From IMG/VR virus record IMGVR_UViG_3300005573_000001: 64,000 nucleotides of DNA, one strand, 5' to 3'. The notes below the pieces were generated by a model that saw only the letters and a list, made by a program, of their open reading frames with translations, did not search any database and was not told the DNA's origin. This document shows, one piece after another, positions 1-64,000 of this stretch. Made by a program: the position numbers and the translations under genes. The number at the start of each line of letters is the position of its first letter. Position 1 is the stretch's first letter. Source of the stretch: a virus.

Positions 1-71
1 CAATACACTCAAAGACAGGCTATCTGACATAGAAGACACTATAAACTTCCTAAGAAAAAATATCTAGGTGG

Positions 72-1259
72 GTGACACAACCAATGGGAACATTTATACA
101 GAGGTACCTCAGCAAGGGTATATTGAACTCTAGTGCAATCAACGAGATCCACGGATACATCCTAAAGGAGATGCAAAACCTAGCTGAAGCTCAGACAACA
201 AACGAAGACATCATAAATAAGAATATGCAGGCCTTACTCACGGAGAATATCTTCTTGCAAGACAAGATCAAAGAACTTGAAGACTCTCTATACAACCTAA
301 AAAGTAGGATAGATACCGAACTCGGTCTAACATATTTGTCTAAGTTAAGACAGAGGTTTACCGGCGGTGCGGGCATCGTAAAGATGGATACTGGTTACAT
401 CGACCCAGTATATAACTATGCAACAATCAAACCATCAGCCAGTCCTATAGTAAAGACGTCGATAGTCGACAACCTCGGAAAGGTATTTATACCAGACGAG
501 CTACAGGTCACTGTAACGAAGTGGTTTGACGACAATACGGCCGCCGGGACGGTAACCAACAGAAGCAACGACAGTACCATAGACAACATGTTCGACCGTA
601 AGCAATATACATACTGGATAGATACCATAACAACCTCGGATAGCGTATCCACACTAAAGGCATGCATACACATTAAATTACCGACAAATATAATGAATAA
701 CGCCCTTGTCAACACAATCAAGCTTAATCCGTACCCAGAGTACGGCCTAAATATAGACAGCATAGAATATAAGGGATACAACGAAGAGTGGACCACGGTA
801 TCTGTAATCCCAGATGGCGGCATCAAAGGGGCTGGCAAGAGCGCCATATTAATAGCCCCCACTAACGTCCTAGAGGTAAAAGTATACGTATCACAGCCTA
901 CCAGTATCGTATCTGGAACCAACAAAACATTCACGCTAGGTATGCAGGAGATAAGCATAGAGTATAACCAGGTACTTCTCGACCAAGGCGAGATAGTTGT
1001 CATGTTCCAACTACCTGCCGGTAAATACTTCTCACAGGTAAGTACACCTACGGCAGTAGTACACCCATATGCGCCGCAAAATATAGCTGGACTCGTAGAG
1101 TTCAAGTTATACTACAATGCGGACCTGGTAGACGAATTCCCATTCGGCAGAAGTATCACAAGTAATATCGGCACAGTCTATATTAAAATAATCTTAAGAC
1201 AAAGGGGAGGGGTTCTACCGGTACTCTCTGCGGTAGAACTAAACTATTTGCCGAAGTAA
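72..1259 (+). CDS. hypothetical protein, probably virion structural (N-terminal coiled coil plus beta-rich domain)
   Basis: 395-aa ORF, T/V/I/S-rich, directly upstream of holin-like genes. Confidence 0.45.
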   Translation: MTQPMGTFIQRYLSKGILNSSAINEIHGYILKEMQNLAEAQTTNEDIINKNMQALLTENIFLQDKIKELEDSLYNLKSRIDTELGLTYLSKLRQRFTGGAGIVKMDTGYIDPVYNYATIKPSASPIVKTSIVDNLGKVFIPDELQVTVTKWFDDNTAAGTVTNRSNDSTIDNMFDRKQYTYWIDTITTSDSVSTLKACIHIKLPTNIMNNALVNTIKLNPYPEYGLNIDSIEYKGYNEEWTTVSVIPDGGIKGAGKSAILIAPTNVLEVKVYVSQPTSIVSGTNKTFTLGMQEISIEYNQVLLDQGEIVVMFQLPAGKYFSQVSTPTAVVHPYAPQNIAGLVEFKLYYNADLVDEFPFGRSITSNIGTVYIKIILRQRGGVLPVLSAVELNYLPK

Positions 1260-1306
1260 CAGCTGCAAGGACAACACATCAATCAACAGAAGGACAGATC
1301 AGAAGT

Positions 1307-1732
1307 ATGGAACAGTACATTGAAGTATCAAAACACCTATCTAACCTAGACGCCAGAATGGAATCACTGGAAGAATGTACAAGAGATCTTAAAGGCGTAT
1401 ACAACACCTTTACAGAGGCAATCACAGAGCTAGTCACACTACAAAAGGTTATACAGGAAAGGCAGAGTAAGAGCGAAGAGACGCAGAAGGAAATAGCCGA
1501 CAAGGTAACGCAGCTTGCCAGTATAGTGGCTGTTATGCAGGAAAGACAGGACATGTCTATTAAGGGAGAAGCAGCGCTAAGGAACGAAGTTTCCAACATT
1601 AGAGCTGCTATCAACCACGAAAGCAAGAAAAACAGTATAGATATAAGAGATATAGCCAAGAAGGTAATCGTCTACCTAATAGTAGGATTAGTCAGTGCGG
1701 GATTCGCATTGTTACTCAAAGGAGGACAATAA
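1307..1732 (+). CDS. coiled-coil protein with C-terminal transmembrane helix (XhlA/holin-associated-like)
   Basis: Heptad-like pattern followed by hydrophobic VIVYLIVGLVSAGFALLL. Confidence 0.5.
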   Translation: MEQYIEVSKHLSNLDARMESLEECTRDLKGVYNTFTEAITELVTLQKVIQERQSKSEETQKEIADKVTQLASIVAVMQERQDMSIKGEAALRNEVSNIRAAINHESKKNSIDIRDIAKKVIVYLIVGLVSAGFALLLKGGQ

Positions 1733-2152
1733 GTGGAGAATATTATCAATAGTATAGCCAGAGACCCGATACTAATCTATCTGCCGATTTTAATTATCGT
1801 ACACCTCATTATCGGCATTATTACGGCTATCAAGACAAAGACATTCAAGTTTAAGGAGCTGCCTAACTTTATATTTAAAGGCACACTCATTATAGTATTC
1901 ATGGTGCTCGTCAACTCCGCCAAGGCGGTTGTAGAAAACAATGCGCTAGGAGACGTTGCGGTAGCTGGCATTACCGGCCTATGGGGCACCGCATGGCTTG
2001 CAGTGTTGTTATACTACCTAGCAGCAATATATAAAAACTTAGTAACCTTAGGTTGCCCAAAGCTGCCAATACTCGAGAAGAAGCTAGAGGAATCAAACAC
2101 AGAGGCCGAGGAATCAAATATGGAGACTACGGATTCAGAACATATAAACTAA
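1733..2152 (+). CDS. putative holin
   Basis: Three hydrophobic segments, an ending like IYKNLVTLGCP as in TcdE/phage holins, and a charged C-terminal tail. Confidence 0.65.
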   Translation: MENIINSIARDPILIYLPILIIVHLIIGIITAIKTKTFKFKELPNFIFKGTLIIVFMVLVNSAKAVVENNALGDVAVAGITGLWGTAWLAVLLYYLAAIYKNLVTLGCPKLPILEKKLEESNTEAEESNMETTDSEHIN

Positions 2153-2162
2153 GGAGGTAAAT

Positions 2163-2525
2163 ATGTTAACAACAATCATCCTTACAGCCATTATCACATT
2201 AGTGGTAGCCGGTGCGGCGTTCGTAATATATGAACGCAGAAAGGCAAACCCAGCAGAAAGAGTAAGTACCAGCATCGTCGCCTGTTGGGAACAAATCAGG
2301 CCTATAGTGCTCGAAGGCATAACTAAGGCTCTAGAGTTCGTACAATTAGACAAAACTGACTTTGTGGCTGTCGAGCATTACGTAGCGACTAATATTAAGG
2401 CGCTCATAGACGATTTAGACATATTAACAGAACAGGAAAAGGCCCTTTTTACGGTCGACATGATAAAGACTATAATCAGCCCTATACTCCGCAAGATATA
2501 CGAACAAGACACACAACATCAGTAA
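2163..2525 (+). CDS. N-terminally membrane-anchored protein (LL-H-holin-like)
   Basis: Single N-terminal TM helix; AAGGAGG RBS. Confidence 0.45.
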   Translation: MLTTIILTAIITLVVAGAAFVIYERRKANPAERVSTSIVACWEQIRPIVLEGITKALEFVQLDKTDFVAVEHYVATNIKALIDDLDILTEQEKALFTVDMIKTIISPILRKIYEQDTQHQ

Positions 2526-2528
2526 GCA

Positions 2529-2557
2529 TTGACAAACAGCAAGACTTATGATATTAT
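2529..2557 (+). promoter_or_regulatory. SigA/sigma70-type promoter upstream of the Rad52-like gene
   Basis: TTGACA-17 bp-TATTAT with an extended -10 TG. Confidence 0.75.
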
Positions 2558-2584
2558 TCGAGTAGAAATAACTAGGAGATAACT

Positions 2585-3319
2585 ATGGAGTACTATTTAC
2601 AACATTCGTACGACAGGGCAAAGGCTATCAAGATTATAGAGACGCCTATTGATCCCAAACTGATTAAAGTAAGAGAAGAAGAGTCTTGGAGTAATGGGAA
2701 GAAAACAAAGAAGCAGTTTAAGTACATCAGCCAAGCAACAGTAATCAACATCCTTAACAGCGCCTTCGGGTATGAATGGAGCTTTGAAACGCCTCATGCC
2801 TTCGTACAGGAGGCACAGCCCACTAAGGAAATGACATGGAGCGACAGGGAGAAAAAATACGTGCCGGTTCTCGACGAGAATGGAAAGCCTAAATTAAAAG
2901 AGGAACCAGGTTATGTAGTAGTATGCGGTAGGCTGACAGTACCGGGGCTTGGCGTAAAGGAACAGTGGGGTTCATGCGTTCTTCTCGGCGGTGCCTCAGT
3001 CCAACAAGACGCATTCAAAGCAGCTGCTTCCGATGCACTTAAGAAGTGCGCCACCCTATTTGGTATAGCCATAGAGCTCTACGACGATGCACCCGAAGAG
3101 GACGCAGACACGTGGACACCAAAGAATATCCAAAAGTATTCAGAGGCCCGCGCCAAACTGAGTGAACTTAAGACAAAGTTCGGAATAGGTCCAAACGAGA
3201 ACACAAAACTGAACCCAATGGTAAGAAGCTTCCTAGGAAGAGAAAACGCCACATGGGAGAATATACTCCCATCCAATATAGAGAACTTCGTGGCATACCT
3301 AGAGAAGCAACTACCATAA
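2585..3319 (+). CDS. Rad52/Sak-family single-strand annealing protein
   Basis: YISQATVINILNSAFGYEWSF and AFKAAASDALKKCATLFGIAIELY motifs. Confidence 0.85.
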   Translation: MEYYLQHSYDRAKAIKIIETPIDPKLIKVREEESWSNGKKTKKQFKYISQATVINILNSAFGYEWSFETPHAFVQEAQPTKEMTWSDREKKYVPVLDENGKPKLKEEPGYVVVCGRLTVPGLGVKEQWGSCVLLGGASVQQDAFKAAASDALKKCATLFGIAIELYDDAPEEDADTWTPKNIQKYSEARAKLSELKTKFGIGPNENTKLNPMVRSFLGRENATWENILPSNIENFVAYLEKQLP

Positions 3320-3328
3320 AGGAGCGCC

Positions 3329-4006
3329 ATGGCAACATTAGCATACCAGTTAGCCATGGAATACTTCAACAAGATAAAGTGGTTCTGCAAGGATAGGGGC
3401 GCAGTAGTCGCGGCAGCTGCCAGGTCATATGAAAACCTTATTAAGGAACTTAAGTATGCAGACCTCTTCGAGGCACTTAACTTCTTTAGTCTGACTCGGG
3501 GTACATGGCAGCTCAATGCAGTCCAAGACCCAAGTGAAACTGTCCTCACTCCAGCCGACAACCTTATAGACAAGGGGACGTTTTACTTCCATCCCGTACT
3601 ACAAATCGCCCCACCTGCACCGATATGGTACCCGGACGGACCCCAAATCGAGCAGGAGCCATTTTATCTAACCAACGTAGAAGTATTTACAATGGGGCAT
3701 CTGGTAACCTACTTTAGCGAGAGGACAAACCAGATGCTCACACCCTTGGCTAACAACGCCTATAGTAAGACATTACGTTATATATTCGGGAGAATACCTA
3801 ATCTGCGACAGCCGCTTAATAAGCTGGACGCCGTATTATATACGATAGACGAAGCGGTTACGCAGACATATGATAAAGGGGATAAGCCCATAAGAGAGGT
3901 CATCGAGCTTGTCAACTACATCCCAGACGGCATCGAAATATATGAGGCAAGATATAACTCCAGCGTCGAATATGGGCTCGACAAGCCCATCCTCCCTACG
4001 CGTTGA
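3329..4006 (+). CDS. hypothetical protein
   Basis: 225-aa ORF with AAGGAG RBS in the replication operon. Confidence 0.6.
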   Translation: MATLAYQLAMEYFNKIKWFCKDRGAVVAAAARSYENLIKELKYADLFEALNFFSLTRGTWQLNAVQDPSETVLTPADNLIDKGTFYFHPVLQIAPPAPIWYPDGPQIEQEPFYLTNVEVFTMGHLVTYFSERTNQMLTPLANNAYSKTLRYIFGRIPNLRQPLNKLDAVLYTIDEAVTQTYDKGDKPIREVIELVNYIPDGIEIYEARYNSSVEYGLDKPILPTR

Positions 4007-5000
4007 ATATGGTGCGAGAATAGACTCAGGCTTCATTCGTAATATATTCTGCACTCCAGACCAGGAAGACAATTTCAGGAGGCGGTACAATAACACGGAC
4101 GTATACCAGTCCGCGTTCCTATATGACAGCAGAGATATAGATGAGGCCAGCCTCGTTGGAGATGCATACTTTGACTTTGATACGGAACTCAACAACGAAG
4201 AAGCTTTCAGTAAAGTACGCCAGGATGCCCTGTCGTCTCTAATGGCGCTAAAGATATGGTATGGCATACCTACAGATATGGTACACATATATTTTAGCGG
4301 ATGCAAGGGTATCCACATTACTGTGCCGCAAGTCATATTCGACATACAACCGGATAGGGAGCTTCACCTAAAATACAAGGAGCTAGCTACAAAGCTATCC
4401 GCAAGATGCAAGTATAAGACACTTGACCTAAAAATATACGACAGGCGCAGACTATTCAGATTAACTAACAGTATACATAGGAAGACCGGGCTATATAAAA
4501 TCCCCATAACGTACGAGGAACTACAAGGGCTTAGCTACGCACAAATACTAGAGCTAGCCAAGTCCCCCAGATCAATCACATACACTACACCCAGGACCAT
4601 ACGTCTTGCGGTCCTAGGACTTAAGCAGTTAAACTCATTGCGAAGAGTACCCCGCAAGATCAAGGCTGACTTTTCCCAGTATAAGGGCAAAGAATTCTGG
4701 CCGCCATGCATCACATATATGCTTGAACAGCCTGTTACAATAGGGTCGCGTAATAATATAGGCTGTGTCATAGCCGCTTATATGTATCATCACGGCTATA
4801 CGGAGGAGGAAACAAAGGACATAATTATTACATGGGGCAATACGGTATGTATGCCACAATTATCTCAGGAAGAGATAGAAAGCATATTGGTATCTATGCG
4901 TAAGGGTGGATATAACTACGGATGCGAAACAATAAAGAGTTTATGTCCCTGCGCATGCAAGGATAAAGAATGTGGAATGAAGAGGAACAGCAAGGTATGA
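3909..5000 (+). CDS. archaeo-eukaryotic primase (AEP/PrimPol) with C-terminal PriCT/Cys-rich domain; start uncertain (possibly 3972)
   Basis: DFD motif I, FSGCKGIH motif II, DLKIYDRRRLFRL motif III; C-terminal PPCI...GSRNN...YGC..CPC. Confidence 0.85.
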   Translation: MSTTSQTASKYMRQDITPASNMGSTSPSSLRVEYGARIDSGFIRNIFCTPDQEDNFRRRYNNTDVYQSAFLYDSRDIDEASLVGDAYFDFDTELNNEEAFSKVRQDALSSLMALKIWYGIPTDMVHIYFSGCKGIHITVPQVIFDIQPDRELHLKYKELATKLSARCKYKTLDLKIYDRRRLFRLTNSIHRKTGLYKIPITYEELQGLSYAQILELAKSPRSITYTTPRTIRLAVLGLKQLNSLRRVPRKIKADFSQYKGKEFWPPCITYMLEQPVTIGSRNNIGCVIAAYMYHHGYTEEETKDIIITWGNTVCMPQLSQEEIESILVSMRKGGYNYGCETIKSLCPCACKDKECGMKRNSKV

Positions 5001-5179
5001 AAGAAACAAACGAATGGTCACTTGAGGTAGCACTAAACCAATGGAAAGGTGAGATAGGTCGAGAGTTCGAAAAGGTATGCCCTACAGCAGCGTCATTTAA
5101 AGCAGTGCTACATACGCTGCACGATATATTCGATAAGATAGAGAGAGACATCCTGCAACACTATAAGAGAATAGACTAA
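4997..5179 (+). CDS. small hypothetical protein
   Basis: ATG overlaps the primase stop codon (ATGA). Confidence 0.5.
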   Translation: MKETNEWSLEVALNQWKGEIGREFEKVCPTAASFKAVLHTLHDIFDKIERDILQHYKRID

Positions 5180-5191
5180 TGGGGTCAATAC

Positions 5192-6262
5192 ATGAATGTT
5201 AGAGAAAGACTGTTTGGAAGCAGCAATAGTGAGGCGAGCACATTAAGTGAATTACAACTTAGTATAGACAGAAGTAATCTAGTCGACATTGAGAATGAAT
5301 TCCTAGACGAAATAGAGGCCTTCGACACCCAAAGTAATGAGCGTAGCTTAGGAATAGACACTGGGTTCCCTAAGCTAAACGAAGCGCTCAACGGCCTCGA
5401 GGCAGGGCTCATAATGGTCAGCGGACCAGCCAATACCGGTAAGACGGCTTTCTGTTTACAGTTAGCGTGGCAAATAGCCAACCTTAACCGCGACAGTACG
5501 CCAGAACACCCGTTCAGAGTATATGTCCTATATTTCTCGCTCGACGATGCAACAAGGGACGTAATCCCACGATTCGTAGCAATAGAAGAACATATGGACA
5601 TAAGGATAGTAAAGACCCCACACCGTCACGCACATTCTATATCTGACCTTATTAGAAGGGCGACAGGTATCCGTAAACTAAAGCAGAGCCTGAATGTCAT
5701 TAAGGTAGTAGATAAGGGTAAGGGCTGCAGCATAGAATACATTACTGGAGAAGTCGAGCGACATATGTTCGATCTACAGAACATGGAATCAAGGGACAAT
5801 GTCCGGTACAAACTCGTCGTTTTTATAGACAACTTCCACGATATAGAAGTAGAGTCCCAACGTTATAACGACGAAAACCGCCGCTACAACGATATATGTG
5901 CAGCGCTAGACACCTTAGCAATTAGGTTCGACCTACCGATCATCTGCACAGCAGAATTACGCAAACTTAACGGTTTAAGGCGGCCTACTAACGATGATAT
6001 ACGCGAGACGGTAAAGATGAGCTATAAGGCTAAGGCCATCCTATCATGCTATAACGAGGTAGGAATAAGAGACCAGAACGCAAGTATATACTGGACACAC
6101 CCAGAGAGGCAAGAGAAAATGCCAGTACTAGAGGTCAGGTTTACCAAGAATAAGATGAGTAGCTATAAGGGAAGGCTGTTCTTCAAGTTCATACCTGAAC
6201 AATCGAGACTTATAGAGGCTGACACAATGGAGGCACAAAGATATGCACAAGCAAGCCAATAG
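5192..6262 (+). CDS. DnaB-like replicative helicase (C-terminal ATPase domain)
   Basis: IDTGFPKLN, Walker A GPANTGKT, YFSLD, VFIDN, KNK motifs. Confidence 0.85.
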   Translation: MNVRERLFGSSNSEASTLSELQLSIDRSNLVDIENEFLDEIEAFDTQSNERSLGIDTGFPKLNEALNGLEAGLIMVSGPANTGKTAFCLQLAWQIANLNRDSTPEHPFRVYVLYFSLDDATRDVIPRFVAIEEHMDIRIVKTPHRHAHSISDLIRRATGIRKLKQSLNVIKVVDKGKGCSIEYITGEVERHMFDLQNMESRDNVRYKLVVFIDNFHDIEVESQRYNDENRRYNDICAALDTLAIRFDLPIICTAELRKLNGLRRPTNDDIRETVKMSYKAKAILSCYNEVGIRDQNASIYWTHPERQEKMPVLEVRFTKNKMSSYKGRLFFKFIPEQSRLIEADTMEAQRYAQASQ

Positions 6263-6276
6263 AAAGTGGAGACTAT

Positions 6277-7650
6277 ATGATAACAAAGGTACTGGACACA
6301 AACATTCTCCTCGACCGCCCATTCGAGGAGACACTTAAACTACTATCTGAGAAACACGACAACATTAAAGTCGTAGTCCCCCTCTCGGTACTAGTAGAGC
6401 TAGACACCTTCAAGAATGGCAGCAACCCAATCAATGCAAACTGCCGGTCCACTATCAGGTTTATAGAAACCCTGCGCCACCTTGGGGTAACTAAAGGACA
6501 AAACCTTGTAGACGGTGTAATCTTCGGTAATATAAGGTTCTGTGTACACATAGACACAGGAAACCTGGACGAGACGAAGGTAGACAACCTCGTAATCAAG
6601 ACGGCGAGAGAACTATCCGAGTATGAGAATGACGTGGAGATACTCTCTGAAGACATACACGAGCGCATCCTTGCCAATATATGTGGCATCACGTCAAATA
6701 GTCTAGCCAGTAAAGACATCAACATCGATAAGCTTTACACAGGTAAAGCAGAAATACAGATAACCGAGAATCAGCTCGAAGAGCTGTACAAAGACAGAAA
6801 TAGCAGGCAGCTTAGGACTAGACGAGAACTAGAGTATAACCAGTTCGTAATCATGACGGATCCGACCGGACAAGTCCACTACGGTATATACGATAAGGAG
6901 TTCCACGTAATAAGGGGACTCAAGGATACATACGAAGCATGGGGCATTAAGCCCAAACGTGGCAAGGATGGACGGTCCATTAGAGAACAGACAATGCTGA
7001 TGCACCTATTGCTTGACAAGAATATAAACCTAGTCACGTGTGTAGGTCCATCTGGCAGTGGAAAGACATTTCTAGCGCTTGCAGCGGCGCTTGAACAGAC
7101 TATATATAAGGAAATCTACGATAAGATAGTAGTCATCAGGCCGCTTGTACATAATGACATAGGTGCTCTGCCCGGTGATAAGCTGGATAAATTACGACCG
7201 TGGATGGGGTCGGTGTTCGATAACCTCGAGTATCTTCTATCAATAGAAGGTACAAGCGCAAAGTTGAAGGACCTAACAGGTTACGGAAGCACTATAGACC
7301 GCATTAACGACCTAATCCAGAACGACATAATCGAACTAGAGGCATTCAGCTTCATACGCGGCAGGAGTATACCAAACCAGTTTATTATAGTTGACGATTG
7401 TCAGAACATGTCTGTATCACAAGCAGTAACTATTCTGACACGCGTAGGGGAAGGTAGTAAGATAGTCTTACTAGGGGACATTGCCAAACAACAAATAGAC
7501 GACCCAAGGCTATCCCCAAGCAACAATGGACTTACATACATCGTAGACAAAACTAAGGGTATAAGCCCATTAGTCGGCCATATAACAATGGAACAGGTAG
7601 TAAGGTCCCCGTTAGCAGAATTAGTAGTAAAGATAAGTAGCATGGAGTAG
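6277..7650 (+). CDS. phoH: PIN-PhoH family protein (PhoH2/YlaK-like)
   Basis: N-terminal VLDTNILL PIN domain; GPSGSGKT, GALPG, IRGRSI, TRVGEGSKIVLLGD. Confidence 0.92.
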   Translation: MITKVLDTNILLDRPFEETLKLLSEKHDNIKVVVPLSVLVELDTFKNGSNPINANCRSTIRFIETLRHLGVTKGQNLVDGVIFGNIRFCVHIDTGNLDETKVDNLVIKTARELSEYENDVEILSEDIHERILANICGITSNSLASKDINIDKLYTGKAEIQITENQLEELYKDRNSRQLRTRRELEYNQFVIMTDPTGQVHYGIYDKEFHVIRGLKDTYEAWGIKPKRGKDGRSIREQTMLMHLLLDKNINLVTCVGPSGSGKTFLALAAALEQTIYKEIYDKIVVIRPLVHNDIGALPGDKLDKLRPWMGSVFDNLEYLLSIEGTSAKLKDLTGYGSTIDRINDLIQNDIIELEAFSFIRGRSIPNQFIIVDDCQNMSVSQAVTILTRVGEGSKIVLLGDIAKQQIDDPRLSPSNNGLTYIVDKTKGISPLVGHITMEQVVRSPLAELVVKISSME

Positions 7651-7689
7651 CACCTAGGAGAGTACTATTAACAAGGATTGATGAACAGC

Positions 7690-7884
7690 ATGGCTCAGTG
7701 GATTCAGAAGGCTATAAAGAGGCCTGGAGCCTTATCAGCAAAGGCAAAGAGAATAAAGGGAGGCTACAAGAACGGGCGTATCACACCAAAAGGACTCGCA
7801 GCCCTAGCTAAGTCCAAAAACCCGACAACCCGTAGGCAAGCGGCCTTAGCCCGTACACTTGCAAAGCTTAGAAAGAAGAAGTAA
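7690..7884 (+). CDS. small highly basic protein (putative nucleic-acid binding)
   Basis: WIQKAIKRPGAL...RRQAALARTLAKLRKKK with no acidic residues. Confidence 0.7.
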   Translation: MAQWIQKAIKRPGALSAKAKRIKGGYKNGRITPKGLAALAKSKNPTTRRQAALARTLAKLRKKK

Positions 7885-8099
7885 TGATGGATAATATCAT
7901 AGCTCGCGGTTATAAGGCCATGTTTGGAGCCGCAAGGTACTGCCATCTATGTGGCAGACAACTCATAATAGGAGACGACGACGGACACGGCAACGCAGTA
8001 ACACCTGAGGAATTCCAAGCAGAGATGCACAGTGTCTGCTTACGCAACGAGTTAGTCAGACGTAAGGCCTTAAAGAGCAACAATGAGAGTAGACATTAG
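7884..8099 (+). CDS. small putative Zn-binding protein
   Basis: CHLCG...HSVC; translationally coupled. Confidence 0.5.
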   Translation: MMDNIIARGYKAMFGAARYCHLCGRQLIIGDDDGHGNAVTPEEFQAEMHSVCLRNELVRRKALKSNNESRH

Positions 8100-8859
8100 T
8101 GACATATTAATCTACATGGACTGCCCCGTTAAGTACCTAATCAAACAGCGAACGGCTGAGTCCAAAGCATGTAGCATAAATAGGGAGTTTGACGAGGCCA
8201 TACATAAGGTTCTATTATACTATTACTACAAGAAGATGAATGGCCAGGAAGTCGGCATCACAGCCATGAAAAGGAGATGGGGAGAACTATGGTATACGCC
8301 AGGAACTCCCAATGATTATGCACTGCGAGAGAACAGGTATAGGGACAAAAGAAGGCAGCTTGAGCTATATGGAGTAATGCTAATAGACGCATTCTACAAT
8401 AACGAAGGGCATACCGGGGCAGTCCCCTTAATTGTAAACGCACAAAGTCAGGTCCAAGTTGGCAAGCACGTCGTAACTGTAAATATAGAGCTCGTACGTC
8501 GAGCCAAAGATAAAAAGGTAGAGTTAGTTGACTTTCGCATAGGAACCGTATACCCAAAGAACATCGTCGTAAACAGAGACCTCTCTCTCTCAGCACAAGC
8601 CAAAGCATTCCGCACAACATTCGACATGGAAGAGGACCGCATAATATTGTCGTATATGCACCAAGCTGGGATGGGAGCACACGACTTTACCGTAAGAAGA
8701 ACAGAAGAACACATAAGAAAGTTTGAATGCATCGCCGAGATGGCGATTACAGGAATAGAGAACGAAGTGTTCTATCCTCGATACAGTAAAGATTGTTATA
8801 CCTGTTTGTATCAGGGGATGTGCAACGCAATTAGATTTAAGAAGGTGAAAAAATGTTAG
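8083..8859 (+). CDS. PD-(D/E)XK nuclease-fold protein (Cas4/AddB-like) with atypical active site
   Basis: N-terminal CP.KY, C-terminal CYTCLYQGMC; ELVDFRIG in place of the usual IIDYKTG. Confidence 0.7.
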   Translation: MRVDISDILIYMDCPVKYLIKQRTAESKACSINREFDEAIHKVLLYYYYKKMNGQEVGITAMKRRWGELWYTPGTPNDYALRENRYRDKRRQLELYGVMLIDAFYNNEGHTGAVPLIVNAQSQVQVGKHVVTVNIELVRRAKDKKVELVDFRIGTVYPKNIVVNRDLSLSAQAKAFRTTFDMEEDRIILSYMHQAGMGAHDFTVRRTEEHIRKFECIAEMAITGIENEVFYPRYSKDCYTCLYQGMCNAIRFKKVKKC

Positions 8860-9017
8860 AGTTAGTTAAAGATGGTAAGGTAGTCCTTACTATAGACGAC
8901 CGTGGGAATATGTGTGGAGAGTTACTTGACAATATGAAGGCCAAAGCTGACGAGCTTGCCCAAAAAGGCAAGTTACCAATACCAGATAAGGCCAAGGAGA
9001 AGAAGAATGAAAAATAG
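8853..9017 (+). CDS. small hypothetical protein (54 aa, below the ORF-track cutoff)
   Basis: MLELVKDGKVVLTIDDRGN..., AAGGTG RBS, fills the gap between genes. Confidence 0.5.
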   Translation: MLELVKDGKVVLTIDDRGNMCGELLDNMKAKADELAQKGKLPIPDKAKEKKNEK

Positions 9018-9249
9018 AGAATTAGTACCGAGCAAGGTAGCCGTCATTTATGACACCTATAATCCTCAGGAAGTCCTGGACATCGTGCCGGTCGAGGTCT
9101 TTAGCTCACTAGGAATAGGCGATACAATTATAATAAGGAGCTTTGGGGCTGACAATAAACTAATTGAAATATACAAGAACATTGCAGACAAACAAATAAT
9201 CCTTAACCACACATTAGGGTCTATAGACTACAACATTATTGCCGGATAA
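9007..9249 (+). CDS. hypothetical protein
   Basis: ATG at 9007 with AAGGAG upstream. Confidence 0.55.
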   Translation: MKNRELVPSKVAVIYDTYNPQEVLDIVPVEVFSSLGIGDTIIIRSFGADNKLIEIYKNIADKQIILNHTLGSIDYNIIAG

Positions 9250-9264
9250 TAGGAGAGATACTAA

Positions 9265-11283
9265 ATGGCATACCCAGTACTAAATAACTGGAGTGCTGTT
9301 CAGAGCGCGCCCCCTATCAGTAAGAATGACCTTATACAGATACAGTACGCTGTCGACGAGTATAGGGCTAAATTCAAACATAGGGATATGACGCCGTTCG
9401 CGTGGCACTTCAAGGGTAATAAACTACAAGGATGGGAAGGTTGCGACATAGTTGGCTCATGTGTAAGGCCAACTGATGTCATGGTTAGCCCAGTACTTGT
9501 AACTGGCGACGACATAGGATGTACTATTACGTGTAATGCAGACGTATACAAGTACTTTAGCATGATGGTTACAGTCGAAGGACACGAGGACGCAGAGGCG
9601 ACACTATCATACTACAGCGACGAAGAGACGGTAGCAGGGTCCGTAAGTCTAATTTGCCCAGCAGGCGGACCATACATAATAGCGCACGACCTATCTAGTG
9701 AGGCAAACTATACCGGTACAATATATCAAATAACCCTAAGCTTCTCCTGCAATGTTCTAATCCAATATGTCAAGATAGACAGTATACAAACAATCTATAT
9801 CGACGAGAGAAGAGTTGTGGAGGCACAATACTTCAATACTATCCTTAATGGCGTAGAAGAAGTATCTAATCCTCCGAGAGCTCCAACCACACAAAGAACC
9901 AACAAGATTGACCTTAGAACAAACTTAGCTAAAGTAGGAAAGCCAACAAGCAAGAAAAAGCTCAGAAACCTGCTTACAGCACTAGAAAACATATATCAGT
10001 CGGCATACAACGGGTGTGCGGCGTGCGATATAAATACCCAAACCTGTACAGTAGCTTACGGCATGGTTGGTTGTGCGACCTGTAATACATGCAACGGATA
10101 TACAGCTTGTAGCTGCGACATGAGTTGCTATGAGGAAAGCGTACGGTGCAGGTGCGAACCAGCGAGTTATGGTGTCCATTGTACATGCAACCAGACGGCA
10201 CACACGGCATGCACCTGTAATACCACACAGTACAGTACGGGCTATGGAGCCGAGGTAACAGCGACATGGGAAGCCACATGCACATATACATACCGTGACA
10301 GACAGAATGCCAGCACGTATGGGTGGCGTGGCGACCCCGAAGATAATTACGAAGGGTGGCACCCATGGATATATCACGGGGCCTTCAGAGACGAGGACGT
10401 AAATCCTATATATCCTGACTACGGATTACATCGAGGGTTTATATTCTTCGATACAGCCAACATCAGAGCCACGCTAGCCGGAGCACAAATCCTAAAGGTA
10501 AGACTATACATAAAACGGGCAGCTACTCCACACGGACAAGTCAATGGCGGGCGCGTAAAGTTCAATCTGCACAACTATGGTCCCGATATATACGAAACCC
10601 CGTTACCAGACATCAGAACGTACCAACCACCAAGTAAGTACTTTGCTAACCCGACGGAACTGTTAAAGTACGGGCCACAAGTAATGCCTAACACGGGGTG
10701 GTTTGCCACCAACGGCAGCGGATATATAGCCGGCACCGATACTCCAGACGGCAGCATATATACGACGTGGCCGCGCGGCACAGCAAGGTGGATAGTCCTA
10801 CCGCTATGGTACGGCACTAAGATAAGAGACGGAGAGGCGCAAGGCATTGTTTTGCATACCAACATTACAGAGGAAGACACTGGCATAGACAATGTAAAGC
10901 GCACGCGCAGCTATAACTACAACAAGAGCTACATGTACTTCTGCAGCTCGCCAATGTCTGCGGGAGCAAAGAAACATTGGCCCAGCTATGTCAAGTGGTG
11001 GGAGCCAGCCAAATTAGAGATTACATACAAACCCCTACTGTGTGGCTGTTATACAAGCAAATATAACCAGTGCCTATGTAATATGGCCAAATACGGGTAC
11101 TCCTGTACATGCGATGGAACAGATATCGCAAGCAGGGTCTGTACATGTAACCAAGCAGCATACGGAGCAACGCCATGCTCAGTATGTGACATAACTAACG
11201 ACGGCTATAGTGCGTGCACGTGCAATATAGGCTGTTACGAGGATACGTGCAGGGATTGTCACAACACTGGATACCATACATAA
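9265..11283 (+). CDS. Cys-rich repeat protein, probably virion/tail-associated; candidate radical SAM substrate
   Basis: Two blocks of 15 Cys each, built of CxC-x4-Y/H units, flank a beta-rich domain (HRGFIFFD..IRATLAGAQILKVRLYIKR). Confidence 0.6.
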   Translation: MAYPVLNNWSAVQSAPPISKNDLIQIQYAVDEYRAKFKHRDMTPFAWHFKGNKLQGWEGCDIVGSCVRPTDVMVSPVLVTGDDIGCTITCNADVYKYFSMMVTVEGHEDAEATLSYYSDEETVAGSVSLICPAGGPYIIAHDLSSEANYTGTIYQITLSFSCNVLIQYVKIDSIQTIYIDERRVVEAQYFNTILNGVEEVSNPPRAPTTQRTNKIDLRTNLAKVGKPTSKKKLRNLLTALENIYQSAYNGCAACDINTQTCTVAYGMVGCATCNTCNGYTACSCDMSCYEESVRCRCEPASYGVHCTCNQTAHTACTCNTTQYSTGYGAEVTATWEATCTYTYRDRQNASTYGWRGDPEDNYEGWHPWIYHGAFRDEDVNPIYPDYGLHRGFIFFDTANIRATLAGAQILKVRLYIKRAATPHGQVNGGRVKFNLHNYGPDIYETPLPDIRTYQPPSKYFANPTELLKYGPQVMPNTGWFATNGSGYIAGTDTPDGSIYTTWPRGTARWIVLPLWYGTKIRDGEAQGIVLHTNITEEDTGIDNVKRTRSYNYNKSYMYFCSSPMSAGAKKHWPSYVKWWEPAKLEITYKPLLCGCYTSKYNQCLCNMAKYGYSCTCDGTDIASRVCTCNQAAYGATPCSVCDITNDGYSACTCNIGCYEDTCRDCHNTGYHT

Positions 11284-11291
11284 GAGAGACA

Positions 11292-12518
11292 ATGGACATT
11301 CGTAACAATCAGGCATTAGACGCGGCCGAAACCTTCCCAGTTACATCAATAACGCTAGAGCTTACGAAGAGATGTCCCCTAGCGTGCGACTACTGTTTTA
11401 GTCATTGTTTCAACAAAGAAACCAACCAGACAGACCTATCCCCTGAAATGGGAAAGAAGGCCATAGACTGGCTGTTCGATCCAAAGACTAACGGTAACGC
11501 CACTTCAGTCGATATAAGCTTCTGGGGTGGCGAACCGTTAGTTAAGTGGGACTTACTAAAGGAGCTTGTACTCTATGCAGAAGGCAAATCCAAAGATTCG
11601 GGCATAGGAGTAACATTCGGCGGGACTACTAACGGTGTACTCCTAACACCAGACAAGTTTGATTTCCTGGATCAACATAGTATATTTTTCCTCCTTTCAA
11701 TAGACGGTACCCGCGAACATCACGATGCCTTTAGGAGGTTCCCGAATGGCAGCGGGTCATGGGACATTATTATGCGTAATGCAGAACAAGTCCTAGCCCG
11801 CTGGCCATTCTATAAAGTAAGATTATCATTCACAGTAGAGCACATAGAAGGCCTGCTTGAAGACATCAAGTGTCTCTACGACAATGGATTTAGAGAAATT
11901 ATATATTCTCCAGTATCGGAAGGGAATTGGACGCACGAAAAGTTGGACACGCTGAAGAGCGTCTTCCATAACATTGCACAATGGTATATGGAGACTAAGA
12001 TAAACGGCAAGCCAATTAGTATTAAATATATAGACGACGGGTGCAACCAGTTAGTCAGACCTATGGGAGAACAAGCTCCATGCGGAGCCGGAAGGGGGTA
12101 CGTAGGGATAGCCGTAGACGGGAGTATCGCACCATGCCACCGATTCCATAAAGTAGACGACATTCGTCCATGGTATGAAAAGGAGACCTGCTTAGGGCAC
12201 ATAGAGTACGGTATACTTAACCACAGCCTAAGGAATCAGTTCACAAGGTGGAAACCAGAGAACGTAATGTGCAGCAGGTGCGGGGCATTTAAGGTATCAT
12301 GTACCGGAGGCTGCTGGGCCAGTAACTATGACATAAACGGAGACATATGCAAACCAACTGAGCCGCTTTGCACAGTATCACAGGTAAACCTAGAGGTTGC
12401 CAAAGCGATACGAGAGACAGAGAGAGAATACTACAAGGCAATAAGCTGCAACCACAACGACATCACGGCATACCTAAGCAAACAGCTCGACATAATAAGA
12501 CAGACCTTAGGAGACTAA
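11292..12518 (+). CDS. radical SAM/SPASM domain protein (anSME/peptide-maturase type)
   Basis: CPLACDYC, FWGGEPL, TTNG, SIDG; SPASM cysteines CGAG..PCHRF..CSRC..CTGGC..C. Confidence 0.93.
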   Translation: MDIRNNQALDAAETFPVTSITLELTKRCPLACDYCFSHCFNKETNQTDLSPEMGKKAIDWLFDPKTNGNATSVDISFWGGEPLVKWDLLKELVLYAEGKSKDSGIGVTFGGTTNGVLLTPDKFDFLDQHSIFFLLSIDGTREHHDAFRRFPNGSGSWDIIMRNAEQVLARWPFYKVRLSFTVEHIEGLLEDIKCLYDNGFREIIYSPVSEGNWTHEKLDTLKSVFHNIAQWYMETKINGKPISIKYIDDGCNQLVRPMGEQAPCGAGRGYVGIAVDGSIAPCHRFHKVDDIRPWYEKETCLGHIEYGILNHSLRNQFTRWKPENVMCSRCGAFKVSCTGGCWASNYDINGDICKPTEPLCTVSQVNLEVAKAIRETEREYYKAISCNHNDITAYLSKQLDIIRQTLGD

Positions 12519-12519
12519 A

Positions 12520-12873
12520 GTGGAAGACGTACTACAATTCATGGTCATAGAAGCTGTAGAAGACGGGACAGTCATTATAGTACGCATACTATTTACTGAG
12601 GCATCGCTCATACTACTAAGCAGAATGTGCGCAGTAGACGAGGACATAATTGAGGACGTAGAGAAGGCGATATTGGAAGATGACGAGGCTAGGAAGAATC
12701 TAACCGAAGAAGACAAGGACGACATAATTTGTCTAGCCGAGCTCACGGGCATAATAAGCAACTTCATAAAACAGTACATATGCAGCGATGCTAATGCAAT
12801 AGCTATACGCCCAACCAGTAACGAGTACGGCAATGAGTTCGAGGCCATAATTTCAATCAAGAAAGAGAGTTAA
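12520..12873 (+). CDS. acidic hypothetical protein
   Basis: GTG start with AGGAG RBS directly after the rSAM gene. Confidence 0.55.
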   Translation: MEDVLQFMVIEAVEDGTVIIVRILFTEASLILLSRMCAVDEDIIEDVEKAILEDDEARKNLTEEDKDDIICLAELTGIISNFIKQYICSDANAIAIRPTSNEYGNEFEAIISIKKES

Positions 12874-13017
12874 GTACCGTGGGACCTTACCTGTTAGGCT
12901 ACAGGCAAGAAGACAGTTAGGGAGGACAATAATACTGGAGCTATACACAAAGCATGTAAAGCAACAGACGCGCTAGCCACCGCATACATACACTTACCTA
13001 AAGGGGAGCAAGTCTAG

Positions 13018-13275
13018 ATGCTAATAACAAGGAACAACATAAGTGTAGAAATCAGTTTAGAGGAGCTTAAAGAAATTACTAGTTCCGAACAACTAATACA
13101 GTTTATCTTAGAGATTACGGCAGTGCCGGGACAAAACGAGCTGCCAGTAATCCAAAAATCCCCCAAGATGACACCCACCAATAAATATAACATCCTCGAC
13201 AGCGCTATTACCGACATAATCAAGGATAACATCAGGAAAGACTATGGAAGATCAGAAAACAATATCGCCGAGTGA
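13018..13275 (+). CDS. hypothetical protein
   Basis: ORF with GGGGAG RBS. Confidence 0.5.
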   Translation: MLITRNNISVEISLEELKEITSSEQLIQFILEITAVPGQNELPVIQKSPKMTPTNKYNILDSAITDIIKDNIRKDYGRSENNIAE

Positions 13276-14059
13276 CTACGAGGAAATCGACAAGTTAGTC
13301 CTAAGGTACCAAAGCGGCGACAGCAAGGCAGCGGAAAGGCTCATAGTGGTTTTCGAACCGCTTATAAAAAAGTACTACTCTATCATAAGAACCGAGTGTA
13401 TAAGTTATAACGACTGGGATACACGACGCTTCCTGCGCCTATTCTGTCCCAGTAAAGAAATAAGGAAGCGCTTCCTACACAAGCCCTTCATGATGCGCTA
13501 CAAACAATACATTGAGGCCGCACTTACGGCGCTACATAGAATGTGCGATCCATTACCCAGCGAAGATATAAGACAAGAGTTAATCACACAGCTCTTAGAA
13601 ATAGCCCATAAATACAAGCCACCAGAGAATAAAAGATCATCATTCTGTAACTACCTAGAAATTTCGTACCCATTCTATATTTACAGAGCCATAATGAAAC
13701 TCACGAGAGAACCGTGCGCCTATAACACAGAACATTCAGTGTCGTACGACGCATACAGGTACATAATCGAGAAGACGTCGGTATACAGAATGGAAGACTC
13801 ATGTATAAACAGTTTACTATGTAACCAAGCTCTAAAGATGTTAGACCCTATACAAAAATACATACTAGATATGTATTATAATCAAGGATTAAATGATACA
13901 AGCATTAGTAAAATTATGGGATATAGCCGACAGTATATACATAGGATAAGACAAGAGGCTGAAAACATTATAGCAGCTCAATTAGGACCGGAGTATAAAA
14001 GAATTTTAACGGCTAAGAGTAAGAGACATACGAAAGATGCCAAAGATCACACACTGTAA
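13244..14059 (+). CDS. phage sigma70-family sigma factor
   Basis: LVLRYQSGDSKAAERLI, EDIRQE..FCNY (region 2); C-terminal HTH ISKIMGYSRQYIHRIR (region 4). Confidence 0.8.
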   Translation: MEDQKTISPSDYEEIDKLVLRYQSGDSKAAERLIVVFEPLIKKYYSIIRTECISYNDWDTRRFLRLFCPSKEIRKRFLHKPFMMRYKQYIEAALTALHRMCDPLPSEDIRQELITQLLEIAHKYKPPENKRSSFCNYLEISYPFYIYRAIMKLTREPCAYNTEHSVSYDAYRYIIEKTSVYRMEDSCINSLLCNQALKMLDPIQKYILDMYYNQGLNDTSISKIMGYSRQYIHRIRQEAENIIAAQLGPEYKRILTAKSKRHTKDAKDHTL

Positions 14060-14537
14060 GGGATGCGGTAAAGAGATTTCATATCAGACTAAGCCACCGC
14101 AGTATTGTGCAGAATGTAAGACAAAGACTACAACCAAACATAAAAAGGGACCGTTCAAATGGAAAAAAGAGGCCCACCTGTTTCATATCCTAGGAGAACT
14201 ATGCAAGAACTACGAGTGCATATACAATGGGTATTACTCGTGGCTTGTGTCTCCTAAGGGAGAACCTATGCAGCTAGACTGGTATTGTCCTGAGCTAAAA
14301 GTAGCGGTCGAACTACAAGGAAGGCAACATTACGAATATTCAAACTATTTTCACAAAAGCAAGCGAGCATTTAGGTATCTACAGGAATGTGACGCACTAA
14401 AGGTAGTGCAGTGTACAGAACACGGGGTCAAACTAATTATAGTAAAGTACGACAACACAATAACCAAAGAGTACATGCTAACCAAACTAAGGGAACAAAT
14501 CCCAGACATAGAGAAAGTAATAGGTCTTGACCAGTAA
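14037..14537 (+). CDS. Zn-ribbon plus Vsr/DUF559-like endonuclease
   Basis: CKGCG..YCAEC; LDWYCPELKVAVELQGRQHY. Confidence 0.75.
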   Translation: MPKITHCKGCGKEISYQTKPPQYCAECKTKTTTKHKKGPFKWKKEAHLFHILGELCKNYECIYNGYYSWLVSPKGEPMQLDWYCPELKVAVELQGRQHYEYSNYFHKSKRAFRYLQECDALKVVQCTEHGVKLIIVKYDNTITKEYMLTKLREQIPDIEKVIGLDQ

Positions 14538-14555
14538 CTACAACTACAGTATAAT
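14527..14555 (+). promoter_or_regulatory. SigA-type promoter upstream of the Cas4-like gene
   Basis: TTGACC-17 bp-TATAAT. Confidence 0.7.
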
Positions 14556-14565
14556 AGGAGATAAG

Positions 14566-15336
14566 ATGACATTTACAGACGCACTTTATGAAGCAATAAT
14601 TGCCGAGAATATAGAGGATGCGAGTAAACACACAGAGCCTCACATTTACCCGAGTAGCATAGGGTCCTGCTCACGTAAAATAGCCTATGAAGTATTAGGG
14701 TACAAGGGAGAGGATGAAGAGCCTATTGCCTTAATGCGAATGAAAAACGGCACCTACTTCCATGAACGCGTAGAAGCCCTAATTAAGAGGACAGACATAT
14801 ACATAGCTAACGAATACAGGGTAGTCAACGCAAGTAAAAAAATATCAGGGCGGAGCGACCTATTAATTAAAAACATTTACCCGCATAAGCCATCTAATAA
14901 TATTATCAAGCTATATAGGGCCACAGAAACAGAGGAAGAGCCCGAGGTATTATACGAAGGACCAGACAATGATATAATGATCGTAGAGCTGAAGAGCATA
15001 AAGTCCAAGAAATACGCGCAACTACTAAGAGATAATAGTCCTAAGAAAGAGCATGAAATGCAGCTGCAATTGTACATGGAAGAGACGGGTATCAAAGCGG
15101 GACTAATAGTATACGAGAACAAGGATACCCAAGCCATGAAAGAGTTCATTGTAAACTATGACCCCGATATAGTAGCGGCCGTCAATACACAAATAAATCT
15201 AGTATGCGAACATATAGATAGAGGGGAGCTACCACCAAGAGAATACAGCCAATCAGACGGAGAATGCTTCTGGTGTAAGTATAAGCAATACTGTTGGAAA
15301 GACGAAGACGCTCTAGATCTACATAAGCTCTTCTAG
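14566..15336 (+). CDS. Cas4-like PD-(D/E)XK exonuclease (Fe-S type), not CRISPR-associated
   Basis: PSSIGSCSR, GTYFHE, GRSD, ELKS, QLQLY, CFWCKYKQYC. Confidence 0.85.
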   Translation: MTFTDALYEAIIAENIEDASKHTEPHIYPSSIGSCSRKIAYEVLGYKGEDEEPIALMRMKNGTYFHERVEALIKRTDIYIANEYRVVNASKKISGRSDLLIKNIYPHKPSNNIIKLYRATETEEEPEVLYEGPDNDIMIVELKSIKSKKYAQLLRDNSPKKEHEMQLQLYMEETGIKAGLIVYENKDTQAMKEFIVNYDPDIVAAVNTQINLVCEHIDRGELPPREYSQSDGECFWCKYKQYCWKDEDALDLHKLF

Positions 15337-15370
15337 TCAACCACATATAGTAACCCCTAGGGAAAACAAC

Positions 15371-15417
15371 AAAAAAAGACAATAGCTAGTCTAAGGACTA
15401 ACTATTGTTTTATTTTT
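15371..15417. terminator. probable bidirectional intrinsic terminator between convergent gene blocks
   Basis: Hairpin ACAATAG-C-TAGTC-TAAG-GACTA-A-CTATTGT flanked by an A tract and a T tract. Confidence 0.7.
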
Positions 15418-15857
15418 AAGGGTTTTGGATTACGTGTAAGCAAATAAGCCTCAACAGCATCAGCAGTATTCAGTTGCCTGTCTTCCTCGGTGGTCACATC
15501 AAGAGGAACAAGGTACATGACATACTGACAATCTGAAGACATCGAGAAGTACATAATAGTATGACCAAGCGAGTCAGTGTCAACCAAGTAGAAAGCCCCG
15601 GGACGATCTAAGAAACGCAACAACTTAAAATCCACATCAGCAAAGTCTTCAGTACTAACGAGGATATAGCGAGGAGACGACAAACCAGTAGGTAAATACG
15701 ACGAAAGTAACGGGTTTACCTCAAGAGTACCAGAGGAGATGTCACTAAAGACAGAGAGCGGAAGGTCAAAAGCTATAAACAAGAGACGATATGCTTGGCA
15801 AGCAGGAAAGACAACGTCCTCAAACCAGCGGCGCAAACGTAAACGTGCACGTGTCAT
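15402..15857 (-). CDS. hypothetical protein
   Basis: ATG with AGGAG RBS. Confidence 0.55.
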   Translation of the reverse strand: MTRARLRLRRWFEDVVFPACQAYRLLFIAFDLPLSVFSDISSGTLEVNPLLSSYLPTGLSSPRYILVSTEDFADVDFKLLRFLDRPGAFYLVDTDSLGHTIMYFSMSSDCQYVMYLVPLDVTTEEDRQLNTADAVEAYLLTRNPKPLKIKQ

Positions 15858-15868
15858 AGAGTAGGCTC

Positions 15869-18532
15869 CTAGGAATTATATTTACGAATCAACTTGCGCA
15901 TAACGCCATAAGTAAGCTTAGAGACAGTATCGCGCTCCTTATCACTGCGCTCTACTACCAAATCGGCATACTCTTGCTTCTTATAGAGGACACGACGTAT
16001 CCTATCGTCGACACCGTCATGAGCAAGTAAGTTAATTATAGTAACAGATGCATGAGTACTAGTAAGCCTATGTATTCTAGCTACACGCTGAGCCCAGACA
16101 GCCGGATTCCAAGGCAGATCCATATTAATTAGGGCCGAAGCAACTTCTAAATTTAAACCATAGTTACCGGCGTCCGTACTGACAAAGAACATAACCTGAG
16201 AATCATTCCTAAAGCGATCCAAGAGAGCTTGGCGGTCCTTAGAAGGTACAGAACCGTTAAGAATAACAGAAGCACCAAACTTCTCAGTAACTTGCAGGAC
16301 AAGGGCCTGGAAGCGAGCAAACTCAGTAAAAATAGCTATCTTGGAGTGGCCAGCACGCACAAGATCACGAATTATCTGTTCAAGCTCAACAAGCTTCGGG
16401 GCACGCTCGGTATAATCGATAGCATACCTCCTAGCCAAGCCAGCATCAGACATAGACAGGAGGTCTGGGGAATCACAGACTTCCTGTAACAGAGAAAACA
16501 TAGCGTGCATGCGGTCCTCATAGGGATCAGACGCATCTAACACATCGGAATCAGGAGTCGGCCTCGGCTTACGCATAAGCTCGTAGAGGTCGTTACTAAT
16601 ACGAGTATGCAGGGCCGCCTGCTGTGGCGTCATCTGAACTCGATAATCATTAACAACTATTTCAGGCAACTGAGGAGCTACATCCTTCTTAAGCCTGCGC
16701 ATAATATAAGGAGAGAGCTCCTGATTCAGGGCAGCCAAATTACGGTATCCTACTACCATACGAGGACGACCGTACTTTACGCCAAAGCATATAAACTTCT
16801 TGCAGAAGTCAGACCAGCGGCCTAGTATAGCAGGGTTAATGAAGGCAAAGATACTGAATATCTCATCTGGACAATTCTGCAATGGAGTACCAGTCATACA
16901 AACTTTGTAGGGTGCATTCAGTCGCCTAAGAACGGCACTAGTCTTAGACTCCCAAGAGCTTATTCGGTGAGCCTCATCAAGAACAACAAAGTCAAAGTCT
17001 AACTCTAAGAGTGTGTCAATGTCAATCCGAGCAAGCTCATAGTTGATAATCGTAAAGAGAGGAGACCTTTGACGAATATCCTCATAAAGAATCGCACGCT
17101 TACGCGGAGGCCCATCAATAACAACAGGCGTGATACGATCAGTCAGAAACTTATAAAGCTCGGCTTCCCACTGATACTTAAGAGAAGCCGGACATACGAT
17201 AAGGCTCTTCTTAATACGAGCATCGCGGTACAAGCGCCATATAGCATAGGTAGCCTGAACGGTATTGTGCGTTAGAATACAATGCTCCGTTACATAGAGT
17301 TTGTCGGGAGCTTCGACGGCTATACAAACAGCTTCAGCCATACGCACATACTGAACAGACTGAAAGACACGATAAGGACGAACCGGAACGTATCTGGAAA
17401 GACGAGCAGGAGTCCTAAAAGGCATAAGCCAGCTGGGAAAATACATAGAGACACGGTACCTACGACCGCGGGACGTAACAGAAGCAGAACCACCTAGGTT
17501 CTCTACTAAAGCTTGAACGCTATTAGCTAAAGACTCGAATAACGTAAAGAAGCATACATCAGAACGGCGAGAAGAGATTAGACCACCCGTATCAAGGAGT
17601 CCTTGTAGCAAGTCAACACGGTCCTGAACGGAAGCCTCTAGATAAATTTGGGGGATAAAGGGACTGGTAGGACCAAGACCGAGACATAAAGTACGCAACC
17701 GAGTCAACTCAGGGTAATCAGGCAAGGTAGCAAGCGCAGTATCATCAGGGACCATAGCAATTAGAGCTAAGTAGCGTCCTACAGTATAGGGATCCACAGG
17801 CAAAGCAACCCGATTAAAGCGTATAGGACCGGTAAGCATAGGACAATAGAGGGCTGTCCGCGACAAGTCAAGCAAGGTACCATCCGCAGCGCGTACTTTA
17901 GGCAGCGTCATCAGTTGAGCAGTAGTTACCGTAAGAGTAGCCCACGTATTACCGACCCTATAACGCACAGTCCACAAGTGCTGAAGCCCGGCTTCGACGG
18001 AGGAACCGTCAGACAAAGTAACACGATAAATAGGCTTAATACCTTGTGGATATATACCGATAACTTTCGTAGGCATTCCATCAGAACCAATGACATAATC
18101 ACCAACCTGAAGAGACGAGATGGGGGCCCAGCCAGTTGGAGTACATACTAGAGTATCGACAGGATGCTCCTTACCGAGCCCCATCTCATCAGCCAGCATA
18201 CACTGCTTCACATTATAAATAAAATCAGCTCCTACTATCTGGAAAGGGTAAGGGCGCAAAGCAAAGTCATCAATGTAGTCTATAGGTACGTCGCCAGAAG
18301 GGGTATACAAGGCTATAGGAAGGTCCATAGGAACCTCTGCCCAAAGCAACTTAGTAATGCGAGACAGAGAACAAACTTGGTCGTAAGCGGACCTTGGAAC
18401 GTTCCAAAGGCGATTGATATACTGACGCCCGGGAATAGCTCGGATAACACTAAGAACAGAGTTAAAAGATTCAGAACTCTCGTTAAGTATCGAGAGCTGA
18501 ATCTTATCATTATAAAGGGTAGCTATAACCAT
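15869..18532 (-). CDS. SNF2-family helicase containing an intein
   Basis: LADEMGLGK|TVQ, DEAH, TGTPLQN, QRVARIHR motifs. Confidence 0.92.
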   Translation of the reverse strand: MVIATLYNDKIQLSILNESSESFNSVLSVIRAIPGRQYINRLWNVPRSAYDQVCSLSRITKLLWAEVPMDLPIALYTPSGDVPIDYIDDFALRPYPFQIVGADFIYNVKQCMLADEMGLGKEHPVDTLVCTPTGWAPISSLQVGDYVIGSDGMPTKVIGIYPQGIKPIYRVTLSDGSSVEAGLQHLWTVRYRVGNTWATLTVTTAQLMTLPKVRAADGTLLDLSRTALYCPMLTGPIRFNRVALPVDPYTVGRYLALIAMVPDDTALATLPDYPELTRLRTLCLGLGPTSPFIPQIYLEASVQDRVDLLQGLLDTGGLISSRRSDVCFFTLFESLANSVQALVENLGGSASVTSRGRRYRVSMYFPSWLMPFRTPARLSRYVPVRPYRVFQSVQYVRMAEAVCIAVEAPDKLYVTEHCILTHNTVQATYAIWRLYRDARIKKSLIVCPASLKYQWEAELYKFLTDRITPVVIDGPPRKRAILYEDIRQRSPLFTIINYELARIDIDTLLELDFDFVVLDEAHRISSWESKTSAVLRRLNAPYKVCMTGTPLQNCPDEIFSIFAFINPAILGRWSDFCKKFICFGVKYGRPRMVVGYRNLAALNQELSPYIMRRLKKDVAPQLPEIVVNDYRVQMTPQQAALHTRISNDLYELMRKPRPTPDSDVLDASDPYEDRMHAMFSLLQEVCDSPDLLSMSDAGLARRYAIDYTERAPKLVELEQIIRDLVRAGHSKIAIFTEFARFQALVLQVTEKFGASVILNGSVPSKDRQALLDRFRNDSQVMFFVSTDAGNYGLNLEVASALINMDLPWNPAVWAQRVARIHRLTSTHASVTIINLLAHDGVDDRIRRVLYKKQEYADLVVERSDKERDTVSKLTYGVMRKLIRKYNS
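17264..18169 (-). mobile_element. class 3-type intein (302 aa) in the SNF2 Walker A motif
   Basis: Starts EHPVDTLVCTPTGW, HLW in block B, VCIAV in block F, ends LTHN|T; LLQGLLDTGG LAGLIDADG remnant. Confidence 0.88.
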
Positions 18533-18895
18533 TTATTCTCCAAATACAGAAGTAATAATATCTAACAGGAACTTACGGCTTTGCAGGACAAAGCGCCTAT
18601 TACGAGAAATAGTCTCAGGGGAAGTAGCATGCTCAGAAAGCTCATGTAGTAGGGAATCAGAAATGTCAATATTGTCAAAGAGCTTCCAATATAGTAGGGT
18701 CAACAAAGTCTGATTAACACAGGCTGCGGGAACACGGCGTAGAATCCACTTCACACGGTCAAATACCGTATGGGGCATGTCATTATTCTGTAGACTGGGA
18801 GTCATTAGTGTCTCCAAAATACTTACAGTAGACATTAGAGAGCAAACGAGCCTTGAACTTACGAGTTCGGCGGTAAAAATCACGGGTTTCCTCAT
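18533..18895 (-). CDS. hypothetical protein (true start probably near 18783)
   Basis: C-terminal SPETISRNRR; abuts the SNF2 start. Confidence 0.5.
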   Translation of the reverse strand: MRKPVIFTAELVSSRLVCSLMSTVSILETLMTPSLQNNDMPHTVFDRVKWILRRVPAACVNQTLLTLLYWKLFDNIDISDSLLHELSEHATSPETISRNRRFVLQSRKFLLDIITSVFGE

Positions 18896-19202
18896 CTAAA
18901 GCTGGATTATCGGAGTAGTCATTAGATAATACATCCTGCACTAGAGCCAACGCAGCAGAGAAAGCGTCAAAACCATCTATAATGTATAAAGATATAGCTA
19001 AGGGTTCTATATCTGCTCTAAACTTAGTATAAAGTGTATAGACCTGCTCAAGCTCGGCAAAAGCAGCACGCAGAGCCATCGCGTAAGCTCCATCACCAGC
19101 CGATGGAGGCGAAAGCGGAGCAGGTCTAGTAGAACCAGACTTAGGAATCTCTAAGCCATTATCATGACCAAAGTAGAAATCAAACATGTCACTATCGGAC
19201 AT
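18783..19202 (-). CDS. hypothetical protein
   Basis: ORF in a tightly packed operon. Confidence 0.55.
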   Translation of the reverse strand: MSDSDMFDFYFGHDNGLEIPKSGSTRPAPLSPPSAGDGAYAMALRAAFAELEQVYTLYTKFRADIEPLAISLYIIDGFDAFSAALALVQDVLSNDYSDNPALDEETRDFYRRTRKFKARLLSNVYCKYFGDTNDSQSTE

Positions 19203-19204
19203 AA

Positions 19205-19447
19205 TTACTCGTCAGCCTCCTCAAGTAAGTCATCATAATTAATTTCAGAAGACCCTATAGAAGGGTTAGTAGAAGCAAGAGTCAGACAGTCACGAAGAAG
19301 ATTACGTTCCTCATCTCTCTCGGCAGCAGACTGTCGGTAAACTTCAGACTCTACTAGCATACGCATGAGCGCAGCTTGATCTAAAACAAGAGACTCCTCA
19401 TCAGTGTTCTCACACTGCTGTTGTAAGTAGTCTATATAACTAGTCAA
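19205..19447 (-). CDS. acidic hypothetical protein
   Basis: AAAGGAG RBS. Confidence 0.55.
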   Translation of the reverse strand: MTSYIDYLQQQCENTDEESLVLDQAALMRMLVESEVYRQSAAERDEERNLLRDCLTLASTNPSIGSSEINYDDLLEEADE

Positions 19448-20013
19448 AGTACATCTCCTTTCGAGATAAAGTCTCCAGTAAGCTCATGTAGATAAGCTAA
19501 CAAGCGATCCAAGGTAGTAAGCAAAGTTAGCTCATCATTATAATTCTTAATAATGTAAATATCATCATGTCCCTTAAAGGCAAATGGCAAAGCCCAATAG
19601 CTCTTACCAACGGCAGCAGCTTCTTGGGCGATTTTCTGGAGCCATTCTAAATGGATAGTTATAGTCTTTGCTCCTCGACTGGTTGTCGTTCCTCTTTCTT
19701 TGCATTCAAAAAGCGCATCAGGTGTAACAACGTCTCCAGGGAAAGCCCAAAGAGCCCCACTAGCAGGACAACGGGAAGCACCACCTCGGATATTTCCACT
19801 CCCAGTAACACTGTTAAAACGCTTGACAACAGTCTTTTCAAAAGTCTCTCCCTTTCTCCTAGTCCTAGGTTTACCTAAAAGTCTGCGTGCAGCTTCTTTT
19901 TCCTTACGAATAAGCCACTTGGGCTTCTTAAAGAGCGACATACCATTGCAATTCTTGCAGAACGCAGTGTTCACACACACAGCATGTTGCTCGTCAGAAC
20001 ACTTATAATCCAT
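19444..20013 (-). CDS. Hjc-like Holliday junction resolvase (PD-(D/E)XK)
   Basis: KGETFEK, PASGA..PGDV, FECK motifs. Confidence 0.75.
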   Translation of the reverse strand: MDYKCSDEQHAVCVNTAFCKNCNGMSLFKKPKWLIRKEKEAARRLLGKPRTRRKGETFEKTVVKRFNSVTGSGNIRGGASRCPASGALWAFPGDVVTPDALFECKERGTTTSRGAKTITIHLEWLQKIAQEAAAVGKSYWALPFAFKGHDDIYIIKNYNDELTLLTTLDRLLAYLHELTGDFISKGDVL

Positions 20014-20016
20014 AAA

Positions 20017-20478
20017 CTACCTAAGCAAATTCTGTTCCACTTTAAGAACACTAGTAACGGTTATTAAACGTTCCTGACGCTGACGTATTATATCAAGGAC
20101 ACCATCAAGCATATCATAAACATACTCTAGAGTCGCCAGAAGCTCATAGAGATTCACAGCCTGACCGTTAAATACGTAATTAAGACACGCATTAGTAGCA
20201 GTAGCTCTACGAGCACTCTCATTAGAGCCAGTAGAGTTAACTCGTTCAACAATAGATATAAGGCGCTCTACTTGAGCCTTATATGACTTAAACTTAGCAT
20301 AGGCCATACGTAAGTTGGCAAACAGTGAGTCCAACGACTGAATAATATTACGAACCTGGCCTGTATCAATATCTGCGGGTATCTGACAACGTGATAGAGT
20401 AACGCGGGCACGTTCCATAACATCGTCTATACGATAAGCATTGACCTGTATCCTAATGTCTAGCACATTCATAACCAT
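20017..20478 (-). CDS. helical hypothetical protein (possibly a UvsY-like mediator)
   Basis: All-alpha pattern; AGGAGG RBS and its own promoter. Confidence 0.45.
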   Translation of the reverse strand: MVMNVLDIRIQVNAYRIDDVMERARVTLSRCQIPADIDTGQVRNIIQSLDSLFANLRMAYAKFKSYKAQVERLISIVERVNSTGSNESARRATATNACLNYVFNGQAVNLYELLATLEYVYDMLDGVLDIIRQRQERLITVTSVLKVEQNLLR

Positions 20479-20493
20479 CCTCCTAATACCTAA

Positions 20494-20522
20494 AGTATAC
20501 TATGAAGTAGGACAAATGTCAA
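20494..20522 (-). promoter_or_regulatory. SigA-type promoter just downstream of the RT gene
   Basis: Minus strand TTGACA-17 bp-TATACT. Confidence 0.8.
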
Positions 20523-20526
20523 GACT

Positions 20527-21381
20527 TCAGGGACCTACAGGTCCATGCTGTAGTAACTGGACTATTGCATCATACTGGGACTTATAAGGAGTAGAAGGAT
20601 CTATACTATAAATAAAACTAACCCAACCACCCAAAGTAAATAGGGAAACACCAATTATAGACGGCACATCGGCATAAGTAAGATTAGGATTGTTAGCGTA
20701 AGCCAACCGTAACTTGTGTAGGTTGCCGCGAACACGATTAATCAGTTTACGAGGAGCGTTAAGGCGGGTAACGACTGTAATACCAGTAACACGAGCACAC
20801 TTATTCTTGCCTACAAGGCGTGTCTTAGCATAGTTCAAAGAGAATCCCATACTGCGTATACATCTGTCTAACTCAGGCAAAATGACCTTCGCGTCTATGT
20901 ATGTTCCACTAATAGTAATATCGTCAGCATAGCGAGTATAAACTAATCCTCGTTTCGCACAGTACCGAGCAAGCTCAGAATCCAGAAAACTGAAGACAAG
21001 GTTACTAAGAAAAGGCGACGTAGGAGCACCTTGCGGTAGAACACCATCAAGGGTACACCAATAGGTAATATCTTGGGCATCACTAGGTGTAGCTAAACCA
21101 TGTAAGACAAGAGCCATAGCTACCATACCACTAGTTATCGAAGGGAAAAAATCCTTTAGATCAAGGCTGAGAATATAGCGACTAGAAACATGGTAAGCCG
21201 CATTGTGCCGAATAGACCGTCCAGGGACAAAACCAGTCACATAGACAGGCCAACTAACTCGACGCTGCAGGTCACGTAAAAGGCGACGCTGGAACCTCTT
21301 AAGCTCTGGGTTAGGCTCATAAAGTATACGCCACGATCCATCACGCTTTCTTATTCTATGCTGAATATACTGTCTAGTCAT
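20527..21381 (-). CDS. retron-type reverse transcriptase (284 aa from ATG 21381)
   Basis: HNAAYH (region X NAxxH), LDLKDFFPSI, LPQGAPTSP, YTRYADD, RVTG (region Y VTG); AGAGGA RBS before 21381. Confidence 0.93.
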   Translation of the reverse strand: MTRQYIQHRIRKRDGSWRILYEPNPELKRFQRRLLRDLQRRVSWPVYVTGFVPGRSIRHNAAYHVSSRYILSLDLKDFFPSITSGMVAMALVLHGLATPSDAQDITYWCTLDGVLPQGAPTSPFLSNLVFSFLDSELARYCAKRGLVYTRYADDITISGTYIDAKVILPELDRCIRSMGFSLNYAKTRLVGKNKCARVTGITVVTRLNAPRKLINRVRGNLHKLRLAYANNPNLTYADVPSIIGVSLFTLGGWVSFIYSIDPSTPYKSQYDAIVQLLQHGPVGP

Positions 21382-21393
21382 AATTCCTCTCGA

Positions 21394-21567
21394 CAAATCG
21401 CACAATAGGTGGCAGATATACACGAACACTAGTATTTGCTCGCCGGCTCAGTATTGTCGTCTAATTGCCGGGAGGCAACATTGGACGACAATATATTTTT
21501 AATTCTATATCTGTTAGCAGTATAGTTTGATTGTTAAAGCTATATCTGCCACCATACATGTGCCTTG
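21394..21567 (-). ncRNA. retron msr-msd-like ncRNA, module 1 (RT-proximal)
   Basis: Perfect 13-bp IR GGTGGCAGATATA 21408-21420 / 21541-21553; G immediately after the 5' arm (AUAUAGC); msr-like hairpin CTATA-CTG-CTAA-CAG-A-TATAG; msd-like hairpin 21452-21493. Confidence 0.85.
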
Positions 21568-21585
21568 GGCATAGACCCAATAGCC

Positions 21586-21677
21586 GTATGTCTTAGGGTT
21601 ATTACATAACTTAAACTAAACCCTCTCATTTCTCCCGTACTATTAGGTACGAGTCCTCTTCTAACCCTAAGACATAC
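21586..21677 (-). ncRNA. IR-bounded ncRNA module 2 (mini retron-like)
   Basis: Perfect 16-bp IR GTATGTCTTAGGGTTA 21586-21601 / 21662-21677; G after the 5' arm (UUAG); hairpin CUCGUAC-CUAAUA-GUACGGG. Confidence 0.6.
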
Positions 21678-21686
21678 TATCACAAA

Positions 21687-21873
21687 CAAGACACAGGTTA
21701 TGCTATACACGAAGTGACTCTTATATCTTGAATTCACTTGATCTCCTCCAGGCCACTTCTGCAGCTCCTCTCCTCAGCTGTTACTCAATCAGCTGAGGAG
21801 AGCGTTTTAATTGTTTAATTGTTATCAATAAACCTTGTATATTATTATTGTGACTATAGCCTCCTGTGTCTTG
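21687..21873 (-). ncRNA. retron msr-msd-like ncRNA, module 3 (RT-distal)
   Basis: IR CAAGACACAGG 21687-21697 / 21863-21873 continued by GCTATA/TATAGC; G after the arm (CUAUAG); perfect 13-bp hairpin 21768-21802; shares TATACACGAA and AATTAAAA with module 1. Confidence 0.75.
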
Positions 21874-21881
21874 CGGCTATA

Positions 21882-22592
21882 CTACATCATAGTAACACCT
21901 AACCTTATTCCTTCTAATCCGGCTATATCTACATCAACAGGAGTAATAGTAACTTCACTTGACAATGGTTCAATATCAAGATTAGTCAAGAAGCGCCTAT
22001 ATAGGAGATATATCTGCATTATAAAGGCCGGAGAGCTAAGCTCTGTATACATATAACCCATAACACCACTACGAATAAAGCTCTGAACGTTCTTTATAGG
22101 CATGCCAGGATACTTAACAGATAAGTAATGATACAAGATCATATGACTTATAATAGTTGAACTAACCATTCCATGCGTAGCTAACGTATAGAACGGATTA
22201 GTTCTCAATCCCTCACTATCAACAGTAAACGCGAGAGAGTTCACAAACGCCAAAACATTCTGAACAGTATCAGGTAACGTCGTCACTAATTCCTGCGGTC
22301 TTTCAGTCGTATCAAAACACGCCTCAAGTATAAGAGAGTTCACATAAGAACTAGGGAGAAAATTCGTAGGCAAAGATACAGATACTTGCGAATTAGGACA
22401 ATTTCTTAGCTCATAATACGGCACAGGATCTATCTGTAACTTAAGCAACAAGATATAAAAGAGACTAATCAAGTGATCTAGATGAGCAACTATACACCCA
22501 CGAGGAGAAAGCGACCTAATAGTCCGTATCCTTATTTCAGGATCAGATAAAATACCAAGAGAAAGATCAGTCATAAACAAAGTCCTTTCCAT
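21882..22592 (-). CDS. hypothetical protein directly upstream of the retron ncRNA array
   Basis: 236-aa ORF coupled to UDG; stop codon lies 8 nt from module 3. Confidence 0.6.
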   Translation of the reverse strand: MERTLFMTDLSLGILSDPEIRIRTIRSLSPRGCIVAHLDHLISLFYILLLKLQIDPVPYYELRNCPNSQVSVSLPTNFLPSSYVNSLILEACFDTTERPQELVTTLPDTVQNVLAFVNSLAFTVDSEGLRTNPFYTLATHGMVSSTIISHMILYHYLSVKYPGMPIKNVQSFIRSGVMGYMYTELSSPAFIMQIYLLYRRFLTNLDIEPLSSEVTITPVDVDIAGLEGIRLGVTMM

Positions 22593-23179
22593 TATTGTAA
22601 AACGTTAGCCCTAGCAACTACCTGATGCAGGGCGCTGAGGACCTGATTAGCCAAAGTTGTGCCCAAAGGAGTATCAGTACCAATGCGCAGTAAATAACTT
22701 GGGTGGTAGATAACGGTAACATCACGATTACCAAGCCTATGCCAAGTGCCGTGAACCTGCGTGATACCGCTTGTAATACCTAAAATAGCCCGCATAGCAA
22801 CCGCACCCGTGCATACAATAATTTGTGGATTTACCATAGCAATCTCAGCGTCGAGAATGTAGGCACAGGCAGCCACCTCAGCAGGAAGCGGTGTACGATT
22901 AGCGGGGCCTGACATAGGCCGACACTTCACAGTATTAGTAAGATAAACATCAGAAATAGGTATGTCAGCCTGAGCAAGTAATTGTCTAAAGAGCTGACCG
23001 GCAGGACCAACAAGGGGAGTTTTTTGAATGCACTCAACAGCTCCGGGAGCCTCAGCAATAAACATTATCCTAGCATTAGAATTACCAACGCCAGGAACGT
23101 GAACACTACGAAATAGACTGCATTCCTCACAGTTATCTACAAGTTGACAAAATTGATCATACGTCATAAGAAACTCCAA
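22592..23179 (-). CDS. udg: uracil-DNA glycosylase family 4
   Basis: CEECSL, IAEAPG, LVGPAG, TNTVKCRP..NRTP, YHPS. Confidence 0.93.
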   Translation of the reverse strand: MEFLMTYDQFCQLVDNCEECSLFRSVHVPGVGNSNARIMFIAEAPGAVECIQKTPLVGPAGQLFRQLLAQADIPISDVYLTNTVKCRPMSGPANRTPLPAEVAACAYILDAEIAMVNPQIIVCTGAVAMRAILGITSGITQVHGTWHRLGNRDVTVIYHPSYLLRIGTDTPLGTTLANQVLSALHQVVARANVLQ

Positions 23180-23472
23180 AAACTAAGGGCACGATCACGA
23201 GACTGTAACTGTTCCTGGGCGTAGCGACGGCCAACCTCAACACGGGTCTCACAGGAAGGGCGCACACCAAAATCAGAGAGAGCTTCAAGAAGTACCGTAT
23301 TACGCCCTACAGCAACTATTTGATAAGGTATGCCAGATTCAACTAGAAAGCGTCCTAGAATGCGACCCTGAGCCTTAGCACGTCGATCAATAGTAGACAA
23401 CCTACGCCAATTAGACCTACAAGAGGCAGATGGATTGGGGCGATAAAGCAACTCGTCAGGTATATAGACCAT
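23164..23472 (-). CDS. hypothetical protein
   Basis: ORF between dnaG and udg. Confidence 0.5.
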   Translation of the reverse strand: MVYIPDELLYRPNPSASCRSNWRRLSTIDRRAKAQGRILGRFLVESGIPYQIVAVGRNTVLLEALSDFGVRPSCETRVEVGRRYAQEQLQSRDRALSFWSFL

Positions 23473-23474
23473 AA

Positions 23475-24590
23475 TTACCTCACAGTAAGACTAATACCAA
23501 GAGCCTTCTCAACAGCAGTAATATAAGCAAGACGATCAGGACGGCTCTTAGGTATATATATCAAGTCAAGTACCTTCTCAAGCGTAGTGCGAAGAAGCTT
23601 AGTTGACTCAAGCTGGTAATCGGCTAGACAGCTAGTAATCCTAGAGAGGATAACATCATAAGCACCCTGCCTGATGAGATCTAAACTATGCTCACGATTA
23701 GCCAAGAAGAACTCATCTGGGTCAACAGAATCTGAAAAGAATACCTCAACTACGAAACCAGCTTGGCATAGTACGTCAGCCATCCTAGGAGCTTCCGCTT
23801 GACCAGCTTGATCATTATCAAGAAAGAGAATTACTCTCTTAGTTACCTGCTGCAATAAAGCAACATGTTCCTTAGTCAAGGTAATACCCATTAAGGCGGC
23901 AGTAGGCACTCCATATTTAAGACCAAGAATGGCGTCGTTATATCCCTCAACAAGCACGATACAGCCAGTCTTAGCAGCCAAAGCTTTAGCACTGCTCCAG
24001 CCATATAATAAGGCTCCCTTCTTAAAGGTACTGTTCCGGTACTTAGGATCAGCAGCATCTGGATGAAGCGGATCTTGCCTATAAGCAAAGCCAATAATAA
24101 CCCTAGACTCATCAGCAACAGGGTACACCAAATGACCCTGATCGTCAAGTCCAAGAAGCCAGCGCTTAATCATAGCTTGATCTATACCCCGAGAAGCCAA
24201 GTACCGGAGGTAGTCAGGGCTTTGCAGGAGCCGTGCATGATAAGCAGTAGCCTGCTCACGAAGTGCTATTTGTTCGTCTGTTAACGTCAACTGTAATCCC
24301 ACCCTTCTCGCTAGGGTTTCTACTGCATCCTCAAAGCTAAGGCCGGCAAGAAAGGCATACAAATGTATCACAGTACTACCTCCCGTAACGGCTCTAGTTC
24401 CAGCCGAACAACCATAGCAGTAGAAACTCTGAGTCTCTGGATAAACAACAAGGGACTTTGTGTGCACGTCTCCATGCGGACAAAGTCCCTTATACACTGA
24501 ACCACTGCACTCAAGGTGCAGACCAGGAAACTCCTTGGCTATCTCGACAATGTCAAGCTGTTCCTTGAGTTGTCTGACTAGCGAATCCAT
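23475..24590 (-). CDS. dnaG: DnaG-type DNA primase
   Basis: CHC2 zinc finger (CPHGD..FYCYGC), KYRNS, TOPRIM VEGYND, FLDNDQAG, DPD. Confidence 0.93.
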   Translation of the reverse strand: MDSLVRQLKEQLDIVEIAKEFPGLHLECSGSVYKGLCPHGDVHTKSLVVYPETQSFYCYGCSAGTRAVTGGSTVIHLYAFLAGLSFEDAVETLARRVGLQLTLTDEQIALREQATAYHARLLQSPDYLRYLASRGIDQAMIKRWLLGLDDQGHLVYPVADESRVIIGFAYRQDPLHPDAADPKYRNSTFKKGALLYGWSSAKALAAKTGCIVLVEGYNDAILGLKYGVPTAALMGITLTKEHVALLQQVTKRVILFLDNDQAGQAEAPRMADVLCQAGFVVEVFFSDSVDPDEFFLANREHSLDLIRQGAYDVILSRITSCLADYQLESTKLLRTTLEKVLDLIYIPKSRPDRLAYITAVEKALGISLTVR

Positions 24591-25404
24591 TAGTACCCTC
24601 CATCGTATAGCGGCGCATCAATAAAGCCCTACAGGCAGGAAGCTGAGGGACAGGTTGTTGCAGAAGAGCAGTAATAAGTTCCAAAGACATAGGTACATCA
24701 ATTATGCGCAATAAGTCATTAAGCATAAGATCCATAGTCTGCTGGCCAGCAAACTCATACATAAGGGCCGAACCAGCAACATCTTGAGTTCTTATAAGGT
24801 TAACTACAATCTGTACTCCTTGAGCTACATAGTACCTAAAGATACGGAAAAACAGGGGGAGCTGGGAAGTAGGGCAAACATCCACAAAGAGAACCCGTCC
24901 CGGGATAGACATAATGTTCTCCAGCCGTAATATTAGGTCCAAGCAATAGAAGGTACTATTCATAGTAGAGGTTACAGTAAGAGGAAGCCTACGAAGAGGT
25001 GTACCGTCAACAATAAGGCTAGAGTACCCATAACACTCCGAAGAAGAGTGAGGGTCAAGAGATAGGCCAACAAGCCGTACACCGAAGATGTCGAAGAATC
25101 TATTGGCAAGCCAGTCAGAGGTATGAGAGGACAGGAACGTAGTAATCTCACTAGAACGGTCTAGACTCCATGAAAAAACATAGTTATCAATGCTATAGAG
25201 AAAGTGTATGCGGGCACTCAACGAAGGATCAACAAAGTGAGGAACAAGTGTAAAGTTGCTATAAGAAATAAAGCGTACAGGTACAAAGCGGGAACGTAAA
25301 GTAGAGAGATTAGCCCAGACAGAGAGCGCAGTAAACGGAAAAGTAAGAGAGATAGAAGAAGAAGAGTCCGTAGAAGAAGGCAACGAGAGCGAATCAACAA
25401 TCAT
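24553..25404 (-). CDS. hypothetical protein
   Basis: 283-aa ORF, AAGGAG RBS. Confidence 0.55.
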   Translation of the reverse strand: MIVDSLSLPSSTDSSSSISLTFPFTALSVWANLSTLRSRFVPVRFISYSNFTLVPHFVDPSLSARIHFLYSIDNYVFSWSLDRSSEITTFLSSHTSDWLANRFFDIFGVRLVGLSLDPHSSSECYGYSSLIVDGTPLRRLPLTVTSTMNSTFYCLDLILRLENIMSIPGRVLFVDVCPTSQLPLFFRIFRYYVAQGVQIVVNLIRTQDVAGSALMYEFAGQQTMDLMLNDLLRIIDVPMSLELITALLQQPVPQLPACRALLMRRYTMEGTNGFASQTTQGTA

Positions 25405-25406
25405 AA

Positions 25407-25991
25407 CTACTCCTTCTCACTAGTAACTACGACGTCTATTAGCCCATAAGCTTTGGCTTCCTCAGGTGTCATAAAGAAGTCTCGGTCAGTATCGACAGCT
25501 ACTTTCTCCAAAGGCTGACCAGTCAACTGTGAGATAATAGCATTCAGGCGAGCCTTTATATCACTCATATGCTTGGCATGGATCAGGACGTCGCTAGCAG
25601 GGCCCTGAGTACCACCCATGGGCTGATGAATCATAATCTCGCTGTTAGGAAGAGCAATTCTCTGAGAACCCGCAGCCAAGAGGATCGCGGCCATCGACGA
25701 AGCCATACCTATACAGATAGTCTTTACGGGAGCAGAGATGTAGCGCATAGTATCGTAGATGGCAAGGCCAGCAGAAACACTGCCACCCACACTATTGATG
25801 TACATCTCAATAGGTTGATTGCTGACAGTGTTAAGGTAAAGCAAGGTAGCTATTACGTCGGCAGCCATAGCATCGTCAATCTCACCGATTATAAACATCA
25901 TCCTGTCTTTAATCAGTTTAGAGTAGACATCCATATAGCGACGACTCTCAGCATCTTCAATAGCTACAACCATATTTCTAATCGTATTCAT
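25407..25991 (-). CDS. clpP: ATP-dependent Clp protease proteolytic subunit
   Basis: YINSVGGSV, GMASSMA (catalytic Ser), MIHQP (His), DRD (Asp), EAKAYGLID. Confidence 0.95.
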   Translation of the reverse strand: MNTIRNMVVAIEDAESRRYMDVYSKLIKDRMMFIIGEIDDAMAADVIATLLYLNTVSNQPIEMYINSVGGSVSAGLAIYDTMRYISAPVKTICIGMASSMAAILLAAGSQRIALPNSEIMIHQPMGGTQGPASDVLIHAKHMSDIKARLNAIISQLTGQPLEKVAVDTDRDFFMTPEEAKAYGLIDVVVTSEKE

Positions 25992-26200
25992 AAGACACCT
26001 TTCCGCTTAGGGGATTTCCCCATAGCACAATAATAAGTTATTTCAGCCTTACAGGTAAGGCATTTAGTAACAAACATATATTTAAGCCCCTTAGCATAAT
26101 AATGCTGCGGGGCTAAACCGTAGTTAAGAATATTAGAGAACTCATCAGAGCCACAGGAGGGACAAACAAAGTCCTTACCTTCAAGAATATAGCGCTTCAT
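25988..26200 (-). CDS. small Zn-ribbon protein
   Basis: CPSCG..CLTC. Confidence 0.55.
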   Translation of the reverse strand: MKRYILEGKDFVCPSCGSDEFSNILNYGLAPQHYYAKGLKYMFVTKCLTCKAEITYYCAMGKSPKRKGVL

Positions 26201-28146
26201 AGCATCACTATATTATCCTTGGGTAACTCAGACAAGAACCTGCTAGGTTTTAAAGCCTGATATGTAGCATTAATAGAGCGAAAGACACAGTAGCTCAAAT
26301 AAAGCCTAAGCTTAGCTCTCGTTACAGCAACATAGAAAAGGCGGCGTTCTTCTTCAAGTTCAGCTGAACTGGTCGCACTAGTTGAGTGAGGGAAAATACT
26401 CTCGTTTAGGCCAACGACGAAGACAACCTTATACTCAAGACCTTTAGCCGTATGAATAGTCATAAGCTTGACAGAGTTGTCCGACTTGATCGTATCATGG
26501 GCCAGAACCATAGTAACGGAGTTTACCAGCTGTAGAAGAGCCTGAATTACAGTCAAGCCGTCCTCAAAGGCCATATCATCAACAACGTTGAGAAACTCAT
26601 AGTAGTTCTGAAGACAGTCCTCGTCGCCCGACTTAGCAGCCTCGTCTATAAGCATTTGCTTATAGCCAGTCATATCGCAGACAGCATCAATAATACCACG
26701 TAAGGGCACAGTAAGTGGCGTATCGAGCAGAGCGCGGATCTCATCAACAAGGGCAACAAAGGCTTGTAGTTTCTTTAACGTTGAGACAGTAATACCTAAG
26801 TCGCTAGTCTCAAGACTAGCCAAGACATCAGAAAGACTACGATTATGATCGGTTACCTCAGAAACCAGCTTAGAAATAGTAGCCTCACCTAGGCCGCGCT
26901 TAGGGAGATTGCAAATCCGTATGAAGGCAGAGACATCATCCTTATTTACGATGTAGCGCAGGTAAGCAACTATATCCTTAGGCTCCTTACGCTGATAAAA
27001 ACTAATGTTACCAATAAGCTGGTAGGGAACGTCACTACTAAGCATAGCATCTTCTATAACCCTAGACTGGTAATTAGCGCGATAGAGAATAGCAATATCC
27101 CCATAGGAGACATTATAGGATTCAACTAAGTTAGTAATGCGAGTAACCAGCCACTTGGCCTCAGCTATATCGTTAGGGGCACGATGTAATAACACCTTGT
27201 CGCCCATAGCATTAGTAGTCCAAAGCTTCTTCTTAAGTTGCTTACGGTTGTTAGCAATGACAGCATTAGCAGCCTCTAGTATGTTACCGGTACTACGGTA
27301 ATTCTGTTCAAGTTTAAAGACATTAGCACCATAGCTCTTGGGAAAGTCGAGGAAGTTCTGAACACTCGCATTACGCCAACTATAGATATTCTGAGCATCG
27401 TCACCTACTACAAAGAGATTATGGTGGACGGAAGCGAGCTCGCAAGCAAGGGTATGCTGAGCATAGTCACAATCTTGATATTCGTCAATATGGATATAGC
27501 GGAACCTATTAGTAAGAACATCCCTAGCTCTACCGGGAGTCTGGACAAGGGTGACTGCCTTGCAAATTAAGTCATCGAAGTCTAGACTATTTGACTGCAC
27601 CAAGGTTTCTTGATAGATACGGTAGAGGTTAGCGAGGAACTTCTCATTAGGACGGAGAGCATCACGTAAAGCATCCTCAGGAGAAAACACACGGGCCTTC
27701 ATCGAACGAATATACTCTTGAGCGTCATAGATCTGTTGCGAAGTAGGCTTGCCACCGATAAGGGAGGTATAAATCTGCTTTAGGATTTTCTCCTGCGAAT
27801 CCTCATCAACAATAGTAAAGTCTTTACGTATACCAGCCTCAGTACTAAACTCTATCAGCAGGCGCAAACATATGCCATGAAAGGTACCTATCCATATGTC
27901 ATTAGCAACAGGTCCTACTAAACTATGGATACGCTGCCGCATCTCAGCGGCAGCCTTATTAGTAAAAGTTATAGCTAGAATACTAGCTGGATCGACACCT
28001 GAAGCTACTAAGTAAGCTATCCTATGCGTAAGAACAGCAGTCTTCCCACTACCAGCCCCAGCTACAGTCAAATTAAAGCCCTCAGTACACTGAACAGCCT
28101 TGCGTTGCTCTTCATTCAAGGGCTTCAGGATTGTCTCCTTCGTCAT
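26197..28146 (-). CDS. pcrA: UvrD/PcrA superfamily 1 helicase
   Basis: LNEEQ, AGAGSGKT, TFTNKAA, DEYQD, VGDDAQ, QNYRS, EERRLFYVAVTRAK. Confidence 0.95.
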   Translation of the reverse strand: MTKETILKPLNEEQRKAVQCTEGFNLTVAGAGSGKTAVLTHRIAYLVASGVDPASILAITFTNKAAAEMRQRIHSLVGPVANDIWIGTFHGICLRLLIEFSTEAGIRKDFTIVDEDSQEKILKQIYTSLIGGKPTSQQIYDAQEYIRSMKARVFSPEDALRDALRPNEKFLANLYRIYQETLVQSNSLDFDDLICKAVTLVQTPGRARDVLTNRFRYIHIDEYQDCDYAQHTLACELASVHHNLFVVGDDAQNIYSWRNASVQNFLDFPKSYGANVFKLEQNYRSTGNILEAANAVIANNRKQLKKKLWTTNAMGDKVLLHRAPNDIAEAKWLVTRITNLVESYNVSYGDIAILYRANYQSRVIEDAMLSSDVPYQLIGNISFYQRKEPKDIVAYLRYIVNKDDVSAFIRICNLPKRGLGEATISKLVSEVTDHNRSLSDVLASLETSDLGITVSTLKKLQAFVALVDEIRALLDTPLTVPLRGIIDAVCDMTGYKQMLIDEAAKSGDEDCLQNYYEFLNVVDDMAFEDGLTVIQALLQLVNSVTMVLAHDTIKSDNSVKLMTIHTAKGLEYKVVFVVGLNESIFPHSTSATSSAELEEERRLFYVAVTRAKLRLYLSYCVFRSINATYQALKPSRFLSELPKDNIVML

Positions 28147-29611
28147 TAATATCTCCTTCAAAGTCAGTCGGTTCCATCTGGGCAACCAGTCTATTATATT
28201 CAGTAGAATTAGTACGTAGATAGTCGGCGAAGGCAGCTTTACCATTAAGGTTCTGCTCAACTCCCTGACTATCTGTATAGTAGATACGAGCGCCGGCTCG
28301 GCGTACCAGACCCAAAGTAAGGGCAGTATCAACAAGCTCAGCTACCTTATCAAGACCTACTCCATAATAGAGAGGGACAACCGCCTGCTTAAATGGGAGA
28401 GCAGTCTTATTCTTCGTAACACGGATATTCATCTGATGACCAATTACAGTAGCACCGTCCTTAATAGGCTCGCCCTTACGAACGCAGAGACGCATACTGG
28501 CATAAAAGGCCAAGGCGCGACCGCCACTAGTAACCTCAGGAGAATTATGAACTATCACACCGGTATCAGACCCACCAACGACATAGTTAGCATGGTCCTC
28601 AATAGTAAGGTCATACCGACCAAGAAGCGCGGTCTCAGCAGAGGTCAGATACCGGAGCAAGGTAATTGGAACATCAGTTATAGTAAGGTCGACTGCCTTA
28701 GCCATAAGGCGCGTACCTATAGTGAGAGACCGAGCAGGTTTCCAGCCATCCTTAGTAAGGACCAAATGGTCAGGAGTCACCGCAAGGGAAAGGACACCTC
28801 CATCACTAGACAAAGGAGCCTCAATGTAGATATAGTCAGAAGAACGGGCAACATAACCATTGAAGTGCCAGTCAAGAATGGACTTAGGCTCGAGAAGACC
28901 GGTTTGTTCATTAAGGGCCCAGACACGACCATCGATACAGTTCTCGACAACATCTTTAATTGGAATGGAGCGCCCATCCACAAAGTTAACCAAGGTACTA
29001 CCGTGTACACATCCGTAAAGGACACCAACCTTCTCACGAATCTGGTTAATGAATATAAGAGTACAGTCGTTAGCACTGAGAATAGGAGCAAGAAGTCTTA
29101 GACTCTTGCTCATCAAGCGAGCCTGAGTACCAATAGTATTCTTAGAGACGGAATCGGCCTCAAACTCAGCACTTGGAACTAAGGCTGAGACAGAATCAAT
29201 AACGGCTAGATTACAATTACCAGAGCGCACACACTCAGAAAGAATATCAAAGGTAACTTCGCCAGTAGGCGGCTGAACATACCAAACCCTATCAAGATCA
29301 ACTCCATAGGCAGCAGCCAAAGCCTTATCTAAGGTAGTCTCAAGATCAAGAAACAGCTGAAACTTATCAGGCTGGGCCTTCTGGGCCTCTATAATAGCCA
29401 GTAAGGCGATCGTAGTCTTGCCAGCCGACTCAGGACCATAAACCTCCTCAATCCTACCAACAGGATGTCCACCACCCATAGCTAAGTCTAGACGTAGACT
29501 GCCGCTGCTTATTCTACGAATATCGGCGTGCATCTCGCTCATCCTAACTATCTTAGTAGCATACTTACGCTGCAAATCAGAACGCAGCTTACTCATTGCA
29601 TCTAGAGTCAC
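28112..29611 (-). CDS. recA: RecA recombinase containing an intein
   Basis: YGPESAGKTT, IDSVSAL, QARLMS, FINQIREKVG|SPEVTSGG. Confidence 0.95.
   Translation of the reverse strand: MTLDAMSKLRSDLQRKYATKIVRMSEMHADIRRISSGSLRLDLAMGGGHPVGRIEEVYGPESAGKTTIALLAIIEAQKAQPDKFQLFLDLETTLDKALAAAYGVDLDRVWYVQPPTGEVTFDILSECVRSGNCNLAVIDSVSALVPSAEFEADSVSKNTIGTQARLMSKSLRLLAPILSANDCTLIFINQIREKVGVLYGCVHGSTLVNFVDGRSIPIKDVVENCIDGRVWALNEQTGLLEPKSILDWHFNGYVARSSDYIYIEAPLSSDGGVLSLAVTPDHLVLTKDGWKPARSLTIGTRLMAKAVDLTITDVPITLLRYLTSAETALLGRYDLTIEDHANYVVGGSDTGVIVHNSPEVTSGGRALAFYASMRLCVRKGEPIKDGATVIGHQMNIRVTKNKTALPFKQAVVPLYYGVGLDKVAELVDTALTLGLVRRAGARIYYTDSQGVEQNLNGKAAFADYLRTNSTEYNRLVAQMEPTDFEGDINDEGDNPEALE
28544..29011 (-). 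mobile_element. mini-intein (156 aa) in RecA
   Basis: LYG|CVHG ... VTPDHLVLT ... VIVHN|SPE; no endonuclease domain. Confidence 0.9.
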
Positions 29612-29942
29612 TAGTATTCTCCTTCCGAATAAGTTCTATTACAGTTAATAAAGTATCATAAGCAGTTAAGGTCTTAAAGCGCTCATCCTCAGACATGTGG
29701 GAGCCGAGCCGAGCATGATACTGTTGTGCTAAATTATCCAAGTAACTAAGTACAACAGTAGGAGTATCAGAAGCGGGCAAACCTACAACACTTAGGAAAT
29801 AGGCCCGCTCGTTATCAAGTTCACGTAGTACACTCTGGACAGCCTGTTCTTTAGATAAGTCTTGGCACAGTTCACGGTACATGAGCATACAGAACTGTCC
29901 AAGACCTTGGCGCAGTTCAGCAACCTTTAGTTCAGTAGACAT
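29589..29942 (-). CDS. hypothetical protein
   Basis: Likely start MSTELK with GGAGG RBS. Confidence 0.55.
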   Translation of the reverse strand: MSTELKVAELRQGLGQFCMLMYRELCQDLSKEQAVQSVLRELDNERAYFLSVVGLPASDTPTVVLSYLDNLAQQYHARLGSHMSEDERFKTLTAYDTLLTVIELIRKENTSDSRCNE

Positions 29943-30000
29943 TAGTATTACCTCCATAGAAGCCATTAAGGGGAGCTCAACAGCTCCCCACGGCAGCACC

Positions 30001-30387
30001 TTAGAAAAGCTGATCAGGTGCAAGAACTTCGACAGCCGGAGCCTTAGCTGCAGAATTGGCCGGATTTTCATCCAAGTACGTGATGTTGTCCACGCTTATG
30101 CGGAAGGCTTCCTTCTCGACACCATCTTTAGTGGTGTACTTGTTGGGTTCAACCGTTCCGGTCACGCGGACAAGCCTGTTAGCTTTGAGATAGTCTTTGT
30201 GCCTAGCGGCAAGACCTCTCCAGGCCGCACAGTTAATGAAGATGTCGTTCTTTATGAACGCAAATTCCAAAAGCTCGACATCCTGACCAGACGACTGAAC
30301 TACCGAATGCTTCGGGTCGCCTTTTACCCAGCCAATCAACTCAGCTGCGAACAGCTTAGTACTGTTAGAGGGCTTTTCATGTGCCAT
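30001..30387 (-). CDS. ssb: single-stranded DNA-binding protein
   Basis: FINCAAWRGLA..YLKANRLVRVTG..YTTKDG OB fold; C-terminal DQLF. Confidence 0.85.
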   Translation of the reverse strand: MAHEKPSNSTKLFAAELIGWVKGDPKHSVVQSSGQDVELLEFAFIKNDIFINCAAWRGLAARHKDYLKANRLVRVTGTVEPNKYTTKDGVEKEAFRISVDNITYLDENPANSAAKAPAVEVLAPDQLF

Positions 30388-30438
30388 TATCCATAACCTC
30401 CATATGTATTTTAATCACCATGGTGATGATTAACTGAA

Positions 30439-30966
30439 TTACTTACCAGAGGAGCCAAGACGGCCTTCCCCACGCTCTGACGCTATCGATACAACGGCAT
30501 CAAGGGTAGTAGGCACTATCTCAGCATCTGGAACAATCTCAAGCGCAGCTTGACATATAGCCTTAGTATACGGGTAGATCGTTACGCACTCAGACAGAGC
30601 GGGATCACCAACAAAGTTACCGTACATATCAAAATACTGATCTACCTTCTTAGTAATAATAATAGGTCTAAGGCTAGTATTATTAACTAAGACAAACCAT
30701 TCGTAACGGTAGCCAGAATCTATCTGACCAGCCCTAATAGCCATAGCACGTATACCGGTATTACCGCGCTCACGCAACTCAAAGCGGTAACCTGACGGCC
30801 AAGCAGTCACAAGACCAGTAGGAACACTAACTATATCCAAAGGCCTAATGACAAGAAAGTCACCCGGAAAGTCAGCGTAAATATCGTAGCAGCCATCCTC
30901 AGGACGCTTAGTAGGAATACGGACACCTTCATGTAACGGAGCCACAAAAACCTTAAGTGATGCCAT
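30439..30966 (-). CDS. dut: trimeric dUTPase
   Basis: GCYDIYA, VPTG, AGQIDSGYR, RGEGRLGSSG. Confidence 0.9.
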   Translation of the reverse strand: MASLKVFVAPLHEGVRIPTKRPEDGCYDIYADFPGDFLVIRPLDIVSVPTGLVTAWPSGYRFELRERGNTGIRAMAIRAGQIDSGYRYEWFVLVNNTSLRPIIITKKVDQYFDMYGNFVGDPALSECVTIYPYTKAICQAALEIVPDAEIVPTTLDAVVSIASERGEGRLGSSGK

Positions 30967-31420
30967 AATCTTTACCTCGTACATAAATTGTTTGGTTAGA
31001 AGTAGCCAAAGTTACGCCATACATCTGATACCCAGAGACAGCTAGCTCTGGCTCATAACGGCCACTCTTAATATAATCAAAGAGTAACTTGATAGAATCA
31101 GGAATTTCATCAATGGGATACCGGGTGAAAAGCCAGAAGGGACAAGAAGTCAAAGAGCGAAGGGCAGTAACCAAGTCTACCAACTGAGAGGAATCATTGT
31201 CTAAAGGCTCACCACCCAGTATCCACAAAGATTTTATAATAGGTACACTAGTCAGCTTACTAGCTATACTGGTCAAGCAGGTATACCAAGGTTGACCAAC
31301 ATTAAAGTCCCAAAGGTCAGGATTATGGCAGCCACGACACTTAGGCTGTGCATTGCATCCTGATAAGTAAATCTCAAAGGAACTAGTAGCAAGACTAAAC
31401 TGCGTCGCTGCAACATTCAT
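30953..31420 (-). CDS. nrdG: anaerobic ribonucleotide reductase activase
   Basis: GCNAQPKCRGCHNP, ILGGEPLD, TSNQ; adjacent to nrdD. Confidence 0.9.
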   Translation of the reverse strand: MNVAATQFSLATSSFEIYLSGCNAQPKCRGCHNPDLWDFNVGQPWYTCLTSIASKLTSVPIIKSLWILGGEPLDNDSSQLVDLVTALRSLTSCPFWLFTRYPIDEIPDSIKLLFDYIKSGRYEPELAVSGYQMYGVTLATSNQTIYVRGKDYGIT

Positions 31421-34400
31421 TAATGGCCTCGGGAGTATCAGAAATTTCAGGCACGTCAAGGGCGGAAAGATTATAGCGTTGCCGAAGTGGGTAATCTTGC
31501 TCACGGCGTACGCTATGCCAGTTGCGGACAGACGTTAAGAAACCTACAACACGGGTATAATTATCTTTAATATCGCTACCGCAGATACTACAATGGTCTC
31601 CAACATGAACAGTCAGATGACCGTCATAGCACTCCTGTAAGTTATAGTTAAGAGCCCAATATACAACACCCTGCTTAGCACAAAACTCTATCAGCTCAGC
31701 TATCTTATCTTCAGAAACAGGCTGTTCCACATTAATATGCGCAATAGCACCACCAGAGAAGTAGCGGTCAAATATACCCTGAAGACGTATCCTGTCCAAG
31801 ACATCAGCACGAGTCGTAAGAGGAATAAACTGATTAGAGTAGATAGAATACTTATCATTATAGCCCAAGAGGGCATCCTTCTGAGCAAGCTTTATAGAGA
31901 CATTCTCAGCTGGTATCTGCTCAACGTTATGTGGTGCCTTATAGAGCTTTTGCATCTTATCGTTCTCATCATTAATAACGCCAATTAGGTCAAGACCAAA
32001 CTGAACGCCCGAATCGGAGAGCACGTCATAGCCAAGAATCTCAAGACATTCGTTAAAGCCATTAATACCCACAGTACTATACTGACGTCCTATATTAATG
32101 AAGCCGAGGGAATAGAGCGGATGATTACCGTTAGTTATACGCTTCTGAACCACACGACGCTTACAGTAATTAATCTTAGCACAAGTCTGTACTAGCTCAC
32201 GCAAGGCCGCAAAGAACTCTTCCTTAGGCTTACCTACAAACTTAGTAGCTAAGCGAGGAAGGTTCAAGCAGACTACACCTAAACTACCTATCTTAGTACT
32301 ACCAGCTCCAAAGGAGTTAATATACTCGTTCTTCGTACTACTACGCAGCCGGCAATTATGGGTTACTATACCGTTAGGAAGCGTAAAATACGGCTCATCC
32401 TCCATCTCAAAGCAGTAAACATATGAAGGAGCACTATCAAGAGGAAAAACAAAACGCACCCTAGAATAGGAAGGAGGGTTGGGAGAAGTAGCGTTATCCC
32501 AAGGAAGAGCGTAAAAAGAAGAGGGAATACCAAGAGACGTACAAAGAATATCAACGCGCTGCCTATTAAGAGACGAAGGTAAGGAAATATCTCCAGTATA
32601 GACCGTTAGGCCAGCAAGAATACCATACCTGAACGCTGCAGACTCAAGGATAACATCAGGAGTAAGCAACCCCGAGGATGCAGGTATAAAGGACCGTATA
32701 AGGTCAACAAGACGAGACGAACAAGCCTGATAGATAGACATACCCGGGGCAGGGGAATCGATGTAGAATAGAGGGTCGGCGTCAAAGTCTGCTAAGACCG
32801 TATTCAAGGAATCAGATAGGCTTAGGAAGAGGCGGTCAGCTAAAGCAAGGGTAACCGTGTCGCCATCAATACGACCGGCACGTAGAACAAGACCTATCCA
32901 AATGCCCTGCTCATAAGTTAAGGCATGGTTCTGAGCAGGTAGGGGTACGGAATTTACCAAGAGGTAATCGTCAGTGGTAAGCTCGACAGTAGGCACGTCG
33001 CCACGCCGCGTCGGATGGAGGTGATCCTCAGTAACTAACAATGTCTTATCATCATCAGTAAGTATGCAATACATACGCTTATTACCACGAGGTAAGCGGA
33101 TAACACGACCTTTGACCCAACAGCCCTTATGGAAAATAGTAAAGTCGTCAGGAGTATTGTTATAAAGGTCCTCAAAGGATACGCTACGCACTCCGCTACC
33201 GTCCTTAATAAGCACAGTCTGAGCGCCATCAAAGCAACAGGAAGAGAGCGTACTAGTTTCACCTGAATAAATGCTCATAAAGGCAAAGGGCTGTTCATAA
33301 TGAGCAATAGTCTTTAGAAACTCACGATCACGAATATTACGGTTCTCATCCACGCTAAAACAAGCCGAGGTCACAGGAAATGTTACAGGAGTCCTAGTAA
33401 GCTCGGAATTCATAGTGGACATGAAAATTTCCTGCAGGCGCTTAACTGTCTCCTTCCTAGGCGTATAGCCGTCAGGAAAAACATAGTTCGGGAGCAGGGA
33501 GTCTAAGAAATAGTCATCATAGACAGAGACATTAGTAAAACAAGACTGGTTGCCGCGCAACGGCTGATTAATAGTATAGATAAAACTTACCAAGGTCTCC
33601 CGCACATACTTATAGACATTAAGGGAAAACCATTCAGGACAAGCAGGAGCAGTCTTTTCAAGGGTAGCATTAATTGCCTTACAGCGTTGCCACAGCATAG
33701 CTTCCCTAGTAGGCTCATCGATACCAGAAGAAGATTCTATGATAGCAGCCAGCTCCTCCAGCTGGGTAGAGACACGTGCTCGCTCGGCATCGGAAAACCA
33801 GCCATCAAAGAAGAACCCCGCGTCGTTGCCGGTTCTAAGAATCTGGTCAACATAATAAGCCATTACAATAAGCAGATCAGCAAGACCAGTAGCACCCAGA
33901 GTAGAATTGGCAGCTATTATAGTGAATTGCTCTACTTGGCTCTTAAAGGAATACAGATACTTAGGAGGAATACTCTTAATCTTCTGTATCATAGGAAGGC
34001 CGAGAAGAGCCACATCATAAGTAGCATAGTTAAAACAGTTATGCTGTAACAAACCCTGGCTTACAAAGTGACGGGTAGCTGTAGTTACGTCATAGACATA
34101 CTCGGGAGTATCCCAGAGTTCAATCTTAGAGATCTTGTTACTAGGATCACTAGGAGTAGAAGGCTTACGAGCATAGGTTAGGACATAAGTACCAGAACCA
34201 AGGAAGGAAGTAGATACCTTAGCAAAGCGCAAAGCTCTAATTATGTCAGCTAGCTGCTGTACAAGCGCATAGGAAGGCAACTTCAGCTCAATAGTTTCCT
34301 GATGAAAAGATCCCATAACAAGAATCCCGGACACTAAGCTATGTAAGGCAGAAGACGACCAACTAAGGACATCCGGGGGCAAACTAAGGGGTAAAGTAGT

Positions 34401-35315
34401 AGCACCACATAGAGCAGAATCGAGACAGTGCTTAGAAAGGATAAAGGGGCCACTAGGCCAAGGACTATGAAAAAGTCTCCTTATAACGGCAGCGTCCCGC
34501 TCATCAGTAGCCGGGAGCTTAAAGCCACCGAGGAGTAGGCCCAAGACATAGGCATAGTCGGTAGACACATCTACAGTAGAGGAGATAGGTAGGAGAGTAT
34601 CAGCTAGTTTAAGGGTATCACCCAAGACTAACGAGTCAGCGCGCTTATCGCCAGTATCGGTGATAACAGGGTGGTCGGCTGTAACAATCGTACAATGGCC
34701 ATCCTCCGTCTCTAACTTAATGAGAGGAGCATGAGACTTATGACGCATTACAACAGGGGTAGGAACCCATTTGCCGCCTTGATCTAGCAGAGCAAGATTA
34801 GTAGGATAGATAGCCTCATAACCATCCAAAGAAACTACAGGAAAGATAACTGCCAAGTAGTCAAACAAATCCTGCATAGTAAAGTAATAAACAGTATCAT
34901 CCAAACGAGCAGTCACAGAGGTTCCACCATAATAAGAATACGGCAGGCCAGCTCCTACTCCCCAAAGGTCATTAATATAGAAGTCACCGGTAATCTGTTG
35001 CTCTATAATAGTATTAGCAGTTAGAAGTCCATAAACCTTCTTCAGCTCTTTCCAAAGAATAAAGAGGCTGTTCAGCTTAAAGAGAGGCTTAGGCATTTCT
35101 GTATTATAAGCAATAACACTAACATCGTCAACATTAGCATTAGCATCCATGCTAACGTCGGCAGTTGTACGGGCACTATAGAAACTTTTACTGAAGGCAC
35201 TCAGGTCCATCTGTTTACCAATACCTTCAAGGTCAAAAAGCTTAGTAGGGTACTTGCTACGCAAGTACATCATAAGATCATCAAATTCCTGATCATAGGT
35301 TATTGAAGAATACAT
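31395..35315 (-). CDS. nrdD: anaerobic ribonucleoside-triphosphate reductase with two inteins
   Basis: TFPV, SSC|CRL, GSLGVVCLNLPR, EQIPAE, glycyl-radical loop YTRVVGFL. Confidence 0.93.
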   Translation of the reverse strand: MYSSITYDQEFDDLMMYLRSKYPTKLFDLEGIGKQMDLSAFSKSFYSARTTADVSMDANANVDDVSVIAYNTEMPKPLFKLNSLFILWKELKKVYGLLTANTIIEQQITGDFYINDLWGVGAGLPYSYYGGTSVTARLDDTVYYFTMQDLFDYLAVIFPVVSLDGYEAIYPTNLALLDQGGKWVPTPVVMRHKSHAPLIKLETEDGHCTIVTADHPVITDTGDKRADSLVLGDTLKLADTLLPISSTVDVSTDYAYVLGLLLGGFKLPATDERDAAVIRRLFHSPWPSGPFILSKHCLDSALCGATTLPLSLPPDVLSWSSSALHSLVSGILVMGSFHQETIELKLPSYALVQQLADIIRALRFAKVSTSFLGSGTYVLTYARKPSTPSDPSNKISKIELWDTPEYVYDVTTATRHFVSQGLLQHNCFNYATYDVALLGLPMIQKIKSIPPKYLYSFKSQVEQFTIIAANSTLGATGLADLLIVMAYYVDQILRTGNDAGFFFDGWFSDAERARVSTQLEELAAIIESSSGIDEPTREAMLWQRCKAINATLEKTAPACPEWFSLNVYKYVRETLVSFIYTINQPLRGNQSCFTNVSVYDDYFLDSLLPNYVFPDGYTPRKETVKRLQEIFMSTMNSELTRTPVTFPVTSACFSVDENRNIRDREFLKTIAHYEQPFAFMSIYSGETSTLSSCCFDGAQTVLIKDGSGVRSVSFEDLYNNTPDDFTIFHKGCWVKGRVIRLPRGNKRMYCILTDDDKTLLVTEDHLHPTRRGDVPTVELTTDDYLLVNSVPLPAQNHALTYEQGIWIGLVLRAGRIDGDTVTLALADRLFLSLSDSLNTVLADFDADPLFYIDSPAPGMSIYQACSSRLVDLIRSFIPASSGLLTPDVILESAAFRYGILAGLTVYTGDISLPSSLNRQRVDILCTSLGIPSSFYALPWDNATSPNPPSYSRVRFVFPLDSAPSYVYCFEMEDEPYFTLPNGIVTHNCRLRSSTKNEYINSFGAGSTKIGSLGVVCLNLPRLATKFVGKPKEEFFAALRELVQTCAKINYCKRRVVQKRITNGNHPLYSLGFINIGRQYSTVGINGFNECLEILGYDVLSDSGVQFGLDLIGVINDENDKMQKLYKAPHNVEQIPAENVSIKLAQKDALLGYNDKYSIYSNQFIPLTTRADVLDRIRLQGIFDRYFSGGAIAHINVEQPVSEDKIAELIEFCAKQGVVYWALNYNLQECYDGHLTVHVGDHCSICGSDIKDNYTRVVGFLTSVRNWHSVRREQDYPLRQRYNLSALDVPEISDTPEAINECCSDAV
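32355..33236 (-). mobile_element. intein 2 in NrdD (294 aa, degenerate LAGLIDADG)
   Basis: SSC|CFDG ... VTEDHLH ... GIVTHN|CRL. Confidence 0.9.
34038..34937 (-). mobile_element. intein 1 in NrdD (300 aa, Ser start, degenerate LAGLIDADG)
   Basis: LPY|SYYGG ... VTADHPV ... VYDVTT..LLQHN|CFNY. Confidence 0.87.
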
Positions 35316-35355
35316 AATGTCACTCCATCTGATTTGAAAGTTATACGAAACCAGC

Positions 35356-38300
35356 CTAGACAGAGGTAGGATTGTTAATATCTTCAACGACAAGTGTATC
35401 CGAATATCCAGGCCGGGAGAGACGGGTTATAGTAAAGAGTTTAACAGTCTTAGAGCGCACCTTACGGTGTAACTTAGCATAGTCCTTAGGAAATATAGTC
35501 AGCGTGACACGTCCATTACGGGACATCTCAACATCCACAAAAGACATAAGTTCTCCCTTCTTAGTAGTAACGGTACGGTGCTCCAAAACAAAACAAGGTA
35601 CAGTAAAGGAAGTTCGCTCAGGAATATCAGACAAGCGAACGTCAGTATCATAGTCTGCCAAAGGACTCAAAGTAAGATAGGTGCCAAGGAGCTCATACTC
35701 TTTATCCAATATATCGGCAGCGGTTACAGGGCCGGGCTCCAAGGGCAACCCACGTAACTCCAAAAGATAGTTAAGGAGCTCGAACCGATTAGCACAGGAG
35801 CGCTCACGAGGCAGAGTATCGAGGGCACCAGCATATACAAGAGCAACAATAACCTTACGATTAAGCTCAGACTTCAGTGTACTCGCAGCCAAGTGCTCGA
35901 TACTAGTAAAGGGGCGTTTAGCTAAAAGACTTACCAAGTTACCATCACCCAGTCCCATAATGAAGGACAACCCAACACGGATGTTACCGTCCTCGACGGA
36001 AAAGCCTATTTCAGACTTATTAAGGTCAGGAGGTAAGATGGCCATACCATCACGGCGACACTCATCGAGATAGGCAATGAGCAGCGCTCGCTCACCTGTA
36101 ATATGAGCAGTCATAAAGGCAGCCATATACTCAGGACGATAGTAAGCCTTAAGCCATGCAGTCTGATAGGTCAACTTAGAATAGCAATAGGCATGAGACT
36201 TGTTAAAGGCATAATCAGCAAAGGTTTCTAGCTGAGAAGAAATCTTCTTAGCTACATCCTCACTCATGCCCATACGAATAAGGCCAGGAATTGCATGTTC
36301 ATTAGGATCAGTGGGATTAGTTCCATAGACAAGCTTGTCAAGTTCTGCAAGCAAGATAGAGCGCTTCTTCTTACCCACGCCCTTACGTAGCGCATCAGCT
36401 TCACCAGGAGTAAAACCCGCAAGCTGTTTCGCTATCTCCATAACCTGTTCTTGGTACACAATAACGCCATAAGTCTCACGAAGTATTGGCTCCAGACGGG
36501 GATCGTCATAGGTAACAGGCGTATATCCCCGAGAGCGGGCAATATAGCTAGGAACAAGGTCTAAAGGACCCGGACGATATAGAGCATTAATAGCAGCAAT
36601 GGCGGCCAAATTAGTCGGACACACACTAGAAAGAATACGGCGCATACCGTCAGACTCAACTTGGAACACACCTGAGGTATCACCTTTACTAAGGAGCTCG
36701 TAAACTCTAGGATCAGAGAAGTCGTCAGACTTACCGATAGCATAGTAATCGAGCTCAATACCCCGGGCCTTAAGCATACGCAGCGTATCCGCAATAATTG
36801 ATAGGGTCTTCAGAGCAAGGATGTCAACCTTTATTAGACCAAGCTGCTCTATCGCGTCCATATCAAACTGAGAGACGACTACCTGCTCGTCACGATCAAG
36901 CATAAGGGGACAATACTTAGAGAGGGGCTCAGGAGAGATTACAACGCCAGAAGCATGGGAGGAAACATTGGCAGGAAAGAACTCTACCTTCTCAGCAATA
37001 GAAATCCAATTAGGGTATTCCTCCATAGCACGCACAAGCTCAGGAATAGGGTCCAAACCCTTGTCTGGATTTCCATGAAGACACTCATGAAGAGTACGAA
37101 GCTTACCTGCATCAGAAGGAATACACTTAGAAATAAAGTCAATAGCTTCATTAGGAACACCAAGAGATTTACCGACGCGACGCAAAGCGGCCTTAGCAGT
37201 CAAAGTAGAGATAGTGCCTATAGTACAAACACGGTCAGCACCATAATGCTCAGCTAGATATTGAAGTAACTCTCCACGACGATTGCGATCAAAGTCTATA
37301 TCAATATCCGGATACATAACACGCTCAGGATTTAAGAACCTCTCAAAGAGAAGTCCATACTTGATAGGATCCATGTCGGTAATACCGAGAGCATAGGAGA
37401 CCAAGGCTCCAGCAGCACTACCACGACCCGGACCCACAAGAATACCACGACTCTTAGCGACGTCCACATAGTCCTTAACTATAAGGAAGTAACTTGCAAG
37501 CTTTTTGTCGCAAATAACACCTAACTCATACTTAAGACGAGACATATACAGGTCGAAATCCAGATCTTCAGCTTCGATCTTAGCATACATATTCCTTAGA
37601 GCTAAAGACTTAAGGTGAGCTTCAGGAGTTGTACCACCAGGTAAGTCAGTAGCTATAGGAGGATGTAAAACACCAAGGTCAATAGTAACATTACAGGCAT
37701 CGGCTATACAAGCGGTGTTACGCACAGCTTCAACAGGCATACCAGCATCAAGCATCTGCTGTTCAGTATGAAGAAAATAGACGTTATCGGGAAAGCGCAA
37801 CCTATCAGGAGCATCCACAAGAGAATTAGTCTGCATCGCAAGAACGACATCGTGAAAATGACAGTCTTCCTGATCTATATAATGAACGTCACTGGTACAC
37901 ACCAAAGGGATACCAGTGTCGCGACTAATCTGAATAAGTGCAGCATTTACTGCCAACTGCTCAGATAGAGTAGAGGGCTGTAGCTCTAAGTAAAAGGCAT
38001 CAAACATAGCGCTAAAACGACGAGCCAAAGCTACAGCCTCAGAAGTTTTACCAGCAAGAATAAGGCGCGAAATTGGCCCAGCTAAGCAAGCGGAAGTAGC
38101 AATGATTCCCTTACCATACTGAGACAAAACAGACATATCCGTCAAAGGACGATAGTAAAAGCCATTAAGGTTTGCATCCGTAACTACCTTAATCAGATTC
38201 TCGTAGCCTTCGTTAGTAGCAGCAAGTAGAAGGAGATGGCAGCCTTGATTCCAAGTAATAACATCCTTATAGCGCACCTCCTTAACTTTAGTGCCATCGG

Positions 38301-38622
38301 GCCCTTTAAGAGTAACAGTCTGTTTATGAACGGTAGAACGCGCATACGGAGCATACTCAGGATCAGTAGCAGCAAGCATGTCAAGACGAGCCCTATCCTT
38401 AATAGTACGGTCTACAGTTACATAGACTTCTGCACCTAAAATAGGCTTAATACCTTGCTTGCGGCATTCAGTATAAAACTCAACAATACCTAACATATTA
38501 CCGTGGTCGGTAATAGCAAGGGAATCCATACCATACTGTTTAGCACGAGCCACTAACGCCGGTATCTCACAAATGCCGTCGAGCACGCTCATGTAAGTAT
38601 GGTTATGCAAGCTAATATACAT
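35356..38622 (-). CDS. dnaE: DNA polymerase III alpha subunit (DnaE type)
   Basis: PHP domain LHNHTYMS/AITDHG, GRGSAAG, PDIDIDF, YAFNKSHA, C-terminal OB fold. Confidence 0.96.
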   Translation of the reverse strand: MYISLHNHTYMSVLDGICEIPALVARAKQYGMDSLAITDHGNMLGIVEFYTECRKQGIKPILGAEVYVTVDRTIKDRARLDMLAATDPEYAPYARSTVHKQTVTLKGPDGTKVKEVRYKDVITWNQGCHLLLLAATNEGYENLIKVVTDANLNGFYYRPLTDMSVLSQYGKGIIATSACLAGPISRLILAGKTSEAVALARRFSAMFDAFYLELQPSTLSEQLAVNAALIQISRDTGIPLVCTSDVHYIDQEDCHFHDVVLAMQTNSLVDAPDRLRFPDNVYFLHTEQQMLDAGMPVEAVRNTACIADACNVTIDLGVLHPPIATDLPGGTTPEAHLKSLALRNMYAKIEAEDLDFDLYMSRLKYELGVICDKKLASYFLIVKDYVDVAKSRGILVGPGRGSAAGALVSYALGITDMDPIKYGLLFERFLNPERVMYPDIDIDFDRNRRGELLQYLAEHYGADRVCTIGTISTLTAKAALRRVGKSLGVPNEAIDFISKCIPSDAGKLRTLHECLHGNPDKGLDPIPELVRAMEEYPNWISIAEKVEFFPANVSSHASGVVISPEPLSKYCPLMLDRDEQVVVSQFDMDAIEQLGLIKVDILALKTLSIIADTLRMLKARGIELDYYAIGKSDDFSDPRVYELLSKGDTSGVFQVESDGMRRILSSVCPTNLAAIAAINALYRPGPLDLVPSYIARSRGYTPVTYDDPRLEPILRETYGVIVYQEQVMEIAKQLAGFTPGEADALRKGVGKKKRSILLAELDKLVYGTNPTDPNEHAIPGLIRMGMSEDVAKKISSQLETFADYAFNKSHAYCYSKLTYQTAWLKAYYRPEYMAAFMTAHITGERALLIAYLDECRRDGMAILPPDLNKSEIGFSVEDGNIRVGLSFIMGLGDGNLVSLLAKRPFTSIEHLAASTLKSELNRKVIVALVYAGALDTLPRERSCANRFELLNYLLELRGLPLEPGPVTAADILDKEYELLGTYLTLSPLADYDTDVRLSDIPERTSFTVPCFVLEHRTVTTKKGELMSFVDVEMSRNGRVTLTIFPKDYAKLHRKVRSKTVKLFTITRLSRPGYSDTLVVEDINNPTSV

Positions 38623-38658
38623 AGTTAACCCAAACGCCCAAAGGGCACGATGAAGTCC

Positions 38659-39030
38659 TTAAAGAATCTGAATAGACTGGACATAGAGAGTCGGCGTGGA
38701 AGACTTAGTGTTATTACAGTAACGACTCGCACCTTTAGCAATAACACGAGAACCCACAACAATATCCGACAGGGACTTATCATCCTCAACCTTTACCACC
38801 TGAGGAAGGATAGCAAGAAGAATCTCACCAACAGGGTCACTGATAGTAACTAAGTATCCCGGCAAAAGGTTACCAGTACTCTTATCAGAAAGAAGGGGAA
38901 CAACTAAGAGAGACTTAACGATACCAGCAACCACTAAGAGCTCAGGCTTAGTCCTATCAGCAAAGAAATCAACAGAGTAAATATTAACTACATCCTTAGT
39001 AGTCTCATAGAGTTGTACATGAGTATTCAT
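38659..39030 (-). CDS. hypothetical protein, possible OB fold
   Basis: VAGIVKS..ISDPVGEI..VGSRVIAKG pattern. Confidence 0.5.
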   Translation of the reverse strand: MNTHVQLYETTKDVVNIYSVDFFADRTKPELLVVAGIVKSLLVVPLLSDKSTGNLLPGYLVTISDPVGEILLAILPQVVKVEDDKSLSDIVVGSRVIAKGASRYCNNTKSSTPTLYVQSIQIL

Positions 39031-39070
39031 AGCATCACCTTGTTAAATATAGTAATGCGCTGTGCAGAGT

Positions 39071-39099
39071 ATTATACCATACACACAGCAGTTATGCAA
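39071..39099 (-). promoter_or_regulatory. SigA-type promoter for the dnaE/nrdD block
   Basis: Minus strand TTGCAT-17 bp-TATAAT with an extended -10 TG. Confidence 0.75.
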
Positions 39100-39107
39100 G
39101 TCCTAAA

Positions 39108-39926
39108 TTATACCTCGTCTCGTACTCGATAAAAAGCATAGACTGTAGTAGCGTAGGCAGGCAGACGGTCCTGCAGTAAGGTCGCAAAAGCATCATGGAC
39201 AGCAGCCCAAGAAGTAAAATCCGTCGTGTAAGAACCCAGAAGCTTCATAACAGCAAAGTACAGGTTACAGAGAGTATTATGAATAGCAGTTACAAAAACC
39301 TGGACCCCATCCGTAAGTATAGGAGAAGTTACACGAGAAGCAAGCAAGGCAGCAACAGGCGGATAGAGGGTAATACTATCAGGCCTGATAGTGCCGTCAA
39401 CCAAAGAGCTGACAATATCAGAAAGAACGAGGAAAGCAAACTGATAAACCTCGGTCATAAAGCGAGTAGGGTCGACTGTAATAGACAAAGTCTTAGCAAG
39501 AAACTGCACAGGAGCAACGTAGAGACCCAATATAGCCGCAACAAGGTCAGAATGTAAGAAAGTAAGCACCAACCTAAAGTGGGGAGAAGATACTGGAGCC
39601 CTAAGAGGCAAGCGATCCGAAGAAAGAAACAGATGCGGAAGCAGACCCTCACAACCAGAATCGGTCAACCGCGCAATAAGCTGAGAGTACAGAACGGTTA
39701 CAAGGGCATCAGCCAGAAAAGTCACGTCAGCGACAGTAGGACCAAGATGAGGAACGATTATAGTCGCTTCCTGAGCATAAGAGTCAGCTTGCTGGCGGCG
39801 AATAGTGTTACCCAACTGAGATAATGGTACTACAGATGGGGCAGGACTAGACAGAGGAGAACCTAGCTGGTCAGAAGCTTGGTCCTCAAACATAGAGTCA
39901 CTAAATAAGTCATCAAAATTAGACAT
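39108..39926 (-). CDS. hypothetical protein
   Basis: 272-aa ORF, AGAGGTG RBS. Confidence 0.55.
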   Translation of the reverse strand: MSNFDDLFSDSMFEDQASDQLGSPLSSPAPSVVPLSQLGNTIRRQQADSYAQEATIIVPHLGPTVADVTFLADALVTVLYSQLIARLTDSGCEGLLPHLFLSSDRLPLRAPVSSPHFRLVLTFLHSDLVAAILGLYVAPVQFLAKTLSITVDPTRFMTEVYQFAFLVLSDIVSSLVDGTIRPDSITLYPPVAALLASRVTSPILTDGVQVFVTAIHNTLCNLYFAVMKLLGSYTTDFTSWAAVHDAFATLLQDRLPAYATTVYAFYRVRDEV

Positions 39927-39940
39927 AAAACACCTCTAAG

Positions 39941-40681
39941 CTATAACGAGAAGTCATCAGGAGACAACGGTTCCAAAGCCTCGTAGGGAAAGGTAGACTG
40001 GCCAACTAAGTGTTGCCGAATAAAAGAAACCTTCGACATGAAAGAACCATTAAAGCGCATAGTACCCAAGTCATTATTAAAAGGAGAACCCCAGAAGAGA
40101 TTAATAACAGGATCTAGAAGAGCATAGTTCGGCCTAGTCACACCGCGAAGCAAATCATTCAAACGACACTTCCCCCAGCATATAGAACCATTCTCATAGA
40201 CGTTAGGAAAGGGCATACGCCTAAGATAAGGAGAGAGCACAGAGAGATTGCCAGAAGACTGCAAAACCTGAAGGGCTGCAGGAGGAAGAACAGCAACAGT
40301 AGTAGAACGAACAACAGGATTAGCATGAAAGTCTAGGGTAATCTTCCAAATACACTGAGGACACAAACAGTCCTGGACCATCTCAATAGAAGTCGAAGGC
40401 GAATCACCAACAGATAGATCTGGCGGCAATAAGAGTGGGCGGCGGTGCTCAGGACGAACAACAACAAAGGTGTGCAAGCCACGATACATAACATAGGCAA
40501 GGCACCCAGCAGGCAAGTAGAAACTATAGGAAGTAAACTTACTAGACAGAGCAGTAAGTAAGTCAGGCAAGGCAATATACTTCCGTATAGTAGCACCAGA
40601 CGAGGTAACCAAATCAGCAGCAGCTATATCCGAGCCGTCAGTAATATGCAAGCTGGCAAACAGAATAGAATTCTTGGACAT
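39941..40681 (-). CDS. prokaryotic E2 family D (PRTRC protein B-like) ubiquitin-conjugating enzyme
   Basis: MPFPNVYENGSICWG catalytic-Cys motif and FWGSPFNNDL. Confidence 0.82.
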   Translation of the reverse strand: MSKNSILFASLHITDGSDIAAADLVTSSGATIRKYIALPDLLTALSSKFTSYSFYLPAGCLAYVMYRGLHTFVVVRPEHRRPLLLPPDLSVGDSPSTSIEMVQDCLCPQCIWKITLDFHANPVVRSTTVAVLPPAALQVLQSSGNLSVLSPYLRRMPFPNVYENGSICWGKCRLNDLLRGVTRPNYALLDPVINLFWGSPFNNDLGTMRFNGSFMSKVSFIRQHLVGQSTFPYEALEPLSPDDFSL

Positions 40682-40699
40682 CTAAACCTCCATCCCGGG

Positions 40700-41572
40700 T
40701 TACTGGGACAACCCAGGTAAAACAGTAGTATTAATAGTAGCACCAGTGGTCGAATCAAACAAAGAAAGGGCAGAATACGTACAAGTTAGCGATTGCCTAT
40801 TCACGTAGAAACTGCGAAGAGAACCAAGAAGATCATGTAGTACATCCATACACAAGGGCACTGAAGCAACAAGCGAGTCGAAGTAAGTCTTCAAGGCTGA
40901 GGCTGCAGTACTAAGAAGAAACGAACTTCCTTGTCTTGCAAAATCAGGCTTATAGACTATAGTATAACTAGAGGGTACTACATCAGACACATAATTAGTG
41001 AGACCCAAGTCACGACAAGTACTAATTATGCTAAGTAAAGGCTTCACCAAAGGAGGAACGCGTTTCGGAATAGACAAGCGTACTCTACGAAGGTGAAGCT
41101 CATAACCAGGTATAGCAGGCCCAGAGTGCAATAAAGTACTAATATGATCTATAATAAGTCTTTGAGGTAAACCAAGAGTAGCATAAGAAGAGGAACCGGT
41201 AGTAAGCTGAAAGAAGAACCTCAAGAAACTAAAGAGCACAGAAAGACCAAAGCCACGTACAGTAATACGTAACTGATTCGGACCAATAACAGTAGAAGAG
41301 ATAGAGAGATCAGGCAGAGACCGAGCCAGACTGGATACAGCAACAGTCTTAATAGCAGTAAGAATAATAGAAGTAGGATCAACAATAACACAGTCGTCAG
41401 ACGATTTAGCCTTGGAGAACGGAACAAATAAGTCAGGAATCTCAGCCCTATTCCCAAACAGAGAATTAGACAAGGCAGAAGCCGGAAGAAGCAACTGCTT
41501 ATCAGTACAGTCAAGGTAACGGGCAGAATCAACAGCGAAAAGCAACGAAGACAGATAATCAGATGAAGTCAT
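40700..41572 (-). CDS. hypothetical protein in the Ubl cluster
   Basis: 290-aa ORF with GGAGG RBS. Confidence 0.5.
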   Translation of the reverse strand: MTSSDYLSSLLFAVDSARYLDCTDKQLLLPASALSNSLFGNRAEIPDLFVPFSKAKSSDDCVIVDPTSIILTAIKTVAVSSLARSLPDLSISSTVIGPNQLRITVRGFGLSVLFSFLRFFFQLTTGSSSYATLGLPQRLIIDHISTLLHSGPAIPGYELHLRRVRLSIPKRVPPLVKPLLSIISTCRDLGLTNYVSDVVPSSYTIVYKPDFARQGSSFLLSTAASALKTYFDSLVASVPLCMDVLHDLLGSLRSFYVNRQSLTCTYSALSLFDSTTGATINTTVLPGLSQ

Positions 41573-41861
41573 TAGACACCTCCACAGACACAGGAAGGGA
41601 ATTTATATCAGCCAGATTACAAAATAGATGACGTGCAGTAGGAGCAGAAGCAGAAGGAAAGAGAAGCTTAGCAGCAAAAGATAGAGCAGCTGGAGGTACA
41701 GACAGAAATGACTCCGGGACTGCATTCGCCTGAAAGTAATACATATCATATAGGGTGTCTAAGACCTCAGAGACGGGCAAATCGGTAACAGATAACTTAG
41801 CAGAGATAGGGTCTGTAGAAGAGAACAAAAGATCCAATAATAATGTAGAAGCAGTACTCAT
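41559..41861 (-). CDS. hypothetical protein in the Ubl cluster
   Basis: GGAGG RBS. Confidence 0.5.
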   Translation of the reverse strand: MSTASTLLLDLLFSSTDPISAKLSVTDLPVSEVLDTLYDMYYFQANAVPESFLSVPPAALSFAAKLLFPSASAPTARHLFCNLADINSLPVSVEVSNDFI

Positions 41862-41876
41862 AGTAACCTCCATAGA

Positions 41877-42638
41877 CTAAAACCGTAGTGTAACCTTAGA
41901 GCGCAAAATCGGGACAACAGAAGGAATCATAGTGTCAAAGAGAACATAGGCTATATCAGGCAGCTTGCGCGACATCAGAATATTACAGAACATAAAGAGA
42001 AGGTTAGCAGCAAACATGTTAGTAGCGATACTTTGCGGATTAGCTTGAGCATGGTCAGCGCAGGATAAATCGGTAGGTAACTTATCAGTAGGCGTAAGCA
42101 CATCTGGAAAGACGTCAGCAACAGTAGGATACAGCTTAGCAGAAGCAGTCCGCAGAGCAAACACAACTTGACCAGTATACTCCTCATTACCAGCATCGAT
42201 CCAAGCCAAAGGAGACGCAGTAAAGGTCGCATAGAACTTAGCGATCAAAGCACGAGTAGCATGATTATCAACACAGCCAACAATAACGTTCAAACAAGAA
42301 CGATCATAAGCAAGGAGGTGAGTTAAATGAGAAGAGTCAGTAACGTAAGCAGGCAAAGATTCGATTTGCAACCCATAGGCAGCGCCATACCGAGCTGCCA
42401 AGACAGCAGCTTTACTCTTGCCGACATCAGAACTAAGAAAGTTCTGACGCGCAACATTCTTAGGCTCAACTGTATCTGCATCAACAATACAGAGCTGTAT
42501 AGGAGAATCAGCATAGACAGTAGTGTTAAGAACAGAAATTTGCCGTGCAAGGTCTCTGATGAGATAGCCACCAGTTCCGCCAGTGCCAAGTACAACAAAA
42601 CGCATGGTTTGCACAGGCGGAAAAGTAAAACTAGGCAT
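41877..42638 (-). CDS. ThiF/E1-like activating enzyme (PRTRC ThiF-like)
   Basis: GTGGTGG, DADTVEPKNVARQNF, GCVDN, WIDAGN, LSCA catalytic Cys. Confidence 0.9.
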   Translation of the reverse strand: MPSFTFPPVQTMRFVVLGTGGTGGYLIRDLARQISVLNTTVYADSPIQLCIVDADTVEPKNVARQNFLSSDVGKSKAAVLAARYGAAYGLQIESLPAYVTDSSHLTHLLAYDRSCLNVIVGCVDNHATRALIAKFYATFTASPLAWIDAGNEEYTGQVVFALRTASAKLYPTVADVFPDVLTPTDKLPTDLSCADHAQANPQSIATNMFAANLLFMFCNILMSRKLPDIAYVLFDTMIPSVVPILRSKVTLRF

Positions 42639-42655
42639 AATTAAAACCTCCAAAA

Positions 42656-43555
42656 CTACTTCCTAGGAAGAAAAGAAATAGAATCGTCATCGCCACACTT
42701 AGAGCTATTATCATTCAATGGATGCTTCGGTATCCACGAATATTGGGAAGGCTTAGAAGAACGGTCATGCTTACCCTTAGAAGACGTGGGCACGAAGGGA
42801 ACATCATAGTCAAGCATAGGACCATAAGCAGGAAGTTTCGGGTAGTCACTGTCATGGTCCATAATAACAGGAACAGACTTAGCCGGAGTACATTTTGCAA
42901 GCCACGCACTAGGAATCGGAACATCAAGATTATAGCCAGTATCAAATACATCACTAATATCAAGATCAACAAACGTAGAGAAAGTACTGTACCGAAACTT
43001 AAAAGTAGGCGTAGCATCCAGGTTACCAACGACCATTGCGACAACACGACGTTTCTTTTCATCAGCATCGTCAGTAGCAGAGAAGAAAGCAGACATAGAA
43101 GCATGACTATGACACGTAACAACCCAAACAGAAGTTTTAAGAACCTCCTGAAAGTCTGAGTCAGTCATAATATCATAGTGGGACGAAGCAGCGCCATTAG
43201 TCTGCGTAGGAACATAGACAAAGTACTCATTCGAAGTCTTACTCCACATAATATGAGCACTAGCCTCAGACTTATGCAGGTTGTAGATAGACTTAAAGAA
43301 GGAAACAACCTGAGAGAGAATTGAGAGAGGTATCTTACCATGAGTTAAGGAAAAACCCAAGGGCGGAGGCGGGTTCTTGACAGAAGTAGGTTGGGTAACC
43401 TTACTAACACAAACATAAGGATCAGCCTTAATAATCTCATAGAACCCATCAGAAGCAACAACATAACTCAATGGAGGCAACGTTCCATCAGCCTGATCAA
43501 TCTTCCAAGAATCATCTGAATAAACCTTACAGAACTTAGATAACAAATTTGACAT
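42656..43555 (-). CDS. JAB/MPN metalloprotease (PRTRC protein A-like)
   Basis: E...HSHASMSAFFSATDDADE (HxH-x7-S-x2-D); GAAGGAG RBS before 43555. Confidence 0.88.
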   Translation of the reverse strand: MSNLLSKFCKVYSDDSWKIDQADGTLPPLSYVVASDGFYEIIKADPYVCVSKVTQPTSVKNPPPPLGFSLTHGKIPLSILSQVVSFFKSIYNLHKSEASAHIMWSKTSNEYFVYVPTQTNGAASSHYDIMTDSDFQEVLKTSVWVVTCHSHASMSAFFSATDDADEKKRRVVAMVVGNLDATPTFKFRYSTFSTFVDLDISDVFDTGYNLDVPIPSAWLAKCTPAKSVPVIMDHDSDYPKLPAYGPMLDYDVPFVPTSSKGKHDRSSKPSQYSWIPKHPLNDNSSKCGDDDSISFLPRK

Positions 43556-43635
43556 ACATACTCCTTCAAATATAAAATTTAAGTACTTGACAATCATACT
43601 TAAAGTAGCTCTAGGATAAGCACGATTGCCAACTA

Positions 43636-43887
43636 TCAAGTTATCAGGACAACAGCAGCTTCTTGCATCCACTTCCGCCGGACAACTCGCAATGCGTCAG
43701 TACTCTTATATCTTATCACAATAGTGAGCGCCTGCATATGCTCATCGTTCAGGACCATAGTACCCCATTCCGACGTCCTAACGGTATTCATAGTTACGTC
43801 CACAACAGCATATACCGTCACTTGGAATACTAACAACTCCCAAGTCTCGCGCCAAACACACAATGGATTTTGCGTTTGCTTACCCAT
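43636..43887 (-). CDS. hypothetical protein
   Basis: 83-aa ORF in the operon. Confidence 0.45.
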   Translation of the reverse strand: MGKQTQNPLCVWRETWELLVFQVTVYAVVDVTMNTVRTSEWGTMVLNDEHMQALTIVIRYKSTDALRVVRRKWMQEAAVVLIT

Positions 43888-43889
43888 CT

Positions 43890-44240
43890 CTATTCCTGCG
43901 AATTACTAAGATAATGGGGTAGATCATCAAGGTCAGTCTGACCAAGTTCTTCATGATGCAACAGTGCAAATAAGTTCCATACAGCTGCAACAAGATGGTC
44001 CTCATCACGTAGCCCCATCATATACTTTACTAAGTGCCTGAAGGCAGAGTCAACATACCGCGAGAAGGGAAGCCCCTTCTCCCAATTACGAGGGGCGTAC
44101 TTCTGTGCACCAAGCTCGTACCAACGGGCTAACCGAGCCAAAGCAAACGGACTAATCAAGTCAAAACGGCCCCTACCGGAGGCCGGTTCGCGGGTAGCCC
44201 TGCCTTCACCATAAGACATACGTTCACCAGTATCATGCAT
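43890..44240 (-). CDS. DUF5664-like dATP/dGTP diphosphohydrolase domain protein
   Basis: GRFDLI, GAQKYAPRNWEKG, SAFRHL, EDHLVAAVWN. Confidence 0.8.
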   Translation of the reverse strand: MHDTGERMSYGEGRATREPASGRGRFDLISPFALARLARWYELGAQKYAPRNWEKGLPFSRYVDSAFRHLVKYMMGLRDEDHLVAAVWNLFALLHHEELGQTDLDDLPHYLSNSQE

Positions 44241-44271
44241 ATACAACCTCACATTATTACACAAAGTAGTA

Positions 44272-44298
44272 TGGGGAAGCCATATCCTAGCTTCCCCA
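44272..44298 (-). terminator. GC-rich hairpin just after the Ubl gene (terminator or mRNA stabiliser)
   Basis: TGGGGAAGC-9 nt-GCTTCCCCA. Confidence 0.5.
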
Positions 44299-44308
44299 CC
44301 GAAGATAA

Positions 44309-44506
44309 TTAACCCTTGCTACCAGCTTGCTGGTCCATGCGAAGGGTTCCCGTCTCGGGATCGAACTGATAAGAGCCCGGACCCTGAAGGATCGGAAAAT
44401 CCTGCTGAAGCTGACGAACAACTTCATCAACTGAAGCAGGAGTTTCAAGTTGAATCGTAGTTCCCAAGACTTCAACCTGAGTTACTTGTTCTTGGTTGTT
44501 AGACAT
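44309..44506 (-). CDS. ubiquitin-like protein (PRTRC protein C/Prok_Ub-like)
   Basis: 65 aa, beta-grasp-like pattern, C-terminal AGSKG; strong AAGGAGAGG RBS; near E1/E2/JAB genes. Confidence 0.78.
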   Translation of the reverse strand: MSNNQEQVTQVEVLGTTIQLETPASVDEVVRQLQQDFPILQGPGSYQFDPETGTLRMDQQAGSKG

Positions 44507-44552
44507 ATGATCCTCTCCTTAAGTTTTATTTAGTATATTAACTCGTACACCT

Positions 44553-44819
44553 CTATCGGGTAGGACGAGAAACCTTGATCAACTTCTGATACTCGGCTCG
44601 AATAGCACGAACAAGCCGCATAAACTTAGACAACCGGACAAGACTAAAGACACTTGGACTAATCTGTCCGTCATCCTTAACAAGCCGGTCAAGGACTGTA
44701 ACTAGCTTAGGCAAGCAAGTAGTTACAGTTGCCATAAAGTCATTCTGAAGCTTTTGATTAGCCAGTATCTGATGCTGGACATGCAGTATCTGTCGTAACA
44801 AGTTCTCTGTTCGAAACAT
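44553..44819 (-). CDS. hypothetical protein
   Basis: GGAGG RBS. Confidence 0.5.
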   Translation of the reverse strand: MFRTENLLRQILHVQHQILANQKLQNDFMATVTTCLPKLVTVLDRLVKDDGQISPSVFSLVRLSKFMRLVRAIRAEYQKLIKVSRPTR

Positions 44820-45318
44820 CTAAATCCTCCGTAGGACGTAATATAATGGGACCTAAGTTTGTGCAAGTAGAAAGCCAACGGTCAATGCCACGGTAGTAGT
44901 TATAAGACAGCGCCTCAAGCCAACAAGGGGGAAGCTGAGTACAGTCAGTAGTATCAAATGGGCAAGGGTCAGAACAACGCCGAATACTGAGAAGGTCAAC
45001 ATCATTAGGACAAGTAGTACAAAGATGATAAAGGACGTCTTCCAGAGCTAAGGTAGTAAGGTCAAACGTAGTAAAGCGGCTATTAATAAAGGCTTGGTAA
45101 GTGGCTAAATTCTCGGGATCCCCAAGAACTCCGGTCCAACAAGTCACACAAACATCAGAGGCATGAGCATTAGAAGCAATAGGACAACCCGACGGAGACA
45201 TGTGGGGAATACCAAAAACGTACGGACAAAGCCTTGTCTTTAGACGAGAGGCCAAGGCTACTATACTAGCCGGGTCGCCAGAAGACAAAGCTTTGTACAC
45301 CAAGGCAATACCAAGCAT
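44758..45318 (-). CDS. Cys-containing hypothetical protein
   Basis: Two CP...C..CW repeats. Confidence 0.5.
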   Translation of the reverse strand: MLGIALVYKALSSGDPASIVALASRLKTRLCPYVFGIPHMSPSGCPIASNAHASDVCVTCWTGVLGDPENLATYQAFINSRFTTFDLTTLALEDVLYHLCTTCPNDVDLLSIRRCSDPCPFDTTDCTQLPPCWLEALSYNYYRGIDRWLSTCTNLGPIILRPTEDLDVSNRELVTTDTACPASDTG

Positions 45319-45320
45319 AA

Positions 45321-47777
45321 CTATACCTCTTGGAATACAATATGATCATCAGGAGCAGATATAAAGATATGTGCACTCCTATCTATCTTACCATCAAGAA
45401 GGAGCTCAGACAAGGCATCCTCAACCTGACGCTGGATCTCACGGCGTAAAGGCCTAGCACCATAGGTAGGGTCATAAGACTTAGTAGCGAGATAGTCAAC
45501 TACAGAGGCATCATAAGAAAGATGTACGTCACGAGCAAGAAGGACAGTACACAACGAGTTAAGCATAAGAACAGCAATAGCCTTTAGGTCGTCGAGAGTA
45601 AGCCTACGGAATACAATAGTGTCATCAAGTCTGTTAAGAAACTCAGGCCGGAAATAAGTCTTCAGAGACTCAAGGAGCTGGGCCTTCATAGCTGCGTAGT
45701 CAGAATTAGGGTCGACAACATCAGGGGTCGCAAATCCAATGCCCTTCACCCTCTGAGCAACAGTAGTCACACCAATATTACTGGTCATAATGAGAATAGT
45801 ATTCTTGAAATCACAGACCCGGCCATGACTATCGGTAAGACGACCATCATCCATAATCTGAAGAAATAGGTTAAAAACAAGGGGGTGAGCTTTCTCAATC
45901 TCATCAAGCAGGATAACACTATAAGGATGGCGACGGACAGAAGCTGTCAACGCTTGAGCATCGTCATATCCAACATAACCCGGAGGTGAGCCAATTATCT
46001 TACTCACACTATGAGATTCAACATACTCAGACATATCCAGACGGACAATAGCGTCCTCACTTTCAAAGACAGCTTCGGCAAGAGCCTTACAAAGCTCTGT
46101 CTTGCCGACACCAGTAGGACCAAGGAACATAAAGGCAGCTATAGGACGCTTCGGGTGCTTAAGGCCTAACCTAGCTCTACGAACGGCGCGGGCGACAGCA
46201 GTAACAGCCTCATCCTGACCGATAACACGCCTATGCAGAATCTCCTCAAGAGCAGCCAAGCGCGATGCTTCGTCAAAAGTAAGTTTATTCAGAGGGATAT
46301 GAGTCCAACTGCTAACAACAGCATTAATGTGATCCACATCAACAACAGGAGTTATAGAGGACACATAAGTTTCCCAATCCTTTGTAGCAGCGGCAATGGC
46401 TGACTCAAGGGCTTCTTCCTCATCGTGGTAATAGGCAGCAGAGTAATAATCTTGCTTACGTACGGCATCCGCCTTACTAGCACGCGTCATCTCTAGTAAG
46501 CGCTCCAGATCACGTACATTCTTAGGAGGAGTAATATGATCAAGCTTTACACGAGAACTAGCCTCATCAATAACATCAATAGCTTTATCAGGCAAAAACC
46601 TATCGTTAATGTAGCGACTAGACAGCTCAACGGCAGTCTTAATAGCTGCATCTGTAAGAAGGACATTATGAAACTCCTGGTAACGGCCACGAAGCCCTTT
46701 TAATATATCTATGGCTTGATCAGGAGTAGGCTCCTCAACTAGAACAGCTTGGAAACGGCGTTCAAGGGCACTATCTTTCTCAATGTAGCGCCTATACTCG
46801 TCAAGAGTAGTAGCTCCTATAACCTGAATCTCACGCCGAGCTAAAGCAGGCTTAAGAATGTTAGCAGCATCCATAGCACCCTCAGCATTACCAGCCCCAA
46901 CCAAGGTATGGATCTCATCAATAAAGAGAATAACGTTACCAACAGACTGTAACTCATGAAGGGCCGTCTTAAGCCTATCCTCAAAATCGCCCCTAAACTT
47001 AGTACCGGCAACCATAGCAGCCAGGTCAAGAGCAACTACACGTTTACCCTTAAGGACGACAGGGACATCATTCGCGACGATTTTCTGAGCTAAGCCCTCA
47101 ACGATAGCAGACTTACCGACGCCAGCATCGCCAACAAGACATGGATTGTTCTTAGTCCTACGAGCAAGAATGTGAATTACGCGGTCAACTTCAGTTAGAC
47201 GACCTATAACAGGGTCAAGTTCTCCAAGAGCAGCTGCCTTAGTAAGATCCCGGCTAAACTTATCAAGCTCCGGGGTAGCTGTGGAAGCTGAAATATCAGA
47301 CGGTGAAGTATTTGGTTGAACCAAGGCATCAATATCAGCTATAATAGTCTGACGAATATTACAGGCATTAAAAAGATGGGTAGCGTCAGAGCGACAAAAC
47401 CTAACATAAGCATAAAGAAGGTGATGCGGCTCAATCAAGGGAACATCCTTAGAATTCCTAGGAAGCTGAGAGCGCATATACTGGTTAAGGTCATCCAGCA
47501 ACGCCTTAAAGCGATTAGAATAACCAGGAAGAGAAGACCCAACAGGTCGGGGAGACAGCAAAGGCGAAGGAAAAAGGCTTGACAGATAGCGCTCAACAGA
47601 CTCCCGAGTAGCACCATGGCGCGTAAGAATACTATAGACAGGGCCTACAGTAGGATCAAGCAAACCTATAAAGATATGTTCAGGCTCTATAACAGTATGA
47701 CCAGCAGCAAGGGCATAGCCAGAAGTCCTAGAAAGTAAGGCCATCGTAACAGGGGCCAACAGAGTATAATAAATCAT
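45321..47777 (-). CDS. clpC: ClpC-type AAA+ unfoldase
   Basis: Clp N-domain, RRTKNNP, GVGKS, UVR-like middle domain, [11 protein letters not shown] ClpP-docking loop, GARPLRR. Confidence 0.92.
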
Positions 47778-47803
47778 AAAACCTCCAAGTAAACACAGGA
47801 TAT

Positions 47804-48484
47804 TCAGCGAGAGGGCCTACCACAAGACAGAGAGCCCTCAGGGCAATGACCGCGTACGCAAGGTGGACCAGCTTGAGAAAAGATAGAGCGAGCTATAGGC
47901 AATACTAAGTCAAGCATAGTCCAAGCAAGATCGCGGATCTCCCATTGAGCACGGCTGCAACAACGAAGCTCAAAGAAATGCAAGAGCTCACGAGCGTTCA
48001 TCGTTAGTATTACCTTAGTAGTACAAGCGTTAGGTAACACATAACGAGCATCCTGCAGCGCCTCTTCCTTAGAGTAGCCGTGTTCAGCAAGCAAAGTGCC
48101 CCATTCCTTATACCAGTCAGCGATCTGGCACATCTGAGAACGAAAGCGGTCAACATACGTCTGTCCTAAGTTTTCTATCGTAGACGGAACTACGTAGGAA
48201 AACTGAGCTAAATCAACGTAACGCTGCGACTGGACGGAAAAGCTTGCTATTCTGTGCCTCGTAATCTGAGCAAGTAAGGCGCGAGACACGTCTTCTATCC
48301 CAAAGGTAAAGGCAACATGCTCTAACGGAGAAAGATGACCCATAGAAATCAGCTTAGTAATCAACTTAGGAGCATCGAGGCCTTCAGATAGAGCTTGGAT
48401 AGAGGAATTAGAATAACATAGCCTAGCAGCAAGCGCTACTGTACATTCAGGGTCAGGAGTATGAGTAAGCAACCCTACACGCAC
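47804..48484 (-). CDS. thyX: flavin-dependent thymidylate synthase
   Basis: [35 protein letters not shown]. Confidence 0.95.
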
Positions 48485-48915
48485 GATGTTACACCACCCT
48501 TCATAAGAGCATGAAGTTCAGACAAGGTCTGGTCAAAGCGGCCTGCATCAAGGAGCAAGAAACGCAGAAACGGAACAGAAGCCACCAAGGCGCAATAGTC
48601 ATGATACTTCGCCAAAGACAAAGAAGGACACGGGCGTTTCTGTAGTTTATAATAGACATCTAGGATATACGGATGCTTAGTAACTATCTCAACTACAATA
48701 GTACTACGATACCGAGGAGTCAGCCTAGCAAGGACATTAGCAATAGAAGCAACAGCCTGATGTGTCAGAGAGACGGGGGGACTAGTCCATCGCAAAACAG
48801 TACGCTTAAGTACGGCACCATGAGAGACAGCAAGGAGAATGGCCACCCAGTCAAGGCCCTCATGCGTAATATAAATTTTAACTTTCATACTCATATCCCA
48901 AATGTAAAAACTCAT
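48475..48915 (-). CDS. hypothetical protein
   Basis: ORF coupled to thyX. Confidence 0.45.
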   Translation of the reverse strand: MSFYIWDMSMKVKIYITHEGLDWVAILLAVSHGAVLKRTVLRWTSPPVSLTHQAVASIANVLARLTPRYRSTIVVEIVTKHPYILDVYYKLQKRPCPSLSLAKYHDYCALVASVPFLRFLLLDAGRFDQTLSELHALMKGGVTSCV

Positions 48916-49481
48916 AGGCCGAAAGGATTATCAGCAGAATCGTCAGTAGAATCACTAGAAGATTCTTCTGAGGAATCCGCAGCAGAGGAACTATCGCTTT
49001 GCATAATACCGGCTAGGATAGCCTGAGTCAAGCGATCTATAAGAGCCATAAGGGCCAAAGGAGGCAACACCCTAGCAGCAGCAGCAAGCAACTGCGGCAG
49101 CAAAGACTCAAGGGTAAGCAAGAGCATAACCGAGTCAAAATCGGACATAATACCAGCCAGTAACGCACCCATACCACTAGAGTTCCGAAAGACGCCAGCA
49201 ATACAAGCAGCGTCAATGTGCCTTGGATCGGGAGCATTAACATCAATAGAAATAGGCAAGGGACTAGAGGGAACATGACGGGCTATCTCAGCATCAAAAA
49301 TCTGATGGAGGATGGAATCTCCCAAGGCAAGAGGAATAGAAGACTTGCCAGTACTTAGAGCAAGAAGACATGCCTTAAGGCAGTCATCAGTAAGTGGATG
49401 GTCAGCAGAGCCAGCCGAATTGTCAGAGGGGTTCCCAGACGAAGGCTCCTCAATATCAAAGAAATCAAACGTATCATCCAT
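48912..49481 (-). CDS. hypothetical protein with acidic Ser-rich termini
   Basis: 189-aa ORF. Confidence 0.55.
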   Translation of the reverse strand: MDDTFDFFDIEEPSSGNPSDNSAGSADHPLTDDCLKACLLALSTGKSSIPLALGDSILHQIFDAEIARHVPSSPLPISIDVNAPDPRHIDAACIAGVFRNSSGMGALLAGIMSDFDSVMLLLTLESLLPQLLAAAARVLPPLALMALIDRLTQAILAGIMQSDSSSAADSSEESSSDSTDDSADNPFGL

Positions 49482-49910
49482 AGCAACCTACGTACCTAAA
49501 CGGTACGACCTCACTTTACTTAAGATTAATTACTAGACAACTGCTTAAGGAGCGACCTATATTTCATAGCAAGGTCTACTACCCGAGCAATAGTCTTTAT
49601 AGGTACTTTCTTCTGCCACCTAGGAGACAAACCTAACTGCCTCAACACATGCGGCGGCAACTCCAGATTCCGTATCAGTGATATAAATCTATCCACTATA
49701 ATACCTCAAAACTAGTCGCGCCGCAAGCCTGTATAATAGGCAACGACATTATCATAGAAAGACTGCATGAATCAAACCTATGTCACATAACAAGGCGTAC
49801 TGAGCAACAGAGATAGGAATAATTACCACACAGCTATCAAAACAATTCATAAAGAGAATCTCATCACTATTACCGCGGCGGCTAACTCTAAACCCAAGGG
49901 GTTTTAACTT

Positions 49911-50291
49911 TTACTCCGTACCAGACTCGGCAGCATCCAAGGCACGTAGTACATCCACATAGTAGTGGAAGGAATCAAGAATATCAAGGCCGAAGTGCAG
50001 GAGTCCACAGTCACGAAAAAAGTTGTAGATATGCTCAGGAACAGGAGAGACAGAGACGCAGCTGAGGAAGAGAGCTGGCGTCGAATACTCAACACAGGAA
50101 GCTCCACAGCTAGACATATCATAGACAAAGACGGCATCAGGGTCATCAGAAAAGGTCGAACTGACGTAATTTTGATAGAAAGCTACGTCATCCTCATAGA
50201 TAGACAAATCGTCGCTAGTCATAAAGACTAACTCATAAAGCCCAAACTCGTCATCAGAGAAGCGAAATAAGTAATACATAAGACACCTCAA
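49911..50291 (-). CDS. acidic hypothetical protein
   Basis: ORF in the direction of the surrounding genes. Confidence 0.45.
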   Translation of the reverse strand: MRCLMYYLFRFSDDEFGLYELVFMTSDDLSIYEDDVAFYQNYVSSTFSDDPDAVFVYDMSSCGASCVEYSTPALFLSCVSVSPVPEHIYNFFRDCGLLHFGLDILDSFHYYVDVLRALDAAESGTE

Positions 50292-50405
50292 TTCATGTAG
50301 TCATAGTCCTCAGAAAGGACAAACTTAACAGGGATTAATCCCACCACCGGTCAGAATAATTAGCAGAGAGAATAGTACGGATTTTACGTAAGAGCATAAC
50401 AAACC

Positions 50406-51329
50406 TCAGAACATAGGATCAGCGGGAGTATTACTAGCAAGCGGAGGTGGAGTACCAGGGGCAAAGGAAAAACCAGATAACTCAAGGAAAGTACTACGAG
50501 AAGCAGGAGGCATAACCGTCAGAACATGACGAAGAAGGGCGACCCACTGGTCAGGCAAAGCGTCACACGTAATAACAGGAGCAAGAGACTCAGTCCGAGG
50601 AATAGGACACGCAAGAACACGAGTCGGAGCAAATAAGTCAACGTAACGACAAAGAGCATCAGACTCCAGCAAGGCATTGATAATGGCTGAAGTAGTAGGA
50701 GGGGAACAAAGAAAATTATAGAGAGTAGAAGGGAGAATTAAGTACTTATGTACCGGTGAAACAAGAATGTGAACAGAAGAGGAGCGGGAAGAAACAACAT
50801 AGCTATAAATATCAGCCAGAAATATAAAGGACGTACATAATGTCTCGTAGGCATAGCCTAAACGATACTTAGTAGTCTTGTGAGAAAGACGAAGGCGGCG
50901 CTCATGATCAGCAAGAACAGTCAAATACAAGGACATTCCAGGATGCACAGGTACGAGCAAGTGACCATAGGAAGCGAAAATACAAGAGGCATGAACACTG
51001 CCATCAACTACAGTAGTCTCAGAAAGCAGAGGATAAAGGGCATTCGCATGAAGAGAAAGTAAATAATGTCGGGTACCCTGCGAAAGTACAACAGACCATG
51101 AATCAGAACAAGGAACTGAACGAGAACGAGACAAAGCAATAGTAAAGTCAGAGTTAGACAAAACATGTACTAGGGAAGACGCAGAAGAGGAGGAAGAGGC
51201 AATAACCTGAGCAGGGAACTGGTCAGTAGAAGTCATCGAGAAAACATCATATGCCCCAGTCTCGTGATCAGGGGTGGAAAGGACCGTAAGGACTATCCAA
51301 CGAGGAATGGACCAAACCTTAGCAAGCAT
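50406..51329 (-). CDS. hypothetical protein
   Basis: 307-aa ORF. Confidence 0.5.
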   Translation of the reverse strand: MLAKVWSIPRWIVLTVLSTPDHETGAYDVFSMTSTDQFPAQVIASSSSSASSLVHVLSNSDFTIALSRSRSVPCSDSWSVVLSQGTRHYLLSLHANALYPLLSETTVVDGSVHASCIFASYGHLLVPVHPGMSLYLTVLADHERRLRLSHKTTKYRLGYAYETLCTSFIFLADIYSYVVSSRSSSVHILVSPVHKYLILPSTLYNFLCSPPTTSAIINALLESDALCRYVDLFAPTRVLACPIPRTESLAPVITCDALPDQWVALLRHVLTVMPPASRSTFLELSGFSFAPGTPPPLASNTPADPMF

Positions 51330-51333
51330 AATA

Positions 51334-51546
51334 TCAACCTACAGACCTAAATAAGAAGGCAAGTAAGCGACGCCACCAAGAAAGTGGAGTCCGAAGGGCC
51401 ACATAGCGCCGCACAAGAGGGTCAGTAGAAAGCGTATAACCAAGAAACACGTCATCAACAAGGCGCTGGAATACATAACAAGACGTACAAGAGTCGGTAA
51501 AACCGCCGTCCTCGGTTAAGTACTCACAACTAGGATCACACTGCAT
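51334..51546 (-). CDS. small hypothetical protein
   Basis: GAGGTG RBS. Confidence 0.45.
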   Translation of the reverse strand: MQCDPSCEYLTEDGGFTDSCTSCYVFQRLVDDVFLGYTLSTDPLVRRYVALRTPLSWWRRLLAFLFRSVG

Positions 51547-51555
51547 ACAAGCACC

Positions 51556-51957
51556 TCAGCCAGAGCTATCAGTAGTATAAGAATAACCACAGCGAGCACA
51601 TGTATAAGTATGGTCAAACATAGAGTCGGAGACCTCCTTAAAGACGTGCTCGCAGACAGCAAACTTAAACCAAGTAACAGGAATATAGTCAAGTACTAGG
51701 GCCAAGCCTGTACGATCAGGCCAGATAAATAGTTCAGCAGTCACGGAAGAAGGAAGGTCTTCGCCAGCATAGGTCTTATACATGCGACGTGATTCAACTA
51801 GAATAGGAGTAGAAGCATAGAAGCGATACCGCACTTCATCCGGCGTTGCAGGTTTCCAGTTAGGTGGCAGAGAATGACTAGTACCTAACTGAGAGTACCA
51901 GTCAGGACACTGAGCATCCAAGTCACGCGACCGGACAGGAGTAACAAGATAAACCAT
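51556..51957 (-). CDS. hypothetical protein with C-terminal Zn finger
   Basis: CEH...CARCG; GGAG RBS. Confidence 0.6.
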   Translation of the reverse strand: MVYLVTPVRSRDLDAQCPDWYSQLGTSHSLPPNWKPATPDEVRYRFYASTPILVESRRMYKTYAGEDLPSSVTAELFIWPDRTGLALVLDYIPVTWFKFAVCEHVFKEVSDSMFDHTYTCARCGYSYTTDSSG

Positions 51958-52147
51958 AGAACGTCTCCATATATATTATAGACTACCTTCGGCAAGAACC
52001 GTTATCAATAGACAGAAGGTATACAAGAATACCAACATGAGCTAACCATTCAGCCTTACGAGGACAGGCAGGGGCAGTTGCCCAAAGCAATCCTATCACT
52101 AGTTTCCTGTACAGACTCTTCTAGAGCGCGCCAACCAATTCATATAA

Positions 52148-52270
52148 TGGGGATGGTGAGATTGTTTACTCACATGGCAGTCAAGCTCCCTGCCTAGCGC
52201 GTTTTCTCAACTTCTCTGTTGCAGCTCCTATCCTTTCGGACACGATAGCGTCTAATTCCGCCACATCCCC
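52148..52270 (-). ncRNA. tRNA-like RNA (type II, Leu-like scaffold) without a canonical anticodon loop
   Basis: GGGGATG/CATCCCC-A acceptor stem, TGGCGGAATTAGACGC D arm, GGCAG/CTGCC variable arm, GTGAG/CTCAC T stem with a non-canonical loop. Confidence 0.65.
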
Positions 52271-52279
52271 ATATTCAGC

Positions 52280-52313
52280 GAGGGAAGGTGAAAAAGATTA
52301 AAAGTCCTCCTCT
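52280..52313. repeat. hairpin element copy 1 (AGGTGAAAAAGATTAAAAGTCCTCC)
   Basis: Near-identical loop to the copy at 56078-56111. Confidence 0.7.
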
Positions 52314-52329
52314 CCTTAACGTAACCAAC

Positions 52330-52935
52330 TTAATTATCCCATTCCTTATTCTCAAGCATAAGGTTTACGAGAGCGTCAAAATGTCTCGCCCAAGCCGCTT
52401 CACGTGCAATATGCCAAGCGAGTTGAGTGGCACCAGCAGGAACGGCTTTATAGGCATAGGTTAAGACAGTATCTCGAGCAACTCCCCAAGCGGCTTTTTC
52501 AGCACTCTGATCCATAGAGACCCATACTGCAGAATACATAGTCCTAACATAATGGGGGAGATTTAGTATAAGGGAATCAGCGCTGGATCGTACAACTTTC
52601 GAGATAACATCTTGGGCGATACTAAGTTCATTTGCTGTTACTTCACCAGCCATCCATCGCCTCTTTAGACGGATACCTTGGGTGATGCGCTCGTCAGGAG
52701 TATCCATAGTATTCAATACTGCCTCAACACGCCGACAGGCAAATTCATGGAGCAGCAAGGGTTGAAGCAATTCCTCCCTTAAGACAGCACAAAGCCTGAT
52801 GTCCAGCGGGACACCCACAAGCGTCAGCAGATCAAAGGCAGACCATTCCGTATAGGGCTCCGCAAGATTACGTACATGCTCAGACAGGGAAAACAACCCA
52901 AAATCAAAAATCTGCTCAACAGTTACCGTTCTCAT
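52330..52935 (-). CDS. hypothetical protein, paralog of 54331-54921
   Basis: TVTVEQ..EWSAFDLL..VLREE..LHEFACRRVE shared with the paralog. Confidence 0.7.
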   Translation of the reverse strand: MRTVTVEQIFDFGLFSLSEHVRNLAEPYTEWSAFDLLTLVGVPLDIRLCAVLREELLQPLLLHEFACRRVEAVLNTMDTPDERITQGIRLKRRWMAGEVTANELSIAQDVISKVVRSSADSLILNLPHYVRTMYSAVWVSMDQSAEKAAWGVARDTVLTYAYKAVPAGATQLAWHIAREAAWARHFDALVNLMLENKEWDN

Positions 52936-53114
52936 TTAATCTCCTAAGGTCTATAGTTTCTATGGATATGTTTAACGCAACTCCCATCGACACAGTGGTC
53001 GATTATATACTGAATACACCCAACGATCTCGTCCCGTAAGGAATCCCAACGGCATTTAAGGCGATTCTTTAAAAATGTCAATACCTCAATAGTATATTCC
53101 TTAATATTCTCTCC

Positions 53115-53921
53115 TCACTTGTATTCTCCGATTATATCATATAATGCATCCAGAGTAATCTCTTTCTCAATCGTTCCCGTGCTGTCATGTTTAGAGAATT
53201 TAATCGTGTTATCGATTTTAATGTCGAAAATCATAACATCGCCATTTGGCTTATCATACTGAAGATGAATCCCTCCAGCCGCTGTGAGAACAATTTGAGG
53301 TTGTGGACTTAATTTTTCAACAATGCTTTTGACAAAATTAATATGTTCAGGAGTGAATGGCTCCGCGCCATGGTCATTCCAATCTTCCTTAAGCGCTAGG
53401 AACGAGTCTAGCAAACGTAAGTTTCTTTCCTTCGTAAGTTCCAGTTCGAGTACATCTATCATATTAAACATATTCAGTATTGTCGTATAAATCTCTAATT
53501 CTCGCTGACATTCTCGAATATTCTTCTGAACTTCCTCGTCATCGATGAGCTTCTTTACAGTAGTATCATAGTAATAATCCAAGAAGTGCTTAGTGACATT
53601 AATTCTCTCATTAATCCACTTAAGCGCTTTGTGTCTAACTGCTACGTCCGTTTTATCAGCAGCATCTATCAAAACCTTCTCATCATCAACAACCGCTCGA
53701 ACCAATTTGTCGGTAGGTAGTCCTAACTGCGCACTTATCAAAGCATTTTCATACTCAATAGTTGCCCTACTTATTCTTTGTTTTATGTCACATGTAAAAT
53801 CTCTGCAGTCATACAAGGGAATCTGTACCACATTCCCTGCTTCCTCACAAACTACGAAATCTACTATCTTCTTTGTCGGCGTAGTACAATTCTCACACTT
53901 CGAATAATTCATCCTTACCAC
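53115..53921 (-). CDS. hypothetical protein
   Basis: 268-aa ORF in the AT-rich island. Confidence 0.6.
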   Translation of the reverse strand: MVRMNYSKCENCTTPTKKIVDFVVCEEAGNVVQIPLYDCRDFTCDIKQRISRATIEYENALISAQLGLPTDKLVRAVVDDEKVLIDAADKTDVAVRHKALKWINERINVTKHFLDYYYDTTVKKLIDDEEVQKNIRECQRELEIYTTILNMFNMIDVLELELTKERNLRLLDSFLALKEDWNDHGAEPFTPEHINFVKSIVEKLSPQPQIVLTAAGGIHLQYDKPNGDVMIFDIKIDNTIKFSKHDSTGTIEKEITLDALYDIIGEYK

Positions 53922-54334
53922 TTCCTATGTTTTTCAGCGACCCACTCATATCCATCATAGTCCTGGATTTCCCACTCGACATCATCGGGAATATCAACAA
54001 TTCTAATACGAGCGCATCCGCCGTTCGCTTCATCTCCAAGTTCTTCTATAACCTTTATTAAATCTGGGTCGCTCCTATCCTCAGGCCTACGACTGAAATA
54101 TTCACTACCATCTAAGGTGTCTGTAGTTTCTCCGCAATCCTTCTTATATGCTATCGCAAAGAAATCATCATGGTCGATATTATCAACTCTATTATAAACG
54201 TCATACCCATCCGTAAAGTGACTTTTCGTTTGTGTATAAAAGTATACCGGAAAACCCTTTAACTCAGCATATCTCTTTGTAGCTTTCAATGATAAGCTGA
54301 ACCCACCATAACATCTATTCACCGCTATTTTCAT
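53915..54334 (-). CDS. conserved phage hypothetical protein
   Basis: NRCYGGFSLS ... DPDLIKVIEELG ... DYDGYEWVAEKHR. Confidence 0.7.
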   Translation of the reverse strand: MKIAVNRCYGGFSLSLKATKRYAELKGFPVYFYTQTKSHFTDGYDVYNRVDNIDHDDFFAIAYKKDCGETTDTLDGSEYFSRRPEDRSDPDLIKVIEELGDEANGGCARIRIVDIPDDVEWEIQDYDGYEWVAEKHRKW

Positions 54335-54921
54335 ATAATCAGATCTCCTTTCTCAAGCAAAAGATTAGTAAGAATATTAAGGTACTTCGTCCATATAGTT
54401 TCTAATGCGGCATTCCACGCGGCTTCCTGCGCGGCAATCTGCACATGTTCTTGCGCACCCTTCCATGCAACAGCGTATGCACCTTCCTGTACAGTCTCCC
54501 ATGCGGCTCTACGGGCATCCTCATGCATAGAAACCCATAAAACATAATAAATAGCTGCAACAGAACGCACGGACTCCCAAACAAACTCTCGTGCAACATG
54601 CAATTCAGATGTCATCACTTTACCCTTCAGCCACTCTCTCTTTACAGTAATATACCGAGCAGTATGCTCATCCAAATTATTCACAATCCCCAATGTTTCT
54701 TCCACGCACCGACATGCAAATTCATGTAATATGGGAGCATCAAGAAATTCTTCTCTTAATACAGCCCAAAACCTGTCTCCCAGCGGAACGTCCTCCAACA
54801 CTAAAACGTCAAGCGCCGTCCATTCAGTCTTATTACCTGCAATCTTGCATATCTGCTCAGGCGGATAACATGGATTAAATTTTAAAAATTGTTCCACTGT
54901 TACTGTTTTCATTACTATCAC
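54331..54921 (-). CDS. hypothetical protein, paralog of 52330-52935
   Basis: Shared N-terminal and LHEFACRCVE motifs. Confidence 0.7.
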   Translation of the reverse strand: MIVMKTVTVEQFLKFNPCYPPEQICKIAGNKTEWTALDVLVLEDVPLGDRFWAVLREEFLDAPILHEFACRCVEETLGIVNNLDEHTARYITVKREWLKGKVMTSELHVAREFVWESVRSVAAIYYVLWVSMHEDARRAAWETVQEGAYAVAWKGAQEHVQIAAQEAAWNAALETIWTKYLNILTNLLLEKGDLII

Positions 54922-55033
54922 CTGATCCTTATTCCTGGCACATAATCACAAAAGTAAGTGTCTCTTTCCAGTCAGGCTAATCTTCAACAGTATTGGTTGC
55001 TATATCTCTAAATTTCCTCCACATCTTCCGTGT

Positions 55034-55792
55034 TCATGCTTTCCCCTTTAATTCATACATAATTTCTGCATTCTTGCCGCCATGCAGTCTCCACGTGTCC
55101 CCATCAAAACTCGGCACTAAACCCGATTCCCACATGTCTACCGCGCACTGAAAGGGGTTGATGCCCTCTCTATGTCCTATGTTATTCCACTTTGGGAAAT
55201 TGAAAAATGATGATACATAGGCTGCTATAGAATCTCCCACTGAACCTCCCACAGTACCTCTTACCGGATTCTTTAAGGAGGCCCAAAGGCGATTCCACAC
55301 AGAAACTCCCACGGAACTCCGAATGGGATTCCACAGAGAGGCCCACACAGAATCTCCTACGAAACTCTTCACGGACTTCCGAACAGAATCCCATACTGAA
55401 TCCCGCATAGAATTTCGCACAGAAATCCATTGCTTTAATCTTTCGATGTCCGTTTCCGTTATTACGCCGTGTTCGATTGTAAACGGATGTACAATAGGCT
55501 TTATTACCAGCTCAGGCACAACCGTCTTATAATCAAGGTGTTCACAAAAGGCGCGCGCTTGTACCGAGTCATCCTTATTATTCATCCGTATAATTGTGAG
55601 TTCCTTTGTAAGCGGATTATGCTCATACGCATTGAGCATATCCTCATCCTCGTCTTTAAAGCCATAGTATTCCGCTATAAAGGTATGGCTATCCGGATTC
55701 TCGTCCTTCGCAAGCACTTCCTTGCGTTGTTCAGCGTTAAGGTAATACGGATTCCCCGCACCGTCTGTCCTAAAACTAAAGAAATCACACAT
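55034..55792 (-). CDS. phage protein with SV(W/G/R)xS tetrapeptide repeats
   Basis: MCDFFS start; SVWDSVRKSV..SVGDS repeats. Confidence 0.7.
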   Translation of the reverse strand: MCDFFSFRTDGAGNPYYLNAEQRKEVLAKDENPDSHTFIAEYYGFKDEDEDMLNAYEHNPLTKELTIIRMNNKDDSVQARAFCEHLDYKTVVPELVIKPIVHPFTIEHGVITETDIERLKQWISVRNSMRDSVWDSVRKSVKSFVGDSVWASLWNPIRSSVGVSVWNRLWASLKNPVRGTVGGSVGDSIAAYVSSFFNFPKWNNIGHREGINPFQCAVDMWESGLVPSFDGDTWRLHGGKNAEIMYELKGKA

Positions 55793-56077
55793 TATTTTTT
55801 ATCCCCTCTGTTCCTAAAAACTACGTTTTTTATCATCTCGTCTGGCTTTTAACACCCCGACTTCATAAAATAACGAGTTTTAATACTTTTGTTGGACATG
55901 TCAAGCGACCATAATCATCTCGTTCAAAAGATTCTAAATCATGCTGTATATACTCTCATACTTACCTCTCGAAGTATCTACACTTACTTATAAATAATAA
56001 CTCTCGGCGTCTATTCTATACTTAAATAAACAATACCAGTTATCCTTCCTTAGCAACCCTCCAGATAGAAAGGAGGT

Positions 56078-56111
56078 GGGGGAGGTGAAAAAAGATTAAA
56101 AGCCCTCCCCC
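56078..56111. repeat. hairpin element copy 2
   Basis: GGGGGAGG-TGAAAAAAGATTAAAAGC-CCTCCCCC. Confidence 0.7.
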
Positions 56112-56386
56112 CGATATAATGAGGGTTTATACCAATCAGCAGCCCTGCGGTCAAGTGGGGCGCTAGGAGAGTTTACAGCATAAGTAAGACTAGAGTAGGT
56201 CTCTGTAAGGACCCACACCGCACATAGAAGCAAAAAGAGTCCGAGGACAGAAAGAATCATATCTCACTCCACAAATTCGGGGAGAGTATCCGGCGTACTC
56301 TCCCCGCAGTCAATGCATGCCCCCGCTATATAGTGCCGGATGGAACCCACCGTACGGTCTTTTACAAGTCGGGGCATGGGGTTCAC

Positions 56387-57073
56387 TTATCGTAAAATTA
56401 CCCTTGCTAAGTCCAAGGCAAGTAAATACTCAGAAAGATAATCACTATCAAAGTAAAGGCACTTAATATGACATTCAAACTCTTGAAATGTTACGAACCA
56501 AGAACCGAGCCTAACAAAACAACCTTCGGTACCCTTAAAGAAGTAAGCGCTAGCATTCGAAGGACCTATCCTATTACAGACAAAGAAGCGGCCGTTCGAA
56601 ACTCGGCCTCCTTCAAAAGTACAGAGACCATCAAAAGCACAGTTTTCACCAAACCTATTAGCCAAACCAAAAACAGAAGCGCCGCCAAAAGAGCAGTAGT
56701 GACCAAAGCGACAGTCATCACCAAAAGTACAGGAGGTAGCAAAAGTAGAGTAATCATGGAAGATACAGCCATAACCAAAGGTACATGAGTGCTCAAAGAC
56801 AGAAAGTTCGCCGAAGGTACAGCTATCACCAAAGACACAAAATGAGCCAAAGCGGCAAGTACTGGTAAAGGTACAAAACTTACCGAAGCGGCAAGAATCT
56901 CCGAAAAAACAGCGGCTGTTAAAGCAAGAATAGTCAGCGAAGACAGAGCCACTATCAAAACAGCAGGATATATCAAAACTATAAATAGCAGTATAGTCGC
57001 CAGAAGGACATAACAGATAGCCAAAGCTATTGCGTTCAAAAGTCTGCAAATCTGAACTAGTATAAACCTTCAT
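56387..57073 (-). CDS. hexapeptide (FGxxCx) repeat beta-helix protein
   Basis: About 20 F-G-x-x-C/S-x repeats. Confidence 0.75.
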   Translation of the reverse strand: MKVYTSSDLQTFERNSFGYLLCPSGDYTAIYSFDISCCFDSGSVFADYSCFNSRCFFGDSCRFGKFCTFTSTCRFGSFCVFGDSCTFGELSVFEHSCTFGYGCIFHDYSTFATSCTFGDDCRFGHYCSFGGASVFGLANRFGENCAFDGLCTFEGGRVSNGRFFVCNRIGPSNASAYFFKGTEGCFVRLGSWFVTFQEFECHIKCLYFDSDYLSEYLLALDLARVILR

Positions 57074-57113
57074 ATATATTCTCCATAAGCGCACATACTA
57101 AGAGCGTTAAGTA

Positions 57114-58166
57114 CTATAAAGACAGGCTGTCAGACACACAGTCGTCAAAAGTAGATAGCTTAAGCCGAAGGACTACAGTAGGAATCCTAAGTAATTCAGC
57201 ACCCCGCGACATACTAATTTTACCTTCAGTAACTGCACGATAGACTAACTGCTCAAACAGAACTGGAGCCTCTCGAGATAGGCCAGCCTCGTCCAACTCG
57301 GGAGATAAAGTGGCTAGAAAGCTCTTTACCAAGCGTGCAGAGACAATACCAAGCGACTGAGCACGCTGAAGGAGGGAGGACATGGAGACACGATATTGCT
57401 GGGCTGCTAGGAGCATATCCTCAGCAACCACAGTTCGACGAGTACCAAGCTTTCTTATAAGGTCCTCCTTAGGAAGAAGAAAGGCACTAGCAGAAGCGGC
57501 AATCAACCGACAAAATCTAGCATTACCCATATCAATAGGACGGCTAAACATAAGACGAAAAAGTTCACGAACAATAACAAATCTAGTCCTCGCAGGACTT
57601 AGATGCCTGTCTACTACAATGTAGGGATAGTCATTTACATAGCCACTAAGACCAGAAAAACCATAGTAAGAAATATTAGAGACACATAACAAGATACCTC
57701 TACTCTCTAGAATCCTGGTGAGGTCATCCAAAGGTCCAGTAGGAAACAAACCTAAGTGTCTCCTTAGAGAAGTAGCATTAACTTCAGGATCACCGGTAAA
57801 CGATAAAACTTCAGTAGTAGGCGAGGGCGGTAGAACACCCAAGCCCAATATCTCTACCACAGTCATAAAGCGACTAAAATACTCTTCAATAAACTCATAG
57901 ACATAGTCGCGCCGAATAGCAGGAAGAGAAGCATCTTCACTAAGCTTTCCATGGCGAAACGTCAGCTTGTCGTTACGGACAACTAAAAAGTCCGTAACAG
58001 TAGCACCAAGTACATCAGCCAAGGACTCTAAGAGGTGCACATCAGGTATACGCTTACCGTTCTCGTAGTCCGAAAGGACTGCTGGAGTAAGATTAAGCCG
58101 CGCGGCCAAGGCCTTCTTAGATAAGGCATTCTTTAGACGATAGTATCTGAGGTTCCTACTAAACAT
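57114..58166 (-). CDS. XRE HTH fused to an ImmA/IrrE-like domain with a degenerate HExxH motif
   Basis: HTH LAARLNLTPAVLSDYENGKRIP; RFVIVRELFRL replaces RFTLAHELGH. Confidence 0.8.
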   Translation of the reverse strand: MFSRNLRYYRLKNALSKKALAARLNLTPAVLSDYENGKRIPDVHLLESLADVLGATVTDFLVVRNDKLTFRHGKLSEDASLPAIRRDYVYEFIEEYFSRFMTVVEILGLGVLPPSPTTEVLSFTGDPEVNATSLRRHLGLFPTGPLDDLTRILESRGILLCVSNISYYGFSGLSGYVNDYPYIVVDRHLSPARTRFVIVRELFRLMFSRPIDMGNARFCRLIAASASAFLLPKEDLIRKLGTRRTVVAEDMLLAAQQYRVSMSSLLQRAQSLGIVSARLVKSFLATLSPELDEAGLSREAPVLFEQLVYRAVTEGKISMSRGAELLRIPTVVLRLKLSTFDDCVSDSLSL

Positions 58167-58311
58167 AGCACATGCTCCTTCCATAAAGGTTTTCAACCAT
58201 AGACAAGCACGAAGTTACTCACGAGGAGCATAGTCACGAAGGTAAAGTTCCTTCTTCCAATCAGGTCAACTGTCAGTAACAGTGGTCACTTTCCTATACT
58301 TCGTGTCTATG

Positions 58312-58512
58312 CTACTCGTGAGAACTAGGGTCGCCATCCTGAGTTTGCATCTCACGTAAAATATTAAGAAGGGTTTCCCAAGCAGATATTCCTGCCTCAG
58401 AATGTTTCATCCGTGCCTCGCTATCATCACGAAGCTTCTTATGCATAGCAACAAGCTCCTTGGCCTGCGCAAGATTTTCTTCTGCCCAACTAATAAGGTC
58501 TACTAAAGTCAC
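58312..58512 (-). CDS. small coiled-coil protein
   Basis: GGAGGTG RBS, GTG start. Confidence 0.55.
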   Translation of the reverse strand: MTLVDLISWAEENLAQAKELVAMHKKLRDDSEARMKHSEAGISAWETLLNILREMQTQDGDPSSHE

Positions 58513-58569
58513 ATCAACACCTCCATAAAAACAGATTACAGCACTACCGTTGTGCTACAGACACAAGGA

Positions 58570-58686
58570 TCAGCCTAAAACAAGCCTTGCCAGCTCTAAG
58601 GCAAGCAAACATTCTCGGAAGCACTTATCAGTGCCATACATGGTGACAGCAAGCTGCTTAAACTCATCACTGGTGTAAATTCTCAC
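58570..58686 (-). pseudogene. internally deleted mini-paralog of the hexapeptide-repeat gene
   Basis: VRIYTSDEFK...ECLLALELARLVLG resembles both termini of 56387-57073 (MKVYTSS / EYLLALDLARVILR). Confidence 0.55.
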
Positions 58687-58705
58687 ATCGACTTCAGCAC
58701 AAAGC

Positions 58706-59260
58706 CTAAAGGCGTATATCTGGAGCTAGCGTAGGGACCAAGTTAGTCACTAGCTTAATTTGCTCCGGCCTAAAGGCAATGACTAAGGTACGACCGTGAT
58801 AGCCCTTAATAATGATACCATCATTTCTACCGTCAAGAGCAGCTAAAAGTATCTCACGGAAGTAGAAAGCAAAATACAACGATGGATGATCCCTAACTCT
58901 ATATACTGCGTCAAGCTTTGTTGTATTAGCAGCCGTCATAACAAGAGGATTCTCGATGTTCACATATACCTCAAGGAGCTTAGGATATTGAGCTCCAGGC
59001 TTGGAAGCAACATCCTGCGCAATACAGAGAGCCTCATACCGGTCGGTCGTAAAGAAAAAGGCAGGGGGACTGGAAAAATCACTGTCAGTCCAACAGTTAG
59101 CTCCAGTCCTACGCTCATCAAAGACAGTAAAGTCATACGCAGTTCCATGGTACAGAACTAACAAATTTCCAAGCTTATTCCGCACGCGACTATCTTGGAA
59201 GAACATAGCTTGATCAACGGTAAGGGTACGTCCTTTAGAATCCAGAGGAACCGAAAACAT
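58706..59260 (-). CDS. ADP-ribosyltransferase-fold protein (ART-PolyVal-like)
   Basis: LYHGT..FTVFD, FFFT, VYVNIENPL, DGIII, AFRPEQIK. Confidence 0.7.
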   Translation of the reverse strand: MFSVPLDSKGRTLTVDQAMFFQDSRVRNKLGNLLVLYHGTAYDFTVFDERRTGANCWTDSDFSSPPAFFFTTDRYEALCIAQDVASKPGAQYPKLLEVYVNIENPLVMTAANTTKLDAVYRVRDHPSLYFAFYFREILLAALDGRNDGIIIKGYHGRTLVIAFRPEQIKLVTNLVPTLAPDIRL

Positions 59261-59613
59261 AGCTAAGTCAGAAGCGCTCCATTAGAAGTACATATAAATC
59301 CCTGTTCGTCAACTATTCGTAACAAGTTCATAGATTATTTCCCTAGATATAGTACGGGGCAATACTATCGGACATCCTTCGTTTCCAGTACCTACGAGGC
59401 ACATAACACATATACAGCGTCCATAATCTAAGAACATTCCGTTCTGTAACTACATAGTAGACATACTCTTCCGGCAACAATCCTATATTACCATAAGCAG
59501 CTAAATGCTGGAGGACATCCCTGACTATCGCTTTAACAGCGTCCTCCTCAAGTATCGTAGAGCAAGTAGCAAATGACAGGTAACACAAGCATAGATAACA
59601 ACTAAGTACTTCT

Positions 59614-60111
59614 TCATACTACCTTATGCGGCGTATATAAGCCGTTCCGTATATCAAAGTAGGTAACACCAACGGCATAAGCGGACCAAACGTCCGACTT
59701 AAATCCATAAAACCAACCAGGATTCTTCCGTGTACCTACAGTTCCGAAGCGATCGAGCAGAGCTCGGCGAACGTTCTTATCCTTCGCCTGACTACTATGA
59801 CAAAGATTAAGTTTTACATCTATACGACGAAGAGGAGTAACAGGAGCACCGACACCAACAGCAGCCTGAGTAAACCGGCCTATCCAGACACAAGTATCAA
59901 AAACTTCCCGTCCAACTGCCATTCCATATGAAGCAACCATCTCTATAACAACAGGGGTACTCTGCGAGCACTTATTCTGAATCATTAAGAGTAGATCCGT
60001 ATTTATGACGTGATCGAACTGAACGGGCTTCAGGTTAGAGTCAAGCCAAGCAAAAGCACTCTGTTCTGGGCCTGGATCAATAGCCAAGACATAGAAAGCA
60101 GACTCAGTCAC
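59614..60111 (-). CDS. RuvC-like resolvase/nuclease
   Basis: LAIDPG, VIEMV, KDK, DVWSAYAV. Confidence 0.75.
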   Translation of the reverse strand: MTESAFYVLAIDPGPEQSAFAWLDSNLKPVQFDHVINTDLLLMIQNKCSQSTPVVIEMVASYGMAVGREVFDTCVWIGRFTQAAVGVGAPVTPLRRIDVKLNLCHSSQAKDKNVRRALLDRFGTVGTRKNPGWFYGFKSDVWSAYAVGVTYFDIRNGLYTPHKVV

Positions 60112-60258
60112 CTACAAGCTCCTTCAACTCTTGTATAATACACGACATCTCGTCGGTAGTCCAGTCTTCACAATCAGGATCAGGCTCAATACAGGCTTGC
60201 TCGCAGAGATACTTATAATAACTAATTTGTCTATCAGTTGCCATAGCAGCTACTCCAA

Positions 60259-60663
60259 CTAGTCCCAAAGATCATAAAAGTGCTCGACAAAAAGACGCAA
60301 AGCCTCACGACGATGTGAATCAAGCTCAGCACAATAGGCCTTAACATCGTAAGGATTAGTAAAGATATCAATGCCAGACTTCTCAGTAAAATAGTCAGCA
60401 AAGTTATGTTCATCCGCAAGATAAAACTCATGAATCAGATTATCGAGGGTAGCATCCCACTCAGAAGGAGTCATATCATACGGATGACTAAGATGCTTAG
60501 CGCGAAGAACAGGGAGGACCCAGTTCATACGCTGTATGAACCGGGAGGGAAGAGAAAACAAATCAAGGTCGTCGTACCCGCGATAAGCTCTTTGAAGAGC
60601 ATACTTAAGCTCTCGCAGAAAGTCCCGGATTATGGAAAAGACACGCCGAAAGTTAATAAACAT
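60259..60663 (-). CDS. conserved phage hypothetical protein
   Basis: QRAYRGYDDLD...LFVEHFYDLWD. Confidence 0.65.
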   Translation of the reverse strand: MFINFRRVFSIIRDFLRELKYALQRAYRGYDDLDLFSLPSRFIQRMNWVLPVLRAKHLSHPYDMTPSEWDATLDNLIHEFYLADEHNFADYFTEKSGIDIFTNPYDVKAYCAELDSHRREALRLFVEHFYDLWD

Positions 60664-60697
60664 ATTCTATCTCCACTATAACATACATAAAAGTAAA

Positions 60698-61582
60698 TTA
60701 GCAAGAAGTATTTACAATGCGAAACATAGTATCAACATCATCAAGCAAATCATATCGTACAAGAGCTACAGAGGACTTAGCGAACTTCCTATCGACTAGG
60801 TCAACATACATCGTAAACTCTCCGTCGTCTCCCATATAAAACTCAGTCCACTGCGCCGAGGAAAGTAGGTAACGGAGACAAAGCTGACGTATCGCAAGGT
60901 TATCAAAGGCTACAACCTTGAAGCCGCGAAGTATGTCGGGAAGGTCACCAGAGAGATAAGTCTGCCTCGAGGCAAGCACAGGCGGAGAGCAAGCAAGACC
61001 GCGTCCACGAAACTTGTAGCCAAGTATAAGGAGCTTCAAATCCTTGCCATACAATGGGGACAGGTCAAAGGGATGGACCACGCCATTAATCACATGAAGC
61101 ACGGCATTCGGAAAGTAACGAAGGGCAGAGACAAGACCATCCGTATACTGCGTAAAGGAGACACCTAAACCCATAATAAGCTTAGCATCCGTTAGAATCT
61201 TAAGGAAGGGGATATTCTCTAGAAAGTGCCTCTGATTAACGGTGAGGTTAGCAATAATATTCCTATCCTTAAGCTTACACAGGAACGGAACTAAGTCAGG
61301 GTGGCTCAATGGGTTACCGCCGCCAATTGCCACTTCAGTAAAGGGATGAATAGTATCAATAAAAGCAGGACCCAGAATGTCTCCATGCCTACCTAGAGTA
61401 CTAGAGTCCTCATAACAGTAAGGACAGCTTAGGTCGCAGTAGCTAGTAATCTTTACATCCATAGACTCCGGGAAGGCAGCCTTAAAGAAGTCAAGGTCAT
61501 TCTCCCTAACCTTAGTACCATCGTCAAAAATACTAACAGTATAATTCCCATTCGTATACATCGCAAGCAATTTCATAGCCAT
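60698..61582 (-). CDS. radical SAM protein (phage type, no SPASM domain)
   Basis: CDLSCPYC, AIGGGNP, NLTVN. Confidence 0.85.
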   Translation of the reverse strand: MAMKLLAMYTNGNYTVSIFDDGTKVRENDLDFFKAAFPESMDVKITSYCDLSCPYCYEDSSTLGRHGDILGPAFIDTIHPFTEVAIGGGNPLSHPDLVPFLCKLKDRNIIANLTVNQRHFLENIPFLKILTDAKLIMGLGVSFTQYTDGLVSALRYFPNAVLHVINGVVHPFDLSPLYGKDLKLLILGYKFRGRGLACSPPVLASRQTYLSGDLPDILRGFKVVAFDNLAIRQLCLRYLLSSAQWTEFYMGDDGEFTMYVDLVDRKFAKSSVALVRYDLLDDVDTMFRIVNTSC

Positions 61583-61599
61583 GGATTCCCACAGTAGCC

Positions 61600-62076
61600 C
61601 TAATTACCCTTGTAGTACTCAGTATGAGGATAATACACATCGATGCTAACAATATTATCATCGTTGTCGTTACCTGTAATAATAAAGCTCTTACCGGAAA
61701 AGAGAAACTGTAAGAGCTTATCCTCATCACGACAAACGTCTAGGACAAAATTTGCTAGCTCAGAAGGATGATCGATATAACCACGAGGATATGGAGAACC
61801 ATCAGAATGTGGCTCAGCAAAAGTACAGGCAATACCGTGCTCGCATAAAATACGCTTTATCTGCTCAATACAAATACTCTCCAAGTGGCAGGCATAAATC
61901 GCAGTATGAAGGTAATCAGCTTTCTGCTGTCCAGTAATAAAACGATATGCCCATCCAAACTCTCCCCATCCAAAGTACACTGACTTAGGCAAAACTGGAA
62001 GAGAAGTCTTAGCAATACAAATAGCATGCGTACTACTGCTATTTGTCTCAAAGACCGACGTTCTAACTACTCGCAT
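61600..62076 (-). CDS. conserved phage protein with FETNSSSTH motif
   Basis: VRTSVFETNSSSTHAI; GYIDH; adjacent to the rSAM gene. Confidence 0.7.
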   Translation of the reverse strand: MRVVRTSVFETNSSSTHAICIAKTSLPVLPKSVYFGWGEFGWAYRFITGQQKADYLHTAIYACHLESICIEQIKRILCEHGIACTFAEPHSDGSPYPRGYIDHPSELANFVLDVCRDEDKLLQFLFSGKSFIITGNDNDDNIVSIDVYYPHTEYYKGN

Positions 62077-62243
62077 GCTTATCAGGATACCTCCTCGAAC
62101 TCATTATATATATCTTGATCACTTAATATAAAACTATGCCTGCGCAATACTTATATTTATTCCATGGAGGATGTTATTCGCCAAAACTGAAGGAGATACC
62201 ACCTTCACACTGCCCTCATCTAGCTTATTTAATATAGACATAC

Positions 62244-62600
62244 TCATTTCTTCGTCTTAGGCTCCTCCGAGAGCCGCGCCATAAAAGCCAGATTCATAGC
62301 AATCCGATTTATAGCGCTAACAGCATCTAAACCTTCGTCATCAAGCTTGCTGTACGCAAGCGGAAATAAGACTTGATTCGCCTGAATCGAAGCTTGGTGG
62401 AAGGTCTCAACCGGCACTCCAAATAGAGCAGATAGCTTATCGAGCATATCCGACGTGACGGGAAACACACCGCGCTCAATGCGCGATACGAGAGTTGGAG
62501 TAATACCTAAGTATCTAGCAAGTCTACCTTGTGTAAGACCACTTTGCTTCCGCAAAGCCCTTATATTCCTACCTAACATACAACTACTACTGCTTAGCAA
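62244..62600 (-). CDS. XRE-family HTH regulator
   Basis: IRALRKQSGLTQGRLARYLGITPTLVSRIERG. Confidence 0.8.
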   Translation of the reverse strand: MLSSSSCMLGRNIRALRKQSGLTQGRLARYLGITPTLVSRIERGVFPVTSDMLDKLSALFGVPVETFHQASIQANQVLFPLAYSKLDDEGLDAVSAINRIAMNLAFMARLSEEPKTKK

Positions 62601-62901
62601 TTAACTCGTTCAAGGCATCCCTAAACTCTATCATTTGTTCTTCTCCATTAAGATAGAGATCATTGTAGTAGACACCTTTACCGAACAAAGCCTTAAATGC
62701 CCTCTTAAGCCGCTGGAAGACGGTGTTAGGAGAAACACCAAAGGCAGAATCCTGCATACAGATATTATAATAAATCTCCGGCAGCTCGTTAGGCCACTCA
62801 TGTTTGCCCTTATCTACTACAAGCATAGTACAATGGTCAAAGCAACGAAGTACGACCGTACCCAAGTCACGATATGTATCCTCTTGTATTATCTTCTTCA
62901 T
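62587..62901 (-). CDS. hypothetical protein
   Basis: GGAGG RBS. Confidence 0.6.
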   Translation of the reverse strand: MKKIIQEDTYRDLGTVVLRCFDHCTMLVVDKGKHEWPNELPEIYYNICMQDSAFGVSPNTVFQRLKRAFKALFGKGVYYNDLYLNGEEQMIEFRDALNELIAKQ

Positions 62902-62923
62902 GTTATGCCTCCTCCAGTATTCA

Positions 62924-63127
62924 TTATTTCAAACTCAACGGTTTAGATTCAACCCTACTGTTCCATCTAGCAGCTGCATCCGTTTTATCATATGCCACAT
63001 ATAAAAATGAACATCCACATTCACAGATAATCGAGTAGGGCTCTTGATCAGTAAGACCAGGATGCTTTTTCCCACCAACTATAGTAGCTTTTCCACCACA
63101 AAATGGGCACGGCTTCAACCTATCCAT
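62924..63127 (-). CDS. Lar-family (restriction alleviation-like) Zn-finger protein
   Basis: LKPCPFCGG..ICECG..AAARWNSR. Confidence 0.75.
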   Translation of the reverse strand: MDRLKPCPFCGGKATIVGGKKHPGLTDQEPYSIICECGCSFLYVAYDKTDAAARWNSRVESKPLSLK

Positions 63128-63143
63128 AATTTCCTCCGCTATA

Positions 63144-63566
63144 TTATTTCTTCTTAGACTTGTAGCGTGGTATAATTTTATATTCACTCCTGTCAACCCA
63201 TAGCATACCGCCACAATCATCTATAAGTTTCAAACTTCCATCTTCCCTTAAGAAGAAACCATCAAAATCATAATCATAAAGCTCGTCTTCATATTTCAGT
63301 CCAAGTACTCTATAATCTACGGGCGTTCCGTCCGCATTCATTACCTCAAACCCATCTAATTCATACGCTTCAGACTCAGCCCGACGGTTCCATATGTCGA
63401 TTGCATCCTTTTCGTCAGATGCTATATGAAGGAAGGCACACCCACATTTACAAATAACCGAATAAGGTTCCTTAGCAAAAGAATCGAGATATTTTTCTAC
63501 GCCAGCTATTTCAGCTTCGCCTCCACAGAACGGACATGGTTTCAATTTGTTCATAATTTCTTCCAT
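63144..63566 (-). CDS. Lar-family protein with a C-terminal extension
   Basis: LKPCPFCGG..ICKCG..AIDIWNRR. Confidence 0.75.
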   Translation of the reverse strand: MEEIMNKLKPCPFCGGEAEIAGVEKYLDSFAKEPYSVICKCGCAFLHIASDEKDAIDIWNRRAESEAYELDGFEVMNADGTPVDYRVLGLKYEDELYDYDFDGFFLREDGSLKLIDDCGGMLWVDRSEYKIIPRYKSKKK

Positions 63567-63623
63567 ATAATATATGCCTCCTTTAAAGTTACCATCAAGT
63601 TACCATCAAGTTGCGCTCTGCGT

Positions 63624-63821
63624 TCATATATCATCCTCTTGAATGTTTAACGCGCGCTTAATTGGCAGAAGTATGTCGTTCAACACATTCAATACGTCTG
63701 CCTCAAAACCGTCTTCAAAGCTTTCGGAGTCGTTTAAAGCATCGTCTATGCCCTGTTCATATATCTGCTTGATATACTTAACTATTTTGTCGCGCACATC
63801 TTCATATCGTTCCGCATTCAT
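63624..63821 (-). CDS. small acidic hypothetical protein
   Basis: AGGAG RBS. Confidence 0.55.
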   Translation of the reverse strand: MNAERYEDVRDKIVKYIKQIYEQGIDDALNDSESFEDGFEADVLNVLNDILLPIKRALNIQEDDI

Positions 63822-64000
63822 GATTTTTTCTCCTATAAATCAGATTCAGTGCAGAGGTTCCAATGTATGGCTACCCGGATTCTCACCTTTTACTCGCGCT
63901 TTATTAACATTGTTCTTTCTCCTTATCATCTACTACCACAGACTTATACCGTGGTATAATTTTATAATCCTTCCGTTTGACCCATACGCCCGACCCACAA

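Follow-up and report, generated by a model that had tools for sequence, protein, structure and literature searches.

A candidate thioether-stapling cassette in phage DNA: a large Cys-repeat protein encoded next to a radical SAM/SPASM enzyme

RESULTS AND DISCUSSION

Organization of the locus

The window analysed here, a 64,000-nucleotide stretch of DNA from a large phage of anaerobes (IMG/VR record IMGVR_UViG_3300005573_000001), carries two adjacent genes, encoding a Cys-repeat protein (P0001) and a radical SAM/SPASM enzyme (P0002). Their features are as follows.

9265-11283, + strand: gene of P0001, the Cys-repeat protein, 672 aa (open reading frame and translation)
9322-9798, + strand: N-domain, a conserved helix (aa 20-36) and a predicted CBM-like beta jelly roll (aa 40-178); family-defining
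10009-10230, + strand: Cys block 1, aa 249-322, 15 Cys; an N-cap starting N-G-C-x-x-C-D followed by shortened C-x-C units
10237-11034, + strand: central domain, a predicted CBM-like jelly roll, aa 325-590, 266 aa (VIA-align, sequence and BFVD matches)
11041-11280, + strand: Cys block 2, aa 593-672, 15 Cys; C-x-C units and a C-cap ending C-x-x-C-H-x-x-x-Y
11284-11291, + strand: intergenic spacer, 8 nt, holding a GAGAG string that resembles a ribosome site
11292-12518, + strand: gene of P0002, the radical SAM/SPASM enzyme, 408 aa (Pfam, NCBIfam, CteB alignment)
11373-11396, + strand: C-x3-C-x2-C motif (C28, C32, C35) for the SAM-cleaving [4Fe-4S] cluster (translation)
12081-12371, + strand: SPASM region for two auxiliary clusters, with seven Cys (C264, C282, C327, C330, C337, C341, C360)

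The translation of P0001 contains 38 Cys in its 672 residues and agrees with the initial annotation, which had described an open reading frame of this length with two 15-Cys blocks; each block holds exactly 15. All eight C-x-C-x4-(Y/H) units quoted there were found, with a ninth C-x-C at residue 614 in addition. The proposed internal repeat corresponds to two similar 14-residue stretches at aa 278-291 and 647-660, and the beta-rich insert put at about 265 residues is the 266-aa segment 325-590, which is beta-rich in the structure model. The reported 8-nt gap is also correct, the TAA stop codon of P0001 occupying 11281-11283 and the ATG of P0002 starting at 11292. This ATG is the right start since homologues open with the same residues. 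No terminator-like site was found on the plus strand between the two genes, and a promoter and terminator scan gave nothing above shuffled expectation.

P0001 has no match in Pfam, NCBIfam or PHROG. A PDB sequence search gave nothing and a word-index protein search returned only the protein itself. INPHARED phages gave no match by blastn of the locus or tblastn of P0001, nor did IMG/VR when searched with single proteins. An exhaustive phmmer search yielded 38 homologues, and a family profile detected one IMG/VR locus and four metagenome loci; none were found in GTDB genomes with this profile.

Cys blocks and repeat unit

From first to last Cys, block 1 extends from Cys251 to Cys318 (10015-10218) and block 2 from Cys593 to Cys665 (11041-11259). 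Cys makes up 15 of 72 residues (21%) in block 1 and 15 of 80 (19%) in block 2, as compared to 1.5% in P0001 outside both blocks and 1.67% in the 25 other genes of the window. Against the window background the enrichment has a binomial P of about 1e-12 for block 1 and 5e-12 for block 2. Furthermore, 15 diverged family members, whose identity to P0001 is 25-34%, all keep the same 11 Cys positions in block 1.

The repeat unit can be written as C-x-C-[ND]-x-x-C-[YH]-x-[EQ] and is 10-13 residues long. Across the family it comprises 13 residues with three Cys; in P0001 several units measure only 10-11 residues, the third Cys being lost. Among 46 thirteen-residue units, position 4 is Asn or Asp in 87% and position 10 is Glu or Gln in 80%. 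Both positions lie three residues C-terminal of a Cys, giving each unit two Cys-x-x-acceptor motifs. Position 8 is Tyr, His or Phe in 41 of the 46 units, with Glu/Gln at +2. Family proteins carry from about 3 to about 40 units. At the DNA level Tandem Repeats Finder detected no repetition across 9200-12600, which marks the repeats of the protein as old and diverged. The counterpart of block 2 in related phages is a separate small gene, and the same C-cap occurs in L003 (1236-1742), L007 (9477-10142) and L029 (9584-10345) as well as in P0003, P0004, P0014 and P0020. The 'shorter' word-index protein search with block 2 gave no match.

The composition of the blocks would also suit metal-binding modules (Zn clusters or Fe-S), in which case the radical SAM enzyme would act elsewhere or on few residues. 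Metallothionein-type and CXC zinc-cluster domains typically contain C-x-C motifs. Strings of the form C-x-x-C, C-x2-C-x2-C-x5-C and C-x-x-C-H occur in the caps; the first and last of these weaken a thioether reading since they fit Zn or Fe-S binding as well, and invariant Cys could serve as ligands just as well as crosslink donors. Metal binding has been suggested even for the modified form of the archaeal protein CrpA by the authors describing it (PMC13692751). AlphaFold2 left the Cys blocks unfolded, with a pLDDT of 32-47 that supports neither side, so the thioether and metal readings are structurally indistinguishable. We nevertheless regard metal binding as an unlikely explanation of the blocks. 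No metal domain of Pfam or NCBIfam matches P0001, and metal binding does not predict the conserved N/D and E/Q at +3 from Cys or the Y/H/F position. It also leaves unexplained why the units co-occur with one radical SAM clade across different phage backbones, and so wide a spread of copy number, about 3 to about 40, would be uncommon in a defined metal centre.

Globular domains

Both globular domains of P0001 adopt a carbohydrate-binding-module fold according to the structure models, with no sequence family match. The N-domain is predicted with a pLDDT of 85-92 across aa 90-175, and its aa 40-178 align to CBM6/8/29/35 modules with VIA-align Z scores of 9-10. Residues D31, A35, K36, F49, G51, Q55 and W57 are invariant in this domain among 15 sequences. 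For the central domain (aa 325-589) Z scores of 12.3 and 11.1 were obtained with a chondroitin-sulfate CBM and an alginate CBM, respectively.

The central domain is shared with known tail proteins. Its BFVD matches are tail fibre and minor tail proteins, and the proteins that match it in sequence (P0016-P0039) carry fn3, Ig_J_second, Peptidase_S74 and Prophage_tail domains. The regions of P0001 matched in tail-type proteins are aa 332-447 and 497-537, and the relatives of the central domain sit at the ends of tail proteins.

The radical SAM/SPASM enzyme

As judged from its sequence, P0002 is a full three-cluster radical SAM/SPASM enzyme that is nearest to the thioether-forming maturases PapB, CteB/SCIFF and QhpD, in agreement with the earlier assignment as a radical SAM/SPASM maturase. 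The Pfam Radical_SAM model (PF04055) matched with 48.4 bits (1.5e-12; cut-off 29.5) and the Pfam SPASM model with 17.7 bits, below its cut-off of 21.5. The seven-Cys SPASM motif C-x9-15-G-x4-C ... C-x2-C-x5-6-C-x3-C ... C is present. In 36 homologues C28, C32 and C35 are nearly invariant, the seven SPASM Cys are invariant or nearly so, and G277 is conserved. The best scores with curated families were 228.7 bits for PapB (NF047865; 1.1e-67, model positions 2-330 of 330; cut-off 340), 190.8 bits for the SCIFF maturase ScfB/CteB (TIGR03974; 3.8e-56, model positions 92-449; cut-off 425) and 187.1 bits for QhpD (4.5e-55; cut-off 453). The CrpC-type model TIGR04463 gave 55.8 bits (cut-off 525). P0002 thus misses all curated NCBIfam cut-offs. 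The closest solved structure is that of CteB (5wgg; 1.5e-42), aligned over CteB residues 96 through 449. An RRE (peptide-recognition) domain is absent from P0002.

Assignment as an anaerobic sulfatase-maturating enzyme (TIGR03942) was rejected at 70.9 bits against a cut-off of 349. A PADLOC match to viperin over aa 20-143 reflects the generic radical-SAM core and was likewise rejected as a family assignment.

The low family scores bear on the type of bond that may be formed. SPASM enzymes of similar sequence catalyse diverse reactions, and since P0002 falls below every equivalog cut-off the enzyme might modify the units by another chemistry, such as sactionine (alpha-carbon) thioethers or three-residue cyclophanes between the Tyr/His at position 8 and Glu/Gln. 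An aromatic-x-x pattern is characteristic of triceptide motifs, and position 8 with its Glu/Gln at +2 is triceptide-like. We hold such chemistry to be quite unlikely, because the sactisynthase RumMC (91.7 bits) and the cyclophane formers (FxsB 55, YhhB 68 bits) score far lower with P0002 than the 187-229 bits of PapB, SCIFF and QhpD, and because Cys and not the aromatic residue is the invariant feature of the unit.

Conservation of the gene pair

Conservation of the pairing had been set beforehand as a refutation test for the initial annotation. The pair of a P0001-type gene and the radical SAM gene was found in 10 of 10 related loci of the clade with enough DNA to tell (the window, L001, L002, L003, L006, L007, L008, L009, L013 and L014), the radical SAM gene lying 0-3 genes downstream of the Cys-repeat gene. 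Two related cultured phages, Moorella phage MTATph1 and Bacillus phage 0305phi8-36, retain the backbone primase-DnaB-PDDEXK-[slot]-RuvC-sigma and lack both genes from this slot. The small open reading frames at 8956-9249, 12520-12873 and 13018-13275 are not conserved in related loci and were therefore not counted as parts of the cassette.

The pairing also recurs on unrelated backbones. In a survey for open reading frames bearing three or more units no further than 8 kb from the radical SAM gene, such a frame was present in 9 of 9 tier-1 loci, in 10 of 17 tier-2 loci, where the radical SAM enzyme is 34-46% identical and the phage backbone is a different one, and in 2 of 65 control loci with other phage radical SAM enzymes. 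The association has a Fisher P of about 6e-12 against the controls, for loci that are not phylogenetically independent. Seven of the 17 tier-2 loci have no unit-bearing frame within the available DNA. Among the unit-bearing proteins of tier 2 are tail-fibre-J-like ones and others that carry C1q or F5/8-type-C domains, and the tier-2 radical SAM genes have capsid, tail-tip and collagen-like genes as neighbours. The two genes are most likely a substrate-enzyme cassette: their association is conserved and specific, and P0002 would act on P0001. The pair turns up in many phages that are unrelated to one another, in some cases on tail fibres, and phages therefore probably use enzymes to harden proteins of this kind.

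A cassette of this kind might instead make no structural protein but a giant RiPP-like precursor, cleaved into small crosslinked peptides that serve as toxin or signal. P0002 is indeed closest to families of peptide maturases, and the cassette is an insertion in a non-structural region. Such a precursor is nonetheless very improbable: the conserved cassette has no protease, transporter or immunity gene, the substrate bears two well-folded CBM-like domains, and the units are embedded in tail-fibre-type proteins of other phages.

The suggested virion or fibre role of P0001 is only partly upheld. Its gene lies in the replication/recombination block of a 0305phi8-36-like backbone, with the PDDEXK nuclease gene on one side and sigma-like genes on the other, and thus, in the gene order of the window, not in the structural module, which speaks against such a role. 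The tail relatives of the central domain and the occurrence of units in tail-fibre-J-like proteins of tier 2 argue for it indirectly, and P0001 probably forms part of a fibre or adhesin, displayed either on the virion or outside the cell. Taken as a whole, the initial interpretation stands with respect to enzyme class and conserved pairing and is partly supported as to the virion.

Proposed maturation and comparison with known systems

We consider it reasonably likely, on the grounds of sequence relationships, that P0002 staples the Cys blocks of P0001 through thioethers to give a modular exposed binding protein. The enzyme would install many intramolecular bridges from Cys sulfur to side-chain carbon in both blocks, with Cys1 to Asn/Asp4 and Cys7 to Glu/Gln10 of each unit as the likely staple sites. 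As P0002 lacks an RRE and no leader is common to the substrates, the target of recognition is probably the repeat units themselves. The product would be synthesised in an anaerobic host, within its reducing cytoplasm, and would consist of two CBM-like jelly rolls with stapled, redox-insensitive segments linking and capping them. We infer the action on P0001, the bond type, the acceptor residues and the virion role from these relationships. A complex prediction of P0002 with block 1 (aa 245-330), three 4Fe-4S clusters and SAM scored 0.00 and is evidence neither way. The sub-cut-off family scores and the missing RRE, a domain used by PapB, CteB, QhpD and CrpC, count against thioether stapling.

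The nearest precedent is the CrpA/CrpC system of Methanococcus voltae, where ranthionine-type thioethers formed by CrpC were shown on CrpA in a C-x-x-Q/D arrangement (PMC13692751, 2026). CrpC is a radical SAM/SPASM enzyme with three [4Fe-4S] clusters acting on a full-size protein with a tandem C-x-x-Q/D motif (PMC13692751). P0001 is likewise a large protein encoded next to the enzyme with a tandem Cys-x-x-acceptor motif, and in both systems the Cys-rich region is predicted with low confidence. The systems differ in that CrpC, a TIGR04463 member, is equipped with an RRE and the N-terminus of CrpA is leader-like, whereas P0002 lacks an RRE. Moreover, CrpA has an archaeal host, a 17-aa unit and no CBM-like domains, as compared to a phage, a 13-aa unit and CBM-like domains.

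Among the peptide systems, the ranthipeptide pair PapB/PapA (freyrasin) comprises the best-scoring family for P0002 and has repeated Cys-x(n)-Asp/Glu thioether staples. However, PapA is a short leader-core peptide with C-x3-D motifs, whereas P0001 has 672 residues, several domains and the motifs C-x-x-[ND] and C-x-x-[EQ]; P0002 is below the PapB cut-off and without RRE. CteB/CteA (SCIFF; PDB 5wgg/5why) provides the closest solved structure, and its SPASM Cys pattern is kept in P0002. Since the alignment begins at CteB residue 96, the N-terminal peptide-binding domain of CteB is missing in P0002, and the SCIFF substrate is a 45-residue peptide as opposed to the 672 residues of P0001. In quinohemoprotein amine dehydrogenase maturation, QhpD forms Cys-Asp and Cys-Glu thioethers on QhpC, a protein subunit and not a natural-product peptide (PMC13692751). 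P0002 resembles this system in its proposed protein substrate and its score of 187 bits, but QhpC, a subunit of a cellular enzyme, is a small protein whose leader binds to an RRE and which carries no more than three or four bridges. Asn as beta-thioether acceptor beside Cys, in a short repeated motif, is used by NxxcB of the streptococcal NxxC RiPP system NxxcB/NxxcA (PMC9389541). The phage unit also contains N-x-x-C; in NxxcA, a short peptide modified by an enzyme of another radical SAM subfamily, the acceptor precedes the donor. We found nothing relevant on phage radical SAM thioether systems in the literature, and no paper describing the pairing in phages.

That radical SAM enzymes staple small antibiotic-like peptides through thioethers is textbook knowledge. 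Stapling of a full-size protein was first shown in 2026, with the archaeal CrpA/CrpC (PMC13692751). The same logic now appears, from sequence comparison, in phages, on proteins with a binding-module fold and in relatives on tail fibres. Compared with the initial annotation, the RRE-less enzyme, the separate gene for block 2 in relatives, the unit-bearing enzyme tails and the CrpA/CrpC precedent are new. If the proposed stapling is correct, it would constitute a new kind of maturation of virion or exposed proteins, yielding non-reducible, heat- and protease-resistant crosslinks from the reducing cytoplasm of an anaerobe, where disulfides cannot form. For protein engineering, a stapling enzyme that needs no leader and recognises a short, portable unit would be attractive, and the stapling would explain a group of Cys-rich phage genes that otherwise have no annotation.

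A more speculative extension, which we regard as possible but rather doubtful, is that stapling of Cys-unit arrays is a widespread, unrecognised maturation of exposed phage proteins carried out by an RRE-less, unit-recognising radical SAM clade. Units on the enzymes' own tails may then serve as an intrinsic primer, offer a docking strand or tie the enzyme covalently to the array, which would make the pathway self-templating and not a leader-guided RiPP route. The tail of a related enzyme was not folded by AlphaFold2, and the presence of units there might mean a binding or metal site instead of a substrate, which weakens the thioether reading. P0002 itself has no C-terminal Cys-unit tail, whereas related enzymes carry 1-3 units at this position.

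Cys-repeat protein and adjacent radical SAM enzyme

The Cys-repeat protein P0001 is encoded directly upstream of the radical SAM/SPASM (rSAM) enzyme P0002, with a spacer of 8 nucleotides between the stop codon and the ATG.

9265-11283, plus strand: P0001, ORF of 672 aa
11292-12518, plus strand: P0002, ORF of 408 aa, radical SAM/SPASM enzyme

The initial annotation had described this arrangement as well as two 15-Cys blocks, several C-x-C units and an internal 14-residue similarity in the 672-aa protein, and all of these were recovered in the translation. Of the 38 cysteines in P0001, 15 occur in aa 251-318 (block 1) and 15 in aa 593-665 (block 2). The Cys content of the blocks is 21% and 19%, compared to 1.5% in the rest of P0001 and 1.67% in 25 other genes of the window. 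P0001 gave no match to any library family searched. When 1.84 billion representatives were searched exhaustively with phmmer, 38 matches of two kinds were returned: P0003-P0015, P0020, P0029 and P0032 have the N-terminal domain and block 1 in common with P0001, and the remaining homologues from P0016 to P0039 match only the central domain (aa 325-590). Fifteen family members with 25-34% identity to P0001 were aligned, and eleven cysteines of block 1 proved invariant.

The repeat unit of the Cys blocks is C-[TS]-C-[ND]-x-x-C-[YH]-x-[EQ]-[PA]-x-x, most commonly spaced by 13 residues. Since position 4 is Asn or Asp in 40/46 and position 10 is Glu or Gln in 37/46 cases, each unit holds two Cys-x-x-acceptor motifs. 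Arrays range from about 3 to about 40 units, and the homologue P0020 contains 111 cysteines. A conserved N-cap starts the arrays and a C-cap finishing with C-x-x-C-H-x-x-x-Y ends them. A small gene of its own encodes the C-cap half in the related loci L003, L007 and L009, located between the genes for the large protein and the enzyme. P0001, P0003, P0004, P0014 and P0020 have both halves fused in one protein, with the central domain additionally inserted between them in P0001 and P0003.

Properties of the enzyme

The C-x3-C-x2-C motif (C28, C32, C35) and all seven SPASM cysteines are present in P0002 and conserved in 36 homologues. The highest family scores all belong to thioether formers: PapB (228.7 bits), the SCIFF maturase (190.8) and QhpD (187.1). 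Scores for sactisynthase, anSME, PqqE and the cyclophane formers were much lower. Every score was under the curated cut-off, so P0002 falls outside all named equivalogs. Its best solved relative is CteB (1.5e-42). Since the alignment starts at CteB residue 96, the N-terminal peptide-recognition domain (RRE) is missing, and this domain was found neither in P0002 nor in any of its close homologues. In L013 (2287-5040) and L014 (9920-12616) a LAGLIDADG intein interrupts the rSAM gene. Its insertion point is precisely the second of the SPASM cysteines, which is a ligand of an auxiliary cluster, and the extein junction is ...Y-P/C...H-N/C-H-R-F (slashes mark the splice points).

Almost all enzymes of the window's own phage clade (tier-1) and of a second group on other phage backbones (tier-2) have a C-terminal extension with 1-3 copies of the substrate-array unit (C-x-C-[NY]-...-Y) followed by a long helix.

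Enzymes with a unit-bearing tail (tier-2 entries are examples)
L003, 1768-3390
L006, 2773-4365
L007, 10169-11803
L008, 5859-7469
L010, 7001-8362 (tier-2)
L012, 7001-8335 (tier-2)

P0002 has lost this tail, and a nine-residue stretch in block 2 of P0001 is identical at 7/9 positions to the middle unit of the related enzymes' tails. In a model of the related enzyme P0041 the tail (aa 395-473) was predicted as poorly as the substrate arrays (pLDDT 35-59). The tail may serve as a cis-substrate or docking strand, or it may form a metal site.

Conservation of the gene pair

An rSAM gene occurs 0-3 genes downstream in every related locus with enough DNA, i.e. the window, L001, L002, L003, L006, L007, L008, L009, L013 and L014. 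L013 and L016 are one contig and were counted once; L004, L005, L015 and L017 end too early downstream and were left out. Presence alone is weak evidence because the whole region is syntenic. Among cultured phages, Moorella phage MTATph1 has the DNA polymerase nearest to that of the window (38.7% identity), and 0305phi8-36-like Bacillus jumbo phages come next. MTATph1 and 0305phi8-36 retain the backbone of the region, with primase, DnaB and PDDEXK/RecB followed by RuvC and a sigma-like gene, and both the Cys-repeat gene and the rSAM gene are missing from the slot and from the whole genome. Due to this joint absence from a retained backbone, the pair behaves as a single cassette.

An enzyme-profile search of IMG/VR yielded 80 loci. 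ORFs with at least 3 matches to a unit pattern were counted in three groups of loci. Such an ORF was present in 9/9 tier-1 loci and in 10/17 tier-2 loci, where the enzymes are 34-46% identical and often lie in structural modules, versus 2/65 loci with other phage rSAMs. The Fisher P value of about 6e-12 (6e-11 without two near-duplicates) overstates the case because the loci are not independent, but the contrast is still large. The counts are lower bounds since small Cys-unit genes are partly missed by gene callers; an uncalled 100-codon ORF with 20 Cys and 4 units, directly upstream of the tier-2 rSAM gene, is found at L012 6685-6984. Unit-bearing tier-2 proteins are central-tail-fibre-J-like in L025 and L027, contain C1q or F5/8-type-C domains in L020 and L028, and in L029 end with the same C-cap as P0001. 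The proposed pairing thus held in phage gene neighbourhoods, being conserved in all informative loci of the clade, with unit ORFs enriched near tier-2 enzymes. Judged from these genomic comparisons, a functional pairing of P0001 and P0002 is well supported.

The pair most similar to that of the window, P0003 with a partial rSAM, lies on a 2.6-kb contig of a 'Candidatus Bathyarchaeota' MAG (L001; NCBI GCA_026014515.1, contig JAOZIG010000074), most likely a mis-binned phage fragment.

Predicted structure of P0001

With 35 sequences as input, AlphaFold2 gave a model that was confident at aa 90-175 and over much of aa 330-590, and both Cys blocks had pLDDT values of 32-47. Structure comparison showed a CBM-like jelly-roll fold for both confident regions. 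Here the central domain matched a chondroitin-sulfate binding module (Z 12.3) and an alginate binding module (Z 11.1), and the N-terminal domain matched CBM6/8/29/35 modules (Z 9-10). Among viral structures, the matches were to tail fibre proteins and minor tail proteins. By sequence, the central domain is related to regions at the N- or C-terminal end of proteins that carry Prophage_tail, Peptidase_S74, fn3 and Ig_J_second domains. For P0001 itself, a virion or fibre role is plausible on indirect evidence.

Proposed mechanism and known systems

By analogy with CteB, PapB and NxxcB (PMC9389541) and with CrpC/CrpA (PMC13692751), a substrate Cys would bind to auxiliary cluster I at its open iron, and the 5'-deoxyadenosyl radical would abstract a hydrogen from the acceptor, three residues off, at a carbon of its side chain. 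A thioether would then form, and the cycle would repeat along the unit array. Protein-level thioether formation is proven for the archaeal enzyme CrpC acting on CrpA (PMC13692751), and similar chemistry by P0002 on P0001 is likely. The lack of both an RRE and a leader common to large and small substrates points to recognition of the repeat unit itself.

This kind of system is already known from QhpD/QhpC and, since 2026, from CrpC/CrpA. In contrast to these, the present pair is phage-borne, the enzyme P0002 is without an RRE, the phage substrates have a new unit family and binding-module or fibre-type domains, and the phage-clade enzymes themselves carry substrate-like units. No description of such a phage rSAM thioether system was found in a literature search.

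Phage, host and other genes

The window is a section of a large phage contig, and the longest of the contigs bearing P0001 has 174,200 bp. The window encodes a primase, DnaB, PhoH, a PDDEXK nuclease, a sigma-like factor, a Cas4-like nuclease, an SNF2 helicase, UvsX, a DNA polymerase and an anaerobic ribonucleotide reductase, and in view of this gene set the host is very likely an anaerobe. A small acid-soluble spore protein gene (Pfam SASP) in the related phage contig L007 (15845-16042) hints at spore-forming Firmicutes as hosts of the clade.

The backbone order primase, DnaB, PDDEXK/RecB, RuvC, sigma-like, Cas4-like is common to the window (3909-15336), MTATph1 (L018) and 0305phi8-36 (L019), although RuvC is missing from this slot in the window, unlike in the two cultured phages. 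Next after the sigma-like gene of the window comes a homing-endonuclease-like gene (14037-14537), and ORF194 has the same place in 0305phi8-36.

Three further minus-strand genes of the window were noted.

15869-18532, minus strand: SNF2 helicase
31395-35393, minus strand: anaerobic ribonucleotide reductase
56387-57094, minus strand: ORF of 235 aa with 21 Cys

The first two are unusually long with split family matches, consistent with inteins. The 235-aa ORF has repeats of s-C-x-F-G-x-x every 7-8 residues or so and resembles a Cys-ladder beta-solenoid; apart from a weak Hexapep match, no family was assigned with confidence. Its repeat type is unlike that of P0001, and it lies 45 kb away from the rSAM gene.
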